Notes under the pieces: generated by a model
Databases searched by the model: none
Seen by the model: only the letters and a program-made list of their open reading frames with translations
What the model was told of the DNA's origin: nothing
Part shown: positions 1 to 64,000 of the stretch, in pieces
Layout: each line of letters starts with the position of its first letter
Position numbering within the stretch: position 1 is the first letter of the stretch
Source of the DNA: a virus
DNA: 64,000 nt
Virus record (IMG/VR): IMGVR_UViG_3300031669_000012
Span: 3,008 to 67,007 of that record
Direction: 5' to 3' (one strand)
Position numbers and translations under genes: made by a program

Positions 1-128
1 CCATATTTTGTTTCAGCAAATTCACTATTTTTGTGAATTTGAAATCTTACTTTTCCAAAATAGAGAACTTTTGTAGGAGGTAATACTTCTTCTTCTGGTA
101 ATTCACTTAATGTTTTACAAAGTCCCAT
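1..128 (-). CDS. Partial hypothetical protein (runs off left edge)
   Basis: Read manually: ATG at 128 after an A-rich upstream sequence, MGLCKTLSELPEEEVLPPTKVLYFGKVRFQIHKNSEFAETKY..., no stop before the window edge. Not in the ORF track. Confidence 0.55.
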   Translation of the reverse strand, partial: MGLCKTLSELPEEEVLPPTKVLYFGKVRFQIHKNSEFAETKY

Positions 129-221
129 AATTGTAAATTTGAGTTTGAGCTTTATTACTATTTCAAGTAATATACTAGCACTCCTATTCTTCATTTTATA
201 GTCAGAACTTTTATGACTTAT

Positions 222-254
222 AAAAACCACAAGATGTGCAGATACATCTCGTGG
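222..254 (-). terminator. Rho-independent terminator
   Basis: Minus strand CCACGAGATGT-ATCTGC-ACATCTTGTGG (11-bp stem, one G-U) followed by TTTTT. Confidence 0.8.
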
Positions 255-277
255 TGTAAATTTAATCCAATAAACTT

Positions 278-398
278 TTAGTAGTTTCGCCCCCTGTATA
301 GATAGTTTATACTCTATCAGATGTTTCAAGGTCAACCTTGATTCTTCTATCTTTTCAGATTTACTCTCAAATGTGAGGAAGGGAGCCACCTCTACTAA
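278..398 (-). ncRNA. Candidate multi-branched structured RNA of unknown family
   Basis: Closing helices UUAGUAG/CUACUAA and GCUCCCU/G-run enclose four hairpins: CUCA-CAUU-UGAG, AUCU-GAAA-AGAU, UCAAGG-UUGA-CCUUGA and GAUAG-AGUAUAAA-CUAUC. A terminator lies just downstream. Confidence 0.55.
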
Positions 399-400
399 TA

Positions 401-724
401 TCAAAAATACTTATTGTAGACTTCAATTAGCACTTCATATTGTGCTCTAGCCGTAATCAAAGTAATTTCTAAATCAAAAATAGAAACAATTTGATTTTTA
501 GCGAAGTCTCTCGATGGATTAACAAAAGGAGTTTTATCCATAGCATTTATTGCTGCAGAACGAAGTTCAATAGTTTCTTCATGTCTAGCAATCATGTGTT
601 CAACTCTTGAAATTCTATCCAATAGATCTTTTTTAGAAATATCAAATAAAACTTCTTGAGCAGCAGGAGTATTTGCATAATTAGCAATTATCTTACTGAT
701 TCTGGGTTTCTTTTGATAAGCCAT
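401..724 (-). CDS. Hypothetical protein (helical); start probably at 724 (MAYQKK), ORF track start 766
   Basis: ORF in a tightly packed minus-strand run; no recognisable motif. Confidence 0.65.
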   Translation of the reverse strand: MAYQKKPRISKIIANYANTPAAQEVLFDISKKDLLDRISRVEHMIARHEETIELRSAAINAMDKTPFVNPSRDFAKNQIVSIFDLEITLITARAQYEVLIEVYNKYF

Positions 725-1214
725 GTGAATTATTATTAGTAAACAAATGTTCAATATAATTCTCATTTATTTCCATAGCCCTATCTTTAAAAATAAAGCG
801 CATGAACGTATTTGCGATTTGTGCAAGTGTAACAGTTTTAAACCGAATTGTATTACAAATAATCGCACCACAATCTCTTTCATAGATTACTTTGAATCCA
901 TGATATTTTGTAGCATCTTTTATTGGCACAAGTAATCTAACTTGAATACCAATTTCATCCTCTTGACAAACTCCATCTACATAATATTTGCCAACATGAA
1001 TATGCTTTGTAGAAGAAACTTTACGAAGAATGCCTTTGAAACTAACTTCGTGTTTAGGTAGATGTTTAACTCTAACACCTAAAATGTTACGATAATCTTC
1101 TGTATCGTTATAACACCTGACGAAGTTTTCTTTGCACAATTCACGAGTTCTATCTTTACTCAAAGTAATGTTACATTGAGGACATTTACCAAATGGTCCA
1201 TCAGGGTTTCTCAT
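693..1214 (-). CDS. Hypothetical protein with N-terminal CxxC
   Basis: 173-aa ORF starting 11 nt after the thyX stop; KCPQC motif plus further Cys residues. Confidence 0.7.
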   Translation of the reverse strand: MRNPDGPFGKCPQCNITLSKDRTRELCKENFVRCYNDTEDYRNILGVRVKHLPKHEVSFKGILRKVSSTKHIHVGKYYVDGVCQEDEIGIQVRLLVPIKDATKYHGFKVIYERDCGAIICNTIRFKTVTLAQIANTFMRFIFKDRAMEINENYIEHLFTNNNSHGLSKETQNQ

Positions 1215-1225
1215 ACGATTAGGAT

Positions 1226-2008
1226 TTAAAGATCATCAAACAAAATAGGTATTAAACTTTGAAATCTCTCTTTAAGAGGATTCATTAAATCTATCATTTG
1301 AGGATGTGCAGCAGCACCACAACGAAGTTTAAATATGTGTCTCCATTCTCTAATATTAGCAGAAATATTTATTTCTGTTTTAAGAGAATTAGGAAGAACT
1401 GAACGTGCTTGTTGAGGCGACCAACCTAAACTTATTAACGTTTGATATGTTGTTTCTGATCCAGCAAGTGAATGTAAAAACCAATCAGATGCATGTTTAT
1501 TATCATGTTTTACAATTTTATCTAATTTGTCATTAACCCAATCATTTTCCCACCAAATATAAGTATCTTCTGATAGATACAACCAACTAGGAATAATGAA
1601 AGTAATATGCTTTTCATTTCCATAATTACAATATCTAGTTGATTCTTGTGCAAAACTAGCAATACGATGTCTTACTAATTCATGACTAACACCTCTATCC
1701 GTAATAAACTTAACAGTGATATTTCCACCAAATTCAAGCATTGCTTCATGCTTTCTAGAAATTAGTTTAGGAATTAATTTACGAGCAGATATAGAATATT
1801 GAAAATTAATATCACTCATATTTATTTCAACAAGTTGTGTAGAAACATGATTAACTATTTCACTTTTTTCGGATAAAGGAAGTAATTTAGAATATTCAAT
1901 TCTGCCTTCACTCTTATAACAAGTTCTAGCAGCTAACTCAATTTGTTTAAGAATCTCTTCTCCATTAATAGGAGTAATAATCTCAAAAGATTGTTTGATC
2001 AGTTTCAT
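1226..2008 (-). CDS. thyX: Flavin-dependent thymidylate synthase
   Basis: Signature ELVRHRIASFAQESTRY (RHRx7SxR), plus AARTCYKS, HEAMLEF, ARSVLPNS and NIREWRHIFKLR...AHPQM. Confidence 0.95.
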   Translation of the reverse strand: MKLIKQSFEIITPINGEEILKQIELAARTCYKSEGRIEYSKLLPLSEKSEIVNHVSTQLVEINMSDINFQYSISARKLIPKLISRKHEAMLEFGGNITVKFITDRGVSHELVRHRIASFAQESTRYCNYGNEKHITFIIPSWLYLSEDTYIWWENDWVNDKLDKIVKHDNKHASDWFLHSLAGSETTYQTLISLGWSPQQARSVLPNSLKTEINISANIREWRHIFKLRCGAAAHPQMIDLMNPLKERFQSLIPILFDDL

Positions 2009-2252
2009 TTGGTATCGTAAGATTTAAAGTTTGTTTTGATAAAAACATTTTCTACACTATAAATTATTGGAGAATACCAAAATTTGCAACTTATTTCGCA
2101 TAATTCGGCTCAATTCCAACAACTTATAATGTAGAAAGTAATCAAACAGTAAGAATCATATAAGCTGTTGCATAAGTCTATTGATTATGTTTGATTGATT
2201 CAGGAATAGTATCTGGAATCGAATGCATACCAGCAAGATTTGTATAATTATG

Positions 2253-2516
2253 TCAATATTGGCTTGGTTTAGTTGAATTTGTATTATGATTGAAGATACG
2301 ATCTGTAATATGAGGTTTGATTTGATTTAAAGGATGATTTAGGTTATGATCTGAAAGATGATCGGAATTAGAATCTGAATTAGAATCTAAGTTAGAATCT
2401 GAAAGATGATCTGTTGTATAGGTTTTGCAAACTACATTATAAAGTAATGGTGATTTTAAGGAAGTGTTTTGAAAAGGTATTAATGTGGATGGATATGTAG
2501 GCGCATCTAAACACAT
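2253..2516 (-). CDS. Possible low-complexity hypothetical protein (SDSN repeats)
   Basis: Starts 7 nt after the upstream stop; sequence is low complexity, so coding status is uncertain. Confidence 0.4.
   Translation of the reverse strand: MCLDAPTYPSTLIPFQNTSLKSPLLYNVVCKTYTTDHLSDSNLDSNSDSNSDHLSDHNLNHPLNQIKPHITDRIFNHNTNSTKPSQY
2349..2411. repeat. 12-bp periodic tandem repeat flanked by a 15-bp direct repeat
   Basis: ATCTGAAAGATGATC at 2349-2363 and 2397-2411; AGAATCTGAATT-like units about 3 times between them. Confidence 0.75.
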
Positions 2517-2523
2517 ATTAATT

Positions 2524-2874
2524 CTATGTTACACGAACAAACCATTCTTTAAAACTCATTCCTTTACCACGTTTCTGAAACCTATGAACTTTAGAAGGAT
2601 CAATGTCTTTATAAGCTACTTCTTCGTCCTTACAAATAATAAGCATTGCTAAAGTTTCCCAAACACGTTTCTTATTAGAATCAGATCTAGGTTCAACAAT
2701 ATGAATATTCTCTTTAAAAGTTCTACAAAGTTTCTCAATGATAAGATGTTCAACAGTTTCATTAAAATCCTTACTAGGAATTGAAAAACTATAAAATCCT
2801 ACAACAGTAGAATATCTAATATATTCTTTACCATCAGCAGGATCATTGTAAGACATTCTATGAATCGTTACCAT
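2524..2874 (-). CDS. Hypothetical protein
   Basis: 116-aa ORF overlapping the upstream stop; codon usage typical of the genome. Confidence 0.7.
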   Translation of the reverse strand: MVTIHRMSYNDPADGKEYIRYSTVVGFYSFSIPSKDFNETVEHLIIEKLCRTFKENIHIVEPRSDSNKKRVWETLAMLIICKDEEVAYKDIDPSKVHRFQKRGKGMSFKEWFVRVT

Positions 2875-3311
2875 AACTTAAACCTTTTAAATATGTTCCA
2901 AGGTCTTCTCTCAATCGTAATAAGAGCAATAAGATAGTTTTCACGTGCAAGACGATCTAACATAATTAGATTCAAATCAACTGAATTCTTACCAATCAAT
3001 TGTAGACCAATCCTATCTCGAACATTTTCAACAGGAAATTCCATCCTAGTAATGTCGATAACATTTAATTTAACTTTAAAAGCAGTTCTTGGAAGATTAA
3101 ATGTTAGCATCACATCAGCATCAAACATCCTAATATTGAGAAATATTGCTCTAAGAATGTTCTCAAGTAACGTGTTAGGAAAATGACTGAATCTAACATG
3201 CAATCTTATAGAAGCTTCTTCAACAGTCTTTATAACAAATATAACAGAAGCATCTGAAATAGTTTCAAGTGTAAGTTTCATCGCTAATCTAAATTTAAGC
3301 ACTATTAACAA
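2868..3311 (-). CDS. Hypothetical protein (start possibly 3281)
   Basis: ORF of 137-147 aa downstream of a terminator; no motif recognised. Confidence 0.65.
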   Translation of the reverse strand: MLIVLKFRLAMKLTLETISDASVIFVIKTVEEASIRLHVRFSHFPNTLLENILRAIFLNIRMFDADVMLTFNLPRTAFKVKLNVIDITRMEFPVENVRDRIGLQLIGKNSVDLNLIMLDRLARENYLIALITIERRPWNIFKRFKLW

Positions 3312-3356
3312 AAATACATTAGGTTAAAAATAATATTGAAAGTATGGAGTCCGAGG

Positions 3357-3392
3357 AAAAGAAGAAGGAGTTAGGAACTTAATCCCAACTCC
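3357..3392 (-). terminator. Rho-independent terminator after the 3403-3885 gene
   Basis: Minus strand GGAGTTGGGA-TTAAGT-TCCTAACTCC followed by TTCTTCTTTT. Confidence 0.8.
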
Positions 3393-3402
3393 ATCAACAT
3401 TG

Positions 3403-3885
3403 CTATCTGAATGCGACAGCCATCTCTTCCTTTGAAAATCCGAAAGAGGTCATCAATTCCATCTTCTTTTGCATAACCTCTTCCATTACAGAGAGATTAC
3501 CTTTTGCAGCAGCACGTGCTCCAATTTCAGCGGCAATTTCCTGCGATTGAAAAGACGAAAGAGGAAGAACGGTAACCAAAGCTTCTCCACTGTTGGTGTG
3601 AACCTTAACGTCGCCATTTTCATCAAGATACTCAGTCGTGTCTTTAATCCGTTCTTCAACGGTAACATTGACCTTAGAACCTTGATGAAGGGCTTCACGA
3701 TAAGTCAAACCATTCAATGAAAAGCCTTCGAGTTGTCCAAGCGAAGTAATAACTCGATGAACTACGCCTTTAGTGTCAACAACACTGATAAAGCGAAAAG
3801 CACCTTTGCTACCGTCTTTGCTTGAAAGATCACCAGTAATATCAACGATTTCACCGGTGAATGATTTTGATTTTGCAGCGTTCAT
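3403..3885 (-). CDS. Hypothetical protein, beta-rich N-terminus (possible OB-fold/ssDNA-binding) with helical tail
   Basis: 160 aa, visibly more GC-rich than its neighbours, with its own structured leader and terminator. The fold is an inference from the alternating beta-strand pattern. Confidence 0.75.
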   Translation of the reverse strand: MNAAKSKSFTGEIVDITGDLSSKDGSKGAFRFISVVDTKGVVHRVITSLGQLEGFSLNGLTYREALHQGSKVNVTVEERIKDTTEYLDENGDVKVHTNSGEALVTVLPLSSFQSQEIAAEIGARAAAKGNLSVMEEVMQKKMELMTSFGFSKEEMAVAFR

Positions 3886-3945
3886 AGCGCATATGAATTT
3901 AGTTACAGAGCAGGACTATTCCTACCCCGACAAGTGCTAGTAGGG

Positions 3946-3982
3946 TGAATATTACTCTGATAGTGGTTATGAATATTACTCT
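3946..3982 (-). promoter_or_regulatory. Tandem 13-bp direct repeat upstream of the 3885 gene
   Basis: TGAATATTACTCT (plus strand) at 3946-3958 and 3970-3982, identical copies with a 24-nt period. Confidence 0.55.
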
Positions 3983-3988
3983 TTTGTT

Positions 3989-4024
3989 TTAAAAAAGAAC
4001 CCTAGTCATTAAAACTAGGATTCT
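3989..4024 (-). terminator. Rho-independent terminator
   Basis: Minus strand AGAATCCTAGT-TTTAATG-ACTAGGGTTCT followed by TTTTT, 7 nt after the stop at 4032. Confidence 0.8.
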
Positions 4025-4031
4025 AATTAAT

Positions 4032-4199
4032 TCAATCTCTTACTATCTTACGAATAGTATAATCACCATAAGCGAACATACCAATCATAGCAGCGAGAAG
4101 AGCAAATAGATAACTTGCTTCATGTTGTTGAATAGTATGAAGAACATACGATGCAAATACAGAAGCAATAAATACGAATGAATAAACAAACCATTTCAT
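4032..4199 (-). CDS. Small two-TM membrane protein (55 aa)
   Basis: Manual translation MKWFVYSFVFIASVFASYVLHTIQQHEASYLFALLAAMIGMFAYGDYTIRKIVRD; A-rich start context TTTAAAAACTATTATG; terminator follows. Confidence 0.7.
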   Translation of the reverse strand: MKWFVYSFVFIASVFASYVLHTIQQHEASYLFALLAAMIGMFAYGDYTIRKIVRD

Positions 4200-4217
4200 A
4201 ATAATAGTTTTTAAAGG

Positions 4218-4352
4218 TTAATGAACTAAGAAAGGATAAGGACGAATAATCCTAACTCTATGACAAATTCTTGGACGTTTTACATTCACAATTAGATATG
4301 AATCTCCGATCCTCACTGTCTTAAGAATTAGTCTTGCATTTGGATGTGTCAT
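4218..4352 (-). CDS. Small basic hypothetical protein (44 aa)
   Basis: Manual translation MTHPNARLILKTVRIGDSYLIVNVKRPRICHRVRIIRPYPFLVH; stop 18 nt before the next start. Confidence 0.45.
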   Translation of the reverse strand: MTHPNARLILKTVRIGDSYLIVNVKRPRICHRVRIIRPYPFLVH

Positions 4353-4579
4353 GGCAGTTAGTATTAAAAAAGTTTAACAAATAATAGTAAGATTGATATG
4401 ACCCTATTAAATTTTACTTTCATTATTCAGAGAAAGATTCAACGATAGGGGGCATGTCAATCACAAGTTTTAGTAGGGGGTTGTCTAGAAGGAGGTTCCT
4501 CTATACATACATATAAACTACCCTACCATATCTATAAAAACATATATACAATCATTTCCAAATTCAACTCCAATATTAA

Positions 4580-4660
4580 TTAAAAGTTGAACCCTTATAT
4601 TAATTTTAAAAGTTAAACCCTTATCCAGAGTTCTATAAAGAATAGTATACAGAGTTCTAT
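4580..4660. repeat. Paired iteron-like direct repeats in the divergent intergenic region
   Basis: TTAAAAGTT(G/A)AACCCTTAT at 4580-4598 and 4606-4624; CAGAGTTCTAT at 4626-4636 and 4650-4660. Confidence 0.7.
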
Positions 4661-5144
4661 TTTCAAATTCATTAATAGCACTATTATCATTAATATTAAC
4701 TTAAATCCTATTTAATCCTTCTTTCCTACAGGGATCATTAATACTAATTAGTTCATAATTTTAAATATTAAAAGTCTTATTAATTAAATCATTGCTATTA
4801 TCATTTAAAGATGCATTAATGTTAGTTAGTTCAGAATTTTTTAAATTAATATTAATTTAAGTATCTTTATAAGTATTATAAAATTTTGACGAAAGGTATT
4901 GATTTTTTCAGAAATTTTTTATAACTTCGTATTCTACTTGTTAGAACTTTAAATGTAACACATACTATATTTAATTCATATAATAATATGAATAAAATTA
5001 TTATTAATAATAAAAAAAATAAAATAAAAAATAAATTTAAAAAAAACTTAAAAGATTTTATTTGTATTTCTTCTAAAGATACTTTTTATAATACTACAAA
5101 AGATATTAATGTTAATATTAATAAAAGATTTTTGTATAATTTTT

Positions 5145-5162
5145 GCCTTATATATTGTAAAA
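5145..5162 (+). promoter_or_regulatory. Candidate late-promoter motif GCCTTATATATTGTAAAA
   Basis: Near-identical (1-nt indel) to 36194-36212 upstream of the cargo genes. Confidence 0.45.
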
Positions 5163-5238
5163 AATAAATAAATGTATTACATTTACATCATTATTAATTA
5201 AAGATCATTTTCTTTTTTAAACTTTTAATACTATTACA

Positions 5239-5751
5239 ATGAGCACAGAAAATCAGAATGCAATTGATGCAAATGAAGTTGAACCAATCTATCCAGTAGA
5301 TTGTGAAAATCTTGATGATTCAAAACCTTATAGGTTTTTTGAAAGTGATGGGACTACTGAAATTGTAGCAATTAGAGATTGTCATACGTGTTGCAATATG
5401 CTTCCTAGAAACAATCATGTTATTATTAAAAATACTTGGAGAGTTCCTGGTATGTTACTTAATGATGAAAAATCATTAAAATCTCAATTAGAACCTTATA
5501 AAAAAGAGATTGTTGCTATTCAAGATACTAATTCAGCATTTCAAATTGGAGATGTTATTGAAGTTGCAGCAGGTTCAAGTATTATGCCTGTAATGGTAAA
5601 AGGTAATAATCTTAATATTAAAAATGTAATGGAAGTTTACAAAGATGGTTTTCAAAAGCATAAGACTGATAAGGGATATAGTGGAAGAACTTATGAAGCA
5701 GTCGATTACTATCTTGTTCCAGCAGTAATCATTGCAGCAATACAACTCTAA
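5239..5751 (+). CDS. Putative GroES-like co-chaperonin with insertions
   Basis: Motif order LPRNNHVIIK...PGMLL...EIVAI...FQIGDVIEV...YYLVPAVIIAAI parallels the Cpn10 pattern PLxDRVxVK...GIxL...EVVAVG...VKVGDxV...YLIxxExDILAI. Confidence 0.5.
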   Translation: MSTENQNAIDANEVEPIYPVDCENLDDSKPYRFFESDGTTEIVAIRDCHTCCNMLPRNNHVIIKNTWRVPGMLLNDEKSLKSQLEPYKKEIVAIQDTNSAFQIGDVIEVAAGSSIMPVMVKGNNLNIKNVMEVYKDGFQKHKTDKGYSGRTYEAVDYYLVPAVIIAAIQL

Positions 5752-6110
5752 TGTATATCGAAGAAAAAGATATATATGCTAGTATTGTAAAAAAACTACA
5801 AGAGAATCCTTTTACTCGACAACCTAGTTGGGTAAGAGGATTTCTTCTTAATGAAAATAAGATTGAGATACTAGCCTTACTTCATAGTCTACAAAAAGAA
5901 TGTATTATAGATGCAATGACTTCATTAGATGAAACAATAGATCTTCCAGGATTAGGTAGATTTGTTCTTAATACTTCAAGAAAAGAATTTGCGGATATAC
6001 TTCATGAAAATCCTCAAATGGAAGTTGAAGAAATAGAAAAGATAGTTGTTGAAAACTACATAAATCGGAAGAAACAAAACAAAAAGAAGAAGTCATGGAA
6101 ACAAGAATAA
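5751..6110 (+). CDS. HU/IHF-like DNA-binding protein
   Basis: ETIDLPGLGRF resembles the HU/IHF arm motif (VxLxGFGxF); basic C-terminus. Confidence 0.6.
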   Translation: MYIEEKDIYASIVKKLQENPFTRQPSWVRGFLLNENKIEILALLHSLQKECIIDAMTSLDETIDLPGLGRFVLNTSRKEFADILHENPQMEVEEIEKIVVENYINRKKQNKKKKSWKQE

Positions 6111-7030
6111 AAGGTAGAAAGATTTACTTTGATGAAATAAAACATAGATATACAGATGATATGGACAATGTCTATACATCTACTACAACTCTTATTGGCA
6201 AATATGCTAATGAGTTTGATATGGAAAAAATGGCAAAGATATGTGAAAAGATTGGAAGAAATCCATCACATCCTAAGTATAGAAAATATAAAGGTATGAG
6301 TGCAAATGCACTTATTAATTTATGGACAAGAGAAAAAGAAACTGCTTGTGAAAAAGGTAGTGAAAGACATGATTATCTTGAAGGAACTATTAAAGAAGTT
6401 ACCAAATTTAATAGTATAAATAAAAATCTTGGAAGACTTTATACTATTGATGATATATTAATCGATCATAATTTTGGAGAAGTAAAACTTGAACAGTTTG
6501 TAAAAACTGGACTTAAAGAAAAGTATCCAGAAATTTATAATATGATTCTAGGTCTTAGTAAATTAGGATTTAGATTTTATGCTGAAATAGGAGTATACGA
6601 TTCAACATACCTTATTTCAGGTATGATCGATTTACTTGCTGTAAAAGGAGATACATTTATAATAATAGATTGGAAAACTAATAAGATGCCTTTGATGTTT
6701 GAAGCAGGTCATTTTGAAAAAGATATCAATAGGAATATAATTTTGAATTCTTTTATTAAAGAAGATAAGAAAATGAAGTTTCCCTTAGAACATCTTGAAG
6801 ATTCAAATGGAAATCATTATGCTTTACAACTATCTATGTATGCACATCTAGTAGAATCATTTGGTTTTAAATGTTTGGGTTTAGTAATATTTCATATTAT
6901 GAAAATTAGTGAAACTCAAGAAGAAGTTGTAAAAATACCAATGCCATATTTGAAATCTGAGATAAAAGATTTGCTTGCAGATCATAGTAAAACTCTAGTT
7001 AAAAACTCTCAAAAAAACTTGTTTCAATGA
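6095..7030 (+). CDS. PD-(D/E)xK (RecB/Cas4-like) nuclease
   Basis: YAE...ISGMIDLL...IIIDWKTN...HYALQLSMY motifs; N-terminal HRY...STTT and GSERHDYLE. Confidence 0.85.
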   Translation: METRIKGRKIYFDEIKHRYTDDMDNVYTSTTTLIGKYANEFDMEKMAKICEKIGRNPSHPKYRKYKGMSANALINLWTREKETACEKGSERHDYLEGTIKEVTKFNSINKNLGRLYTIDDILIDHNFGEVKLEQFVKTGLKEKYPEIYNMILGLSKLGFRFYAEIGVYDSTYLISGMIDLLAVKGDTFIIIDWKTNKMPLMFEAGHFEKDINRNIILNSFIKEDKKMKFPLEHLEDSNGNHYALQLSMYAHLVESFGFKCLGLVIFHIMKISETQEEVVKIPMPYLKSEIKDLLADHSKTLVKNSQKNLFQ

Positions 7031-7854
7031 AGATGATTCCTTTTACACCTCAATCAATGAATCTTCCATTTGCTCCTAATGGATTAGATTTTGATACAAT
7101 TGAATCTATTGCTAGTAAACATGGATTCCCAATTTTTAAACCCAATGATAGAAATGGATTGAATGATAATATTAATGTTAATATTTGGGTAATCAGAAAT
7201 TCAAATACTACTGCTGGTAAGTTTGATGATTATGAAATTCAGTTCTGGTTTGATTTGAATAAACGTCAATGGATATATGAAGCATATACTGTTACTGCAG
7301 ATCCTAGTGATATAGCTTTAGAACATCCTATTAATCCAAATGGAACTGCTATTATCGCATATGGATTTCATCATCTTAAATGGCAACTTGGATTTCATAA
7401 AGGAAGAACTGATCATCCAGCATTAGTTCAATGTGATAATCTTTTAGTATATCGAGATGCAAATAGGGATAAGATTCTTGATTATCCTAAATTTGAAATG
7501 TTTAAAAGTGAGAAAGATATTATACATGGTTCGCCACAAATATTAAAAGTAAATGGAACGAATATGTTTGATTATACTTTACAACAAGAATCATTGCATA
7601 TTCCAAAACTTATCTTAATGTATAACGATCAAGGTAAACAAGTTTTTGCAATGGAATATGGAATGTTTGGTATAAATAATCATAGAGCTTCTGCATGGCA
7701 TAAACTTGAAAATGTAGGATTGTATAGTGAAGGTTGTATTGTTCATAATGATCCTGTTCATTACGAAACTTTCATAGGAACTAACAGACGTTGTAGTAAG
7801 TTCTATGGTAGTAAGTTTTCTATTACAGTTTTACCAATATCTGAATTTAAATAA
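7027..7854 (+). CDS. Putative endolysin, YkuD/L,D-transpeptidase-like cysteine peptidase
   Basis: GMFGINNHRA...VGLYSEGCIV (His...S-x-G-C); VYRDANRD and HPALVQ motifs; directly upstream of spanin-like genes. Confidence 0.6.
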   Translation: MKMIPFTPQSMNLPFAPNGLDFDTIESIASKHGFPIFKPNDRNGLNDNINVNIWVIRNSNTTAGKFDDYEIQFWFDLNKRQWIYEAYTVTADPSDIALEHPINPNGTAIIAYGFHHLKWQLGFHKGRTDHPALVQCDNLLVYRDANRDKILDYPKFEMFKSEKDIIHGSPQILKVNGTNMFDYTLQQESLHIPKLILMYNDQGKQVFAMEYGMFGINNHRASAWHKLENVGLYSEGCIVHNDPVHYETFIGTNRRCSKFYGSKFSITVLPISEFK

Positions 7855-7855
7855 A

Positions 7856-8206
7856 ATGAGTAATAGAACTTATCAAATAGTTAAGATAATTTTATACCTT
7901 TTCATTCTATTAATTATGTTTTTTGCATGGAAAGGTGTGAATAATAAATTAGATGTAGTAGTAACATCTAATACAACCTATCAAGAAAACTTAAATAAGT
8001 TAGATAAAAGAATTGATACATTGAACTCTAATCTTAAAGAGAATCAATTATATAAAGATAGTCTAAATAACAGTCTAATTTCTTTAAACAAATTAAATCA
8101 ACAAACTTATGATAAACTTCAAAATTATAAAAATTATCTTAGTCCTACTATTTCAGACGATAGCGTTTGTAGGTTTATCACAAAAGCCATATATAATACA
8201 AAGTGA
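7856..8206 (+). CDS. Putative i-spanin (N-terminal TM plus coiled coil); start at 7856 (MSNRTY)
   Basis: TM segment IVKIILYLFILLIMFFAW, heptad-rich periplasmic region, single Cys near the C-terminus. Confidence 0.6.
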   Translation: MSNRTYQIVKIILYLFILLIMFFAWKGVNNKLDVVVTSNTTYQENLNKLDKRIDTLNSNLKENQLYKDSLNNSLISLNKLNQQTYDKLQNYKNYLSPTISDDSVCRFITKAIYNTK

Positions 8207-8525
8207 TACGCTAGTATGCTACACCCATTGGGAAAATAGACGTATAGCGGCCTTATTATATAAAGGTATATATTCAGACACCTTGGTTACAATACAGGGC
8301 AAGCAAATTGACGTTTTAGGCCAACTTGTCGAAAAATACAAATTCGATTCATTACTATATTCACAAAAAATCACTACCTTTGAAACGAAGTTTAAAATGT
8401 CAGATAGTCTATACAATAAGACTTATGATGCTTATTTAGTTGAAAACAAAAAAGCTAAAACTTTAAGAACAATTGGTTTTATTTCAGGTGGATTAAATAT
8501 ACTATTACTAATAATTTTGTTATGA
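8109..8525 (+). CDS. Putative overlapped spanin partner (signal peptide, coiled coil, C-terminal hydrophobic anchor)
   Basis: Overlaps the upstream gene by 98 nt in the +1 frame; hydrophobic leader ending GLS-Q; C-terminal IGFISGGLNILLLIILL. Confidence 0.5.
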   Translation: MINFKIIKIILVLLFQTIAFVGLSQKPYIIQSDTLVCYTHWENRRIAALLYKGIYSDTLVTIQGKQIDVLGQLVEKYKFDSLLYSQKITTFETKFKMSDSLYNKTYDAYLVENKKAKTLRTIGFISGGLNILLLIILL

Positions 8526-9112
8526 TTTTATTTACTCGAAAAGGTTCTGTTATAACTCCTACTCATGAGATAATGAGTTTTCCATTTTATTCAGAACTAA
8601 TAAAACAATATCCTTCAGATGAGACTGTATTATCTATATTAAGATATATTTATTTTGTTTCACATAGTGAATCACATATTGTTGAAAAAAGACTTCCAAA
8701 AGCAATTTCAGTTAAACAGGCAAAAGAAGCAAGTCATCTTCCTAATGAAGTGAATGTTAATTCACCAATTATATTAGATGCAATTCAAGCAATAGAAAAT
8801 GCAAGCAAGGATATTGTTAAAGAATCTATTAATAGAGTTCTTGCTTCATTTGATAAAACTGGAAAAGTAATTGATAAACTTCTTCAAGAAATAGACACAC
8901 TTTATGAAACTTCTGATAAAGATAATTTAAATAAAGCTTTAGGATATCTAAAAAGTGTAATGGATTTATCTTCTAAAATACCTGAGATAACTACAACACT
9001 TAAAACAACTTTAGATGCTTATAAATCTAAAATGGATGATAAGCAATATGCAAGAGGTGGAAATGATATTCCAGATTCTTATGAAGGTGATTCTGAAATT
9101 GAAGGAGATTAA
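8522..9112 (+). CDS. Helical protein upstream of TerL, putative small terminase subunit
   Basis: Positioned immediately 5' of TerL; helical with an acidic tail. Function inferred from synteny only. Confidence 0.45.
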   Translation: MILFTRKGSVITPTHEIMSFPFYSELIKQYPSDETVLSILRYIYFVSHSESHIVEKRLPKAISVKQAKEASHLPNEVNVNSPIILDAIQAIENASKDIVKESINRVLASFDKTGKVIDKLLQEIDTLYETSDKDNLNKALGYLKSVMDLSSKIPEITTTLKTTLDAYKSKMDDKQYARGGNDIPDSYEGDSEIEGD

Positions 9113-9114
9113 GA

Positions 9115-11439
9115 ATGATTAAAGATTTTCTATTAGGTAAAATACCATTTAATGGAGAACATGTAGTTTATGAAGGAGTAGAAATTAAATACTCCTTCAT
9201 AGATTATGTGATTTCTGATAAGTCACGTTATGCTTCTGCAAGTAGCATAAATCTTATCGATTTAGATAATGACTTTCTAATAGATAGAAATGAAAATCTT
9301 CTAATGAAGATTGATTTCATGTTTATTAATACTGAAGTTTTTACTAAAGCTGCAGATCATTTTAGAGAACACAAGTGCTATACATTTGCTGAAAGAGGTT
9401 CTCAAGAATATAAGGCATTTTATAGACAAGAAACTATACGTCGTAAAAGAGGTATGACTGCTAAATGTAAGTTGTATTTTAAAGACGTTCCTGAATATTT
9501 TGATCCAAATGCTCCCGAAGAAAGAAAAAAAGAATTATTACACGATCTTAGAATTACAGGAGATCATTATAATTTCTTAAACTATACTCGTATGATGCGA
9601 ACTAGAACTCGTGAAGAGGAACTAGATGCAATCAAAAGAGGATTACGAAAAGGTAAAAAAATTAAAGATTTTCCTAGATTCATAGATGGTCAATATTGGG
9701 AACATAAAACTGATGAGTTTTGTATTAACAATGGACTTAATCTAGTTGAAACTAAAGCACGTAGAAAAGGTTTTACTTACAGTAAGGCTAGTCATAGTTC
9801 TAATACTGTAAATCTATATAAAGATACTTCTATATTAAATCTTGCATTTGATATAAAATATCTTACAGATGCAAATGCTTTGAGTCATATGATTAAAGCA
9901 AATCTCGATTGGCTTGAAAGTAATACTTATTGGTCAAGAGGTTATCTTAAAGAAGATCTTGCAAATATACAACTTGGTTATAAGAAGCAAAAAGAAGGTA
10001 GTAAGAAATTTGGATGGGGTTCTAGTGTATTGAGTTATGCTACAAATAGAAATGAATCTGTGGGTGTTGGTAAAGATGGTGCTGAAATCAATTATGAAGA
10101 ATCTGGTAAATTTGCTAACTTAGAAGATACAGTTAATATTACAAACTCTTCAATTGAAGATGGAGATTTAGTAAGTGGTATTCAACGAATGTTTGGAACT
10201 GGTGGAACTAAAGATGCTAACTGGTTAGATTTTTCTAAATTCTATTATAAACCTAAAACTTTTAATGGTGTATCATTTGCAAATGTTTGGGATGATAATT
10301 CTATTGATACTGCTGCTGGGTTTTTCTATCCACAAGTATGGGCTTATTTTCCTTATGTAGATGAATTTGGAAATTCGGATATAATTAAAGCTTATCATAT
10401 AGATACACTTAAAAAGATTGCTTATGCAAAAGAAAACTCTGCAACAAAAACAAATATATTTATTGGTCAACGTGCAAATAGACCTTCTGAAGCATTCTTA
10501 AATACTAATGAAAATATATTTACACATAAGGCATTAACTAGAAAATTAAGAACTATTCAAAATCCAGATACTGTATTTACATATAGAGATGGATGGATAG
10601 AATATAATGAAGATAATAAACCTGAATTTGTTAGCAATCTAACTAGAATGACTAACAATGAATCTTTGTATGAATATTTATTAAGTGATATTCCTAATGT
10701 GGATAAAGGTGTTAAAGGTGCAGATAGAATATTTTATTCACCTTATAGAGATACTAATGATGATATTCCTAAAGAAATGTCTATAACAGTATATGACCCT
10801 TATGGAATTGATAAAGATAAAAAAGAATTAACTAATAAACATTCGTTAGCTAGTATTCAAGTATGGGGATTACCTAATAAACATTTTCCTAATTATGGAT
10901 TTCGTTTACTACACAGTTATTGTGGAAGATTGGATACTATGGAAGAAATGGATTTAAAAGCATTAGCAATTACAGAATATTATGGTTCATTACTTGTAGC
11001 AGAATTAGATAGAGGAACATGTTTAGCAACTGCTAAAAAATATAAAAAAACTAAGTTACTTGCAAATGATATTTCTTATTATACTGATCCTAAAGGTAAA
11101 GGTTCAAATCAAAAAGGAATTGTTGTAGGCTCATATGAAAAAAAAGCTGAATTGCTTACAAGTTTTGCAGATATGCTTTATGAAAAAATATCAATAGACG
11201 AAGATGAAAATATATATTACAATATTGATAATCTAAACGATCTACCTCTGCTATTAGAATTAGCTAACTTCAAGACTGGTAAAAATTCAGATAGGATTAG
11301 TTCTGCTATTTTAGCAGTTCCTTACATGAGATATTACCAAACTAAGATGTTTAATGCAGGTTATACTAAAGATAGTGCAAAGTCAACTATTGCAAATAAA
11401 ACTCACAGAAAGAGATTAGCAGAACTTTTTAAAAATTAA
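9115..11439 (+). CDS. terL: Terminase large subunit (crAss-type)
   Basis: Walker A-like KARRKGFTY, Walker B INYEESG, FGTGG, nuclease YDPY, DRISSA; no intein or intron seen. Confidence 0.92.
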   Translation: MIKDFLLGKIPFNGEHVVYEGVEIKYSFIDYVISDKSRYASASSINLIDLDNDFLIDRNENLLMKIDFMFINTEVFTKAADHFREHKCYTFAERGSQEYKAFYRQETIRRKRGMTAKCKLYFKDVPEYFDPNAPEERKKELLHDLRITGDHYNFLNYTRMMRTRTREEELDAIKRGLRKGKKIKDFPRFIDGQYWEHKTDEFCINNGLNLVETKARRKGFTYSKASHSSNTVNLYKDTSILNLAFDIKYLTDANALSHMIKANLDWLESNTYWSRGYLKEDLANIQLGYKKQKEGSKKFGWGSSVLSYATNRNESVGVGKDGAEINYEESGKFANLEDTVNITNSSIEDGDLVSGIQRMFGTGGTKDANWLDFSKFYYKPKTFNGVSFANVWDDNSIDTAAGFFYPQVWAYFPYVDEFGNSDIIKAYHIDTLKKIAYAKENSATKTNIFIGQRANRPSEAFLNTNENIFTHKALTRKLRTIQNPDTVFTYRDGWIEYNEDNKPEFVSNLTRMTNNESLYEYLLSDIPNVDKGVKGADRIFYSPYRDTNDDIPKEMSITVYDPYGIDKDKKELTNKHSLASIQVWGLPNKHFPNYGFRLLHSYCGRLDTMEEMDLKALAITEYYGSLLVAELDRGTCLATAKKYKKTKLLANDISYYTDPKGKGSNQKGIVVGSYEKKAELLTSFADMLYEKISIDEDENIYYNIDNLNDLPLLLELANFKTGKNSDRISSAILAVPYMRYYQTKMFNAGYTKDSAKSTIANKTHRKRLAELFKN

Positions 11440-11448
11440 TTTGAAGAT

Positions 11449-13842
11449 ATGAATAATTTTTATTCTAGTCAAAGGGTAACATTTGAACAAAAACAAAATC
11501 CAGATTGGTATAAACCAGTTGCGGATCATATAATAGATTTAGCTACGAGTTACAATAATAATAAAGATTTAGTTGAAAAACAATTGCGATATGCAAGAGG
11601 TATTGTAGATACAGCTGATATTCTAAAAGAACTTAAAAAGTTTTCAATTGATGGGTCTACAGTTGTATTACCAAAACATATTGATGAATTTGAATTTATA
11701 ACTGGAATTGTTGAAAGATATATTGGCGAATATATTAGGAATTATTCTGATTTTGAAGTTTATAATAATGATCCTGAAACAGTAATGAAACGTAACCAAA
11801 CGTTAAATGCTTTTTTAGAAGATAAAATTTTTGATGTTGTAATGGATAAATTTAGTGAATTACAACAACAACAAGAACAAGCAGATCAACAAGCTCAACA
11901 GCAAGGAGCACAACAAGCTCCTCAACAATCTGCTCCTCAATTAACAGAAGATGATATTAAAAAGATTCGTAAAGATTTTTTAGATACATGGATTGATGAA
12001 AAGGTAATTGAGTATAGTAATGTAATTCATTTATTGAATGATATTACTGATGCTGAGATTAAATATATTAAAGCTTTCTTTTATTGGTTTGCAACTGAAC
12101 AAGTAATAAGTTACAGACGTGTAATTGGAAATAAAGTTTATAAAGAGATTGTTTCTCCAGTAGAATATTATCGAATAAATGGTAATAATAATATGTTTAT
12201 AGAAGATGATCCTATAGGAGTTAGACAAGATCTTATAACGATGGACGTATTAAATTCACAACATCGTAATGATCTAGACGCAGAAGATTATCAACTAATA
12301 TTACAAATGGTAGATACAGGAACTCAGAATGGAGAATATCTCTATCCTAATAAAATACTACAATCTAGACAAATCGAAGGTAGTATGGCTAGTATAGGAG
12401 TTCCAAGTATTGATGGTGCTACTGATCCTGTAATGTTTACTACAAATGGACTTATTGCAAGAAGTCATATAGTATTTAAAAGTGAAGAAGAAATTCAAAT
12501 TCTTACTTATCATGCTGATGATGGGAGTATCAAAACTAAAGAAGTTGATACTGATTACGAACTTGATCCAATGATTGGTGACATATCTTTAACAGAAGAT
12601 TATATTCTTAAGGGTTACGAAATGTATAGATTTGGATCAGGAGTTACATCTATTTATACTAAACCTCGATATTTTGAACCTCAAAGAGTAGATATTAATA
12701 ATTCTTCTGATTTGAAATTACCATACAACGGTATTACTGGAATTTTAGGAGATGGGCATTGTAATCCTATTCCTTCAAGAATTGCTCCATTACAAGTAAT
12801 ATACAAACTATATTCAATTCAACTTGAGAAAGCAATATCAAGATATAAAAATTTAGTAGTTATTCCTGAAGATTTAATTGAAGATAGTGAAGAAACTTCC
12901 AGAGTTGAAAAACTATCTATTGCTAAAGAAGATGGATTTTTATTTGTTACTACTGATAATGTAAACTTGATTCAAGGAATTAGAAGTGTTTATATGAGTG
13001 GTCTTGAAAACTTTATAAAGATGATTTCTGAATTAAAAGTTGAAGCTAAAAAAGAAGCACTTGAAATAGCCTCTATGAATGAACAACGTTATGGAGACAT
13101 TAATAGTTCTGCTGGAAAAGCTACTACTGAATATGCAATTACTAAAGCTACTACTGCAAGTATCCTATTGTTTGAAATGTTTAATAAATTTAGAGAACGA
13201 GATGGATTAGCAGATATCGATGCAAGTAAGTTAGCATGGATTGATGGAATTAAAGGGAGTTTCTACAATAAACAAACTAACAAAACTGTTTATGTAGATA
13301 TTCCCGGAGAACAGCATAATGCTAGCAATATAGGTATCACATATAAGAATGGAGTATTAGAATCTGAAAAGAAAACTCAACTTGCGAATCTGGCATTAGC
13401 AAGTGCTCAGAATGGAAATCTTACTCTAGCTGCAGAAGCAATTGATAGTAATAGTATGGCTTCATTGAAGGAGATCATTAAGAAAGTTGAAGAACAAAAA
13501 ACAGCTTTGGAACAAGCTAATATGCAATATACAGAACAAGCGAAGAAAGATATTGAACAAATGAAACTTCAGCTTGAAGATATGAAAGAGAAAAGTGCTG
13601 AAAGAATGAATACTGAAAGTGAGCAAATGGAAACTGCAAGACTTGAATATCAAATGTCAATAAAGATGTATGAGATACAAGCTTTGTCAGATAATGCAAA
13701 TGGAAAATCAAATGATGTGGAATTAAAACAATTAAAACTTGGAATAGAACAACGAAGATTAGCTCTGGATACTCTTTCTGCAAAACAAAGAGGTCAAGAA
13801 ATTGCAATTCGTAGTAGACAACAAAAGAATCGACAAAAATAA
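11449..13842 (+). CDS. Portal protein
   Basis: 797 aa directly after TerL; KQNPDW start, RPLQVIY-like helix, QRYGDI motif, coiled-coil C-terminus. Confidence 0.88.
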   Translation: MNNFYSSQRVTFEQKQNPDWYKPVADHIIDLATSYNNNKDLVEKQLRYARGIVDTADILKELKKFSIDGSTVVLPKHIDEFEFITGIVERYIGEYIRNYSDFEVYNNDPETVMKRNQTLNAFLEDKIFDVVMDKFSELQQQQEQADQQAQQQGAQQAPQQSAPQLTEDDIKKIRKDFLDTWIDEKVIEYSNVIHLLNDITDAEIKYIKAFFYWFATEQVISYRRVIGNKVYKEIVSPVEYYRINGNNNMFIEDDPIGVRQDLITMDVLNSQHRNDLDAEDYQLILQMVDTGTQNGEYLYPNKILQSRQIEGSMASIGVPSIDGATDPVMFTTNGLIARSHIVFKSEEEIQILTYHADDGSIKTKEVDTDYELDPMIGDISLTEDYILKGYEMYRFGSGVTSIYTKPRYFEPQRVDINNSSDLKLPYNGITGILGDGHCNPIPSRIAPLQVIYKLYSIQLEKAISRYKNLVVIPEDLIEDSEETSRVEKLSIAKEDGFLFVTTDNVNLIQGIRSVYMSGLENFIKMISELKVEAKKEALEIASMNEQRYGDINSSAGKATTEYAITKATTASILLFEMFNKFRERDGLADIDASKLAWIDGIKGSFYNKQTNKTVYVDIPGEQHNASNIGITYKNGVLESEKKTQLANLALASAQNGNLTLAAEAIDSNSMASLKEIIKKVEEQKTALEQANMQYTEQAKKDIEQMKLQLEDMKEKSAERMNTESEQMETARLEYQMSIKMYEIQALSDNANGKSNDVELKQLKLGIEQRRLALDTLSAKQRGQEIAIRSRQQKNRQK

Positions 13843-13883
13843 TTAATTTATATCGACACTATAATATAGTAATTTATTTTTAT

Positions 13884-13948
13884 TATATTTGTGCATTGCT
13901 TATACCTATATTATATGACTGCAAACAAGTAGCAAAATGCTATCTTTG
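13884..13948 (+). promoter_or_regulatory. Two Bacteroidota -7 promoter elements (TAnnTTTG)
   Basis: TATATTTG at 13884-13891 and TATCTTTG at 13941-13948 in the portal-scaffold gap. Confidence 0.55.
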
Positions 13949-13979
13949 ATAAAGATTTTAAATACAAAAAATTAAAACT

Positions 13980-15269
13980 ATGCTTGAACCAATAAAACTT
14001 CCTGCAAACATAAAGGTAAATGAAACAGGAGATGTTATTAAGGATGATACTTTAATTCCTGATTTAGATGAACAGGGAAATCCTATCATACCTGACGATG
14101 TAGACAAAGATAAACATGAAGAAGAAACTGATAAAAATTTATTAGTTATCGATCTGAATGCAGACAAAGGAATTTTTGACATTGCTGATTTTAAATTTGA
14201 AGATGATTCCAAAACAGTTATTCAAGATGGCGATAATGAAATTGAAGCCTATCTAACTGAAAATGGGGATTATATTAATAAAGAAGGTAAAATATTATTA
14301 ACAAAAGATGAAGCTGAACAACTTGCTGCTCAAGCTGATACTGAAGATGAAGATAGTTTTACTATTGATAATATATCAAAACTTAGTGGCATTGAATTAA
14401 AAGATGCTGATGGTAAACCTTTAGTATTTGAAAATACTCCTCAAGGATTTGCTGCTAGAGAAGCTAAGATTAGAGAACAAGCTGTAGCTGAAACTAAACA
14501 AGAAGTAATAAATGAATTCTTTAAAACGAATCCTGATATTGCTCAAGTTTATAATCATAAGCTTACAACTGGTTCAATTAATAATTTCGTTCCAGTTCAA
14601 AGTCTTACAGAGAAACCTCTTACAAAAGATGATGTTGAACTAATGGAAAAGATTATAACTGCTGCTCAGTTACATAAAGGAGATTCTCAAGAAAGAATTA
14701 CTAGATTTATAGGATATAGTAAAGCTGATAATAAATTGATGGAAGATGCTTTAGAAGCACAAATTTATCTTAAAACAGTTGAACAGAATAAAACAGCTGA
14801 GACACAACGAGTTGCAAATGAACAGAATACTAAATATTATGGTATTTCATTTGAAAATGGTAAAGAAGTAGTTCATGATATTGAAGGTTCGATTTATGAT
14901 AAGATTGTAAAGAAGGGTCAAATTAGTGGTTTTAGAATTCCAGAAGTTGGAGTTAAAATTAAACGAGAAGATGGTTCTATACAAACTATGTCACGTAAAC
15001 AAGTATTTGATTATATTTCATATGCCGCAGATGCAAATGGTAATACACAAGCAATGATCGATTATAATAAACGACTTTCAAATGTAGATGAAAAACTTCT
15101 ACTTTATCTAACGACTTTAATGCATGGAGATTTATCTCAACTTAGCAATCAAGTTCGTGATGACAATAAAGGTAAACGAATACCTACAATTACTATTGGT
15201 AACAAGAAACCGGCTTCAAGTAGCAATAAGCCTCGAATAATAAAATATAATCTTCCTGTAAAACATTAA
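13980..15269 (+). CDS. Acidic protein upstream of MCP (crAss gene 77-like, putative scaffolding protein)
   Basis: D/E-rich N-terminal half and basic C-terminal tail; lies between portal and MCP. Confidence 0.7.
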   Translation: MLEPIKLPANIKVNETGDVIKDDTLIPDLDEQGNPIIPDDVDKDKHEEETDKNLLVIDLNADKGIFDIADFKFEDDSKTVIQDGDNEIEAYLTENGDYINKEGKILLTKDEAEQLAAQADTEDEDSFTIDNISKLSGIELKDADGKPLVFENTPQGFAAREAKIREQAVAETKQEVINEFFKTNPDIAQVYNHKLTTGSINNFVPVQSLTEKPLTKDDVELMEKIITAAQLHKGDSQERITRFIGYSKADNKLMEDALEAQIYLKTVEQNKTAETQRVANEQNTKYYGISFENGKEVVHDIEGSIYDKIVKKGQISGFRIPEVGVKIKREDGSIQTMSRKQVFDYISYAADANGNTQAMIDYNKRLSNVDEKLLLYLTTLMHGDLSQLSNQVRDDNKGKRIPTITIGNKKPASSSNKPRIIKYNLPVKH

Positions 15270-15275
15270 AAAACT

Positions 15276-16760
15276 ATGCGTATTCTTTCTCAAGGTGCAT
15301 TCATTGCTGAAAAGCATTCGAGCACAAATATGTTAATTAATAATCAACTTATTGATCCAGTAGATCTTTCTAAAAATCTTACATGGATGTTCGGTAAAGA
15401 TACTACATCTTTCCCATTAAGTATGATGACTGAAGGTAACGGTTTCCTTAAGAGTGTTAAACCTACGGTTATGAACGACACTCAATATAAGTGGAATATC
15501 ATCGGTAGGATGAAAAGGACTTCGATGTGTAAAGGTCTTTCAGGTGTTAATGCAACTCCTGGTTTATATACCACTCCAATTAAAGTAATTTTTGAGGATA
15601 AGACTTTCATTAAGAGTTACACTCTTACTTCTCCTGATAATCTTTTTCAGTTCTATTTAATGAATGATGGTAATAGATTGGGTGCTAATTCATACGAATA
15701 CCTATTGATGCCTATGAACTTGAAAGAAGGTGAATCAGTTGATTTATCTAATTTCACAGAAGGTCTTTACTGGGTTATGGGTGCTCCTATCATTGCTGCT
15801 GCCAAATCAGATGGAACTAGAAGTAATTCTTATACTCCTGGTAAACTTACAAACCAATTTGGATATCACAGATATTCAAAAGGTATTACTGGTAATATTG
15901 CCAATAAGGTTTTAAATATCGAACTTGATGCCATTGATGAAAACAACAAATCTACGAAAGTAAATAGTTGGATTCCTTTTGAAATGGCTATCTTTGAAAG
16001 AGAAAGACGTTTCTTGAATGAAAATGATCTTTGGGTAAGTAAATATAATAGGGATAATAACGGTAAGATTATGCTTCAAGATCCTGACACTGGGGAAGAT
16101 ATTCCTAGAGGTGCAGGTGTTTTTGAACAAATCGATTCAGTTGGAAATTCAGATTCATATGCAACTTTAACTCTTAAGAAGTTCGATAATACTATCAACG
16201 CTATCTATTCAAATAGAGACGATGATGGTCCAACTGAAATTATTCTTTATACTGGTCGTGGTGGTGCAAGAGAATTTCATAACGCTGTTATGACAGATGC
16301 AATTGCACATCAGTATTTTACTCCACTTGGAGATACTCAAATTGGAACTGCAAATGGCTTCTTAGAATATGGTGCTTATTTCAATAGATACAAAACTATT
16401 GATGGTAAGATTATCACTGTTCAAGTTACTTCTTATTTTGATAAAGGTCCAGTAGCTCAAATGCAACTTCAGAATGGAGATACTATTGACGGTCTCGCAA
16501 GAGAAAGTTTCACAATGGTATTCCTAGATCACTCGGTTGCTGAAGATGGTGAAAGGAACGTTCAACTTGTTGCTGAAGCAGGTAGAGAATATCAAGTTGG
16601 AATCTATAAAGGTATGACTCCACTACCTAAGGAATGGGGTTTGAGTAATGATATTCGTATTTCTGATAGAAAAGACGTTGCATACTACGAAGTAATTGAT
16701 TCATCGGGAATCGCTATTAAAAACGTTTCAACATGTTTCTATCTTAAGAAAGAACTTTAA
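15276..16760 (+). CDS. Major capsid protein (crAss-type)
   Basis: 494 aa; GAGVFEQI, LYTGRGGAREF, YGAYFNRYKTIDG, MVFLD and V-GIYKGM motifs; synteny. Confidence 0.9.
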   Translation: MRILSQGAFIAEKHSSTNMLINNQLIDPVDLSKNLTWMFGKDTTSFPLSMMTEGNGFLKSVKPTVMNDTQYKWNIIGRMKRTSMCKGLSGVNATPGLYTTPIKVIFEDKTFIKSYTLTSPDNLFQFYLMNDGNRLGANSYEYLLMPMNLKEGESVDLSNFTEGLYWVMGAPIIAAAKSDGTRSNSYTPGKLTNQFGYHRYSKGITGNIANKVLNIELDAIDENNKSTKVNSWIPFEMAIFERERRFLNENDLWVSKYNRDNNGKIMLQDPDTGEDIPRGAGVFEQIDSVGNSDSYATLTLKKFDNTINAIYSNRDDDGPTEIILYTGRGGAREFHNAVMTDAIAHQYFTPLGDTQIGTANGFLEYGAYFNRYKTIDGKIITVQVTSYFDKGPVAQMQLQNGDTIDGLARESFTMVFLDHSVAEDGERNVQLVAEAGREYQVGIYKGMTPLPKEWGLSNDIRISDRKDVAYYEVIDSSGIAIKNVSTCFYLKKEL

Positions 16761-16787
16761 TCTAAATAAATCCTTAAAAGTAACAAT

Positions 16788-17804
16788 ATGAATTACACTA
16801 GAACTACAAGAATAAATTGGAAGTTAAACCCTTCATGGTTTGAAACACAAAATGAGAAAGTTCTTGTAAAAGAAACTATGAGAATAGGAAGTTCCACTTC
16901 TGCTGTCAAAGCTATGACATCCAGAGAGGAACTTCTTAGAACAGTAATGCCAACTGTAATTGGTGCTTCTGCCAATACTGCTTCTGTAAATTGGCAAAAG
17001 GAAATGAATGAACATTTCAATAGTATATCTGTTGAAGTTCCAAAAGGTGGTTATGTTCTCAATCTGAGTATGGATTTTAATATTGACGATCCTGATCCAA
17101 TCAGAGCGGCATATATTAGAACCCTAAAGGACGAACAAAAGATAACCACTTCTGAACAACTTATGAATTATGTTGTAAAGGAAATGATGAAAGGAAATAT
17201 CAAAGATGATTCACTTTATAAGTTTGGTCAATTTGAAAATCCTTCTGATTATGTTCTTTATATTTATTGCCTCGGTTATAAAGCCGTAGCAAATAATCCT
17301 AAAGATGTTCATAAATCTGCTGCTATTAAATTTTATATTTTTAGCGATAGTGATGAAGAGCGTAGAAAAGAAGAAGCTGAAAAAAGAAGTCTTGAAGCTA
17401 CTAAAAAGTTTACATCTCTCATTGTTAAAGATCAAGATGTTGATACATACATGGCAATTTATATTGAATTGTTCCCTAATTTGGTTAGAGATGCAATTAA
17501 GATGCCAATATCATCTCTTCAGGCTGGTATTATAAAAGTTATTTCAAACAAAGAGGATGAAATAATTAAGATCCTGAATGACCTTGATCACTACATAGAT
17601 AAGTCTCTTATTTTAAAATATGAGGCTCTTAATCTGATTAAACGTCTACCACCTTCAATCTTTGTTGATCCTGAAAATCCTTCGTTTATCTTTGGTGAAA
17701 ATCTCGATCAAGCTATTTCATTCTTTCATTCAAAAGATGAAAATAAGATTAAGGTTGCGAATGCTTTGAAACAATCTTATTTACAATTAAAAAATCATAA
17801 GTAA
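16788..17804 (+). CDS. Conserved crAss structural protein (gene 75-like)
   Basis: First gene after MCP; DYVLYIYCL and VAN motifs. Confidence 0.7.
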   Translation: MNYTRTTRINWKLNPSWFETQNEKVLVKETMRIGSSTSAVKAMTSREELLRTVMPTVIGASANTASVNWQKEMNEHFNSISVEVPKGGYVLNLSMDFNIDDPDPIRAAYIRTLKDEQKITTSEQLMNYVVKEMMKGNIKDDSLYKFGQFENPSDYVLYIYCLGYKAVANNPKDVHKSAAIKFYIFSDSDEERRKEEAEKRSLEATKKFTSLIVKDQDVDTYMAIYIELFPNLVRDAIKMPISSLQAGIIKVISNKEDEIIKILNDLDHYIDKSLILKYEALNLIKRLPPSIFVDPENPSFIFGENLDQAISFFHSKDENKIKVANALKQSYLQLKNHK

Positions 17805-18835
17805 TGTATAATTCACCTAAAGAACTTCATATCGGAATTGATCTAGTGTTGCAACATATTACAAGTAATAGGAAACAATCTATTCTTCCTGAGCTTAAAG
17901 ATATGGTTTTAAATTCATCATGTCTAGCGTATATTGATAGCATCATTGATGATCGTAGAAATAAACGAAATGAAGGCTTTGAGGCGAATCAATTAAATTA
18001 CGATGAATTAGCTCCATTAAAAAAGACTTGTTCTATTCCATTATATTATGTGGATTCTACAAAGTCTATTGGTATTCTTCCTTCTGATTATAAGAACCAT
18101 TCGAGAAGCAATGTTAGTTATTATTACAATAGGAATGGAATCATTCCTAATTTGCAACCTATCAATAAATATGTTGCAACTATAAAAGTAACTGATTTTA
18201 CTAGTGCGGATGGTCTCTTATTTTCAACTTTCAAACTATGGATTGAAAGAGATACAATTGAAACATTGTATACTATTGATACTGCTATAATTAAAGTAGT
18301 TGACAAAGATGGATTATTCATGTTGGTTAACGATGTGTTAGATAAAGTTGGTAGAAACAACTTTGAAATATATTGGGAATATTATGGAGATACATATGCG
18401 CCAACATCTTTTATAATTGTTTCAGATACAGAAATAGTTAATGGTGGTTTAAAAGATGGAGAAAACAGTGCAACGATCAATACGATAAATTATCAATTAT
18501 CAACTTTAAATAATACAAAAACTTCACCAACTGATTTAATTAAAAGTAGTGAAATAGATGAAGTATTAGGAAATACGATGTATACATTAAATAGACATCG
18601 TAAACCTTTAATAGATATTCAACAAAACAAAATCATTGTTTTTAAAAATAATAATTTCGATGTTAACTCTCTTTCTTTAACATACATTAAAAGACCAAGA
18701 TTGATAAATATTAATACTGGAGCAATGTGTGAAATAAAAGTTGGAGAAAAGATTGTAGATTTAAGTGCTCAAAAACTTAAAGCTTATATTGAAGGTAGTT
18801 ATCAGGCTATTTTAAACGAAAATAAAACTAATTAA
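17804..18835 (+). CDS. Tail ring/adaptor protein (crAss gene 74-like)
   Basis: ELHIGIDLVLQ...LPELKD...YDELAPL...LPSDY...LTYIKRPRLI; synteny. Confidence 0.7.
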   Translation: MYNSPKELHIGIDLVLQHITSNRKQSILPELKDMVLNSSCLAYIDSIIDDRRNKRNEGFEANQLNYDELAPLKKTCSIPLYYVDSTKSIGILPSDYKNHSRSNVSYYYNRNGIIPNLQPINKYVATIKVTDFTSADGLLFSTFKLWIERDTIETLYTIDTAIIKVVDKDGLFMLVNDVLDKVGRNNFEIYWEYYGDTYAPTSFIIVSDTEIVNGGLKDGENSATINTINYQLSTLNNTKTSPTDLIKSSEIDEVLGNTMYTLNRHRKPLIDIQQNKIIVFKNNNFDVNSLSLTYIKRPRLININTGAMCEIKVGEKIVDLSAQKLKAYIEGSYQAILNENKTN

Positions 18836-18836
18836 A

Positions 18837-19805
18837 ATGATTCAAAAATTTATTACTGTTGGTCTTAAAGGCTCAACTGATAGGTTCTCAAAAGGTCTTA
18901 CTGCTGGCGATGTTATCGGTGGGATTACTGATTTGGCTGATGGTGGAATTACATTTTTAGGACATGATGGAGTTCTTTTAGTTCCTGGAGTAACAGGTGC
19001 AGCAATTGCTGCTAACCTAGGTCTCGATGCAACTAAGTATGGAACTTTTATGGTAAATCATGGTGGTGATTTTCAATCAGCTAATCCAATGAATGCCGGT
19101 AAGATCAAAACTGTAAAAAAGACATATGTTGCTCCAACAAAGTTTACATATGCTTTAGGTTATAATGCTGCATCAGGTCTTACAACTAAGAACATCAATG
19201 CTCCTAGTGATTATACGAATTATGTTGGATTACCTGTATCTTTGTATACATACGATCCAATGATTGTAAATGAAAATCCACTTCATAGTCGTCATTATGA
19301 GACGTTAGTGCAAACTGGAGATTCTACTGCAACTATTCTTGCTCGTTTAGTAGCGCTTGTGAATGCTGATTCACACGCACATGGTGTTGCAACTGTTACG
19401 AATTCTACAGTTTATTATGGAATCCAATTAGTAGCAAAAGATTACGATCATCCTATCTTTGCAAAACTTGGTGATCTATATGCAGGAACTGCTTATGCAA
19501 TGGTTTCTGGAACTATGGGAACTCCTGTAAGTGATCTAGTTGCATTGGAAAATGAAGCAAAGGTAAGCAATGGTCAGAATCCTGCTCCTGCTGCAAAACT
19601 GTTTGGAGAAATTCCATCGTATATTGATACAACTTTGACGTATGTTGCATATTTCATAACATTTGTAAATAAGACTGAATCTCTAAGCACCGAATTTGAA
19701 ATTCAAAATGTTATCGCTGTTCCAACAACTTCTACAGCACTGATTGCTGATATGGATTCTATTCTTGCTGCTCTTGTCGGCTCTGCTGCTGAAACTTGGG
19801 CATAG
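18837..19805 (+). CDS. Conserved structural protein (crAss gene 73-like, possible auxiliary capsid protein)
   Basis: A/T/G-rich 322 aa with codon usage like a highly expressed gene; followed by a terminator. Confidence 0.65.
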   Translation: MIQKFITVGLKGSTDRFSKGLTAGDVIGGITDLADGGITFLGHDGVLLVPGVTGAAIAANLGLDATKYGTFMVNHGGDFQSANPMNAGKIKTVKKTYVAPTKFTYALGYNAASGLTTKNINAPSDYTNYVGLPVSLYTYDPMIVNENPLHSRHYETLVQTGDSTATILARLVALVNADSHAHGVATVTNSTVYYGIQLVAKDYDHPIFAKLGDLYAGTAYAMVSGTMGTPVSDLVALENEAKVSNGQNPAPAAKLFGEIPSYIDTTLTYVAYFITFVNKTESLSTEFEIQNVIAVPTTSTALIADMDSILAALVGSAAETWA

Positions 19806-19826
19806 TAACAAGGTGACACATTTAAT

Positions 19827-19867
19827 AAGCCCTTCTCTAATGATTTTATTTAGAGTAGGGCTTTTTT
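19827..19867 (+). terminator. Rho-independent terminator ending the capsid operon
   Basis: AAGCCCT-TCTCTAA...TTAGAG-T-AGGGCTT followed by TTTT. Confidence 0.8.
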
Positions 19868-19886
19868 ACTTAAAACAAACACTATT

Positions 19887-21722
19887 GTGAAAAATACGAT
19901 AACTCTCAAAAAGGTTTCTAAACCAATTGAATCAATTGTCGAAGCGCAATTTGATGGAACACCAATAATAACATTATATGATACTTATAGTGATAGATCC
20001 GTTAGTATAAATAATGCTGATACATGGGAGTCTGTATACTTTAGAACAAATAAATTAAGAGATACAGAAGTCAAAGCCATGTATGAAAGTGCAACAGGTA
20101 AATTGTATATCAATGCTATGGATGCAAGACAATATCTCGATCTCGATGAAGAGATAAGTGTTGTTTTAGATATTCAGGCAGGTGGATATATGACTTATCA
20201 TAATTTTCTTAAGTTTTATAATTACGATCTTGCTTTTGATTTGAAGATGCTAACTTTAGATTTAAATCATATTGCGTATGCTTCTTTTGCATATAATTAC
20301 AAACCTTATAGTAAAATAGTAAATCTATTTAAAAATAATAATTCTGTTAGTACGAATGTTAAATATCTAGTTGGAAGCAAATATTATAGTTCTTCAAACA
20401 TATCTGGAATAACTCAATTTATTTCTCCTACATTTGTAGATAATAGTTTAGTAACACTTGTTTCAGAAAATACTTTTATTAATCCTGATATTCAAATATT
20501 TGAAACTGTTGTAGATACCAGTGCCCCTATTCAAATCATATTACCAAAATATGATCCAGATGTTACATTTCAAATGAATCCTATAGATGGCAAATACGTT
20601 ATTGGTAAAAGATACTCACCAAATATAATTCTAGATTTTACAAATGTTACTAAGTTTTATATAGATGGAGTTCTTTCAAATCCAGATAGACAACTTGGAA
20701 TAAATTACGAATGTAAATCTGATACAGGCAAAGTAATAAACACTCGTGAATATATGGGCTATAATACGACAGGTATTCAGAATGTTAGTATTTATCCATT
20801 TGAAATAGATGAACCTGGTAATATAACTAATATTATTACTTTCTTCAGACTTGGAGAAATAGCTAATCTAGTATATGCTTCTAGTTTGCAATTAGGAACT
20901 TATATCAGAATGACTGTTAGATGGGAATATACTCTATTTGAAACTGTTACAATTTCTAATCAAAGTCAATTAGATGTATATAAAACAGAAGATAGTTATT
21001 TTTTACCTGTAATGGATTTAAATGTTGATCTGCAATATTATAAATATTTTCAATTGACTCCTGTAAACGTTGGAGATATTCCAACTATAAATGAATCTTT
21101 AGGAGATGAAGTTGATTCATATTTCCAAGGTGCTGCTAATTACATTATATCGTATGCGGATTTTGATGCAGGTTTTACTATCAGTGTAAATGGAGTATTG
21201 ACAACTAGAAATAAAACTAATGAAACTGGAATTCCAGCATTATCAACTGTTACAAAACTACATGTAATTACTGAAAAATATCAATCAAATATAAGTATTG
21301 TATCATATGAAAATATAACATACACTTTATATCAAATGAATGATGATAAACTTTGGGATACAGTTGAAACAAATAATATCGATACTACTGAAAAAATACT
21401 AAGTCTCCCAGATGGAATATTTAGAATAAACATTGTAGATTCTTTAGGAACATATGATTATATATTTGTAGCATATCCTACAATATTGAATGGTAATACT
21501 AAATATTTAGGAAGTTTGTTACAATCATATCCTAGCAATAATCCTCATGCTTCGTTTTATGACTTCAATGTATTTATAACTTTGAAAGATACATTGTATA
21601 GAAAACTTAATTACATGTATTCTTTTGATTATACATATCAAGATTTATACGATGCTTTGATTAGTGAACTATATGTATTGAAAGATTTAATTGATAATCT
21701 TAAGAAATATGTTCCAGCATAA
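19887..21722 (+). CDS. Hypothetical structural protein (611 aa, GTG start), tail-hub/fibre block
   Basis: Long beta-rich ORF after the terminator. Confidence 0.7.
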   Translation: MKNTITLKKVSKPIESIVEAQFDGTPIITLYDTYSDRSVSINNADTWESVYFRTNKLRDTEVKAMYESATGKLYINAMDARQYLDLDEEISVVLDIQAGGYMTYHNFLKFYNYDLAFDLKMLTLDLNHIAYASFAYNYKPYSKIVNLFKNNNSVSTNVKYLVGSKYYSSSNISGITQFISPTFVDNSLVTLVSENTFINPDIQIFETVVDTSAPIQIILPKYDPDVTFQMNPIDGKYVIGKRYSPNIILDFTNVTKFYIDGVLSNPDRQLGINYECKSDTGKVINTREYMGYNTTGIQNVSIYPFEIDEPGNITNIITFFRLGEIANLVYASSLQLGTYIRMTVRWEYTLFETVTISNQSQLDVYKTEDSYFLPVMDLNVDLQYYKYFQLTPVNVGDIPTINESLGDEVDSYFQGAANYIISYADFDAGFTISVNGVLTTRNKTNETGIPALSTVTKLHVITEKYQSNISIVSYENITYTLYQMNDDKLWDTVETNNIDTTEKILSLPDGIFRINIVDSLGTYDYIFVAYPTILNGNTKYLGSLLQSYPSNNPHASFYDFNVFITLKDTLYRKLNYMYSFDYTYQDLYDALISELYVLKDLIDNLKKYVPA

Positions 21723-22443
21723 TATAAATAGTCGAGATGAGAAGATAATAAAGTTTTTAGATTTAACTAAAACTTATTATAATAATTTAATTAATCAACA
21801 ATTAGATGAGGATGCAGAATTTAATCTAAGTAATGCTTATAAAAATATCATATTTTTAAATACAATCCTAGAATTACTCGATAATCTCTTCTATAATGAA
21901 AGCAAATTCCTAAAATGGAGTGAAATAAAGGTTAGGTATAGTTTCGATAAGATACGCTCTAAATTGGCATACTATGGCTACGATTTTGATACTTTCCTAT
22001 CCATATATTTAAAGAAGTATAAATTGGAAAATGAGATAGATAGTCCAATAGGTCAAATGTCTATTTCTGATATAATTGAAGTTAAACATGAAATATTAAC
22101 AGTTACAATACCTACAATTCCTTCTACTATGTTACAACTTATATATGGGTTAAGTTCTACGTTAGGTTCACTTACATCTGATGAATATAACAACGGAACG
22201 GTTGTTAATATATCTGACACATATGGTTATATGCAATTAACTATATCGAACATTGTAAATAAGATTCCATATTTTTTAGTTCCAGTTGGTCATACTATAA
22301 ACAGTATTAAAGACGGAGAAGATGAAACTGCAACAGATTATAGAAAATCTACTATAACTTTAAATGGTAGTAATTATTATTTATATCAATTGAGTGGTAT
22401 AACTTCAATAGATGTTTTTAAACGTAGTTTAGCAATAACATAA
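21691..22443 (+). CDS. Putative tail/fibre adaptor protein
   Basis: C-terminal beta domain resembling the C-terminus of the next gene. Confidence 0.6.
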   Translation: MIILRNMFQHNINSRDEKIIKFLDLTKTYYNNLINQQLDEDAEFNLSNAYKNIIFLNTILELLDNLFYNESKFLKWSEIKVRYSFDKIRSKLAYYGYDFDTFLSIYLKKYKLENEIDSPIGQMSISDIIEVKHEILTVTIPTIPSTMLQLIYGLSSTLGSLTSDEYNNGTVVNISDTYGYMQLTISNIVNKIPYFLVPVGHTINSIKDGEDETATDYRKSTITLNGSNYYLYQLSGITSIDVFKRSLAIT

Positions 22444-24779
22444 TGAGTATAGATAAAACTTCTTCTTATTTTTTACGACGTCAAGAACCTTTAGATAAAA
22501 AGGCATGGCTTGATATACAAGGAATGAATTCTTTAGTTCTTAGTGATAGATATCCTTGGATGTTAGTTGTTGAAAAAACAAGTGGACAATTATATCAATT
22601 ACAACCTGTAGCAATACCTTCTACAGCAGATCTTGTAAATGATTGGACATTTAAACCTTTTTCAACTGGTGGCGGAACATCTAATTATCAAAACGTAATA
22701 TGGACAAATGGAATTCCATATCAAATAGGATATGTTGTATTTTTTGGTGAAAAGATTTATATAAGTAAAACAATAAATATTGATAAAGCTCCTGTAGTAA
22801 ATGGAATATTAGATACTGTCAATTGGTATGAATCTGGAATTAGTTTGTATTCTCATCCTAAGAATCAAGATTTGAGATTAGGAAGAAGTTGGAATTTTAT
22901 ATCTGCTGTTGGTTATACTCCTGCAGGCAATAGTATGCAAGGATTAGATATTAGAAATTATTATAAAACTGTAAATACTTGTCAATTATCGATAAAAGAT
23001 AGTGCTTCATTTGGTAGTTTAGTGATTGACAATTCAAATGGAATAAATTTAGAAGATATAACCGTAAATGATTTTTTAATTGTTTTCAATTTTTATAATG
23101 GAGTAGATGTTAATACTCCACCTGCAACAACTAAAACAATAACATTTAAAGATACACTAAATGTTTCTAATACAGATATTTTTCCAATGTTTCTTGGTGG
23201 AAAGGATATCACATTTAGTTCTGATGATGGTGCATTTGGTCAATTTATACACTTCAAATTAGATATTTATAATAGAATCTATCTTTATAATAGTTCTAAA
23301 AAAGATATTACTGCAACAGTTATTTCTTCAGATTTGAAACCTGTATTGGCAATACTTCCGGATTTATCTAATTTTCCAACAAATGAAATAGGAGACAGAT
23401 ATATTGTGGCAAATAGTATATATGAGAAATATCCAAATTCTTCAACATATACTAAAGTATTAGATGCTAGTTTACTAGAATTAGGACAAGCAGTAGTTGT
23501 TCAAACTAATCCTGCAAGTTGGTATATTTGGAATGGAAGTTCGTGGAATAAGGATGCTGCATATGATCCAAGTAAAATTGATAATATTGTAGATTATTTT
23601 AATGGTAACAATCATACATATAAGAGATTTACTGAAGAACTTGTTGCAGATCCTACAGGTGAAAGTTCTGAAAAGATAATTGTTCCAACTTACATTTCAG
23701 ATGGTATTACAAAACATTTGACAGATATTAAAACTTATTATTCGGATTGTGCTATCGATTCTCCAAATACAAATCAAGACGGAGATAAAGTTACAATATA
23801 TAAAGTGTTAAGATATGATAATATTGAATTAGTAAATAATGAAAATTATAGAATGGTTACAGCTTTTGTTCCATCTGATAAAAAAGTTTATATGATGATA
23901 TATGACATAACTAATTCAAATAAATATTTAGATTGGACACAAATATATCCTATGTCTGTAAATTCAATTGCAGAATTTAATCTAGGAGATTTTATAAATA
24001 AAAATAATTTTATATTAAGTATTGATGAAACATCAAATAAAATTATTGCAAAAGATTTTTCATATACAGACATTGTTCCTTTAGAAGATGATTTTCAAGG
24101 AATGAGTAAAAATCAAACATTCAATAAGATTCCAATTTCAACTATGATACACGATATAATACATAAATATTATAAGCCTGTTGCAACATTTTTATGTGGG
24201 ATACCTACATATAATGAACTAGGAAGTCAATTTCCAACTGAAACATTGTTTACATGGATATATCAAAATTCTCAAAACATATTGATAGATGCAGTTTCAG
24301 GAATGCATATAGAAATTTTAGATTCTACTAATGGTGGAGCAATATTATTCACTACTGATAATGCAAATAGTTCTGAATTAGTTGCACTTCAAAATCTTAC
24401 AATTCCTCAAGTTCAAGTATTTAGACTGCAATGTTATGATATAAAAGGAAATCTTATAACTAAAGATATAACTATATATGGTGTTAATCCTATATACTAT
24501 GGAGCCAGTAATCTTGAATCATTGGCAGATACAGATATACTACTTATGATTAAGACATTGATAAATAATTGGAAAACTACTTATCCTATTGCAGATAGTG
24601 GGTATAAATATATAAATATTCCTGTTTCAACTGGAACGCCTGTTGCATTTAAAGATGCTGATACAGGATTTGCAATAGATATGCAAAGTTCAATAGTTAT
24701 AACAGTAAATGGAATAGATTATAATTCATATAGATCGACTAACATATTACATTCTTCAGTTAACATAATTGTATCATAA
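22443..24779 (+). CDS. Putative tail fibre protein (778 aa)
   Basis: N-terminal EPLD-type domain, WTNGIPYQIG module, beta-rich body. Confidence 0.65.
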   Translation: MSIDKTSSYFLRRQEPLDKKAWLDIQGMNSLVLSDRYPWMLVVEKTSGQLYQLQPVAIPSTADLVNDWTFKPFSTGGGTSNYQNVIWTNGIPYQIGYVVFFGEKIYISKTINIDKAPVVNGILDTVNWYESGISLYSHPKNQDLRLGRSWNFISAVGYTPAGNSMQGLDIRNYYKTVNTCQLSIKDSASFGSLVIDNSNGINLEDITVNDFLIVFNFYNGVDVNTPPATTKTITFKDTLNVSNTDIFPMFLGGKDITFSSDDGAFGQFIHFKLDIYNRIYLYNSSKKDITATVISSDLKPVLAILPDLSNFPTNEIGDRYIVANSIYEKYPNSSTYTKVLDASLLELGQAVVVQTNPASWYIWNGSSWNKDAAYDPSKIDNIVDYFNGNNHTYKRFTEELVADPTGESSEKIIVPTYISDGITKHLTDIKTYYSDCAIDSPNTNQDGDKVTIYKVLRYDNIELVNNENYRMVTAFVPSDKKVYMMIYDITNSNKYLDWTQIYPMSVNSIAEFNLGDFINKNNFILSIDETSNKIIAKDFSYTDIVPLEDDFQGMSKNQTFNKIPISTMIHDIIHKYYKPVATFLCGIPTYNELGSQFPTETLFTWIYQNSQNILIDAVSGMHIEILDSTNGGAILFTTDNANSSELVALQNLTIPQVQVFRLQCYDIKGNLITKDITIYGVNPIYYGASNLESLADTDILLMIKTLINNWKTTYPIADSGYKYINIPVSTGTPVAFKDADTGFAIDMQSSIVITVNGIDYNSYRSTNILHSSVNIIVS

Positions 24780-26410
24780 TGAGCACAGCACAATCAAGTA
24801 GTGGAGTTGGAGTAACTGGAACAATCGTTAGAAAAGATCCTAATGATACGTATCCTACTCATAAAGCCTCTTTAGGAAAAGGAGGATATTTTGAAGTTGA
24901 TGATATTGCTGCAAGAGACAATATACCAAGTGAACAAAGAACTTTAGGAATGCACGTATATTGTGTTGCAGAAAATGAAACATATATACTTAAAATAGCA
25001 TTAGATAATGCAAGTTGGGTATTAGATCAAAGTGCTGGAGTTACAGATCACTATGCTCTAACACATATTGGAGTAAATACTCACGATCAAATAGATGAAT
25101 TTATTTCAAGTAAAGGAAATGCAAATGGATTAGTTCCTTTAGGAGCTGACACAAAAATACCAACACAATATATTCCTGCTTTAGCAATATTAGATGTTGT
25201 ATATGCTGCAAGTGAAGCTGAAATGTTAGCAGCGTCTGTTCAAAAAGGAGATTTGTGCATAAGAAATGATGAAGCAAAAACATATATTTTAAAAACAGAC
25301 GATCCTACACAACTTATAAATTGGGCACTTTTATTATTTCCTGGTAGTGTTGTTTCAGTAAATGGAAAAACAGGAGTTGTAGCATTAAGTTTAACAGATC
25401 TGATTGATGCTTCAATAGTAAGTCCTGTAAATAGAAATTGCATAGTATATAATTCTACAACAGGATTATTTGAAAATAGAATGGTTACAATGGACGATAT
25501 TACAGATTTAGTTACAACTTTATCTGCTAAAGCTCCAAGTATTCATACACACACTGTTTCTCAAATAACTGATTATATTACCGATATTACAAGTAGATTA
25601 CTTGCTTATGCTCCAATTTCTCATACTCAAGCAATATCTACAATAACTGATTTACAAAATCAATTAAATACTATAAATACAAATCTTGCAGGCAAAGCCC
25701 CAATAGTTCATACACATGTTATTGCAAATGTAACAGGATTACAAACTGCATTAGATGGAGTAACTAAAGGACTGGGTATAGCAACTGCTGCAAATATTTC
25801 TTCTATAACTACTTCAATGGTAAGACTTGGAACAATATTATACATTGAAGATGAAACTAAGTATTATAAATGTTTAGACAATGCTACTCCAAATGTGATT
25901 ACTGCTTGGCAACAAATTGATGGAACATCTTTTGATAGTTTTGAATTATTTACTACAGATACACCAACTATACAAGGACAACATAGAGATAGATTGTTTG
26001 AATTAGATATTCTTACAAATTTGGCTACTAGAAGTATTCCAATCACTTTAAAATTTCCAATTAATATTTTAACAAATGGGGATGTAATATTAATACCTAT
26101 TTCTCAAACTCCTATGAAATTTATGATTACAGATATATATTATGTGTATACAACTATTTCAGGAGTTACTGTCACTAACCCAGCATATATAAAAATCGGC
26201 AATAATGCTTCAAAAGATAATATATTAGGATCTACAAATTTACATGTAGATAATATAGCAAATTCTTTAGCATTGTTTACTAAACTAATCCCTTCTACAA
26301 ATTATATAATCGATTTGACTTCTGCAAATGTTGTTATGAATATAACTCCTCCTGTAAGTGGTTGGACTATTGGAGCAATTGAGTTATTTTTACAAGGAAT
26401 AATTTTATAA
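24779..26410 (+). CDS. Tail fibre protein with HxH fibre repeats
   Basis: APSIHTHTVSQITD, APISHTQAISTITDL, APIVHTHVIANVTGLQTALD; VPLGADTKIP; VVSVNGKTGVV. Confidence 0.8.
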   Translation: MSTAQSSSGVGVTGTIVRKDPNDTYPTHKASLGKGGYFEVDDIAARDNIPSEQRTLGMHVYCVAENETYILKIALDNASWVLDQSAGVTDHYALTHIGVNTHDQIDEFISSKGNANGLVPLGADTKIPTQYIPALAILDVVYAASEAEMLAASVQKGDLCIRNDEAKTYILKTDDPTQLINWALLLFPGSVVSVNGKTGVVALSLTDLIDASIVSPVNRNCIVYNSTTGLFENRMVTMDDITDLVTTLSAKAPSIHTHTVSQITDYITDITSRLLAYAPISHTQAISTITDLQNQLNTINTNLAGKAPIVHTHVIANVTGLQTALDGVTKGLGIATAANISSITTSMVRLGTILYIEDETKYYKCLDNATPNVITAWQQIDGTSFDSFELFTTDTPTIQGQHRDRLFELDILTNLATRSIPITLKFPINILTNGDVILIPISQTPMKFMITDIYYVYTTISGVTVTNPAYIKIGNNASKDNILGSTNLHVDNIANSLALFTKLIPSTNYIIDLTSANVVMNITPPVSGWTIGAIELFLQGIIL

Positions 26411-26412
26411 CC

Positions 26413-28062
26413 ATGATAAAATCAAATAATAAAATAGTAAAATCGAATGATAAGATTATAATAGCAACATCTAAAAAGATTTTTACATTTTTTAATAGAG
26501 ACACTACGACATATGTAAAATTTGTAATAGGAACTATTGTAAATATGACTATTTATTTAGATAATGTTGCTTATAATTGTATTGGAGGTGTTAACACAGT
26601 AGTAAATATATCTTTACCTAGTATTAAAAATTACGATGTTATTGTAAATGACAATGATTTAGAAAACATACGATATTTATATATAGGAAGTTCATCTTAT
26701 GCTAAAGTGATAGGAATTATTCCAAATAGATTTAATAAATTGATAAATTTAGATACATTGCTGATATTTAATAATATGGATATTATAAAACAACAACTGA
26801 ATGTTGGACTTAATTTAACATATGTATATTTATATAGAGGGAAAAAAGTTTTTACTACATCTATGTTGAACTCACTTACAAAATTAACTTCTGCACAATT
26901 AGATCAATATGCGCAAGATGAAGATTTTACAACATTTTTTCAAAATAATACAAATCTTCAAGCCTTAAATATTAGTCCAGCATCAGGAACAAATCTTGTA
27001 GGAAATGCATCTGAAATATCTGCAACAGTAAGTTCGATATCATTAGGTGGGAATTTTACAGGTGATATTTTAAAACTAATTGAAAATCCTATATTAGCAA
27101 ATGTAAATTTAACATATGCTCCTTTAGTATTTACAGATTTTACAAATCTTCAAAGTTATAATTTATCTCTGTTTCAAACATCTTACAACTCAAAAGCTGA
27201 TATTGAAACTGTATTAACTCATTTTGGAAATACTGCTTCAGGATATATTTATATAAGAGGAACTATTACTGGCAATATCTCAAATTTAATAGATTATAGA
27301 TCACCAAATTATAATTCAACAGTATATTCTAAAATAGTTGGAAATAAATTTAGTAATATATATTTAGTTGCATCAGATGGAATATTTTCAGGAGATGCTG
27401 AACAATTTATAAATTTAATATCAGATTATTTAGGATATTATACATATATGTGTTTTGGAAATTATTTATATAATCATACGTTGAATATAAATTTTGATAG
27501 TCTTTCAAATAATGGTTGGACAAATTTAGAAAAATCTATATACATATACTTTATTGGAATGACTGTAAATGGAGATATGTATAATTTTGCAAATGATGTA
27601 AACTCTTCAACAAGAGGTGGCACAAGAACTCAATATTTTATGTTAAATTCTTCTATTTGCAATATTTCTAATTTAAAATATATTGCATATTATTCTAACA
27701 TTGTGAACATAAATGTGACATATAATACAGGAATTTCTCAAATAGAATTAGATTCATTGATAAATGAAATATATCTGAATAGAACTAGTTACATTAATAC
27801 TTCTGTTAAAATATTAAATATTGGAGGAAATGATGCAAGCATATCTGGAATATATTCTTCTCCATTTGATCTCGGAGGATATACAGGAGATATAAATGAT
27901 TTAACTGAAACACAACTCAATTATTTAAATCAAGGTTTAGGATATGATGGAAATAGTAGTAATACAATTTGGACACCTAAAGAAAAATTATGGATTCTTA
28001 TAAATTTAAAAATATCTTCTACAAATTCTACTCCTAGATATCGATGGAGTGCAACTTATTAA
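26413..28062 (+). CDS. Leucine-rich-repeat-like putative receptor-binding protein
   Basis: LxxLxxLxxL segments and recurring G[DN]xxxL motifs (GNASEI, GDILKL, GNISNL, GDAEQF, GDMYNF). Confidence 0.55.
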   Translation: MIKSNNKIVKSNDKIIIATSKKIFTFFNRDTTTYVKFVIGTIVNMTIYLDNVAYNCIGGVNTVVNISLPSIKNYDVIVNDNDLENIRYLYIGSSSYAKVIGIIPNRFNKLINLDTLLIFNNMDIIKQQLNVGLNLTYVYLYRGKKVFTTSMLNSLTKLTSAQLDQYAQDEDFTTFFQNNTNLQALNISPASGTNLVGNASEISATVSSISLGGNFTGDILKLIENPILANVNLTYAPLVFTDFTNLQSYNLSLFQTSYNSKADIETVLTHFGNTASGYIYIRGTITGNISNLIDYRSPNYNSTVYSKIVGNKFSNIYLVASDGIFSGDAEQFINLISDYLGYYTYMCFGNYLYNHTLNINFDSLSNNGWTNLEKSIYIYFIGMTVNGDMYNFANDVNSSTRGGTRTQYFMLNSSICNISNLKYIAYYSNIVNINVTYNTGISQIELDSLINEIYLNRTSYINTSVKILNIGGNDASISGIYSSPFDLGGYTGDINDLTETQLNYLNQGLGYDGNSSNTIWTPKEKLWILINLKISSTNSTPRYRWSATY

Positions 28063-28064
28063 TC

Positions 28065-28295
28065 ATGGAACAATGTGGATTTTTAATTGAAAATGGAATA
28101 CTGATCAACGTATTTGAAAGATATTACATTGATGGAATACAACAATATGAAATAGGTCACTCTGATGATTTATCTTTAATTACAGCATCTAAAGTTTCTT
28201 TTAGAATTATAAGTAAAAGAGATAACATAGATATTTCTAAATTTGATAACGATTTTAATTTAAAATTGGATGAAGGACTTAACACTACTTACTGA
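28065..28295 (+). CDS. Small hypothetical protein (start probably 28065)
   Basis: ATG 2 nt after the upstream stop. Confidence 0.55.
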   Translation: MEQCGFLIENGILINVFERYYIDGIQQYEIGHSDDLSLITASKVSFRIISKRDNIDISKFDNDFNLKLDEGLNTTY

Positions 28296-28965
28296 TTCAT
28301 TAGAACCTTGGATGGTATTTGTAATAGCAATGATGCTAGTATTAATACCAATCTTGACAGAGGTTATACGACAAGTTCGACAATCTAGAAAAGATAAAAC
28401 TATAAATACTTTTACAAGTAATTTGTATAATTCACAAAATAATATATTTGCACAATTGCATAGAGTTGCAACTATAATAGAATCTAGTAATAAGGATACT
28501 TCTCATAGAATGACTGAATTAATTGATATTCTTTATGAAAAGTTTGCAAATAATATTACGCAAGTTGTAGCAATGGATATAATAGACTTAGTTTACAGTA
28601 GAACTAAATTATCAATATTAGATACAATTGGAGAAGCAATTTGTTTAGAAGATAATTATTCAGAAGAAAGATTCATGATAAATAGAGTTGAAACTACTAT
28701 AAGAACTCACGTAACAAATAGATACTTTCAAGATGCAAGATTTTTAAACAAACTTACATGTAGAGGAATTAAATTAGATTTTCATTTAAGTAAGAAAATG
28801 GATATGGAAGATTTTTCTAATAAATTATTGAACCTAATATCCATTTCTGCTAGTGAATCTTCTGATATATTGTATAGAGAAGTTAGAACTTTTATAAATA
28901 ACTATTTTACAACACAAATTAGTAAGGCTAAAACAGAACTAGACCTGCTAACAAAAGACTCTTAA
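28270..28965 (+). CDS. Single-TM membrane protein (holin/antiholin candidate)
   Basis: N-terminal TM WMVFVIAMMLVLIPIL followed by a soluble helical domain. Confidence 0.55.
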   Translation: MKDLTLLTDSLEPWMVFVIAMMLVLIPILTEVIRQVRQSRKDKTINTFTSNLYNSQNNIFAQLHRVATIIESSNKDTSHRMTELIDILYEKFANNITQVVAMDIIDLVYSRTKLSILDTIGEAICLEDNYSEERFMINRVETTIRTHVTNRYFQDARFLNKLTCRGIKLDFHLSKKMDMEDFSNKLLNLISISASESSDILYREVRTFINNYFTTQISKAKTELDLLTKDS

Positions 28966-28968
28966 AAA

Positions 28969-29265
28969 ATGGACACATTGTTATCCAAAATATTTGATTT
29001 CAACTTTTACTATTTATTTTCAACAACGTTGTTAATATATGGTATTTTAAAATATCTGATAAAGAAACCCAACAAACCTATTCAAATAGGTGTTTCACTT
29101 GTTGTAGGACTAGGTCTTGGATTTCTATTTTATAAATTAGATTCGACAAACACTCAACAATTAATATATACATTCACCGTAGCAATGGTGTTATACAACT
29201 GGATTATTAAAGAAGTTTTAAAAACTTTTAATGATCATTATGATAATAATAAAGGATTAGTATAA
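28969..29265 (+). CDS. Putative holin (three TM segments)
   Basis: 98 aa, three hydrophobic segments, charged C-terminus. Confidence 0.6.
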   Translation: MDTLLSKIFDFNFYYLFSTTLLIYGILKYLIKKPNKPIQIGVSLVVGLGLGFLFYKLDSTNTQQLIYTFTVAMVLYNWIIKEVLKTFNDHYDNNKGLV

Positions 29266-29981
29266 TGAGTATAGCAGAAGTAAGAGAGTTCTTTTTACGA
29301 AATGTAAAAGTCTCTGATGGAACTCTACAAGATAGAGAAAAGAATTATCCATTGAGTCATTTTGTGAATAAAGCATTTGTAGATGACGATGGTTTATATT
29401 CAATACGAAAAGTTGAAGTAGGAAATAGATTCTTAGAAGGAGACGTTCCTGCTGTTGAAACTTGGTCAAAACTATTGCAATCAATTCCTTTCTTTTTGAA
29501 TTTAGAATCAAATGCTTCTAATTCTAGGCAAGGACTAGTAAAAATTGCTACTGATGCACAAGTAGCAACTTCTACTGAAAAAGATACAGATGGATTTTAT
29601 TTAGTTCCGACAGCTAAACAACTTGGGAGTAAAGCAAATAATATTACAAATTATTCAACAATTAGTGGTAATTTTTTAACAACCCCTTCTATTGCATACA
29701 ATATTGCATTAAAAAGTATAAATGGAATACTTTATGCTAAAATACTAATTGCGAATACTTCTCCTTTGACAACTGGAGCACAAATAATCACATTGAATGT
29801 TGGAATTACAAATGTAGTAAATGCTAGTTGCAAATATGATTTTCCTTCATATTCTGCTACGTTTGGACCAAGACAATCAAATGGAGATATATCATTAACA
29901 TTAAGTGTTGGAAACAAATTTACTCCTATTAGTGATGTTAATCCTACAAATTATAGTTCAGGTTGGTTAATGATATTGTAA
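29265..29981 (+). CDS. Short tail-fibre-like protein
   Basis: GNRFLEGDVP and QGLVKIATDAQV (fibre-repeat-like), then a beta-rich C-terminus. Confidence 0.55.
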   Translation: MSIAEVREFFLRNVKVSDGTLQDREKNYPLSHFVNKAFVDDDGLYSIRKVEVGNRFLEGDVPAVETWSKLLQSIPFFLNLESNASNSRQGLVKIATDAQVATSTEKDTDGFYLVPTAKQLGSKANNITNYSTISGNFLTTPSIAYNIALKSINGILYAKILIANTSPLTTGAQIITLNVGITNVVNASCKYDFPSYSATFGPRQSNGDISLTLSVGNKFTPISDVNPTNYSSGWLMIL

Positions 29982-30631
29982 TGAATTATATAACATTAAG
30001 TGAAAAGGTTGCTAATCTTTTAAAGCAACCTTTCTCACTTGAACTTCAGAATAGAGTAATAGATTCGTTTAAGAATCTTTACGCCACCAGAGTAAGACAA
30101 TCATTTGAACGAAATGGGATAGATAATTCTTTAAAGATTTATTATAGATTGGATTTAATTGAAACTCCATTTCCATTAGATATTCGAATAACAATGATGA
30201 GAACTGTTAATAAAGTTGCGAAGCCAATTAGATTTGAAAATGAAGCTCCTTTTACTTTTGTAGGTAGTGGGCCACTTACATTTACTTATTCGACTTGGGA
30301 AAGATTCAGATCAAGTGCATTCCTCTTTCCTAACGGCTTCTTTGGATATATACCTTTAGATGGTTATTTATATTTGTTCTCAACTGTTTCAGATAATAAT
30401 ATTAAACTTAAAAAGATATTTATAGAATCTATATTCTATAGTCCTGAGGATGTAATTACAGCATTGACTCCTGAAATAGATAGTCTAGAAGTTGAATTAC
30501 CTTTTGCAGAAGATATGATTAATTCGATCGTTACAGAAATGTTAAAAACTGAATTTGGGATTACTAATCCTGATGACAATTTAAGTGTAAAACTAAATGA
30601 AGACGAAACAACAGTATCAAAACAGCGTTGA
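29981..30631 (+). CDS. Tail ring protein (crAss); start probably 29981
   Basis: TAATG stop-start overlap; FTFVGS...GYLYL...IESIFYSP...LPFAEDMI pattern; synteny before the IHF-like and tubular genes. Confidence 0.6.
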   Translation: MNYITLSEKVANLLKQPFSLELQNRVIDSFKNLYATRVRQSFERNGIDNSLKIYYRLDLIETPFPLDIRITMMRTVNKVAKPIRFENEAPFTFVGSGPLTFTYSTWERFRSSAFLFPNGFFGYIPLDGYLYLFSTVSDNNIKLKKIFIESIFYSPEDVITALTPEIDSLEVELPFAEDMINSIVTEMLKTEFGITNPDDNLSVKLNEDETTVSKQR

Positions 30632-31430
30632 GAAGATTCAATCTAAAATGCTTCAACTGAATGCAGAAATTCATAAACTTAGACTTTCTAAAAATGCAAT
30701 GTATGCGTTGCTAAAAACTATGGAAGATAAGTTAGCGGATATAAATGTTAAAATGGAATATGTTGATACAATTCAATATAATCCTGATAAGAAAGCAAGT
30801 TGGAATTATAAGCTTGTTGGAGATAATCCAAATATGAATGTTACATTAAAAGAACTTTTTTATAAATATGTTGTGACTTCAAATAGAATATTAGAATATT
30901 CAAGATCATATAGTATTCTAGGAAGTCTCAGAGATATTGATTATAAAAGTTATTCTGAAATTGTAAATCTAATTGGAGAAGAAATTTCTAAAGGAGTATT
31001 ACTTGGAAATAAATATCTCTTTAAGAAAACTTTAGGTAATATTACTATTGGAAGATTTCCTAAAACTCCAGGTAAATTAACTATTGATTGGGCAAGAAGT
31101 AATAAAAATAAACAGGAGATATTGAATAGAGGTGGTGTTCCTAGATTAGGAGACAATAATGGAGAGAATTGGTTAATGTATAGAGAAGATGAAAGTTATT
31201 TAGCATTCAATTGGAATAGGGATGGAATTAAAATAAAGAACGGAGTGTATTATTCCTTCAAAGCTACAAATTTCATAAATACTGAAAATAGAGTAAATAG
31301 TGATATTCAATCACAATGTAGAAACATTTCACAAACTCTTAACAATGATAAGATAGGAAATATTCAAAAGATGTTACACCTATCTAGCATAAGTTCTGAG
31401 ATCAATTCAATTTACTCAAATGGTTTATAA
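30597..31430 (+). CDS. crAss gene 53-like (IHF-related) protein
   Basis: LGNITI...IDWARS...WLMY...FNW...YSFKAT motif string; synteny. Confidence 0.6.
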   Translation: MKTKQQYQNSVEKIQSKMLQLNAEIHKLRLSKNAMYALLKTMEDKLADINVKMEYVDTIQYNPDKKASWNYKLVGDNPNMNVTLKELFYKYVVTSNRILEYSRSYSILGSLRDIDYKSYSEIVNLIGEEISKGVLLGNKYLFKKTLGNITIGRFPKTPGKLTIDWARSNKNKQEILNRGGVPRLGDNNGENWLMYREDESYLAFNWNRDGIKIKNGVYYSFKATNFINTENRVNSDIQSQCRNISQTLNNDKIGNIQKMLHLSSISSEINSIYSNGL

Positions 31431-32112
31431 TTATGTTAGTGGTCGAGTAGCAGTTGCAATGCTTTATAGTGATCTAGGTGTTAATTCAAGTGGTTGGGAA
31501 GCCAATGCACCTAGATGGATTATGAATGCATTAAGTAAATTGGGTAGTATTAAGAATCTTGAAAAGACAACTGAAACAATTGAAATTGTTGACAATCTTG
31601 GAAAACTACCCTTTCATATGCGAAGAATAGATGCAATATTTTATGAGAATGAACCAGTTACAATTTTACATTTCAATGGAAGAGTTAAAGATAGACCTAT
31701 TGATGGACAACATGTTTGTCAAATAATGAATGGTCAAATTGAATTTGATCTTCCGACAGCAGAATTAACAATTAATTATAGAAAACTTCCTGTTGCATAT
31801 GATGATGAATTGAATGTTTATTTTCCTTTAATTCCAGATCTTATAGAAGTTCAAACTTATGTAACATATTATCTTTTATATAATATTATGATACTTGGAT
31901 TTAAGCATCCTGTATTTTCATTTGATAGTAGAAATCCTGATACTAACATAACTAAAGTTTTAGCAGTATATGAGAAACAAGCTAGAAGCAAAATTAGTAG
32001 AATATCTAATGCAGAACGTATTGAAATTGCAAAAATAATGGGTAATTTCCTTACAGACTATGATACATATTCTCATCACGATGTAAATTATCCAAAACTT
32101 ACTTCATCATGA
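31420..32112 (+). CDS. Tail tubular/ring protein (Ttub)
   Basis: WIMNAL...GKLP...INYRKLP...FPLIPD motifs; lies directly before Tstab. Confidence 0.75.
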   Translation: MVYNYVSGRVAVAMLYSDLGVNSSGWEANAPRWIMNALSKLGSIKNLEKTTETIEIVDNLGKLPFHMRRIDAIFYENEPVTILHFNGRVKDRPIDGQHVCQIMNGQIEFDLPTAELTINYRKLPVAYDDELNVYFPLIPDLIEVQTYVTYYLLYNIMILGFKHPVFSFDSRNPDTNITKVLAVYEKQARSKISRISNAERIEIAKIMGNFLTDYDTYSHHDVNYPKLTSS

Positions 32113-35100
32113 ACACAAATAAAGGACTAGTATTAGATGGTTATAAAACAGATACTCCTGATAAAAAATGGAATCATGCTAGAAATGTATTGCTGACAGA
32201 CGATAAAATGTCAGTAAGAACCGAACCTGGGTTTACTAAACAATTTGATGTTGTTGGTGATCTCATTGGTAGTATTGATACTCCTGAAAATATAATATCT
32301 TTTTTTAGTATTATTGAAAACGATATCACTAAATTAGCAGTATATAAAGATGCAGAATTGTTATTTAAAACTCAGTTTATTCCTATAAGTGGGAATCCTA
32401 TATTTGGAACATATACTTATAATGGTATAATGGAATTGATAATTGTATGGGCAAATGGTGTTGCAGATGATTCTGATGAAATGAGATATTTTAATTGCAC
32501 TACTCCTCAAGTAGAATTAGATGCAAATAAAGAAATACTTACAGATTTAGAATGTCAGAAAACATTGTCTAATAGTAATCTTAATAAGGTTATTTATAAT
32601 ATAGTTCAACGTCCAACAGGAGGAACTTTGAAAGCAGGAACTTATTTTATTGCTGCAAATTATATGATAGATGATTATAACGAAACAAATTATTCATATA
32701 TCTCAGATCCATTCTACACATTAGGTTTAGATAATAACAATAAAAATGGAGTATGTGGATTCAAATTTGATAGTGTTACACCTTGTTCATTAAAAGTAAA
32801 TATTACATTTGAAAATCAATTATATAAATATGTAAATCTTGCAATTATATATTTTAATGGAACTGTTTCAATTGTTAAAAAGTTAAGTAAACTAAAAATA
32901 AATAATCGAAATGGACTATTTACAGTAGATACAGTTATTACAAATATTGATAATTTAGAATCACTAGATTTAGATTCAATTATGATTAAAATGAATCCTT
33001 ATATTAAGACTAATGAAATATCAACTATTAAAAATAAACTTGTATTAGGAGGAGTTAAAACAGCTGATAGTTTTGAATATTTTGCACAACAAGCTGCAAA
33101 CAAAATATATTTTGAAACTCAAATAGATGCATGGACTTCTGCAAAAGAATATGCTCCTGTAGATTTTACATTTCATAAAAGTTTTCAAGAAGATGAAGTT
33201 TATGCGTTTTATGCAGGATTTAAATATATTAAAGGAGGTTATATTTCTATAAATCATATTCCAAATACTCATATTCTACCTTCTAATATTCCGATGGCAG
33301 AATCTAGTAAATTATTAATACCTTCTACAAATGATGAAGAATATTACGATGATGATTTTCCACAATTGCCAAATCAAAATGTAAGACATCATAGAATTAG
33401 AAATTTTTATCAGAATGCTATGAAGACTGCTGCATATATAATTCATGGAAATAATACAATGAGTTTAGTTGCTGGTAGCAATCAATATAGATATATGTAT
33501 GCATTGAATTTAAATGATGCTGCTAATAATATAAGACCTATAAATATTAAAATTTCTGGAACAGATTTTTTAATGAATGGATGTAGAATAACTAAACAAG
33601 ATTATTCAAGTGATAATTTGAGTTTAAGAGGAAATATTAAACTATTTGATAATTTCAAAAATAGCGATATTAATGAACCACTTACAGTTTCTATATTTGC
33701 TTTAACAAGTCAAGATTTTACAAACACTTTAGAATTGGATGTTACAGATTTAACTCCAGATTATACTGCAAATATACTTCCTCAAAGTGTTATAGACGAT
33801 CCAAATAGATTTGGTAGAATTTTTGAATACGAATTGATAATGGATATAGGAGTTCCTTTAAATCAATATGCTATTGTTATAAGTAGTCAACATTATCAAG
33901 TTGATTCTATAGAAAATGTAAATACTTCTATTGGAACTTTGACTTCTAGTATGCTTCCTACAAATAGAGAATTTACACTTAGATTAAATGTAAACAATAT
34001 TGAAATACCTGATGAATTTAAAGATGTTTGTGTAGGTGTTGATATTTTCTGTGCTAAACGAACAATGACAAATAGTAGGATTATAGATCAAGATGTTATA
34101 CATACTAGATTTTGGAATGATACCATGCCATATGGTCAACAAGCTGATCCAAACGATCCAAATACTGATTTATATCAGGAAGATAAAAATGACTTATATA
34201 GTAAAGGACATGCTTTTTCATTGCTTTACAGTAAAGCAAATTTAAATAGTATTGCAAGTTTGGATGTATATGCATATGATGCTTCTAAAGGTGCTTCTGT
34301 AAATCCAGTAATTACTAATAAGGGATTTACATTTGTATATCCAAGAACAATTGGGAAAACTCCTACAAATTTTGTAATAGCAGATTCATTAGGTTATATA
34401 AAAAATAATAATATTGTTCATAATAATGTAAGAGGTGAAAGTGCCATAAAGATAACAACTCAAATGAGAAGTATATTGCCTATTGAATATGGAGACACTT
34501 ATGAAACTCCTAGAAGTTATTACATGCAATTTGTATTCTATTTTGTAAATTACATATCTAGTAATACAAACTTTTATAGTAATTATAGAAATCAAGAACT
34601 TGTTAAATTAGGATCTATCGATGTAGATAATATCATTGAAGGAGATGTATTTTATTATCAAGGATACAATATTAGATTGAGTAGATTGTCTGCAGATTTG
34701 ATTACATTACCTACAGATGATACAGATGAAACAAATATAATGACTAATATGTTGTTATACCCTATTAAATCTCAATATAATCTTGCTGCAAGATATAGTG
34801 GGAATGATATACAGGAACGAGTATATCCTCATTCTACATTTGATGAGATTATGGATGTTCCTACAATATATGACAATTTTATAAATAGTGATACAAATAA
34901 CGGATTCAATGTAGGTTTCAATAAGAGATGTGATTTTTATACATATGTGAATGGGCATTCTAAAAAGAATGATAGTGTTAATTTAAGTTTGATTCCAGTT
35001 AGCAATACTCAAGGTGATGAATCTAAAGTATTTAATTGGAGATATTTTGCATTAAATTCTTATAAACAACTACCTTTCAATAAAGGTATGATAATGGCAA

Positions 35101-36194
35101 TTCTAAGTGATGGTATAAAGTTATTTATACAAACTAGATTTGGATTATTTGTAGCATCAATTAAAGATGTTTTAGGAGTAAACGATCAACAAAAAACTTA
35201 TTTAGGAACTGGAGATATATTTGATAGAGATCCTGAAGAAGTTATAGCAGATAAAGATGGTTATATTGGATGTGAACATAAGTTTGCTACTACAGTAAAT
35301 GAAGCAGGTTATTTTGTAGTAGATGCAATGAAAAAGAAGATATTCTGGGTAAGTCAGAATAACATATGTATTTCAGATTTAGATGCAACTAAATTCTTTA
35401 ACGATCAACTGAGTCAAGAAACAATAGACAATCCTTATAGTTATTTAAATGGCATAAGGCTTGTAAGCGACAATATAAATAAACGAGTTCTATTTATCAA
35501 TAATCATACAAATACTACTTTATCATTTAGTCCTAAAGGTTCTATTTGGGTAGCATTTCACGATTATGGTGTTTTTATGGGTTTGAGTAATAGAGTAAAT
35601 ACATTCTATTATTCTAAGAAAATGAATCTAGTTGGAAGTCCACCAGCTGAAATAAATACAATTAGTTTGCATGCACAAGGTAACAATGAAAACTTTGGTA
35701 GATATGCAGATTATATAGCTAATCCTATTGATGCAAATATCAAACCTTCATTTATAGATGTTGTATTTTCAAGTGAACAGATACCAGATAAATTACTACA
35801 AAGTATTATATGGAAATCTGATATTATTAAAAATGGTATAACAAGTTATACAGATACTATAGATTTTATAATGGCATATAGTAGAACACAATCTACTGGA
35901 ATAGTTCCAATAGTAAAAGCTAATTCATTTTATTTTGAAGATACAGCTTTACTTAAAAATGATCTATGGTATTTTAATGATATCAATGATAATGTGTTAG
36001 ATGATACAGTTGCTATCTTTGATAATGCTTTGATGCCGACTGCAAACGTCGATAAGACCAAAAAAGCATGGTATAACCGAAGCAAATTTATAGGGGATAT
36101 ATTTGTAGTCAGATTCGGTTTAAGTAGCAACATTCGCAACATTAACGTTGCTTTGAGCGTTGTCGACTTATTGACTAGCAAAGATTTTAGATAG
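32109..36194 (+). CDS. Tail stabilization/muzzle protein (Tstab, P22 gp10-like)
   Basis: MNTNKGL start, NARNV, LVLGG, FQEDEVYAF, LGTGDIF, GYIGCEH, WVAFHDY, WYFNDI, C-terminal FIGDIFVVRF. Confidence 0.82.
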   Translation: MNTNKGLVLDGYKTDTPDKKWNHARNVLLTDDKMSVRTEPGFTKQFDVVGDLIGSIDTPENIISFFSIIENDITKLAVYKDAELLFKTQFIPISGNPIFGTYTYNGIMELIIVWANGVADDSDEMRYFNCTTPQVELDANKEILTDLECQKTLSNSNLNKVIYNIVQRPTGGTLKAGTYFIAANYMIDDYNETNYSYISDPFYTLGLDNNNKNGVCGFKFDSVTPCSLKVNITFENQLYKYVNLAIIYFNGTVSIVKKLSKLKINNRNGLFTVDTVITNIDNLESLDLDSIMIKMNPYIKTNEISTIKNKLVLGGVKTADSFEYFAQQAANKIYFETQIDAWTSAKEYAPVDFTFHKSFQEDEVYAFYAGFKYIKGGYISINHIPNTHILPSNIPMAESSKLLIPSTNDEEYYDDDFPQLPNQNVRHHRIRNFYQNAMKTAAYIIHGNNTMSLVAGSNQYRYMYALNLNDAANNIRPINIKISGTDFLMNGCRITKQDYSSDNLSLRGNIKLFDNFKNSDINEPLTVSIFALTSQDFTNTLELDVTDLTPDYTANILPQSVIDDPNRFGRIFEYELIMDIGVPLNQYAIVISSQHYQVDSIENVNTSIGTLTSSMLPTNREFTLRLNVNNIEIPDEFKDVCVGVDIFCAKRTMTNSRIIDQDVIHTRFWNDTMPYGQQADPNDPNTDLYQEDKNDLYSKGHAFSLLYSKANLNSIASLDVYAYDASKGASVNPVITNKGFTFVYPRTIGKTPTNFVIADSLGYIKNNNIVHNNVRGESAIKITTQMRSILPIEYGDTYETPRSYYMQFVFYFVNYISSNTNFYSNYRNQELVKLGSIDVDNIIEGDVFYYQGYNIRLSRLSADLITLPTDDTDETNIMTNMLLYPIKSQYNLAARYSGNDIQERVYPHSTFDEIMDVPTIYDNFINSDTNNGFNVGFNKRCDFYTYVNGHSKKNDSVNLSLIPVSNTQGDESKVFNWRYFALNSYKQLPFNKGMIMAILSDGIKLFIQTRFGLFVASIKDVLGVNDQQKTYLGTGDIFDRDPEEVIADKDGYIGCEHKFATTVNEAGYFVVDAMKKKIFWVSQNNICISDLDATKFFNDQLSQETIDNPYSYLNGIRLVSDNINKRVLFINNHTNTTLSFSPKGSIWVAFHDYGVFMGLSNRVNTFYYSKKMNLVGSPPAEINTISLHAQGNNENFGRYADYIANPIDANIKPSFIDVVFSSEQIPDKLLQSIIWKSDIIKNGITSYTDTIDFIMAYSRTQSTGIVPIVKANSFYFEDTALLKNDLWYFNDINDNVLDDTVAIFDNALMPTANVDKTKKAWYNRSKFIGDIFVVRFGLSSNIRNINVALSVVDLLTSKDFR

Positions 36195-36225
36195 CCTTAT
36201 TATATTGTAAAATTTCGTATCTTTG
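36194..36225 (+). promoter_or_regulatory. Promoter candidate upstream of the cargo genes
   Basis: GCCTTATTATATTGTAAAA (36194-36212) followed by TATCTTTG (36218-36225, TAnnTTTG). Confidence 0.55.
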
Positions 36226-36242
36226 AGAATAATTAAGAAAAA

Positions 36243-38375
36243 ATGAAGAAAGTAAATCGAATTAAAATTAAAACTAGACCTAAAGCATCAAATAAGATGG
36301 CTAGTGGTGGAGATACTGCTGAAGTAGGAAGTTCAGTTTTATCAGGTGCTGCTTCTGGTTTTTCTGTTGCTGGACCTTGGGGTGCAGTAGGAGGTGCTGT
36401 AATACAAGGAGGACTTAGTCTAATGGGTATAAACAGTAGAGAAAAAGCTATGGAAGAAGAAAAGAAGAGACTTGAAGAAGCAAAACGTGCTGCTTTAACA
36501 ACTTCTGATACAGCTTCTATGGCTAACTTTGCTGGTGGAAATGGTAATGGCATCAATGTCAATGCTTTATATGCTGGAGGTGGTGAACCAACAGGATTAA
36601 AAACTGGAGATATTACTCCTAAAACTGGAGATGTTGCTCCTAAACCTACAGTAGATGATACAGGAACATATCCTGGAACTCCAGAACATTTAAAATATGA
36701 TCTGGCTAGAATGGGATATGAAAATTATAATCAAGTGATGAAAGCAAATGTTAAAGAAGCAGCTAAAATAACTAAGTTAATTAGAAGCACAGTTTTAGCA
36801 AATCCTGAAAATTTTAAAGATTATTATCATATGGATGATGCAGGCATACCAATTATTAATTTTAATGCATTGATCCCTAAAGTTCTTCCTGGAATTTCAG
36901 GAACAGTTGGATTTGTAGGTAATCAATCTGGACAAACTGCTCCAGAACCTTTTAAAATGCCTAGCACATTTGGTGAAGGTGGAGAATCTAATCCAACTCT
37001 TGCAAATCCTAATGGTGGAATTGTTATGCCAGTTGCTAGTAATGCTGGAATTGCGTTAGGTCAGACTCATGAACAAGGAGGCATCGCAATTGGTAATAAT
37101 ACAGAAGTTGAAAACAATGAAACTTTAATTAAGAATAAAGAAGGTAACGTTGATGTATTTAGTCATAGACTTGGATTTGCAAATCAAGCTAATCAACTAG
37201 CAATTGAGAAAGGTAAACTTGAAACTAAGGCAAGTCTGTATGTAACTAAAATAACACAGCTTCTTAAAGATTATGATAATGCTCAAGACATATTTAAAAG
37301 AAATGGAGATTCTCATAAAGTTGATGGAAATCATAAAATACTAGAAGGTATTATTTCTCAAATTGATATGATTGATAAAAGTCTTACAGATTTGTTTAAT
37401 AAACAAGAAGCACAAAATGGTCGTATGGAAAATAACAAAGCAATGCTTGCACTTGGAGGAATAGTTAAAATGAAATTAGGAGGAAGTGATCTAATAGCAA
37501 AGTATAGAAAACTTAGTGATTCTATGTTTCCTATGACGGACACTAAAATTCCATATCCTAATCCAAGAGATAACTCAAATCTTTCTACTGTTCCATCGAT
37601 TGCACCTAAAGTAGATGTAACACCACAATCTCTTAATTTTGATAATGTAAAAACTACAACTGATTTGAGTGTTAAAACTCCTATTGATAATAATAAAAAA
37701 TTAGGAAAGATTGCAAGTGCAATAGCACCATTTATTGATAACATTGGAAATTTCTTTGCAAATGAAAATCTTAAGAAGATGGATGTTCCATCTCCAATTC
37801 TTGCAAAAGCACAAACACTAGATCCCAATATAGATGTTTCAGCATCTATGAATGCAATTGATACAGCAGCTTTAAATACTAAGAAGTTTATTGAAGCAAA
37901 TTCTTCTAATTCTTCAATTGCTAGAGATATGATTCAAAGTGTTAATAACCAAGTTGGATTAAATAAAGCTGGCATTATAGAAAAGAAGAATAATCAAGAA
38001 TTGTCAATACGTCAAAGTAATCTAGGGAATATTCAAAACGTTGATAATGCTAATGCACAAACTTTGAATCAACATGCTCAAGAAGTATTTGCAAAGAATG
38101 TTCAAACTGGAATCACGAATCCTAGTGAGAATCTTGCAAACATTGAATCAAATGTTAAAGATGCTATTAGTCAAAAGAATACTAAAGATTATCAAGACAA
38201 ACAATTAGGATTATATAAGGATATGACCCCCAAAGGAGTATGGGATGATATAGAACCTGCAATACATACAACTACTGCTACTGATTATGCTGCAAAACTT
38301 AAAGCAATGGGTAGAAGTGATTCATACATTCAGGATAGAATAGCATTTCTGACAAGCAAAGGAATCTTCAAATAA
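36243..38375 (+). CDS. Virion cargo/ejection protein 1
   Basis: Gly/Ala-rich hydrophobic N-terminal segment (GAASGFSVAGPWGAVGGAVI), THEQGGI...EVENNE motif, repeated xA/GxGG motifs. Confidence 0.75.
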   Translation: MKKVNRIKIKTRPKASNKMASGGDTAEVGSSVLSGAASGFSVAGPWGAVGGAVIQGGLSLMGINSREKAMEEEKKRLEEAKRAALTTSDTASMANFAGGNGNGINVNALYAGGGEPTGLKTGDITPKTGDVAPKPTVDDTGTYPGTPEHLKYDLARMGYENYNQVMKANVKEAAKITKLIRSTVLANPENFKDYYHMDDAGIPIINFNALIPKVLPGISGTVGFVGNQSGQTAPEPFKMPSTFGEGGESNPTLANPNGGIVMPVASNAGIALGQTHEQGGIAIGNNTEVENNETLIKNKEGNVDVFSHRLGFANQANQLAIEKGKLETKASLYVTKITQLLKDYDNAQDIFKRNGDSHKVDGNHKILEGIISQIDMIDKSLTDLFNKQEAQNGRMENNKAMLALGGIVKMKLGGSDLIAKYRKLSDSMFPMTDTKIPYPNPRDNSNLSTVPSIAPKVDVTPQSLNFDNVKTTTDLSVKTPIDNNKKLGKIASAIAPFIDNIGNFFANENLKKMDVPSPILAKAQTLDPNIDVSASMNAIDTAALNTKKFIEANSSNSSIARDMIQSVNNQVGLNKAGIIEKKNNQELSIRQSNLGNIQNVDNANAQTLNQHAQEVFAKNVQTGITNPSENLANIESNVKDAISQKNTKDYQDKQLGLYKDMTPKGVWDDIEPAIHTTTATDYAAKLKAMGRSDSYIQDRIAFLTSKGIFK

Positions 38376-38387
38376 CAAACAAAACAT

Positions 38388-41018
38388 ATGCAATTTGGTA
38401 ATTTAAGTTATAGTCAAGGAAGTCCGGTTGATCCCGGACTTCCTATTGAAGATATAAAGGCAGTATCATTAGAATTAACCAATCGGTATAATGCTAATAG
38501 AGATGCTGCTAATAAACTTCTGACTGAAGCCTCGTCTATTCCTTACATTTCATCTTCTACAAATGATGCAGCAATAGTTGCAAGTAGTGTTGAAAAAGTT
38601 AAAGGAAATATTAATCAAATGGTGGAAAATCAAGATTTCCATAGGTCTGCTGATACTATCAATTCAATGGTTTCTAGTCTACAAAGTAATAATGGTTTAA
38701 AAGCTGTTATGACAAGTTACAAAACCATGCAGGATGATTTTGCAGATATAGATAAAGCTAAAGGTTTTAGTAATGAACAAAAACAAATACTTAAAGCAAG
38801 ACAGGTAGCAAATTATAAAGGAGTTGAATACGATCCTTCTGAGAACATTGCTAAAGGTGGTTATCAGAAATATGGAATTGAAGATGCTCCAGATTTAGAT
38901 CAGATTAATAAGGTTATGTCTATGTTTAAAGCTGATAAATCAGTTGTAAATAGTGGATGGAAAGGTCTAGATGTTAATAAAGTAGACGAAATGACGAATA
39001 TGAAAGGTCTTAAAGAGTATATTCAAAATGTAGAAACTACTAAAGAATCTGTTAGTGAGCAAGATGTTCGCAAAGCAGTTTTAAATTATCTTCAAAATAG
39101 CCCTGCATACAAATCTTATTATAATACTTTAGGAGATATTGAAGTTTATAAAATGCAAAAAGCATTAGGGACAGAAGATTTAAATAATCCACAAGCAACA
39201 ACTGCTATACTAGGAACAATTAAGACATATGCGTCTAAAGTTGATCCTATGATTATTTTGAATCAAATGGGTGTAAATATAAAAGAATTTAATAAACTTC
39301 CAGATGCTGATAAAAATCCAAATGCTCCTCAAACAAAACAATCAGTTTACGCTGCAGCTGTAGATTTATTTACACAACAAATGTATTCTCAGAATCAACA
39401 ACTTGGAGGAGATAATACAACAATGTTAAAAGAGATGACTGCATATAGTGAAGCAGATAAGATTGCAAATCTTTATTCAAATGTTGTTGGCTATACAAGT
39501 ATAGCTCAAAAATACGATTTGAAAAGTAATACTCTTTGGGGGAAAAGGTATGATGAAAATTCAAAAAGAATGCCTTTTTCTGTAAGTGGAACAAATTTAG
39601 ATATTGGTGATTATAGTGACTTGAATAAAGCTTATAAACAAAATCTTTCTGATATGCAAACTTTTGATAGACAATTGAAAAATTTAAAAGCAGGAAATGA
39701 TTCAATATTAAACAATTTAAAAGCAGCTTTAGATAATGCAAAACTTTCTGGGGATGTAAATAAGATAGAAGATTTAAAAAAACAATATGATAATCAAGCA
39801 GAAGTTGTTAAAAGAAATATAAAAGATTTGGAAGCAAAAAAAGCAGCAATAGAATCACAAAAAGCAACTTTTGAGGCTATGCGTAATAATGCTATGAATC
39901 AATTAAATTTAAATGTTCCAACTCAAAAAGGAACAGCTAATGTTGCAATAACAAATGAAGCTGTATTATCAAATGATAAACTTATAAAAGCCTTCGGTGA
40001 AAATCCAGCATTCGACAATTTAGAAGTTGTTAAAAAAGCATCAGAAGTTATGGAAAATGCTTTAAGTAAAGATTTACCATATAGTGATATAAAAGCTGAA
40101 CTTGATAGTATAGTTTCAACAAATATGTCTAATCTTCCAATTATATATCGAGCAAGTTTTCCACATCTTATCGAACAAGCATATAATAAAATGGTTCAAA
40201 ACAAACAAAATAATATAGATTCAAAAATTGAAGATTTTCAAGGAAGTGGAGGAAAATTATCTGTTCCTATTCAATTAATGTCAATGCAAGGAAATCCTGT
40301 TTACGATAGTTATACAGATGGAATTGCTAATTCTTTAAGCACAGGACAACCTTGGAAGATATTAGGAAATAATGATTATCAAATGGCAAATGATGAAGAT
40401 TTTATTGATGAAGTTCTAAAAAAATCTTCAAGTAGAAAAGTTATGTTAGCTAGAACAACTAATAATCCAGATGGTAATGTTATGGCAAATGTTACATACT
40501 ATGATAAAGATAATAAACCTATCACAACTGTAATGGTAGAAGTTCCTAATTCAGAATCTATGAATACAGGAATGACTAAAGCATTGCTGACAGAAACAAT
40601 GAACAATGCTTTTTATGCTCCAGGAGGAGATCTTGAATCAGTAGGTGATGGAACAAGAAATGTTTTAACTGCAACACAAGTAGCATCAATGGTTTATTAT
40701 GATCCATCTGATGTAAAGAATGCAAATGGTGGTAAAACTCCAGCTGGAACACTTGGAGAATTGTTTACAAAAATAGATAATTCAACTGGTGTAATAGATA
40801 AAGACATTATCATAAATGAAACAGATGGAAAAGCTACTCACTTAAAAATTCATGTGGATGCCGATGGAGCTACAGCTACATTATCTGGAGGTAAATATGG
40901 AAATCATATGGAATTAAAACCTTTCAATAAAGATAAACACGAATTTGCAACAGTTGGTGATATGATGCCTGTATTATATAATACCTTAATCTACAAATAT
41001 GCCGATAACCAACAATAA
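38388..41018 (+). CDS. Virion cargo protein 2 (RNAP-associated)
   Basis: 876-aa helical protein in the crAss cargo position. Confidence 0.7.
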   Translation: MQFGNLSYSQGSPVDPGLPIEDIKAVSLELTNRYNANRDAANKLLTEASSIPYISSSTNDAAIVASSVEKVKGNINQMVENQDFHRSADTINSMVSSLQSNNGLKAVMTSYKTMQDDFADIDKAKGFSNEQKQILKARQVANYKGVEYDPSENIAKGGYQKYGIEDAPDLDQINKVMSMFKADKSVVNSGWKGLDVNKVDEMTNMKGLKEYIQNVETTKESVSEQDVRKAVLNYLQNSPAYKSYYNTLGDIEVYKMQKALGTEDLNNPQATTAILGTIKTYASKVDPMIILNQMGVNIKEFNKLPDADKNPNAPQTKQSVYAAAVDLFTQQMYSQNQQLGGDNTTMLKEMTAYSEADKIANLYSNVVGYTSIAQKYDLKSNTLWGKRYDENSKRMPFSVSGTNLDIGDYSDLNKAYKQNLSDMQTFDRQLKNLKAGNDSILNNLKAALDNAKLSGDVNKIEDLKKQYDNQAEVVKRNIKDLEAKKAAIESQKATFEAMRNNAMNQLNLNVPTQKGTANVAITNEAVLSNDKLIKAFGENPAFDNLEVVKKASEVMENALSKDLPYSDIKAELDSIVSTNMSNLPIIYRASFPHLIEQAYNKMVQNKQNNIDSKIEDFQGSGGKLSVPIQLMSMQGNPVYDSYTDGIANSLSTGQPWKILGNNDYQMANDEDFIDEVLKKSSSRKVMLARTTNNPDGNVMANVTYYDKDNKPITTVMVEVPNSESMNTGMTKALLTETMNNAFYAPGGDLESVGDGTRNVLTATQVASMVYYDPSDVKNANGGKTPAGTLGELFTKIDNSTGVIDKDIIINETDGKATHLKIHVDADGATATLSGGKYGNHMELKPFNKDKHEFATVGDMMPVLYNTLIYKYADNQQ

Positions 41019-44000
41019 TAAAGCTAATATGAATGTTCCTAATTTAGGTGCAAATGTTCCTCAAGGAGTAAAAGCTGGTTTTGCAATTGGAAACAATGAT
41101 AGCAAACAAGCTACTACTGCTGGAATGGAACTTCTTGCACCTCAACCATATCAGGTAAAAGATTTTAGGAATTATTTTGACAATACCACTCCCATTAATT
41201 TCTTTAATCCAGATTTAATGGAGGAGGCTAGAGCTAGAAATCAAAATGGTTGGGCTTTAGCAGGTAATAGTTTAGCACAAACAATTGGGAATGATATTAT
41301 AGGTGGGACAGTTAGTGGATTTGGAACACTTCTTGATCCTAGAGCATGGCTAACATTTTTTCAAAGTGGTAGTAAAGCTTTTGAAGGGAATGCTTTAACT
41401 GAATTAGGCAGTTGGATTCAGAATGAAACTAACAATGCTTTCCCAATATACCAAACTCAAAAAACTCAACAAGGCTTTGCACCTGGTGATAAAACATGGT
41501 GGGCATCTATGTTTCCTACTGTTGCATCTACTGCAAGTGCTCTTATACCAACAATGGCTGTTACTAAATTTGCAAAATATCTTGGTGAAGCTGTTGGTTT
41601 AGCTGAAAAGTTTTCTGCAACTGGGAAACTTGCTTCAGAAATTATTGCAAATGCGGTTATGTCTAGGCACATTGATGGATTTCAATCTGCTACTCAGACA
41701 TTTCAACAGCAGTATCAAAAATATAAGAACCTTGGATATACAGATGAAAAAGCTAAAGAAGCAGCAGGAGATGAAGCTTCAAGTGCATATAGATATAGTT
41801 GGTTAAATCTAGGTTTCGATATCATACAATGGAAGTATTTACTTGGATCTAAAGGTATACTTGCAGGCAAAATAGATAAAGCTACTGCTGAAGCAATGCT
41901 TGAAAAGAAATTGATTACTCCTTCAGGACTTTCAAAAATACTAGTCAATTCTGAAAAAGCTCCTTCTCTTACAACAACTTTAATAGCAGAAGGTTTGAGT
42001 GAAGGTTTTGATGAATCTACAATGGACTTCTTTCAAAAGGAAGGAATTAGATCAAGTCATGTAATTAAAAAAGATGGTCAGGATGATAATTCTACTATGC
42101 CTGAAAGATTCTTACATCACATGCTTACTGATAGAAGCACATGGGATAGTTTCTTTTGGGGTGCATTCGGTGGTCTATTTATGACAGGTATGCACAAAGT
42201 AGGAGATCATTTTCTTAATGGCAATGAAGAAGATCAAAAGAATAAAAGATTGGCATTAATAATGGATAGAGCTGCTAACATCAGAAGTAATGCTTCTACA
42301 CTAAGTCAATATATTAAAAATGGAGATACTATAAACGGAGAAGTTGGAGTTGCAAATATAGTATCAAGTATTTTAGAAAATTCAATTCAAGATGGTGGTC
42401 AACATGCTTACAATGAGATGTTGAAACATATGGCAAATCTTACTCCCGAAGAAGCTGCAGAATTAGGTGCTACACCTGAAGAAATAGCAGGAGCAAAATT
42501 AATACATCCTGAATTTGAAAAAGCTGCTAAAATATATGATGCATTTCATGGTAAAAATTATGGTGAAGGAGATAGAGGTAATCTAGTTACAGGATTAAAT
42601 GTTGCTAGATTATCTTATTTTAGTAATAAACTCGGAGAGATAATTAATAGAATTAAAGATGATGGTTCTAGACAAGTAGAACTACAAAACTTAAAAGCCA
42701 AATTCAATCTTCCAGATGACTTTGATGTTGCAGCATTAGCTGATTTAAACAGTCCTAATCATAAAGAAGAATTAATGAAGGCTTTTGGTGATGTTTATAA
42801 GTCTAGTTATATAGATGGAATTACTCAAAGAAATAATATTCAAAGTCATATTGATGAACAAGAGAGTCATATAAAGATGTTAAAAGCAATGCATGAAATT
42901 GCACTGCATAATGAAGAAGGCGCAAAAGATGATATTGCTAAAGAAGAACTTAAACGTAGAAGAAAAGCTGTTGAGACGGATATAAAACAAAAGACTGATT
43001 TAGTATCTAAATATACTGATAAATTAAATGAAACTAATAAAGGTTTAGATGAGATTTCAAAATCTATTCCTAAAGAAGAACTTGAGAAATTAGAAAATCT
43101 ATCTCAAGCTGTAGATATGAATGAACAAAATACTGGAAATAGAACTCGAATCCATCTTGAGAATTTAAAAGCTCAGACAGATGAAGAGTTGAATGGATGG
43201 TTGGATAAAGATAAACGTAAAACAAAATTAAAAGATATATTTGATGAAATAGATACTAAAGCAGCACAAGAAGAAAAAGATATTAAAGAAAAAATATCTA
43301 AAGCTTCTCCTGAAGAATTAACTGCATTTAAATCTCAAAATAATGGCAAATATGATCCAGATGTAAGAGCACGTGAAAAAGCATTAGAAGAACTTGAAAA
43401 GAATAGAACTGAGAAATTATCTCAATTAAATGATAGAGTTGATGCATTGGATTTATCTAAAATGAATATTAGTGATTCTAGTAAATTAGCAGAAGCTCAA
43501 GAAGAAGTTAAAAAGAATCTTAAAGATACTATGTTGTATAATATAGATTCAAATATAACTGATAAGTTTTTTAATAATGCTGTAACAAAAGAAACAAGAC
43601 TTGTTGAAGAAAAATATAATAAACCTGAGAAATCTACAAATCAATCAGAAGAAATTATAACAAAAACTAAAACTTCTAAAAAAAGTATAAAAGCTATAAT
43701 TGAAGAACTTAAAGAAGATCCTTCTAAATTTAATAGAGAATTAGAACGTTATACTAAGATTGTAGATTACGTTAATGATGCAATGAAATCTCCTACTATT
43801 CCAGCTGAAGAAAAACAACTGCTGCAAGAAGTAATGAATAGATTGAATCAAATTAAAGAAGATATGGAGCAAGTATCTAATTTAATTCAACGTAATGATA
43901 TGTCTCCAGAAGAGGAAAAGTTTATAGCAAAAACAATATCCTTTAATAACAAATATTCTAAGATACTAAATGATTCAGTTAGTATTACAGAAACTCCTGG

Positions 44001-47000
44001 TTCAGGAGCAATCATGACTAAGATTGCAAAAGATACAATATTTCTTTTAGATCTTGCTAACACTGCATTGAAAACATTTAGAAGCACGTCTGAAATAGAA
44101 GTTATAAATGTTGATTCTGAAGAACAAGCTTTATTAAACGATTTGATAAATGCATTTCAACCTTTTCTTGAAAAACCTTCATTGGATATTGAAGACAAAG
44201 ACCTTCAAGAATGGAAAAACGATGTTACTACAAATATAGAAAAATCTTTAAAGATTATACAATCTGCCATAAAATATATTGAATATCTTACAAAGAGTCC
44301 TATTAAAACTTTAACATATGATGATGTTCTTCAGTTAGTATATAACACTGTTCCAACAGATCAATTTCTAAATATAGCTAAAGCATTAAAACAAGTTTTC
44401 AATATTATTGAAACTTCTAAATCAAATACTCAATTATTTAAAACTCTTCCAAACGAGTTTAATAAAATCAATACTGAGGTAAAATATAATGTTGATGATA
44501 ATGATTTTATAAATACATGGAAAGATAAGAATGTTTATAAAGATACTCCTCAAGATATTGATTTTAGGGTTGAACATAAAAATGGAATGTCTGTATATTT
44601 GCATGATTTGAAGATACTAGATATTCCAGAAAATGGTCAAGTATCCGAAGAAGTTGCTAAACTATTATCAGAGTTTTATAGTTTGGTTGAAGGAAGTGAA
44701 TTAACATTGCAAATTGATAAAAATCATAAGGACGATAGATACACAGATAATGAAGCACGAAATGCTGATCCTACAAAAGTTCCAATTTCGATTATAACCA
44801 AAGGTGGAATTAGAATTGGATTTACAAATGAACAATATACTACTCATAGAAATATAAGTTATTTCAAAGAAAGTAAGAAAGGTAAAAAAACTGTAATGAC
44901 ATATCATTCTTTCATAGATGATCTAACAAATAAAGATTATGAATTGCTTGCTAATGATTCAGTTATGGCATTACTAAAAGATGTTTGGAGAAAAGAAGAT
45001 TATACTAATTATAATAAGTTATCTGAAAGCAACGCTTTGAAGCAATTAATTCGTAAGATGGTTTATACAAATAGAATTGATGATAATAAAGAAGTTACAG
45101 ATGAGCAAGTTAGACATGTAATATCTGCAATATTTTATAGAGTTAGTAATAGAGTTATTCAAGCATATCCTCCAACTCCTAAAATGCTTCAAGAGAAGTA
45201 TAATGCTTTAAACATTAGAATGAAACAAGATTTTCAATTAGTTAAAGAACTTAGAGAGAATTTTGCTAACAATGGAATTGAATCAATGCCTGTAAAGGTT
45301 ACAAATGTATCAACAGGACAACTTAAGTTTGGAAATGAATTTAAAAATATTACAGAACAAATTAAACCAATCAATGGTAAAATAACAATTGCACTTAGAG
45401 ATAAAACTAGAAATGGTAATCCTAATCAATTGTTCTTAGGTGGCATGGCTAATGAAGGAAGTCCTTTTACAGAAAATAGACCTATTAAAATTGCAAATCA
45501 AAAGACAATTGAAATGGATAGTGGGTCTAAAATATCTACACACGCAGTAGCATTTGCAATTCTTGAAGCAAATAAAGGGTCTTATTATGCACATCCTATT
45601 TATCAATCAACTTTAAATAACAGTCAACATACTAAAGATAAAGATTATTCAAAAAAACTTATCAAGTATGTTTCTAAAAATATAGTAGAACTGCTTAATA
45701 GCAATGATACAGAAACTAGGAATAAGATTTGGGGTCAACTAGGAAAATATATTAGACTTTCAAATACTAGAAGTGCTACTGATTTTTCATTTGCATTCTT
45801 TTATAAACCTAAAAATACTGGAAAATCAAATTTAGTATTCAAAACAGTTGAGAATGTAGGTGGACAATATCTGACTACATTTTATAAAATTGAGAATAAT
45901 AATGATGGAACATACAATGTATCTTCTACAAATGCTTTAAATGCATTAGGAAAACCTAAGTTTCGTAGTGATAGGTTTAAAGTTGTAAATGAATCGGAAC
46001 TACAATCTGAAATTACAGATCCTGTTTCTAAATTACAAAGGTATGTAGGATTTCATAAAGTTAAAGATCAAGTAGGTGTTTCACTAAATCCTGCAGAAGA
46101 ATTTGTTGATGATGTGACTAACACAAAATATACAGCTACAAAAGATTATACAGCATATGAAAGATTTGTTTTAAATACTGGGGCTTATAATACGAATCTA
46201 AAAGCTATTAAACAAGGCACAAATGTAATTACATCCTTCTTCCCTAACGGCTCACCTAGTGCTACTTTATTTGTAGAAACAAGTAAAACTACTCCAATTG
46301 TAGAAGATAGAATGCCATCGGATAGGACTACAACTAAACCAGTAATTGAACCAGAACAAATCGTAAAAGAAACTAAGAAAGCTCCCGAAATTAAATCTAT
46401 GTCATTTGATGAATTTATATCAAGTCATAGTGATAGTGTTAAATTTGACAATCTAGCGTTCTTAAAAGATACGTTAAAAGCTTTAGGAATTGATCTTAAG
46501 GTTGATTTGAGAATAGGTGAAGAAAAGCAAGGAGATAATAGTTCAGTTCAAGCAAGTTATGCAAATGGTAAGATTTCAATATTTTCTTCATTTGTTTCTC
46601 TAGTTAAGAATGGAGAAGTTGTTTCAAAAACTCCTGAAGAAAGAGGATTGATAATAGCACATGAAATATTGCATAGTATTATAAATGAAAAGCTTAAAGC
46701 TATGACTCCTGAACAGAGAGTTAAATATAAAGAAGATGTTGAAACATATCTTAAAGATTTAGAATCAAAACTAGAGAATCCTGCATTGGCAGAAGGTGAT
46801 AAAGAACTTATAAAAAAATATATTGCTATATCTAGAACTGACAGTGATGAAGCATTTACATATGCTTTTGCAAATCGAAATGTAGCAAACATTCTTAATA
46901 AAATTGAAGGAGCAACTATTGAAAATAAGAAAACAAACTTCTTATTGAAATTAATAAATGTAGTATTGAATGCAATGGGAATAAACAAGAATAGTGAACT

Positions 47001-47253
47001 AATGACAGTTTACAACATTGCAAATAAATACTTTAATATGGAACAACAAGGAGAAGAAATTAAAACAACTACTCCAGAAGAAGTTGCACCAGTAGAACAA
47101 TCTACTAAAAAGGTCTTTAAAAAACGAAATAAAGATGCAACTGATGGTAAGATAAATATTGATCCTAATAAGTATTCTAGTGATATAGACTACAATAATT
47201 TGGCCGAATTGGTTACAAACTATACCACTGAAAATGGTTTGCATTTATGTTAA
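40999..47253 (+). CDS. Large virion cargo protein with TM-like N-terminal segments and C-terminal zincin domain
   Basis: ARARNQ...LAGNSL, hydrophobic segments, EGLSEG, SFFWGAFGG; long coiled coils; HEILH at 46660-46674 followed by DEAF. Confidence 0.8.
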   Translation: MPITNNNKANMNVPNLGANVPQGVKAGFAIGNNDSKQATTAGMELLAPQPYQVKDFRNYFDNTTPINFFNPDLMEEARARNQNGWALAGNSLAQTIGNDIIGGTVSGFGTLLDPRAWLTFFQSGSKAFEGNALTELGSWIQNETNNAFPIYQTQKTQQGFAPGDKTWWASMFPTVASTASALIPTMAVTKFAKYLGEAVGLAEKFSATGKLASEIIANAVMSRHIDGFQSATQTFQQQYQKYKNLGYTDEKAKEAAGDEASSAYRYSWLNLGFDIIQWKYLLGSKGILAGKIDKATAEAMLEKKLITPSGLSKILVNSEKAPSLTTTLIAEGLSEGFDESTMDFFQKEGIRSSHVIKKDGQDDNSTMPERFLHHMLTDRSTWDSFFWGAFGGLFMTGMHKVGDHFLNGNEEDQKNKRLALIMDRAANIRSNASTLSQYIKNGDTINGEVGVANIVSSILENSIQDGGQHAYNEMLKHMANLTPEEAAELGATPEEIAGAKLIHPEFEKAAKIYDAFHGKNYGEGDRGNLVTGLNVARLSYFSNKLGEIINRIKDDGSRQVELQNLKAKFNLPDDFDVAALADLNSPNHKEELMKAFGDVYKSSYIDGITQRNNIQSHIDEQESHIKMLKAMHEIALHNEEGAKDDIAKEELKRRRKAVETDIKQKTDLVSKYTDKLNETNKGLDEISKSIPKEELEKLENLSQAVDMNEQNTGNRTRIHLENLKAQTDEELNGWLDKDKRKTKLKDIFDEIDTKAAQEEKDIKEKISKASPEELTAFKSQNNGKYDPDVRAREKALEELEKNRTEKLSQLNDRVDALDLSKMNISDSSKLAEAQEEVKKNLKDTMLYNIDSNITDKFFNNAVTKETRLVEEKYNKPEKSTNQSEEIITKTKTSKKSIKAIIEELKEDPSKFNRELERYTKIVDYVNDAMKSPTIPAEEKQLLQEVMNRLNQIKEDMEQVSNLIQRNDMSPEEEKFIAKTISFNNKYSKILNDSVSITETPGSGAIMTKIAKDTIFLLDLANTALKTFRSTSEIEVINVDSEEQALLNDLINAFQPFLEKPSLDIEDKDLQEWKNDVTTNIEKSLKIIQSAIKYIEYLTKSPIKTLTYDDVLQLVYNTVPTDQFLNIAKALKQVFNIIETSKSNTQLFKTLPNEFNKINTEVKYNVDDNDFINTWKDKNVYKDTPQDIDFRVEHKNGMSVYLHDLKILDIPENGQVSEEVAKLLSEFYSLVEGSELTLQIDKNHKDDRYTDNEARNADPTKVPISIITKGGIRIGFTNEQYTTHRNISYFKESKKGKKTVMTYHSFIDDLTNKDYELLANDSVMALLKDVWRKEDYTNYNKLSESNALKQLIRKMVYTNRIDDNKEVTDEQVRHVISAIFYRVSNRVIQAYPPTPKMLQEKYNALNIRMKQDFQLVKELRENFANNGIESMPVKVTNVSTGQLKFGNEFKNITEQIKPINGKITIALRDKTRNGNPNQLFLGGMANEGSPFTENRPIKIANQKTIEMDSGSKISTHAVAFAILEANKGSYYAHPIYQSTLNNSQHTKDKDYSKKLIKYVSKNIVELLNSNDTETRNKIWGQLGKYIRLSNTRSATDFSFAFFYKPKNTGKSNLVFKTVENVGGQYLTTFYKIENNNDGTYNVSSTNALNALGKPKFRSDRFKVVNESELQSEITDPVSKLQRYVGFHKVKDQVGVSLNPAEEFVDDVTNTKYTATKDYTAYERFVLNTGAYNTNLKAIKQGTNVITSFFPNGSPSATLFVETSKTTPIVEDRMPSDRTTTKPVIEPEQIVKETKKAPEIKSMSFDEFISSHSDSVKFDNLAFLKDTLKALGIDLKVDLRIGEEKQGDNSSVQASYANGKISIFSSFVSLVKNGEVVSKTPEERGLIIAHEILHSIINEKLKAMTPEQRVKYKEDVETYLKDLESKLENPALAEGDKELIKKYIAISRTDSDEAFTYAFANRNVANILNKIEGATIENKKTNFLLKLINVVLNAMGINKNSELMTVYNIANKYFNMEQQGEEIKTTTPEEVAPVEQSTKKVFKKRNKDATDGKINIDPNKYSSDIDYNNLAELVTNYTTENGLHLC

Positions 47254-47283
47254 GGAGTAGGGCAAAACCGCCCTATTCTTTAC
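47254..47283 (+). terminator. Hairpin, possible weak terminator/attenuator before the vRNAP
   Basis: GAGTAGGGC-AAAACC-GCCCTATTC followed by a short TTT. Confidence 0.5.
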
Positions 47284-47345
47284 ATATCTCAAACCAGCCT
47301 TTGTAGTTATACCTTTTTAAATTTTAATTCAAACAATCGAAGCAA

Positions 47346-50300
47346 ATGAAGTGTGAAATTATACCACAAGTCAGGAATTTACAAGATGAATTAGTAGATA
47401 GTAATCTTTTTGCAAATCTTCTCAAATCAAATGATAGAGAAACTGCTAAAGAACTATATGCTTATGTTCATTCTCCTAAATTTAAAGAGACTTATGGGGA
47501 TTGGGAATTGAAGAAAAACATTCAATTAAATAGATACACAGACGACGAATCTGCTGTTTTTCTATCTAGATATAATGGTAACTTAGACAATATTAAATTG
47601 AAGATTGATATAGATGAGAATGGAGAACCTATTTTCAATAATGAAGATTTATCAAATTCTCAACATAATGAGAAAGAAATAAATTCTATATTTGAACAAA
47701 ATCTAGAATTATCTGATATAGGTTCACAAGAACAATATTCTGAATATCTTAATACTATATTTCCTAATAGTAAAGTAAAAGATATTTTATATCATGGGAG
47801 TAATACTAGTAATTTAGAAAGTTTAGATCCATCTAAAGCTGGAACACTATTACATTCTTCTATGGGTAAAGGGGTCTATATTTCTAATAATAAAAATGTG
47901 GCAGATAGGTATAAAGGTAAAATACCGATATCTCAAATGAATGAGATATTAAAAAATAACCCAGAATATAAAGGAGACTTTTCTGAATTTGCCGAAGGTC
48001 AAACTTATGCATTATTAATAAACGCTGAGAATTTAAATACAGACTATACCAAAGTTAATGATCCTAATGTATTTGTATCTTATATAGAACCTATTAATAG
48101 TGCTACAGGTAAAACAATGCAATCTGAATACATTGTAAAAGATTCATCTAAAATTCATATATTAGGTTCTAAACAAGACATAAAAGGGTTTAAAGAGTGG
48201 ATAAAAAATAATATAGATAATACTTCATTTTTACCTATTTTCAATAATGATGTTAGAGAAGATATTTCTAATAATAATGTTGGATTATCTAAAGAACAAA
48301 TAGTAAAAGAAAAAGAAGCACAAAGAATATTAAACTATCTTTCTAAAAAATATATGATAGATGGCGCTTTGACTTCTATGGGAGAATTTAGTAGTTATGG
48401 AAGATTTGATAGAACTAGATTAAAAATACTTATAAACAGAGATACAACTCTTGATGACTCTGGAAATTTAGGATTTAAAAATTTAAACAATATTAAAAGG
48501 TCTTCTATATTTCATGAGTATCTTCATCCATTTGTAGAAATACTTGAAAAAGCCAATCCTGAATTATATGAAGAACTACATAAAAGTGCAGAAGTATTAA
48601 ATAAAGAACAACCTTTTGCTGAGATAAATCACTATGATGCAACTCAACAAAAAGAAGAATTGATAGTAAGATATTTAGATAGATTGTCTAAAGATGATGG
48701 TGCTCCAACATTACTTCAGAAGTTTATAACTTGGTTATCATCATTCATACATTCAAAAAGAATCAATGATAAAGAAACATTACAGAATCTATCAAAAGAT
48801 ACAACTGTTGAACAATTGTATAATATTTTTAAAAATTATGGAAATCTTAAAGATGAAATTACTAAAGTTATAGAGCAAGATTCTTTGAAGAAAGAATTGG
48901 AATTAAATAAAAAATTATTGAATATTGCTATTGAAGAAAAACTTCCTAATGAAAATATTCAAAATTATAAAGATGAAATAGAAAAATTAGAAAGTTTGAT
49001 TAATAGATATGATAAATCCAATGTTCAATACAAATTGAAGGCTGTAAATATTCTTCAATCAGATGCAGCTAAACAAGTGTTTGCTAAAGGAAATAAAAAT
49101 GGTTGGGATTTAAATAAGATATTAACTGAACTTCAGATACCTAAAGAACAAAAACAATTAGTTATAGATAGTTATAATGAAGGTAATAAAACTCCTGAAC
49201 AATTAGCTATTGATATTGCTAGTAAATATGGATACAATGTTGAAGTTAATACAGCTAAAAATGTAACTAAACAGTTTGGAGCTTTTGAACAAGAACCTGG
49301 AATACCAATGGAAGCTATTATGCAATCTAGGTATTCTACAGAAAGTGAAAAAGGAAATCCAACTTCTTATTATGCAAATCTAACAGTGCCAGGTGGTATT
49401 AACTATACCGAGAATGAAATATCTACTCCATTAATTACACCAAGTATTAAAGGACATGCTCAATTTGCTACTGATAAGGGTATAGGTTGGTTTAGAAGTG
49501 ATGAACAAAATTACAAAGGAGAAGCAGATGTAATATTACCAATAGGAACAAGTGGTAGTGGTAAATCTACATTTATAAAAACCTTACCTCAAGAAAATTT
49601 AGTAGTTATAGAACCTGATGTTATGAGAGTAGAATTTACAGGGGATGTAAATGATAAATCTAAAGATAAAGAAATATATGAAGAAGCTGCTAAAAGAGCT
49701 ATAACTGCAATTAAGCGAGGTAAACAAGTTGTATTTGATACCACTAATTTAACAAAAAATAAAAGAACACCTTTCATTAATGCTATTAAAAAGGCTTTAC
49801 CTACTGCTAATATACAGTATAAGTTAATGGAGTTAAATCCAGAATTAGCTAAACAAAGAATTAAAGCACAAATAGCAAAAGGTGAAAATAGGGCTAATGT
49901 GCCTGATAGCACAATAGATAGACACGCTGAATCTTATAAGCAAATGCTTGAAGATATCAAAAGTGAGCCTATTAGTGAATATAAAGATAAACAACCTACT
50001 AAAACTCGTAGAATACTAGAACTACAATCTGATTTATTTCAGAAAGGTAGAGATAAAAATAAACTTGCTGGTATAGGAGAAGATGAAAGTTTTCTAAAAC
50101 CCATTAAAGGCACAGAGGATGAACTTGGTATCCCTGATTTTGAAAAAGATACAGATTTAATTAGGCAAAACCAATTCCTACAACTACTAAACAAAGACAA
50201 CAACTGGGTAACATTCTTTATTAAATCTATCATTCAAGATAGTGCTAAAAAAGGATATGAGAAGGTATTATTTCCTACAGGTGAAACTGCTGCTAAAGTA

Positions 50301-53300
50301 GAGGGGCATGAAACTATTGCTAATGAGATAGAAAAAAAGAATAAAGAATTAGATAAATGGAATGATACTAGTTATGTAATATCTCATGATTTAGAAGACA
50401 AAACTAAATTTGATTGGTGGGATAAAGAAGGTGATAATATGACCTATCATTATTATAAATTAAATGATAAATATTATAAATCAGGAACATTAATTAGTAA
50501 AGATGAATTTGAAAATAAATACAATGAGTTATTACAAAATGATAAAGATAAATTTGAAAATAATAAACAAGAAAATATAGATAGAATAACTAAAGAAAAA
50601 CAAGAACTTAAATCACAAGGAATAGAAAAACTTAAACCTATTGAAGCATTCTATGAAATTAAAGTAGGTAATATATTAGAAAAACAATTTGGTAAAGATA
50701 ATATAAAGACTATTACTGATGAATATGGTAATCAATGGCGAGAAATTACTTTAGATAAAAATAGAGATTTAGAAGATATTATGTTTCCAAAAAATAGTGA
50801 AGATATTTCATCTAATTCACTTCCTTATACACCTGATTATAAATTTCATCAACATGAAATAAATCATACTAATAAATTAATATCTCGTATTGCAATTGAT
50901 ATTCTACCTGAATTAAAGAATCTTAAAGTTGAAGATTTGGCTAATAATATTTCAGTTAAGAATTCAATTATAAGTGCTCTGCAAACAATTTTAAATAGTA
51001 AGATTGACAATAATTCTATTACTAACAGTCAGTTAGAATTTGTAAATAAAGTAATAGATGATCTTAAAATGAAAGATAGCGAGATTTATAACAATTTCAA
51101 ATTATATTTCAATTCAAATTACAATATTAAAATTAATGATCTTGAAGATCTTACTGATGAAAATGGGAATGTTACAGATGAAATAACTAAGGCTTGGGCA
51201 GATGAAGGTCAATTAGAAGAAAATCTTATGGATAAAGTTTCTAACTTTATTAAATTTAAGATTGCTAATTTAAGAAATGTTCCATCTGAATTAAGTGGAA
51301 TCAGTGATGGTGTGGATATAAATGAAATTTGGAGTGTTCTTCAAACAGTTCATGCGAATGATATTACTCCTGAGGATTATATGGATACTTTAGATGTGAT
51401 ATCTAAATTGAATGAGACACTGATTCCTTTGAAATCTCTTATCTTAAGTGATGAGATATTTAAGAATGCTTATATTTCAACATTCAAGAAATCTATAAAT
51501 GAAACTTTTGCTATAACATTTGAAAGCGAAAATAAGAAAATTCTTGCTGACTACGCTATTCAAAATAGAAATAGTTTCCCTAGCAATGTATTGTACGATA
51601 AGTATCTTTATTCACTTAAATATTTTACTCAACATGGCGATACTGCTAAGTTCAATACAATATTGAAACAGATTAAAGATAGAATTAAGAATGATAATAG
51701 TAAGATAACTTCATTAGAAGCAAGTCGTTTGCTTGAAGCAATGGGTATAAATATTCCTGCTATTGGATTAGATATCATAAATGAATACAAACTTAAGTTT
51801 TTAAATTCAAATATCGAACAATTAAAATCTACAATTGGAGTGGATACTACTCCTGCAGAATTAAATAAAATAAATAAAGACATTGAAGATCTTCAATATC
51901 AAAAGGAAAATGCTAGATTCTTAAATATAGCAAATCCTATTGTAAAACTTGCTGAGAATATTTCAGAAATGATTAAGGATGAAAAAGTTAAATTTGATTC
52001 AAGAGGAGATTTAAGAAAAATTGCAACAATATCTTCGATTGTAAATAGTCATAAAGGAGATTTCTCATTCCTTGATGTGAATGGTAATAAACGTTTTAGT
52101 GTTGATTATCCAAGTTTTATAACTGATATGTTTAAAGAAGCATCTGCTTCTACACTTGGAATACAACAAGCGTTTGGTAAATATATTGAAATATCTAAAA
52201 ATAAATATTCAAATTGGTTAGTAAATACTGCTGGTAAAAATACTCCAAATGGAATATTTAATCTTGATGAAACAGGGCAAATTAATAAATTGAATCCTGT
52301 AAATGTATCATTCTTTTCTAATAAGTTTGCAATATCATTCTTTAATGGTATTAAGAATCTTACAGAAGAGAAAGGTTCTACTTATGACGAGATGGTTCAA
52401 GGTCTTTGGGATTATGCTACAATAGTATCATTTTTAACTGGAGATTATAATAGTAAAGGTGAACAAGAAACTGCTTATTACAGAATTCCTTCATCGGATA
52501 GTCCTAGAATGCTTACAATTAAAGCTCCTGTGTTTACTGTTACAGATTTAATAAAATATGATACTAATTTTAAAGTAGTAGGACTTAATAAAGAACATTC
52601 TACATTTCAAACATTGAGAAATACAATGCTTCAGGAATTAGAAGAAGCATATGTTGCGAGAGATGCAATTTACGATCCTATTTTAAAAGATGGTAGAATT
52701 ATAGGTTTTAAACCTAAAGAATTATATGATGCATCTAATCCAGAGAATGCTCTTCATACATTACACGATGTTAAACATTGTAAATTAAATGGAGAAGAAA
52801 TTCAAATATTAGATAATAATAAAATGCCAATTGGTAGAGTTTATAAAATGACAAATTTATCTTATAAGGTAGATGGTAAAGAATATACTTTTGAAGATTA
52901 TCTTAAAGAGAAATATAAAACTTTAAATCTACTCACATATAATAATTTTGAAGAAGCTAAAGCATCTTTAAAAACATCTATGGATGAATTTATTGATACA
53001 ACTATTACTAAACGTATTAATGACAATACTAATAATTTTGAATCATTACGAGAAATAATTGGTAACACTTCATTACGTGTTCCCGGTAGGAAAAGAGAAA
53101 GTAAATCTATAATTAATTCTGATAAGGATTTTAATGATATTGTTGCTAAATTTACAGTTAATGATTATTTAGCAATGGTAGAAATAAATAATATGTTTCT
53201 TGGTAATAATTCCGAATATGGTTCTTCTGATAAATGGAACAAACGTGTTGGACAAGGAATTAAAAAAGGGCAACAATTAAATTCAGATAGACTTTTCAAT

Positions 53301-56300
53301 GCATTAACTGTAAATGATATATTTTACGATAGTCCTATCTTCAAACAAATTGAAGAAGTATCTGGTAAAACTGTTGCCAATATGTTTAAACATATCGATG
53401 CAAGTGATGCTTTTTCATATATTACAATTGAAGAATATGAACATCGTTTAAGAGAAGCAGGTATAATTGAATCATACAAACCTATACTTGAAGCATTAAA
53501 GAATAGAGATGTTGCTTTCAATCCTGCACTTTATAATAAGTTTTTAGAATCTTTGAAATTCTTTTATTATGATAGAGATGTAAAAGAACTACCATATAAA
53601 CAAATGGTTAGTGTTCAGCAAAAGAATTCAACTATGGTTCTTGCTCCTGCATTAATAAAGAATACAGATCTTGAAAACTTATATAATGATATGAAATTAA
53701 ATAATGTTGATCAAATAAACTTTAAATCTGCTGAAAAAGTAGGTGGAACTGTTCCAGTTGATATATTTAAAAATGGTAAATATGTTCCATTAAGTTCTAG
53801 TATTGTTGAACAAGAAGTAATTCCTTCTAAAGTTAGTGGTTTGAAATTACAATTGGAAGTTAAACCTCATCTTATGGATGAAGTAAATAAACTTGCAATT
53901 CAACTTTCTAAATCTATTTTTACAAATGTTCAACTTGAAAATGAAATTTATAAAATAGGAGACGAAACTGTTTCAGGACAAAAGTTGTTCGATGATTATA
54001 ATAAGATTCTTGCAACAAATATTAAAGAAAGTGCTTTAGGACTTTTAAAGAGTTGGGGAGCAGTTCAAAATGGAGAAATTAGAAGTGATGAAAATGGAAA
54101 TATAATTGTAGATATCACTAAAATATCTAAACAACTTCTTCAATATGTAATGAATGAGTCTTTAGATAATAATGCTTTAGCAGCTGTTAAGATGACAGAC
54201 ACAGGTGAATCTGCAATGCCTATTTATGCACCAATTCATTATAAGAAATTCTCATCAATTCTATTAAGTAAGATTACTAAAAATATAATTGAACAAAAAC
54301 TTCCTGGATTTCATAGTCCTATTGTTCCTAATGTTTTATTCAATCCTTCTAATGTTTCAAGTGACAGTAAGATGGATATGAAAGAACTGGTTGAAAAAGG
54401 ACAAATAACTTATTTAAATTCTGTTAAGGAAGATATAATTGCAGGTAAAAGAACTTCTAATCTTAAATATGAGATAGTTGAAAAAGAAGATGGTAAGCAT
54501 CTTGAAGTTGAATGTGTTGTTAATCCTTGGGATTCTAAGTTCATAAAATATGATGAAAAGCATAATCCGATTGGATATATGGATATTAATGATATTCCTG
54601 AAGAGGCGCTTCATTTATTAGGCATTCGTATTCCTGTTGAGGGAAAACAATCAATGGTATATTTTAAAGTTGTAGGTTTTCTAAATAGTGGTGCTACTCA
54701 AATTGTATTTCCTTCAGAACTTATAACTCAAACTGGATGGGATTTTGATATTGATAGTTTGTTCGCTTATACTAAAAATCTTGAGTTCAATAAAGATGGA
54801 AAACTTCAAGTTGTAAAATATTCAAATGACAATGAAGAATTATTCAATGCTTGGAAAAGAGATAGACTTGCAACTAATCTTGCGTCTCTGACAGATAATG
54901 ATCGTGCAGAAATACACAATCTTAAAAATATTGCTGGGGATATTCGTGAGGGTATGGATAGTATATTTAAAACTGAAATACAATCTCATCATGCAAATCT
55001 TGAAGGGATGTTTAAATTTCAGAATGATTATATTGAAACAGTTTTAAATGATCTTAAAGATGAATTTGAAATTGAAAGATCTAGTAAAACTTCTGATCCT
55101 GATGCAATGACTATTGATGATACTAAAATTCATGATTTGGTAGATCTTAAGAATCAACTTCTTAAATTTGCAGATAATTATGATATCGATGCTAGTTTTG
55201 GAAAATATATTGATGGAGTTAGATTGGAAATTCAAAACTTCAATAATAAAATCAATAGTGACACTGAAAATATAAAGAAATCTTATGATGATTTAAATAA
55301 TCTTAAAATAGGAAAACAATCTATAGAAGCTCGAATTGATAAACTTTATCATAAAATATTTGATAACCTTAGCTTTGAAGAAAAACATACGCTTGCTAGT
55401 AGACAAAATAGAATCGTTGATACATTCACTTCAATTCTTAATAATCCTGCACATCTTGCAGAGAAAATTAAGCCTAATGAAATGCAACATAGTATTAACG
55501 CTGCTAATCTTGTAAATGAATTATATCAAACTGGTGCAAAAGGACTTAATCCTAACTTCTATGAAGATTATAATCTTTTTAGAAATATCAATATGTCTAT
55601 TAGAGCACTTAAAGGTAATTCTGTTGGATGGGATTCTATTATGTCAATTATGGGAGTTCTTGGAGTTAAATTTAGAGAAGGTTCTTCTGTTAAATTTAAA
55701 CTACATGAAAGTTATCTTCCTAAGAATTTTAAAATTGAAGATGCTAAATCAAAAGTTTTAAATGTCACTAAGAAAGGTGGATTTTATACATTTGATATAA
55801 ATACTTTGTTTAACAATGAATCTAAAACTTGGACAGATATTTTAGATGAAAATATCACAACTCAATATTCTGAAACAACTTCTCATATTTTAGATGCTGT
55901 TACAAAACTATTAGGATTCAATCTTAATATTCATACTTTACCAGTATACAAACTTATATCATCTCTTCCTTTTAATTCTCAATATGAATTTAACGGAGTT
56001 AGAGAAAATAATAGATTCGTTGTTCCTAATTTATTAATTCACCAGCCTATAATATTAGAATATGTTAAAGGAATTATTGATAAAAATATTACAACCAGTG
56101 TTAATAAGAAATCGATTCAACAAGATATAATGAATGACTACATTGCTAGAATGCTGGTTCAAATGAGACCTATTTTAGACAACGCAGTTGTAAATTTGAA
56201 ATCGAAATATAATAAAGACACCTATAAATATAGTGCTAGTCCAGATGATCTAAGATCTATAATGAAAACTATATATTATAATATAGAGGCTCATGGTGGA

Positions 56301-59300
56301 TATTCTAGTTTTTCAAATGGTATTTTAACAACTAGAGTTGCTACATTACTTCAAGTATATTCTGATTATACTGAACATGAAATAGAATTGGGAACGAATC
56401 CTATAATTCCAGATATTGGGGAAATGATACAAAGTATTAAAGATAGAAGTTCATTTGTAAATGTTATAAATTCGTCATATGTTCCTAAACTTAATTCTGA
56501 GCAATCTATAACTGGTAAAGATGTTCAAAGTATTGATTTACAACGTGAAGGAATTAAAACTGCATTGATTCAAAGAGATAAACCTAAATATAAAGAAGGT
56601 GATAATGTAACGTTTGGAAATGATAATATTATATATCATATTGATTCAATGACAAGAACTAGTTTGAGTTCTAAAACTTCAGAAGAAACTTTATCTAAAA
56701 TTGCTACTGCTGAAGGAACAAATCTTACATTTTTAAAGAAAAGAGTTGACTCAGGTTCTATGGAAAATGGTGTTTATTTTGTTAAATTCCATAAAACTGA
56801 TATGACTACAGCAAACAAAGATGCAATAAATTATTTAGCAACACAACTTCAAACATTGCACACATATTCCTATTTAGATGGTATTGCTCAAGGTGTGATT
56901 GCTTACAGTGCAATATTAAATGCAGATAAAAAGAAAGTTGGACCAGATACAAGTATTTCTGATCTAAACGAATATAGAATGAGAAATATACTTGTAGATA
57001 AAGCTAATCTTAAAGAACATCTTCTTAAAAATGGGTATAAAACAAATCAAATAAATGAAATAAATAGAGTATTAGATTCTCTTCCAACTAATGAAATGAT
57101 TCCTTTTCTTGAAAATGAAGTTGGATATTCTGCTCCATCAATTCTTACATTGGATGATCATAGTTTAATTGAATCTGTATACGAAGCTTTTAATACTGAA
57201 GAATCTAAATATCCTATATTGAATGCATTTTATGAAAATGGACAAAGGCTTAGTCAAAAGTTAATGGCTAATCTAAGTATTTATGACAATGATAAATTTA
57301 AAGAATTTAAAAATAGCTATTTAGTAGGGATTTCAAATAATACTCAATTGACTGACACAAATGAGAGAATAAATAATTTCTTTATAAACTTCATGTTAAG
57401 AGATTTAAATCTATTTACATATGATAATGAAAATTCATTTGAATTAAATAAGGATGTTGCTACAAAACAATTGAGAACTAGAATTAATTCTTTTAATAGT
57501 TCGTATGAAGATAATCATAAAACTTTAGAATTGACTCCTGAGAATTTTGAAGCATTTCAACAACTAACTCTTTCAAATAAGATTAGATTGATTCAAGACA
57601 ATCCTGTATATAAAGAGTATTTTAATAATCCTACATTTGAAAATAATCATATATTGAACGTTTTGAATATTCAAGATGATAAAGATATAATAGAATCTAA
57701 AGGTAGAATCTTTATAAAAATTGGTGATACAAGTGATGCAAATATGACTTCTTTCTCAATGAAAGATATGTATTTTAAAGATCCATTTCTTAGAGATATA
57801 GTTACGGATTTAACTAGATATGCTTATTTCAATTTTGGATTAAGTTTTGGAAACAATCTTTCTAAATTTATTCCTGTTGAATTACTTACAAATCCTAAAT
57901 CTAATTTAGGAGAATATGGAGATGCATTGAAAGGTGTTAAAAGTCAAATATTTTCACAAATGTTTGATCCTGATTTTAAACAACTTCTACACCAATCCAA
58001 CATAGATAATACAAATATAAATCCAATTGCTTATAGTCCAACAAAAGTTATTCCGGGTAATGTATATGCTAAATTTAAATTAGTAAAAGCTGCAATTCCT
58101 TTAGGAGATACACATCTTATATTTGAAACAAATGAAAGCCTTGCATTCCATAATTTAGCAATGAAAGATTATATTGTAAAACTCATTGGAGAAGATAAAG
58201 TTCTATTTAAGAAGATGGCAATGAGATTAGAAAATGGTGATAATCTCTATGTATATTATCCTATTGAAAGTCATGATATGTATGAATTTACTGATGCAGC
58301 AAACAATAGGAATAGAAGATATAAAGAAGGAGCAAGTGAATTTGTTATAGCTCCTGAAGAATTTTATAAAGGAATGCAAGAAATGTATGATCCTTCTGTA
58401 TTATTGCAAATATACAATGATACAAATAATATTAAAGTTGAAACAAATATGGATACCCCTGAAAAGAATTCTGTAGATTTGGAAACTCATAAAGACGAAT
58501 CTACATCTACATGGAGTAATAAATTTAAAGAAGAAGGTAGACAAGTATTCTATATCTATAATGAAAATAAAGATTTTTCATTAAATATTCTAAAAAACAG
58601 CAATGAAGTAGGGGAGATACGTGCAACAGATTATAACGATATTGTTTCTAATTTGAATATTAATAGTAATAAAATTGTATTAAGTTTTGGACAAGACTTT
58701 AAAAATAAAGATGCAGCTGTAACAGCAATTGCTTTTATACATAGTATGTATCCTGAAGTAAATGTAGGAATTTTAAATAACTCAAATTTGACTAGTGAAA
58801 TAGTTAATGAAAAAGTTAATAGTTTAAACGTATTTAATTCTAATACACTTGGAAGATCAATAGAGCAATATAGTGAGGACTTAGGTTTCGATGTATCTAC
58901 AAAATTAGATATTCATAATGCTAGTGAAACAATGCTGGGAATGCTTGAAAACAATCTCAGATTAAAAAATATGTTTCAAAATAGAAAACTTACTTTTGCT
59001 AAAGAATTGAATACACTTGATGATAAAATTATTAAGAGTAAAATTGGTGAGGAACTCAATAAAGATAATATATCTTCTATATTGGAAGGTATGGATATGG
59101 AGATAGGAATATTTACACATATTAATAAAACACTTTCTACAATTGGAAGTGAGTTTAAAGGTATCAATACCGATGAATTATATAAAAAGGGTGAAGAATC
59201 TAAAGTTGAATTTGTAAGTAGATTAAAAGAAGCACAAGCAATAAGTAGTATGTATGATTATATTGATAGACTTGATAAAATATCTTTAAGTAGTGCTAGA

Positions 59301-62300
59301 GAAGAAGATAGTTCAACTATCGAAATGATAAATAGCAGAATTGCTAAATTGAAGGAGATGAAAGAAGAGAGTGCAAGAGATAGAAAACAAGTTAAAGAAG
59401 CTGTAGATACATATCTTGCAACTATAATTTATAATACTAGTAGAAATAGTAAATCTTTTAATACTGCTTTTGAAAAGGCAAGAGAAGGAATAGATACAAG
59501 CATAACTAAAGAAGAGTTAGCAGAGAATATGATAAAGATGTTAAGAAATAATGAAGATATTAGTGGAGCTATGTTATGGTTTGATAGTTCATTTAATACA
59601 GGTATCGCAATGGTAGATAATACCATGCTTGAATATTTTAAATACATGGGTGCTAGAGATGAAATGCGTGATTCAATGATAGATGATGTTAATGAACTTA
59701 TGAAGAAGTTGACTCCGGGAGTTGAAAATGTATTAAGTCATCACAATAAAGCTAAAAGAACTTCAAACTTTACTACTACAATGTTTGATAGTAAAAATGG
59801 AACATTGATATCTAAATTTAAATGGGAAGATTATAGACAAGCAGAAAGAGAAGCATTGAAAGCATTTTCTGAATCTATGAAAAGAATAGATGCTTTAACT
59901 ATTGAAAATGATAATCTTCTCAAATCTGTAGACCCTATGGAAGAATCTGAAGAAAATACAACAATTAATAAAAGAAGTAGTGATCTTGTTAAACAAATGG
60001 AAGTCATAAGAAGAAATGCACAACAGAACCTTAAAAAGTTTTATAATGAAAATAGAAGTCAAGAATCATTGACAACTGAAGAAGCTACTGAATTAGATTC
60101 TCTTCTTGCAAATAATAGTCCTAAAATTGTCAATAAATGGTTGAACAATCATCATGTTAAAGAATATAAGGGAAAATATTATAAAATTATTCCATCTGAT
60201 AAATATCTGAATGAAGATTATGCTAAGATGAAAGATAGTGATAAAGAGATATTGGATGGAATTAAAAATGTTATTGCCAAGATAACAAAGACTTGTTATG
60301 GATTTGAAGTTAGTGATGATTTCTTTCCAATTAATTTAAGTCAAACTGCTACTAGTGCAATAAAACAAGTTGTTGGATATAGACGAATTTATGAAACTCA
60401 AAAAGAATTAGGATTAAACGATGAAGAATATTTCAAGCATGAATTCCCAATGTTTAATTATGTTGAGTTTCATCCTATATATAAAATAAGGCCTAGACGA
60501 ATAGGTGAAGATTTCGAAGAATATGAAGATAAGGTTGTAAAATCAATTAACTACAAACATAAACTTAAAGGTGAACAAGCCTTTACTTCATTAGAAGAAA
60601 TACGAACTGCAAATTTAAAGAATTCAGATTTGAATAAGAGAGATACAGTTGAGAATATGACTGCTGATCCATATGAAGCTTTAAAACTATTCATATATCA
60701 GAGTGCTAATTTTAAACATACTGTTGATTTTGAAACTTTGTTTGGACTTCTTTTAGATAGAGTTAAGAGTGATGATTTCTCAACAACTCAAACAAGAATG
60801 AAGGGGACAGGAGTTGTAAATACACTTGGAAGTTTATTGAAAGGAGAACGAGATTATAAAACTGTAAAAGGACAAGATACAAATGTAGCAAAACGTTTGG
60901 AAACATTCTTATCAACTCTTAATGGAGAACATAATGTTAGAAATAGAGTTGAACAAGTTTTAGCAATTGCTAAACAATATACTTCTCTCACATACATGTC
61001 TTTAAATGTTACAGGTGCTATTAAAAACATAGGTCAAGGTTATATGAATATAATGCAAGAAGCATTTGCAAAAGAATTTATATCTCATAAAGATATTGGA
61101 TGGGCAATAAAAAATTATAATATTACAAAGATAGTTGCTTCATTAGGTGAAGAATATTCGGATGATATAAATACAGCCATTATGAAACGTTTTGGTAATA
61201 TGTTGGAGTTGAAAAATGAAAACGGTTTTGAAACTAATATTGCTGAAAACAATGCTCATAGAATTCTAATGTCTGTAAATGCGATGTATTTTCTTAATAG
61301 TGCTGGTGAACATTTTATGCAATTTACTACACTACTTGCTGCAATGAGATCACATAGAGTTCTAAATGGAGTATTTGTTAACTTCAATGAATTTTATAAT
61401 GACAAACGTAAACAAGTTTTAGGAACAATTTTAAATAAAGAACAGAAAGAATCTTTAGATAAATATCTTGATTATATGAATAAGAATAATCCTAGACATA
61501 GTGATAATCCTGACTTCATTGCAAGATGGATGACTAATAATAATTTGACAGATGTTCAGAAAACTGAATATATTCAAAAGATTAAAGAAGCTGAAAAAGC
61601 TGCAAGAGAAGAATTTGATAAACTTGAAACAGTATATGATCAATACGAATTGAAAGATGGTAGAGCAGTTATAAAAGAAGGAAGTAAATTTACTGATGAT
61701 CAATCTGTTATGTTTGAAAGACGTGTTCAACAGTTAAATCATAGTATTCATGGTATTTATAATCAAATTGATAGATCTAAATTACGTAATAGCCTTTTAG
61801 GAGATATGGCAATGCAATTTAGAGCATGGATAAGACCTAACTTTGTTAGATATTTTGGGCAAAGGTGGGGAAGAAGTGTTTATAATGAAGCATTGGGAAG
61901 TTTTAGAAAAGGTGCATGGAATAGTATGCAGGATTTTATAACATCTCCATTTAAAATGGCTAAATACAATAGTAGAGAACTAACAAGTAAACAAGCTTTT
62001 GTAAATATTATGAAAGCTTATGGTGAATTCTTTGCTAATCTTAGATTTAATTATAGAGCAATGAATATTCAAGATAGACAAAATATTCGTAGGAATATGG
62101 GTAACTTTATAAATATTGCAATGTCTATTGCAGGACTTCTATTACTAAATGCATTATCAGATGATGATGAAAAAGACAATCCTTACATGTTGTCATTTGC
62201 ATTATATGAATTGAATGCTTTATATAATGAACATACTGAATTACTACCCGGTATAGGTTGGTATAAAAGTATTATACAAGCTAAACAATATCTTACTCCT

Positions 62301-62543
62301 AGTGAAAGAATTGTAGATGATACTTTTTCAATTCTATATACTCTTACAACATATCCTTTCTTAAATCCTGAAGATAGAGTTTTCAGTAATGGAATGTATA
62401 ACGGTGAAGATAAACTTAAAATCGCTATAATGAAGAACACTCCTTTGTTTAGACAGTATCATAAGATGATGTATATTCCTTTATATAACAATTGGTATAA
62501 AGCCTATAATCCAATTTATATTTCCTCTAGTAAAAAAAATTAG
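47346..62543 (+). CDS. Giant virion-packaged DNA-dependent RNA polymerase polyprotein (5065 aa) with accessory domains
   Basis: Catalytic DFDID at 54741-54755 (aa 2466-2470), GIRIPVEGKQS, SAEKVG, KLPGFH; crAss-type C-terminal region. The N-terminus has ART-like, HExxH and Walker A domains. Confidence 0.92.
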   Translation: MKCEIIPQVRNLQDELVDSNLFANLLKSNDRETAKELYAYVHSPKFKETYGDWELKKNIQLNRYTDDESAVFLSRYNGNLDNIKLKIDIDENGEPIFNNEDLSNSQHNEKEINSIFEQNLELSDIGSQEQYSEYLNTIFPNSKVKDILYHGSNTSNLESLDPSKAGTLLHSSMGKGVYISNNKNVADRYKGKIPISQMNEILKNNPEYKGDFSEFAEGQTYALLINAENLNTDYTKVNDPNVFVSYIEPINSATGKTMQSEYIVKDSSKIHILGSKQDIKGFKEWIKNNIDNTSFLPIFNNDVREDISNNNVGLSKEQIVKEKEAQRILNYLSKKYMIDGALTSMGEFSSYGRFDRTRLKILINRDTTLDDSGNLGFKNLNNIKRSSIFHEYLHPFVEILEKANPELYEELHKSAEVLNKEQPFAEINHYDATQQKEELIVRYLDRLSKDDGAPTLLQKFITWLSSFIHSKRINDKETLQNLSKDTTVEQLYNIFKNYGNLKDEITKVIEQDSLKKELELNKKLLNIAIEEKLPNENIQNYKDEIEKLESLINRYDKSNVQYKLKAVNILQSDAAKQVFAKGNKNGWDLNKILTELQIPKEQKQLVIDSYNEGNKTPEQLAIDIASKYGYNVEVNTAKNVTKQFGAFEQEPGIPMEAIMQSRYSTESEKGNPTSYYANLTVPGGINYTENEISTPLITPSIKGHAQFATDKGIGWFRSDEQNYKGEADVILPIGTSGSGKSTFIKTLPQENLVVIEPDVMRVEFTGDVNDKSKDKEIYEEAAKRAITAIKRGKQVVFDTTNLTKNKRTPFINAIKKALPTANIQYKLMELNPELAKQRIKAQIAKGENRANVPDSTIDRHAESYKQMLEDIKSEPISEYKDKQPTKTRRILELQSDLFQKGRDKNKLAGIGEDESFLKPIKGTEDELGIPDFEKDTDLIRQNQFLQLLNKDNNWVTFFIKSIIQDSAKKGYEKVLFPTGETAAKVEGHETIANEIEKKNKELDKWNDTSYVISHDLEDKTKFDWWDKEGDNMTYHYYKLNDKYYKSGTLISKDEFENKYNELLQNDKDKFENNKQENIDRITKEKQELKSQGIEKLKPIEAFYEIKVGNILEKQFGKDNIKTITDEYGNQWREITLDKNRDLEDIMFPKNSEDISSNSLPYTPDYKFHQHEINHTNKLISRIAIDILPELKNLKVEDLANNISVKNSIISALQTILNSKIDNNSITNSQLEFVNKVIDDLKMKDSEIYNNFKLYFNSNYNIKINDLEDLTDENGNVTDEITKAWADEGQLEENLMDKVSNFIKFKIANLRNVPSELSGISDGVDINEIWSVLQTVHANDITPEDYMDTLDVISKLNETLIPLKSLILSDEIFKNAYISTFKKSINETFAITFESENKKILADYAIQNRNSFPSNVLYDKYLYSLKYFTQHGDTAKFNTILKQIKDRIKNDNSKITSLEASRLLEAMGINIPAIGLDIINEYKLKFLNSNIEQLKSTIGVDTTPAELNKINKDIEDLQYQKENARFLNIANPIVKLAENISEMIKDEKVKFDSRGDLRKIATISSIVNSHKGDFSFLDVNGNKRFSVDYPSFITDMFKEASASTLGIQQAFGKYIEISKNKYSNWLVNTAGKNTPNGIFNLDETGQINKLNPVNVSFFSNKFAISFFNGIKNLTEEKGSTYDEMVQGLWDYATIVSFLTGDYNSKGEQETAYYRIPSSDSPRMLTIKAPVFTVTDLIKYDTNFKVVGLNKEHSTFQTLRNTMLQELEEAYVARDAIYDPILKDGRIIGFKPKELYDASNPENALHTLHDVKHCKLNGEEIQILDNNKMPIGRVYKMTNLSYKVDGKEYTFEDYLKEKYKTLNLLTYNNFEEAKASLKTSMDEFIDTTITKRINDNTNNFESLREIIGNTSLRVPGRKRESKSIINSDKDFNDIVAKFTVNDYLAMVEINNMFLGNNSEYGSSDKWNKRVGQGIKKGQQLNSDRLFNALTVNDIFYDSPIFKQIEEVSGKTVANMFKHIDASDAFSYITIEEYEHRLREAGIIESYKPILEALKNRDVAFNPALYNKFLESLKFFYYDRDVKELPYKQMVSVQQKNSTMVLAPALIKNTDLENLYNDMKLNNVDQINFKSAEKVGGTVPVDIFKNGKYVPLSSSIVEQEVIPSKVSGLKLQLEVKPHLMDEVNKLAIQLSKSIFTNVQLENEIYKIGDETVSGQKLFDDYNKILATNIKESALGLLKSWGAVQNGEIRSDENGNIIVDITKISKQLLQYVMNESLDNNALAAVKMTDTGESAMPIYAPIHYKKFSSILLSKITKNIIEQKLPGFHSPIVPNVLFNPSNVSSDSKMDMKELVEKGQITYLNSVKEDIIAGKRTSNLKYEIVEKEDGKHLEVECVVNPWDSKFIKYDEKHNPIGYMDINDIPEEALHLLGIRIPVEGKQSMVYFKVVGFLNSGATQIVFPSELITQTGWDFDIDSLFAYTKNLEFNKDGKLQVVKYSNDNEELFNAWKRDRLATNLASLTDNDRAEIHNLKNIAGDIREGMDSIFKTEIQSHHANLEGMFKFQNDYIETVLNDLKDEFEIERSSKTSDPDAMTIDDTKIHDLVDLKNQLLKFADNYDIDASFGKYIDGVRLEIQNFNNKINSDTENIKKSYDDLNNLKIGKQSIEARIDKLYHKIFDNLSFEEKHTLASRQNRIVDTFTSILNNPAHLAEKIKPNEMQHSINAANLVNELYQTGAKGLNPNFYEDYNLFRNINMSIRALKGNSVGWDSIMSIMGVLGVKFREGSSVKFKLHESYLPKNFKIEDAKSKVLNVTKKGGFYTFDINTLFNNESKTWTDILDENITTQYSETTSHILDAVTKLLGFNLNIHTLPVYKLISSLPFNSQYEFNGVRENNRFVVPNLLIHQPIILEYVKGIIDKNITTSVNKKSIQQDIMNDYIARMLVQMRPILDNAVVNLKSKYNKDTYKYSASPDDLRSIMKTIYYNIEAHGGYSSFSNGILTTRVATLLQVYSDYTEHEIELGTNPIIPDIGEMIQSIKDRSSFVNVINSSYVPKLNSEQSITGKDVQSIDLQREGIKTALIQRDKPKYKEGDNVTFGNDNIIYHIDSMTRTSLSSKTSEETLSKIATAEGTNLTFLKKRVDSGSMENGVYFVKFHKTDMTTANKDAINYLATQLQTLHTYSYLDGIAQGVIAYSAILNADKKKVGPDTSISDLNEYRMRNILVDKANLKEHLLKNGYKTNQINEINRVLDSLPTNEMIPFLENEVGYSAPSILTLDDHSLIESVYEAFNTEESKYPILNAFYENGQRLSQKLMANLSIYDNDKFKEFKNSYLVGISNNTQLTDTNERINNFFINFMLRDLNLFTYDNENSFELNKDVATKQLRTRINSFNSSYEDNHKTLELTPENFEAFQQLTLSNKIRLIQDNPVYKEYFNNPTFENNHILNVLNIQDDKDIIESKGRIFIKIGDTSDANMTSFSMKDMYFKDPFLRDIVTDLTRYAYFNFGLSFGNNLSKFIPVELLTNPKSNLGEYGDALKGVKSQIFSQMFDPDFKQLLHQSNIDNTNINPIAYSPTKVIPGNVYAKFKLVKAAIPLGDTHLIFETNESLAFHNLAMKDYIVKLIGEDKVLFKKMAMRLENGDNLYVYYPIESHDMYEFTDAANNRNRRYKEGASEFVIAPEEFYKGMQEMYDPSVLLQIYNDTNNIKVETNMDTPEKNSVDLETHKDESTSTWSNKFKEEGRQVFYIYNENKDFSLNILKNSNEVGEIRATDYNDIVSNLNINSNKIVLSFGQDFKNKDAAVTAIAFIHSMYPEVNVGILNNSNLTSEIVNEKVNSLNVFNSNTLGRSIEQYSEDLGFDVSTKLDIHNASETMLGMLENNLRLKNMFQNRKLTFAKELNTLDDKIIKSKIGEELNKDNISSILEGMDMEIGIFTHINKTLSTIGSEFKGINTDELYKKGEESKVEFVSRLKEAQAISSMYDYIDRLDKISLSSAREEDSSTIEMINSRIAKLKEMKEESARDRKQVKEAVDTYLATIIYNTSRNSKSFNTAFEKAREGIDTSITKEELAENMIKMLRNNEDISGAMLWFDSSFNTGIAMVDNTMLEYFKYMGARDEMRDSMIDDVNELMKKLTPGVENVLSHHNKAKRTSNFTTTMFDSKNGTLISKFKWEDYRQAEREALKAFSESMKRIDALTIENDNLLKSVDPMEESEENTTINKRSSDLVKQMEVIRRNAQQNLKKFYNENRSQESLTTEEATELDSLLANNSPKIVNKWLNNHHVKEYKGKYYKIIPSDKYLNEDYAKMKDSDKEILDGIKNVIAKITKTCYGFEVSDDFFPINLSQTATSAIKQVVGYRRIYETQKELGLNDEEYFKHEFPMFNYVEFHPIYKIRPRRIGEDFEEYEDKVVKSINYKHKLKGEQAFTSLEEIRTANLKNSDLNKRDTVENMTADPYEALKLFIYQSANFKHTVDFETLFGLLLDRVKSDDFSTTQTRMKGTGVVNTLGSLLKGERDYKTVKGQDTNVAKRLETFLSTLNGEHNVRNRVEQVLAIAKQYTSLTYMSLNVTGAIKNIGQGYMNIMQEAFAKEFISHKDIGWAIKNYNITKIVASLGEEYSDDINTAIMKRFGNMLELKNENGFETNIAENNAHRILMSVNAMYFLNSAGEHFMQFTTLLAAMRSHRVLNGVFVNFNEFYNDKRKQVLGTILNKEQKESLDKYLDYMNKNNPRHSDNPDFIARWMTNNNLTDVQKTEYIQKIKEAEKAAREEFDKLETVYDQYELKDGRAVIKEGSKFTDDQSVMFERRVQQLNHSIHGIYNQIDRSKLRNSLLGDMAMQFRAWIRPNFVRYFGQRWGRSVYNEALGSFRKGAWNSMQDFITSPFKMAKYNSRELTSKQAFVNIMKAYGEFFANLRFNYRAMNIQDRQNIRRNMGNFINIAMSIAGLLLLNALSDDDEKDNPYMLSFALYELNALYNEHTELLPGIGWYKSIIQAKQYLTPSERIVDDTFSILYTLTTYPFLNPEDRVFSNGMYNGEDKLKIAIMKNTPLFRQYHKMMYIPLYNNWYKAYNPIYISSSKKN
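47628..48250 (+). repeat. Exact 17-bp in-frame direct repeat flanking the ART-like domain
   Basis: CCTATTTTCAATAATGA at 47628-47644 and 48234-48250; offset 606 nt = 202 codons. Confidence 0.85.
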
Positions 62544-62560
62544 ATCAGTAGGGGTAATTT

Positions 62561-62596
62561 AAAAAAGTCCAACTTCAATTAGTTGGACTTTTTTTT
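62561..62596. terminator. Bidirectional Rho-independent terminator between convergent blocks
   Basis: AAAAAAGTCCAACT-TCAATT-AGTTGGACTTTTTTTT, perfect inverted repeat with A and T tracts. Confidence 0.92.
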
Positions 62597-62602
62597 ATTA
62601 TA

Positions 62603-62956
62603 TTAAATAAAGCTTTTCACAATAGCTACAAAGAAACTATCTTTCAACTGTTGCTCTTTCGGCAACTGAGAATAAGGAAGATAACAAGGATGTTGTTTTT
62701 TATCAGGATCTTTTACAGGCCCATATGACCATCCATTTTCAGTCTTTTCTTTTAACCAACTATTATGACTATCTTCAGGAGTAGAATCAGGATAATGGAG
62801 ATGATATCTTACTCCACTCATAGCACTATCTTTTTGCCATTGAGGAGCATCATTCCAAGAAACTTGACTATTATCTCCAATTGATTCACAATAAACTTTA
62901 TTAACTTCATGACATGCTTTCGCAATCATCAATACTAATAAATTATCAAGTTCCAT
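62603..62956 (-). CDS. RyR-domain protein (start probably 62956)
   Basis: AKACHE...SHNSWLKEKTENGWSYGPVKDPDKKQHPCYLPYSQLP matches the ryanodine-receptor repeat pattern. Confidence 0.85.
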   Translation of the reverse strand: MELDNLLVLMIAKACHEVNKVYCESIGDNSQVSWNDAPQWQKDSAMSGVRYHLHYPDSTPEDSHNSWLKEKTENGWSYGPVKDPDKKQHPCYLPYSQLPKEQQLKDSFFVAIVKSFI

Positions 62957-62957
62957 A

Positions 62958-63485
62958 TTATTCTTTTTTATCAGTTGAACCAAATCCACCCTCACCTCTA
63001 TCACTTTGAGTATTTTCTAGAAACGAATGTAGATCATTATATTCAAAAACAACGTCCCATTCAGGACAATTCTCATATTTTGCAAATACTCCTTGAGCAA
63101 TTTTCATTCTATCTTTTATGATAATTGGAAGTCTACTCAAATTAATAAGTAAAACTCCAACATCTCCTCTATAATCAGAATCAACTGTTCCAGGAGAATT
63201 AACCATTCCAAGACCTAATTTTAAAGCATTGCCACTTCTAGGTCTAACCTGAAATTCAATTCCTTTTGCAAGAGCCATTCTAACACCTGTTGGGAATAAA
63301 CCTCTTTGTAATGGCATAAGTGTTACAGTCTTATTCGCCATATCAACTTTGCCATCCCAAGCCTCAGCATTAAAGCCATCAAAATTAAATTTTAAATCCC
63401 ATCCAGCACTGCCATCTGTTGCTCGAACAGGTCTCAAATCTTCAGATTCAAGAAACATTGAAAAAGTTGAAAAAATTGCTTTCAT
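62958..63485 (-). CDS. dut: Trimeric dUTPase
   Basis: AGWDL, RPRSG, GTVDSDYRG, IAQGV and RGEGGFGST motifs. Confidence 0.95.
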   Translation of the reverse strand: MKAIFSTFSMFLESEDLRPVRATDGSAGWDLKFNFDGFNAEAWDGKVDMANKTVTLMPLQRGLFPTGVRMALAKGIEFQVRPRSGNALKLGLGMVNSPGTVDSDYRGDVGVLLINLSRLPIIIKDRMKIAQGVFAKYENCPEWDVVFEYNDLHSFLENTQSDRGEGGFGSTDKKE

Positions 63486-63486
63486 T

Positions 63487-64000
63487 CTAAATTTGATTAA
63501 TTAGTTTAAGACTTTGATTCATTTTACCATCAATGATTCCATAAAGTATATTATCAAATCGGTCATCTTCAGTCTTATAATTCTTAGCATTATGATAATA
63601 ACTGCTAATACCATTGTATAACCACAAACCTGTCATTTGATTAAATTGTTGTCCAGAAGCTTTATTGACATGAGTATATGTGTTATTCATCTCGTTTATT
63701 TTTCGAGTAGATATTTCCTTAATTCCTCTCAAATCAAAGTTTGCACTTTTGGCAAGAGTAAATTCGTCTTTATTTAAATTTAACAATGCAATAGTTTGTA
63801 AAAGATCTGGTTTAGTTATTCTTTTAAGACGTAGAACTTCAAGTTGTTCTTTAAAATCACGAATATAATTACCATTCATTTTTAGAATAGTCTGGACATC
63901 TGTCAAACCATCTCTCACATTCTTAGTATGTCTAAAAGAAACTCTTCTAGCAATAACAGAATTTGTTAAAGCCATATTCATTGTATTTTCACATACAACT
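63487..64000 (-). CDS. DUF932-family protein, partial (extends beyond right edge)
   Basis: The frame continues upstream as VVCENTMNMAL (RVVCxNT motif), then FRHT; C-terminal TGLWLYNGISSY. Confidence 0.7.
   Translation of the reverse strand, partial: VVCENTMNMALTNSVIARRVSFRHTKNVRDGLTDVQTILKMNGNYIRDFKEQLEVLRLKRITKPDLLQTIALLNLNKDEFTLAKSANFDLRGIKEISTRKINEMNNTYTHVNKASGQQFNQMTGLWLYNGISSYYHNAKNYKTEDDRFDNILYGIIDGKMNQSLKLINQI

Follow-up and report, generated by a model that had tools for sequence, protein, structure and literature searches.

The minus strand of positions 398–278 of the window, the 64,000-nt stretch of viral DNA analysed here, encodes a member of a new family of structured RNAs, an assignment to which we give a probability of roughly 0.9. 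The family has more than 100 distinct phage members in genomes of 23–65% GC, and its core is the same from 23% to 63% GC. We could not find it catalogued; it is essentially phage-specific, and nearly all of its members come from uncultivated phages. Few structured RNA families are so conserved without an assigned function. This one is found in phages of unrelated hosts, at one copy per genome in the six genomes for which copy number was determined (the window phage and five huge phages), and has recurrent links to tRNA arrays, tmRNA and ribonucleotide-reductase (RNR) transcripts. The parts of the window element and the features flanking it are listed in Table 1.

Table 1. Positions of the RNA element, its structural parts and its immediate neighbours in the window.
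Feature	Position	Strand	Basis or remark
Whole RNA element, type-I family member, 121 nt	278–398	−	MFE fold and covariance model R1
P0 closing helix, 5' strand UUAGUAG	392–398	−	Pairs with 284–278
P0, 3' strand CUACUAA	278–284	−	MFE fold, family alignment
Pseudoknot helix S1, 5' strand AGGUG	387–391	−	Pairs with 323–319
S1, 3' strand CAUCU	319–323	−	Family alignment
S2, 5' strand GCUCCCU	380–386	−	Pairs with 295–289
S2, 3' strand AGGGGGC	289–295	−	Family alignment
Pa hairpin CUCA-CAUU-UGAG, optional insertion	366–377	−	MFE fold; missing in most members, covaries if present
Extra hairpin with GAAA tetraloop, lineage-specific	349–360	−	MFE fold
Junction dinucleotide AA of the 2-bp mini-pseudoknot	342–343	−	A343/A342 with U334/U335 of the Pb loop
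Pb hairpin CAAGG-UUGA-CCUUG, conserved core	327–340	−	Loop bases U335 and U334 in mini-pseudoknot
Pc hairpin GAUAG-AGUAUAAA-CUAUC, of variable length across the family	301–318	−	MFE fold
Single-stranded conserved UAUAC, 5' of the S2 3' strand	296–300	−	AUAC invariant in alignments A3 and A4
GAA(A) linker between S2 and P0	285–288	−	GAA invariant
Intrinsic terminator: 12-bp stem, 6-nt loop, U tract	221–255 (stem 255–226)	−	
Upstream 121-aa ORF	401–766	−	TGA stop at 403–401, 2 nt ahead of P0
TATTTTTG, weak candidate Bacteroidetes-type −7 promoter box (TAnnTTTG)	402–409	−	

The RNAfold MFE of 398–278 is −34.8 kcal/mol, compared with −23.2 ± 3.2 kcal/mol for 200 dinucleotide shuffles (z = −3.64), and none of the 200 shuffles was equally stable. 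The original prediction, made from the sequence by eye, had proposed this comparison for what it took to be an undescribed phage non-coding RNA, and that description holds: the fold beats its shuffles, it has covarying relatives and it matches no Rfam 15 family. The closing helix and the GCUCCCU helix that had been drawn (P0 and S2 in Table 1) were both recovered by RNAfold. The four hairpins that accompanied them all fold as well (377–366, 360–349, 340–327 and 318–301), but two of the four are lineage-specific inserts rather than parts of the core. What had been described as an AGGUG/GAAA internal loop contains a pseudoknot strand, A391–G387, which pairs with C323–U319, and the drawn secondary structure missed both pseudoknots of the element. 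A GAAA hairpin resembling that of the window was seen by eye in one further member (L023) among those listed.

Covariance model R1 scores the window element at 92.8 bits (E = 2e-22), which is its sole match in the 85-kb genome, and it matches the minus strand only. The original choice of strand is borne out in this way, and also because the opposite strand turns the conserved G·U and U·G pairs into A–C mismatches. The G+C enrichment that had been noted is real but marginal (35–36% at the element, compared with 29% for the genome). The strong terminator is likewise present, with five G–C pairs in its stem and the tail TTTTTAT; it starts 22 nt past the last pair of the element, not 23 nt.

A blastn search of window positions 150–800 against GenBank phages returned a single record, that of a 462-kb uncultured phage (LR756500.1). 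The match spans window positions 283–394 only, i.e. the RNA without its flanking genes. Within this alignment the 5' UAGAGGUGGCUCCCUU and a 38-nt block match exactly, compensatory changes are seen in two hairpins, and the GAAA hairpin is missing; the Pc hairpin, which is variable or absent elsewhere (for example in L024), is identical. Our first search pattern, GGTGGCTCCC N55-85 ACAGGGGGCG, left the CAUC strand unfixed. It matched 23 loci in IMG/VR, 22 of which show the whole architecture, and CAUC proved to be conserved although the pattern had not fixed it. Patterns freeing either side retrieved 47 IMG/VR loci and then at least 120 in each of two scans, and the pattern scans yielded 103 distinct sequences among the matches listed. 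A covariance model trained on 21 members found one match in each of 100 loci, which amount to 870 kb in total.

In 185,579 cellular genomes, the first pattern gave 31 GC-rich matches, none of them with the family core; about 30 were estimated by chance. The cellular search produced five true matches among 185,579 cellular species, four on Patescibacteria/CPR MAG contigs and one in a Planctomycetota MAG, some of which lie beside tRNA or tmRNA genes. When five members or tmRNA units were compared with 50,697 GenBank phages by blastn, only LR756500 and tRNA-Ala T-arm matches were recovered, and an exact 27-mer scan gave zero matches. E. coli genomes contain nothing similar to the element, and the idea that it mimics the sequence of rRNA, RNase P or tmRNA was dropped for this reason. 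In a sludge run, other contigs carry window positions 290–394 between unrelated flanks; a second contig with the window locus is 100% identical and therefore adds nothing. The two runs labelled as RNA-Seq that contain the locus consist of assembled contigs and probably represent DNA.

Covariation among homologues was another check put forward with the original prediction. It was found in the 100 relatives: every variable helix, together with two pseudoknots, shows compensatory changes. Alignment A4 consists of 100 distinct sequences aligned to the model; 91.6% of its paired cells hold standard pairs, compared with 76% in column shuffles, and both sides change in 19 pairs. When the partners were slid by 1–3 columns as a control, pairing was 32–51%. 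The core has the order NGGUG-GCUCCCU-(junction YAA..NN-U)-hairpin Pb-R-CAUCN'-(variable arm)-UAUAC-AGGGGGC-GAA-(tail), and about 30 bases are invariant in the family. Helix S1 is formed by NGGUG and CAUCN', the latter placed between the third and fourth hairpins, across GCUCCCU/AGGGGGC. It thus crosses S2 (391–387/323–319 over 386–380/295–289) to give a nested double pseudoknot, with covariation for both helices.

S1 is paired in 100% of the cells in the 100 sequences, an invariance which, like that of S2, is partly by construction because the collection patterns fix parts of both helices, and which the freed-pattern scans relieve of this bias. The evidence that is independent of the patterns comes from the N:N' pair, the outer S2 pairs, Pb, P0 and the mini-pseudoknot. 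N:N', the first pair of S1, is distributed as GC35/GU30/AU26/CG3/UA1 (A–U in the window), and infrequent GGAG variants of S1 carry CUUC. The outer three pairs of S2 covary, with G–C changing to A–U 13 times; its U·G wobble is present in 95 of the 100 sequences and reversed to G·U in three. The inner CCCU/AGGG half was invariant in 72 of 73 true members even when these eight positions were unconstrained in the search. The S1/S2 junction is bordered by two conserved wobble pairs. Pb is 97% paired, with covariation in four of its five pairs, and all seven pairs of P0 vary on both sides across the family. In the mini-pseudoknot, two junction bases located 2 nt 5' of Pb pair with bases 1 and 2 of its tetraloop (AU43/CG36/GC20/UA1 and GC84/GU5/AU3); these positions were unconstrained by every search pattern.

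The family comprises two types of connectivity. In type I, to which the window element belongs, the partner of the 3' tail after GAA is the 5' flank. In type II, the tail is joined to the strand immediately 3' of CAUCN', and this pairing takes the place of the Pc hairpin; the resulting RNA is about 74 nt long, the size of a tRNA, and has two 7-bp helices. A rough script assigned 26–39 members to each type and left the rest ambiguous. In the smallest member the core measures 56 nt.

The original prediction had found no fit to known RNA classes by eye, and Rfam 15 agrees, with no match to the element at E ≤ 10. A search of window positions 1–1500 with all 4227 models at this threshold gave chance-level matches only; the best score was that of SpF11, at 26 bits with 54 needed, located over the terminator. 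There are zero matches at the gathering threshold in the whole window. The other members have no Rfam 15 match at E ≤ 1 or at the gathering threshold, and the only matches that pass the Rfam threshold in 33 member loci are to tRNA and tmRNA, none of them centred on the element. We found no description of the motif in Rfam 15, in the GenBank phage annotations that blastn can reach or in the full-text literature searched by word and by sequence string, and it may sit unnamed among the 10,006 candidate csRNAs of PMC10690425.

Genomic contexts were counted for 102 distinct members, taken from the matches listed. An RNR gene directly precedes 29 of the 102 (25 class I NrdA, four class II) in T4-like phages, and most of these RNR-linked members lie ahead of the gp25/gp6 baseplate genes of T4-like phages. 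A common layout is seen at the 24 class I loci examined: stop codon, 2–11 nt, element, 10–20 nt, strong terminator. At the four class II loci a short ORF intervenes, so that the stop codon lies 160–239 nt upstream. The distance from stop codon to GGUG is 2–15 nt in 29 of the 32 members checked. A terminator is found within 90 nt in 33 of the 102 members, in the order element, short spacer, strong terminator. The members' terminators that we folded are self-contained 9–13-bp hairpins, set off by a spacer and sharing no strand with the element.

About 22 members are associated with a phage tmRNA. In eight, the element occupies the PK2 slot, replacing PK2 immediately after the tag frame; in the other 14 it forms a 5' leader, 28–30 nt ahead of the tmRNA 5' end. 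One element of the tmRNA group (L120) follows directly after a canonical Bacteroidetes promoter, TTTG-N19-TACCTTTG, and would therefore be the 5' end of the primary transcript. Thirteen members lie in tRNA arrays, on the same strand and within 300 nt. The type-II copies in such arrays are separated by 1–15 nt from their neighbours, like an additional tRNA, and in two members (L118 and L160) the 5' edge of the element lies 1–2 nt past a tRNA 3' end. Four huge phages examined as whole genomes (G001–G004) all encode a tmRNA elsewhere, and three of them encode SmpB. A conserved protein neighbour across these contexts was not found.

The placement of the element among tRNA genes is reminiscent of rnaC and rnaD of phage T4 (species 1 and 2 RNAs), which are small stable RNAs annotated among the phage tRNA genes and are co-transcribed and processed with the tRNAs; to our knowledge they have no established function. 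A cmsearch of T4 positions 68000–76000 with R1, with all filters off, gave a best score of 9.1 bits (E = 0.5) at a site other than rnaC/rnaD, and the two RNAs were rejected as family members. Mimicry of the tRNA-Ala/tmRNA acceptor (S2 GGGGC/GCUCC, G3·U70) was also considered and rejected, as only five base pairs are shared and the wobble is reversed in a few members.

The window phage is crAss-like, as had been guessed in the original prediction: it has PHROGs for TerL, the portal and the major head protein (MCP), as well as giant ORFs, 2084 and 5065 aa long. Its element is located downstream of thyX and two small ORFs, in the order stop codon, element, spacer, terminator, and would be a stand-alone 3'-UTR or small-RNA unit. 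For the 121-aa ORF immediately upstream, the related-locus search found no relatives, PHROGs gave no match, and Pfam gave only weak matches below threshold. The 85-kb genome lacks RNR, gp25, tRNA, tmRNA and SmpB genes; ARAGORN detected no tRNA or tmRNA in either the window or the 85-kb genome, and Rfam also detected no tmRNA. The link of the family to translation is therefore an association in other phages only. The candidate promoter box at 409–402 shares its geometry with the promoter ahead of the L120-type element–tmRNA unit. In the window phage genome, ORFs show no upstream enrichment of the motif TAnnTTTG, and the promoter call thus stays weak.

As to the mode of action, we tentatively favour, at somewhat under even odds, a stable autonomous module that binds a factor or ligand. 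A rigid, sequence-specific core, a single copy per genome and placement where processing or termination would release a discrete stable RNA, or within a permissive tmRNA domain, lead us to infer a module that binds something universal to the hosts. The window RNA would be made as the structured 3' end of the upstream-ORF transcript or, alternatively, as a small RNA of about 175 nt from the possible −7 box. The partner recognised by its invariant pseudoknot core would be one that very different hosts share, and may be part of the translation or RNA-processing machinery or else a small ligand; the element would act neither as an antisense RNA nor as a coding sequence. A partner in translation or RNA processing is suggested by the company that the family keeps, namely tRNA, tmRNA and SmpB-encoding phages. 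The pattern of conservation would suit a small ligand just as well. Each of the contexts (3' UTR, tRNA slot, tmRNA leader, PK2 domain) would give a discrete stable RNA. If the partner does belong to the translation or RNA-processing machinery, the family would represent a common and unrecognised phage route to handle host translation or ribosome rescue, and the tmRNA-embedded forms would be natural tmRNA chimeras.

It is possible, if doubtful, that the family constitutes a new catalytic or ligand-binding class, i.e. either a ribozyme with an HDV-like fold and a different active site, or a free-standing aptamer, sensor or RNA 'sponge'. In the aptamer form, it could recognise a metabolite or signal common to all hosts and be expressed with, or grafted into, tRNA and tmRNA genes. 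Either a ribozyme or an aptamer would add a new class to those known.

A new class of self-cleaving ribozyme appears unlikely to us, despite points of resemblance to the HDV-like and theta ribozymes. The cut would be most simply placed at the 5' edge of NGGUG, as in HDV-like ribozymes; it would separate the downstream RNA from the ORF or tRNA that precedes it, and nick the tmRNA in the embedded forms. The order of strands is the same, P1(S1)-P2(S2)-P3(Pb)-P1'-P4(Pc, variable or absent)-J4/2 with an invariant C-P2', and so is the nested double pseudoknot that it forms. As in HDV-like ribozymes, the P4-like arm is dispensable, the P3-like loop is used by a 2-bp mini-helix, and an invariant C precedes P2'. 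The conserved G·U wobbles are also in keeping with a ribozyme, as are the two types of connectivity, which may be compared with the permutations of hammerhead and twister ribozymes. The theta ribozymes of gut phages have no P4, and their distance to a tRNA is at most 5 nt (Kienbeck et al. 2024, PMC10879173). The present family is likewise phage-borne and often follows immediately after a tRNA gene, and its 5' edge, 1–2 nt past tRNA 3' ends and 2–11 nt past stop codons, is theta-like. Finally, the core is constant across hosts and the family is scarce in cells, like other phage ribozymes.

Other observations weigh against a ribozyme. The HDV, hammerhead, twister, pistol and hatchet models gave no match at E ≤ 10. 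The first pair of S1 (the equivalent of P1) is A–U, G–C or G·U rather than a fixed G·U with G at +1, and the hairpin has 5–6 bp and a tetraloop rather than 3 bp and a 7-nt loop. In contrast to P1.1 of HDV, the mini-helix joins the loop to J2/3, 5' of the hairpin, and not to the bases following P1'; the bases following CAUCN' are, by eye, not complementary to the Pb loop. The catalytic C of HDV-like and theta ribozymes is the first base of J4/2 (PMC10879173); the J4/2-like junction UAUAC(A) also has an invariant C, which is placed at its 3' end. The family has an extra closing helix and its roughly 30 invariant bases, compared with very few in HDV-like ribozymes, and in type I the base preceding S1 is already paired in P0. 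Cleavage at the 5' edge of a TSS-proximal tmRNA leader would remove merely some 10 nt, which makes little sense, and there is a single copy per genome despite arrays of dozens of tRNAs.

That the element is a cis-acting sensor, a riboswitch-like aptamer or attenuator which gates read-through at the terminator 22 nt downstream and, where embedded, modulates the tmRNA, we regard as improbable. The conservation is aptamer-like: the junctions and pseudoknots do not vary, the peripheral arms do, and the closing helix covaries. The 33 of 102 members with a terminator nearby would suit such a role, and in two type-II members (L013 and L065) a U run comes right after the closing helix. There is also a parallel in the glutamine riboswitch, which was reported inside a phage tmRNA gene of marine phages (Melnitz, PMC9004378). 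The riboswitch (glnA RNA, RF01739) resembles the element in being a small module with a pseudoknot that occurs in T4-like aquatic phages and in a phage tmRNA, and it offers a precedent for an aptamer carried by phage tmRNA; the two are alike in neither sequence nor model, and RF01739 and RF01704 remained unmatched in every scan. In the window, ACAUCU, which includes the 3' strand of S1, is complementary to AGAUGU of the terminator 5' arm, but this 6-nt complementarity is no more than expected by chance. Gating is weakened by the terminators being self-contained and spaced off from the element, with no strand in common; in the window, the test for a riboswitch-terminator pair showed a self-contained terminator, 22 nt away, that neither shares nor competes for an aptamer strand. 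Moreover, the element comes after ORFs and not in their 5' leaders, and the tight slots between tRNAs are too small for an expression platform.

We give little credence to a passive structural cap, for example a descendant of a tmRNA pseudoknot, that stabilises the carrier transcript without a specific partner. The element is an H-type pseudoknot, as is PK2 of tmRNA (RF00023), which it replaces in eight phage tmRNAs, and its position in 3' UTRs beside terminators suits a stabilising role. Its 5' 20 nt also resemble PK1 of Aquifex tmRNA (PDB 2G1W), GGGGUGGCUCCCCUAACAGCCG. However, the Aquifex likeness relies on another pairing register, and a local fold of the PK1 type (GGG/CCC) was rejected as covariation backs S1 and S2 instead. 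Unlike the tmRNA pseudoknots, the family is mostly found outside tmRNA and its core sequence is conserved. A mere roadblock would need neither some 30 invariant bases, nor two wobbles, nor a fixed CCCU/AGGG half-helix in genomes of 23–65% GC, and a 5' leader that is removed by RNase P would be unable to protect the tmRNA.

It is very improbable that the region is coding, with a −1 slip on U UUU UGA at 407–401, stimulated by the pseudoknot, that fuses the 121-aa ORF to a 274-codon frame crossing the element into the downstream gene. The −1 frame is indeed open from 404 through the element and the terminator and past the window start (404–129 is open in 0 of 5000 dinucleotide shuffles, and in 0.9% with the element held fixed), with a T run before the stop codon and the pseudoknot after it. 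But the heptamer departs from the canonical X XXY YYZ pattern, the supposed coding region would contain a 12-bp terminator and its U tract, and a gene start at ATG 194 would require just 27 extra codons to be open by chance, a small excess. With the 274-aa frame as protein query, the identical 180-aa call was the only match; this sole database protein begins at ATG 128, and the extension is covered by none. Frameshifting or read-through as a feature of the family was rejected, as the other members have no consistently open frame through the element, the indels of the family are not multiples of three, and the compensatory changes are at the RNA level.

The consensus, the covariance model and minimal type-I and type-II constructs of 56–75 nt make the family directly testable. 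The rewiring of connectivity between types I and II and the tight 5' boundary count against the favoured binding module, being more typical of self-cleaving ribozymes.

Members of the RNA family occur both inside phage tmRNA genes and a short distance ahead of them (see the table). In the former, the element directly follows the tag frame on its 3' side (this frame reads, for example, ...AAKAEYAVAA*), and four of these genes were missed by ARAGORN. In the shared transcription units, a Bacteroidetes-type promoter, TTTG-N19-TACCTTTG, is immediately followed by the element and then by the tmRNA, whose 5' end lies 28-30 nt from the element. The 5' 20 nt of the family (e.g. GGGUGGCUCCCUUAAUAGUU in locus L099) match PK1 of the Aquifex aeolicus tmRNA (GGGGUGGCUCCCCUAACAGCCG, PDB 2G1W) at 16 of 20 bases, but the pairing register differs; this likeness, curious in view of the tmRNA link, is probably a coincidence.

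Locations of family-associated features and of the giant ORFs (L-numbers, loci carrying family members)
Feature	Location	Strand	Remark
One-piece tmRNA genes, element at PK2 position	L015:753-1218; L149:798-1263(-); L123, L154, L105, L005, L019, L021		phage genes
Element and tmRNA in a single transcription unit	L120:400-920	-	13 similar loci besides
Larger RNA around element, ~190 nt	L007:1790-1990; L008:4660-4900(-); L014:4740-4950; L024:8325-8500; L025		Bacteroidota-type phages
Stretch 3' of element with UAUUGGA	window 277-256; L003:3098-3260		L003 = LR756500.1
Upstream ORF running into element	L006:182-706(-); L020:942-1452(-)		two GC-rich phages
Stop-free frame, 274 codons	window 404 to 1 and beyond; L001:870-1691	-	frame -1 relative to upstream ORF
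Two giant ORFs	window 40999-62543	+	2084 and 5065 aa

At five loci the element is part of a larger RNA, in which a covarying outer helix, GAACAAACUCAAG/CUUGAGUCACUGUUC, encloses the element together with a 3' extension of ~50 nt that may pair with the junction. Directly upstream of these RNAs is an odd 'tRNA' of 115-125 nt, which carries an insertion of ~45 nt in its anticodon loop. The UAUUGGA motif is common to the window and LR756500.1, a 462-kb uncultured phage; in the latter it begins a 10-bp long-range helix, AACUAUUGGA/UCCAAUAGUU, which encloses another structured stretch of ~90 nt.

The upstream ORFs that run into the element terminate at the UGA of CAUCUGA. They have an HNH-endonuclease-like C-terminal motif, ...CANCH..., and gave no Pfam match at E<=0.01. 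At L074, an HNH gene (Pfam HNH_3) is located 3' of the element.

The sole matches in cellular genomes were four Patescibacteria/CPR MAG contigs (L196, L203, L204 and L206) and one Planctomycetota MAG (L205). Their contigs measure 22-50 kb, except for L205 (1.5 Mb), and L204 and L206 adjoin tRNA or tmRNA genes. These matches may be mis-binned phages or prophages.

As for the window itself, the giant ORFs lie 3' of the structural genes; in combination with the PHROG families for TerL, portal and MCP, they are consistent with a crAss-like phage. In the sludge sequencing run X3, contig depth was 41-49 at window 290-394 versus 16, the excess being restricted to the element, and contigs had loose ends at window 282 and 394. 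Other genomes in the sample therefore carry the same module with different flanks.

The 274-codon open frame, preceded by TTTTTGA, crosses the RNA and the terminator before entering the 180-aa downstream gene; it was open in 0 of 5000 shuffles of window 404-129.

Follow-up and report, generated by a model that had tools for sequence, protein, structure and literature searches.

Can a whole domain be gained or lost on a phage protein that is sent into the host, while the rest of that protein keeps working? Polyvalent proteins are giant, multi-domain and predicted to enter the cell together with the phage genome, and they bring ART, zincin-like peptidase, kinase and RNA polymerase domains together (PMC5512222). 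The movement of their domains has so far been inferred from distant comparisons only. The locus described here, on a 64,000-nt stretch of the IMG/VR virus record IMGVR_UViG_3300031669_000012 (positions 3,008 to 67,007; hereafter the window, to which all coordinates refer), raises this question for the alleles of a single phage. A sequence-only reading had noticed an ART-like domain enclosed by a 17-nt direct repeat near the start of a very long open reading frame (ORF), and had proposed that this is a plug-in site for effector domains. We followed this proposal through the protein, its relatives and the metagenomes in which the locus occurs.

A crAss-like virion RNA polymerase with N-terminal effector modules

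The giant ORF (47346..62543, + strand) encodes 5065 aa, and sequence features of a crAss-like virion RNA polymerase are found in it and in its genome. The DFDxD motif of these enzymes, as described in bioRxiv 10.1101/2020.03.07.982082, is present as the DFDID catalytic motif of a two-barrel RNA polymerase (54741..54755, +; aa 2466). Residues 2201-3000 resemble the 'putative RNAP catalytic subunit' of Bacteroides phage crAss002 (tblastn, E 4e-34), and this match together with the motif bears out the polymerase identity first given to the ORF. The phage's major capsid protein shares 42% identity with that of the crAss-like phage cr127_1, and terminase and portal PHROG families in its genome fit the same assignment. 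In a phmmer search of PDB sequences the polymerase core had no match to solved structures, and no close relative, at DNA or protein level, was found in the searchable phage records, IMG/VR or JGI metagenomes.

The same polypeptide also contains an AAA_33/polynucleotide-kinase-like domain (E 1e-17). ART, HExxH zincin-like and AAA_33/polynucleotide-kinase-like domains are thus combined with a DFDID polymerase in one chain, as in polyvalent proteins. By analogy with phi14:2 gp66, the giant polymerase is probably packaged in the virion and injected. It shares with gp66 (bioRxiv 10.1101/2020.03.07.982082) and with the giant proteins of the crAss-like transcription block (PMC7886860) the character of a large DFDxD protein, probably virion-packaged here, but differs in its length of 5065 aa and in the ~1000 aa of effector-type modules placed before the core.

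An 18-nt direct repeat around the cassette

The 17-mer lies at both places where it had been seen, in frame and 606 nt apart, and the exact match extends to 18 nt (ACCTATTTTCAATAATGA; copy 1 at 47627..47644, copy 2 at 48233..48250, both +). Both copies are read in the frame of the giant ORF as P-I-F-N-N-E/D (aa 95-100 and 297-302). The 18-mer is the longest exact direct repeat of the window, and a genome-wide search found the 17-mer at these two sites and nowhere else in the window or in the full 85-kb virus record. Beyond the 18 nt, no similarity around the two copies was seen within this genome. A second in-frame repeat, of 16 nt, lies close to the 18-nt pair. The unit between the junctions, a cassette of 606 nt or 202 codons (47645..48250, +), is present or absent as a whole in natural populations, and what shows that the 18-nt repeat matters is that the natural deletion allele is joined exactly at it.

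Natural alleles in metagenomes

ART-plus and exactly excised ART-less phages coexist in nature, and the ART-less form keeps the reading frame and one copy of the repeat. Alleles were read from assembled contigs of soil and sludge runs (graph k=31) aligned to the window. The empty site that had been predicted, with one repeat copy, no ART and a 606-nt deletion junction, was found in two soil metagenomes, which we call X1 and X2. In X2 a 632-nt contig covers 47258-47626 and 48233-48495; it skips exactly 606 nt, and 18 nt fit both sides. Removal between the copies preserves the frame, as had been anticipated. More than 250 nt flank this junction on each side, and the ART-less allele is the major form in that run.

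X1 holds both forms. Its contigs end at 47644 and 48233, and a separate contig (47615-48262) carries the cassette; we read this as two alleles because a true bubble in a k=31 graph gives exactly these break points and this contig. The 12 nt of a loose end in front of 48233 are identical to 47615-47626, the sequence to the left of copy 1. The cassette contig has a depth of 102 against 157-162 in its flanks, from which ART-less phages would make up about one third of the X1 population. A SNP at 49230 (depth 51/149) has a fraction similar to that of the ART-less form. Since the runs exist as assembled contigs rather than reads, both the allele fractions and the linkage to this SNP are depth inferences. 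X1 is probably the sample from which the virus record itself derives, and X1 and X2 may also share one sampling campaign, as both are 2019 soil runs, though with different study codes.

The third allele comes from a 99%-identical relative in a sludge run (X3). Here a contig matches 46902-47644 with 7 differences and then continues as DVKEGVSELF, the canonical start of an ART module; the divergence rests on 30 of the 37 nt beyond 47644, in one low-depth contig. X3 thus appears to carry a different ART-type module right after the 18-mer. Linked homology is back at 49016, where the next constant module starts. Only the contig that diverges after 47644 was used from this run, and uncovered parts of X3 and of a further run, X4, were not taken as absence.

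A run search with the cassette alone found it near-identical only in X1 (share 1.00) and X2 (0.23); the other runs had tiny shares, from which we draw no conclusion. Neither the empty junction nor the leader end with its 18-mer had an exact match in assemblies of IMG/VR, JGI metagenomes or GTDB genomes. The empty junctions predicted for three related loci (L007, L062 and L013) likewise had no exact match in IMG/VR assemblies. As exact-pattern scans of assembled sequence, these negatives are not evidence of absence.

The cassette encodes a predicted ADP-ribosyltransferase

What is it that these phages carry or lack? The repeat had been said to enclose one domain and little else, and in fact the conserved core (aa 109-286; 47670..48203, +), a short helical pre-domain followed by a predicted ART fold, fills most of the enclosed aa 101-296. 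The direct match to the ART-PolyVal family PF18760 scores 21.2 bits (E 5e-4, profile positions 8-45 of 140), below the Pfam gathering cut-off of 31.2, and falls to 16.5 bits when the module sits in a 618-aa context. The relatives speak more clearly. By BLAST, aa 109-294 are 28-38% identical to modules of six other proteins (P0008, P0012, P0014, P0016, P0019 and P0020); 9 of 12 aligned homologous modules match PF18760 (best E 4.7e-18), and a search with the alignment profile retrieved 837 proteins, the majority of them annotated PF18760.

An AF2 model of the module has a pLDDT of 82.7; an earlier prediction from 12 sequences reached 51 and was not used. The top Foldseek matches are all catalytic domains of tankyrase or PARP-1, along with a RES toxin (probability 0.9-1.0, E 3e-3, TM ~0.4). 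VIA-align gives Z 8.2 with an rmsd of 4.8 over 129 residues, a middling value, so the ART fold is supported rather than proven. By sequence, a profile search of solved structures gave chance-level matches only. The H-Y-D active site of ART-PolyVal places His on strand 1, Tyr on strand 2 and Asp on strand 5 (PMC5512222). Here H150 and Y178 are kept; among 55 aligned sequences the column of H150 is His in 53, and that of Y178 is Tyr in 40. The column for Asp (51/55) is ambiguous, falling on V244 in alignment A3 and on D238 in A1. Family membership and the model together support the view that the 606-nt segment encodes a dispensable ART-PolyVal effector module, a predicted ADP-ribosyltransferase.

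A variable slot behind a conserved leader

The cassette follows a conserved N-terminal leader (aa 1 to ~100; 47346..47644, +) that ends in ..DENGEP-IFNN and forms the N-terminus of ~29 representative proteins. No Pfam family matches it. Its alignment is conserved as far as (N/D)ExGEP and diverges beyond, and the end ENGEPI(F/V)N is kept in P0022 at 57% identity. PIFNN was absent from the C-terminal linker of every other ART module among the relatives. We infer that copy 1 is the native end of this leader and that copy 2, 3' of the ART module, is its duplicate. The X3 allele points the same way, as the sequence after its single leader 18-mer agrees at 10 of 11 nt with what follows copy 2 (D-V-R-E, 48251..48261, +) and at 4 of 11 with what follows copy 1. 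Copy 2 and its next 11 nt are thus identical to the X3 leader junction at 28 of 29 nt.

Beyond copy 2 lies a zincin-like module (aa 303-556; 48252..49013, +; HEYLH at 48513-48527), the first module of the ART-less allele. It has an HExxH motif and no Pfam match, and occurs by itself, at other positions, in P0003-P0007 and P0009, with homology beginning at query aa 301-319. The next unit, which we call the ELQ module (aa 557-700; 49014..49445, +), starts the constant part. In relatives the leader's ..GEP is followed by an ART-PolyVal module, the zincin-like module, the ELQ module or unknown modules; in P0022 and P0041 leader and ELQ module are joined directly, with nothing between. The ART and zincin-like modules occur independently and at varied positions in other giant proteins, and their homology edges fall at the repeat copies.

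As more distant relatives pass from this leader straight into other modules, residues ~101-556 are a variable effector slot between leader and constant part. The notion of a plug-in site has held up to this extent, that the position acts as a slot with different modules in different relatives. None of the collections searched yielded a donor of the ART module or a further copy of the cassette.

Flank repeats around related modules

Are repeats at module borders a wider habit of the family? We surveyed flank repeats with a trimmed core profile. At the protein level, 4 of 63 related ART modules share at least 5 aa between the two flanks, where 0.18 would be expected (p 6e-5). At the DNA level, 4 of 62 share at least 13 nt, a length reached in 2 of 581 offset controls (p 1e-3). 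Of the strongest cases, those at loci L062 and L013 are related to each other, and counting them once brings p to 0.016; the cross-locus null also has a tail (24/3000 at 13 nt or more). The repeats of relatives differ in sequence and measure from 13 to 21 nt or more, and several are T/Q/P/S-rich linker motifs. In-frame flanking repeats were thus seen around ~5% of related ART modules elsewhere, a finding that is suggestive only.

Taken further, short in-frame junction duplications might be a general footprint of effector gain by injected polyvalent proteins, one that makes the gained domains removable. Populations would then keep a mix of payloads (ART-plus, ART-less, another ART), a domain-level on/off polymorphism under varying host defences or targets. 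This extension is speculative, and we consider it unlikely at present.

A proposed history and its rivals

To explain these observations we propose that a dispensable ART module in a variable slot was stacked there by unequal recombination, can be excised at the repeat, and acts on the host after injection. We regard this as probable, though well short of certain. Related phages with different modules behind the same leader would undergo unequal (illegitimate) recombination, stacking the ART module before the zincin-like module and leaving a duplicate of the leader end, copy 2. The module could later be lost again if the two copies recombined or if replication slipped from one to the other. 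The ART would enter the host with the polymerase and, judging from what is known of the family, might ADP-ribosylate a host target in the manner of T4 Alt. The coexistence of the alleles suggests that the module may help on some hosts and cost on others. Either of the two alleles may have come first, the change being an insertion or a deletion.

The most economical rival needs no insertion history and no special site: an 18-mer formed by chance within coding sequence rich in AT and in Asn, followed by a slipped-strand or short-homology deletion, a classical kind of phage mutation between short direct repeats. That such a repeat should not recur in shuffled controls was upheld in part. Its recurrence is low (close repeats of at least 18 nt in ~2% of codon shuffles of the giant ORF), but chance is not negligible, with ~0.1 18-mer repeat within 1 kb expected per window (extrapolated from shorter close repeats). 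Four other 17-mers recur in the window, the flanks are unrelated past 18 nt, and the nearby 16-nt repeat suggests a repeat-prone region. Chance accounts poorly, however, for a copy 2 that reproduces a conserved leader end, unlike the linker of any other ART module, and that agrees with the X3 leader junction well past its own end. Nor does it explain why relatives place different modules exactly here, or why flank repeats recur around modules of the family. We see it as possible, if rather unlikely. Alternatively, two adjacent units with the same linker may once have stood in tandem, the second being mostly deleted so that its first 18-29 nt remain as copy 2 and DVRE. ART-PolyVal arrays are known, with at least 3 modules in P0008, two in P0051 and 12 copies in a single protein reported by Iyer et al. 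2017 (PMC5512222). In P0020 the repeat reaches ~17 aa, its second copy continuing into the residues with which a module opens, and DVRE itself resembles VKEG in the canonical start of X3. Against this remnant stand the two events it needs, the requirement that the leader end belong to the duplicated unit, and the lack of anything of a second ART past 11 nt; we find it quite improbable.

The other two rivals concern the nature of the cassette and of the data. Direct repeats around a segment that is either there in full or cleanly missing are what a transposon, homing element or site-specific cassette would leave as a target-site duplication or attachment site, and the former had been offered in the sequence-only reading. 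The 606 nt, however, code only for an in-frame protein domain; the sole ORF of at least 30 aa wholly within them is a 42-aa antisense frame (47884-48012), no transposase is present, and the cassette ends show no convincing terminal inverted repeats. The repeat is unique to this genome, and those of relatives vary in sequence and length. In the collections searched, the 588-nt core did not turn up at any unrelated location between fresh duplications of a fixed length. A transposase-type duplication is unlikely on these grounds, and a self-mobile cassette of any kind very improbable. One may finally ask if the ART-less junction is an assembly or library-chimera artefact, as the runs are available as contigs and a short repeat could seed chimeras. 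An 18-nt repeat is shorter than the 31-nt assembler word, so no collapse is expected without real junction-spanning reads. The same junction also appears in two runs with different study codes, in X2 as the major form within long flanks, and in X1 the missing depth (~55/157) fits the fraction of the nearby SNP. We give an artefact hardly any credence.

Comparison with known systems

Exact loss between short direct repeats, with one copy left, is classical in the T4 rII and T7 deletions. Here, in contrast, each repeat copy lies in codon register at a domain border, which leaves a shorter but working protein after the loss, and natural populations keep the two forms side by side at comparable abundance. 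The CDI/Rhs polymorphic toxins offer another likeness: a constant delivery part bears an exchangeable effector, and the payload is changed by recombination at a conserved junction. Unlike these toxins, the phage locus showed no silent array of spare cassettes and no immunity gene; its module lies inside the protein, close to the N-terminus rather than at the C-terminal tip, and the carrier is a phage virion protein.

For the activity itself the closest precedent is T4 Alt, a head-packaged ADP-ribosyltransferase that is injected with the DNA and modifies host proteins (PMC5512222). Delivery of an ART at injection is the likely mode of action here by analogy, but Alt belongs to the R-S-E clade and is a protein in its own right, whereas our module is H-Y-D/PARP-like, fused to a polymerase and active by prediction. 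Iyer, Burroughs, Anand, de Souza and Aravind (2017, PMC5512222) describe the ART domain in single or multiple copies and in many contexts, including a virion RNA polymerase fusion. Theirs is an N4-like polymerase and ours the crAss two-barrel type; their architectures are compared across distant genomes, whereas here alleles of one phage differ by one ART module. Since two alleles differ by a single module and a third, near-identical relative carries another, the shuffling becomes visible at population level, together with its junctions. We found no paper in the literature that describes a crAss-like polymerase with an ART module or with a domain indel segregating in it.

What the alleles offer

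At this locus three natural alleles, nearly identical to one another, can be compared across junctions known to the base, and one of these junctions lies at an 18-nt repeat in codon register. The gain and loss of a whole domain, on a phage protein that is probably injected, can thus be observed as it occurs and, given three exact junctions, can be tested through excision rates and competition on hosts. The ART-less allele is in effect a natural knockout in which the essential polymerase stays intact, suited to the study of an injected ART. It also means that one metagenome-assembled phage genome can conceal payload variants at about one third of the population.

Codon usage

Recent acquisition of the cassette had also been argued from its isoleucine codons. 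The counts behind that argument are correct: ATA makes up 13 of 20 Ile codons inside the cassette and 163 of 403 outside (p 0.04). The argument itself was rejected, since the same ATA/TTA/AAA bias is common to the neighbouring N-terminal modules. In overall synonymous usage the cassette is ordinary for the giant ORF, at the 29th percentile.

The polymerase and its direct repeat

The genome is crAss-like: its capsid protein shares 42% identity with that of phage cr127_1, and it also encodes members of terminase and portal families. The giant ORF (47346-62543, plus strand) carries DFDID at aa 2466, in a region similar to the 'putative RNAP catalytic subunit' of crAss002 (E 4e-34). Ahead of this polymerase core stand an ART module, an HExxH module and an AAA_33/polynucleotide-kinase-like P-loop domain (49530-49940, aa ~729-865; Pfam E 1e-17; PHROG 'polynucleotide kinase'). 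As PMC5512222 uses the term, the ORF is a polyvalent protein, here built on a crAss-type virion polymerase.

The sequence-only reading had described an exact 17-bp repeat on either side of the ART module. The 17-mer does occur at the two stated positions, and it has no further copy in the window or in the rest of the 85,238-base virus record from which the window is taken. The identity in fact extends over 18 nt, 47627-47644 (copy 1) and 48233-48250 (copy 2), one base more than described, the copies lying 606 nt apart and in frame within the 5065-codon ORF. This is the longest exact direct repeat of the 64-kb window, in which four other 17-mers recur somewhere, and the flanks of the two copies are unrelated. 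Alone, it is only moderately unusual for a sequence of 29% GC: close-repeat counts in the window drop ~2.7-fold per extra base, which by extrapolation predicts roughly 0.1 18-nt repeats within 1 kb per window, and codon shuffles of the giant ORF produce such a repeat in ~2% of trials.

A second exact in-frame direct repeat of 16 nt, ATATTTCTAATAATAA, lies at 47878-47893 and 48262-48277, with a spacing of 384 nt. Its first copy falls within the ART motif GVYISNNK and its second 11 nt past copy 2 of the 18-nt repeat; the match extends a few bases further if a 3-nt gap is allowed. The contigs of four runs showed no deletion junction between the two 16-nt copies. The leader-end 10-mer AGAACCTATT (..EPI.., 47624-47633) occurs again inside the ART module (48086-48095), probably by chance.

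The enclosed ART module

Residues 101-296 score 21.2 bits against Pfam ART-PolyVal, below the 31.2 cut-off. Residues 109-294 are clearly homologous throughout to modules of other proteins of 3-5 thousand residues, from a conserved start (..ELFExNPELAxIGTxEQYSxYLxTIFPxSKVKDIVYHGS) to a conserved end (IHILGSKQDIxGFKxF), and 9 of 12 such modules match PF18760 (best E 4.7e-18). A profile built from the ART modules retrieves 837 proteins, most of them recorded as PF18760; free-standing ~190-aa versions are common among the best-scoring relatives listed. An AF2 model from a 55-sequence alignment (pLDDT 82.7) has tankyrase/PARP catalytic domains as all its best Foldseek matches (probability ~1, E 3e-3), with a VIA-align Z of 8.2 over 129 residues. 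The family is defined by an H-Y-D site (Iyer et al., PMC5512222); H150 and Y178 fall in its conserved columns, and the Asp column is ambiguous, its placement differing between two alignments. Taken together, aa 101-296 hold an ART-PolyVal-type module of putative activity. In relatives such modules also occur in tandem, three or more in P0008 (aa 1500-2170) and two in P0051.

An ART-less allele coexists with the cassette

We aligned contigs of four public runs onto window positions 46900-49300. The predicted empty-site allele, with one repeat copy, no ART module and a 606-nt deletion junction, is present in X2, a soil run under another study code. There, a single 632-nt contig reads 47258-47626 and then 48233-48495, skipping exactly 606 nt, with 18 letters at the junction compatible with either side; its depth is 5.8, against 1-2.7 for the cassette contigs. 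In X1, a soil run that is probably the source sample, contigs end at 47644 and restart at 48233, the cassette forms a separate contig (47615-48262), and a short contig places the 12 letters left of copy 1 before 48233. From a 31-nt-word assembler, such a pattern is just what a true two-way branch produces, and an 18-nt repeat cannot itself create it. Cassette depth is 102, below the 157 and 162 of its flanks, and therefore about one-third of the X1 population lacks the cassette. A G>A variant at 49230 reaches the same minority fraction (depth 51/149), which suggests two co-existing X1 haplotypes at ~2:1. At 47588 and 47610 the ART-less contig of X2 departs from the window and X1 does not; the junction is thus found on two or more backgrounds that differ slightly. 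A near-identical cassette was found only in X1 and X2.

Low-depth contigs of X1 and X2 also link 48324 to 48956 via 40 other letters. This join (net -591 nt, in frame) would exchange the HEYLH module's core for other sequence; its shorter side is just 21 nt, and another phage may be its origin.

The locus is a real, base-exact case, at population level, of an effector domain gained or lost by a phage protein that is predicted to be injected. The domain variety of polyvalent proteins, fusions of ART to virion polymerases and arrays of ART in tandem have been described (PMC5512222). For crAss-like polymerases, our literature search turned up no report of an ART module or of a segregating indel of a whole domain.

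A variable slot behind a constant leader

The first ~95 residues form a leader shared by ~29 representative proteins (29 clusters), giant or fragmentary phage proteins in which it invariably comes first. In the relatives' alignment it is kept up to (N/D)ExGEP, with divergence immediately afterwards. No Pfam or PHROG family matches the leader (aa 1-94, 47346-47626), which may act in packaging or ejection as a signal. Behind it, relatives carry a canonical ART-PolyVal module (P0032, P0033, P0034, P0038), a zincin-like module (P0030, P0046 and the X2 allele), the ELQ module directly (P0022, 57% identity, and P0041) or, in some, unknown modules. Because different modules follow the same leader, the leader and everything from the ELQ module onward are a constant frame, and aa ~101-556 a variable slot for 0, 1 or 2 modules, in line with the plug-in site first proposed from the sequence. 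The P0022 gene has an in-frame TAA after ..IPKEQK (L003, 676-684) with the same frame open beyond, which may reflect a sequencing error or stop-codon recoding; coverage of the L003 contig is very low.

A third allele comes from the sludge run X3. Its contig differs from 46902-47644 at 7 of 743 nt and is thereafter unlike the window, encoding DVKEGVSELF, the canonical start of the ART module family. Similarity returns at 49016, aa 557, the first residues of the ELQ module. The first 11 bases after 47644 match the sequence downstream of copy 2 at 10 positions and that downstream of copy 1 at 4, before diverging; in fact, copy 2 and its next 11 nt equal the X3 leader junction at 28 of 29 positions.

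Origin of the repeat

Copy 1 sits on the native leader end, from P95. Copy 2 is the leader end again, after the ART module, and is unmatched in the linker of any other ART module. The ART and zincin-like modules are found apart, elsewhere in other giant proteins, and their homology edges fall at the two repeat copies. The simplest reading, we infer, is stacking: related phages whose common leader was followed by different modules would have undergone unequal, illegitimate recombination, placing the ART module ahead of the zincin-like one and duplicating 18 nt of leader end. Recombination between the copies, or slippage, would undo the stacking, and present ART-less phages could be survivors or revertants. 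The sequence-only reading had favored target-site duplication or microhomology-mediated insertion. A transposon-type duplication is unlikely: the cassette ends lack convincing inverted repeats, and neither the 85,238-base record nor the run search yielded other cassette copies. The sole ORF of at least 30 aa that the cassette contains in full is an antisense frame of 42 aa.

Recent acquisition had been proposed from isoleucine codons, mostly ATA inside the cassette and mostly ATT in the polymerase core. The counts are right, and the inference fails: codon usage gives no sign of recent foreign origin, since the A-ending bias is common to the adjoining modules and overall synonymous usage is ordinary (29th percentile of giant-ORF windows).

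Flank repeats around related modules

Exact scans of IMG/VR found no empty junctions for the relatives L007, L062 and L013. In-frame flank repeats occur in P0018 (15 nt, peptide ISFQNKS), P0020 (18 nt, extending to ~17 aa, 14/16 identical) and P0130 (8 aa), and 4 of 63 modules with flanks share at least 5 residues, where 0.18 would be expected (p 6e-5). The longest flank repeats among the 62 modules of an independent IMG/VR set measure 21, 19, 17 and 13 nt, all in frame, against 2/581 offset controls at 13 nt or more (p 1e-3, or 0.016 with the related L062 and L013 counted once). Several of these repeats are T/Q/P/S linker motifs and the cross-locus null has a tail; the case for flank repeats as a general feature of these modules is suggestive. 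At L048, a free-standing ART-module gene, the flank repeat is intergenic (27/28-nt direct, 1130-1160 and 1745-1775) and may represent a duplicated promoter or terminator, or the edge of a gene cassette.
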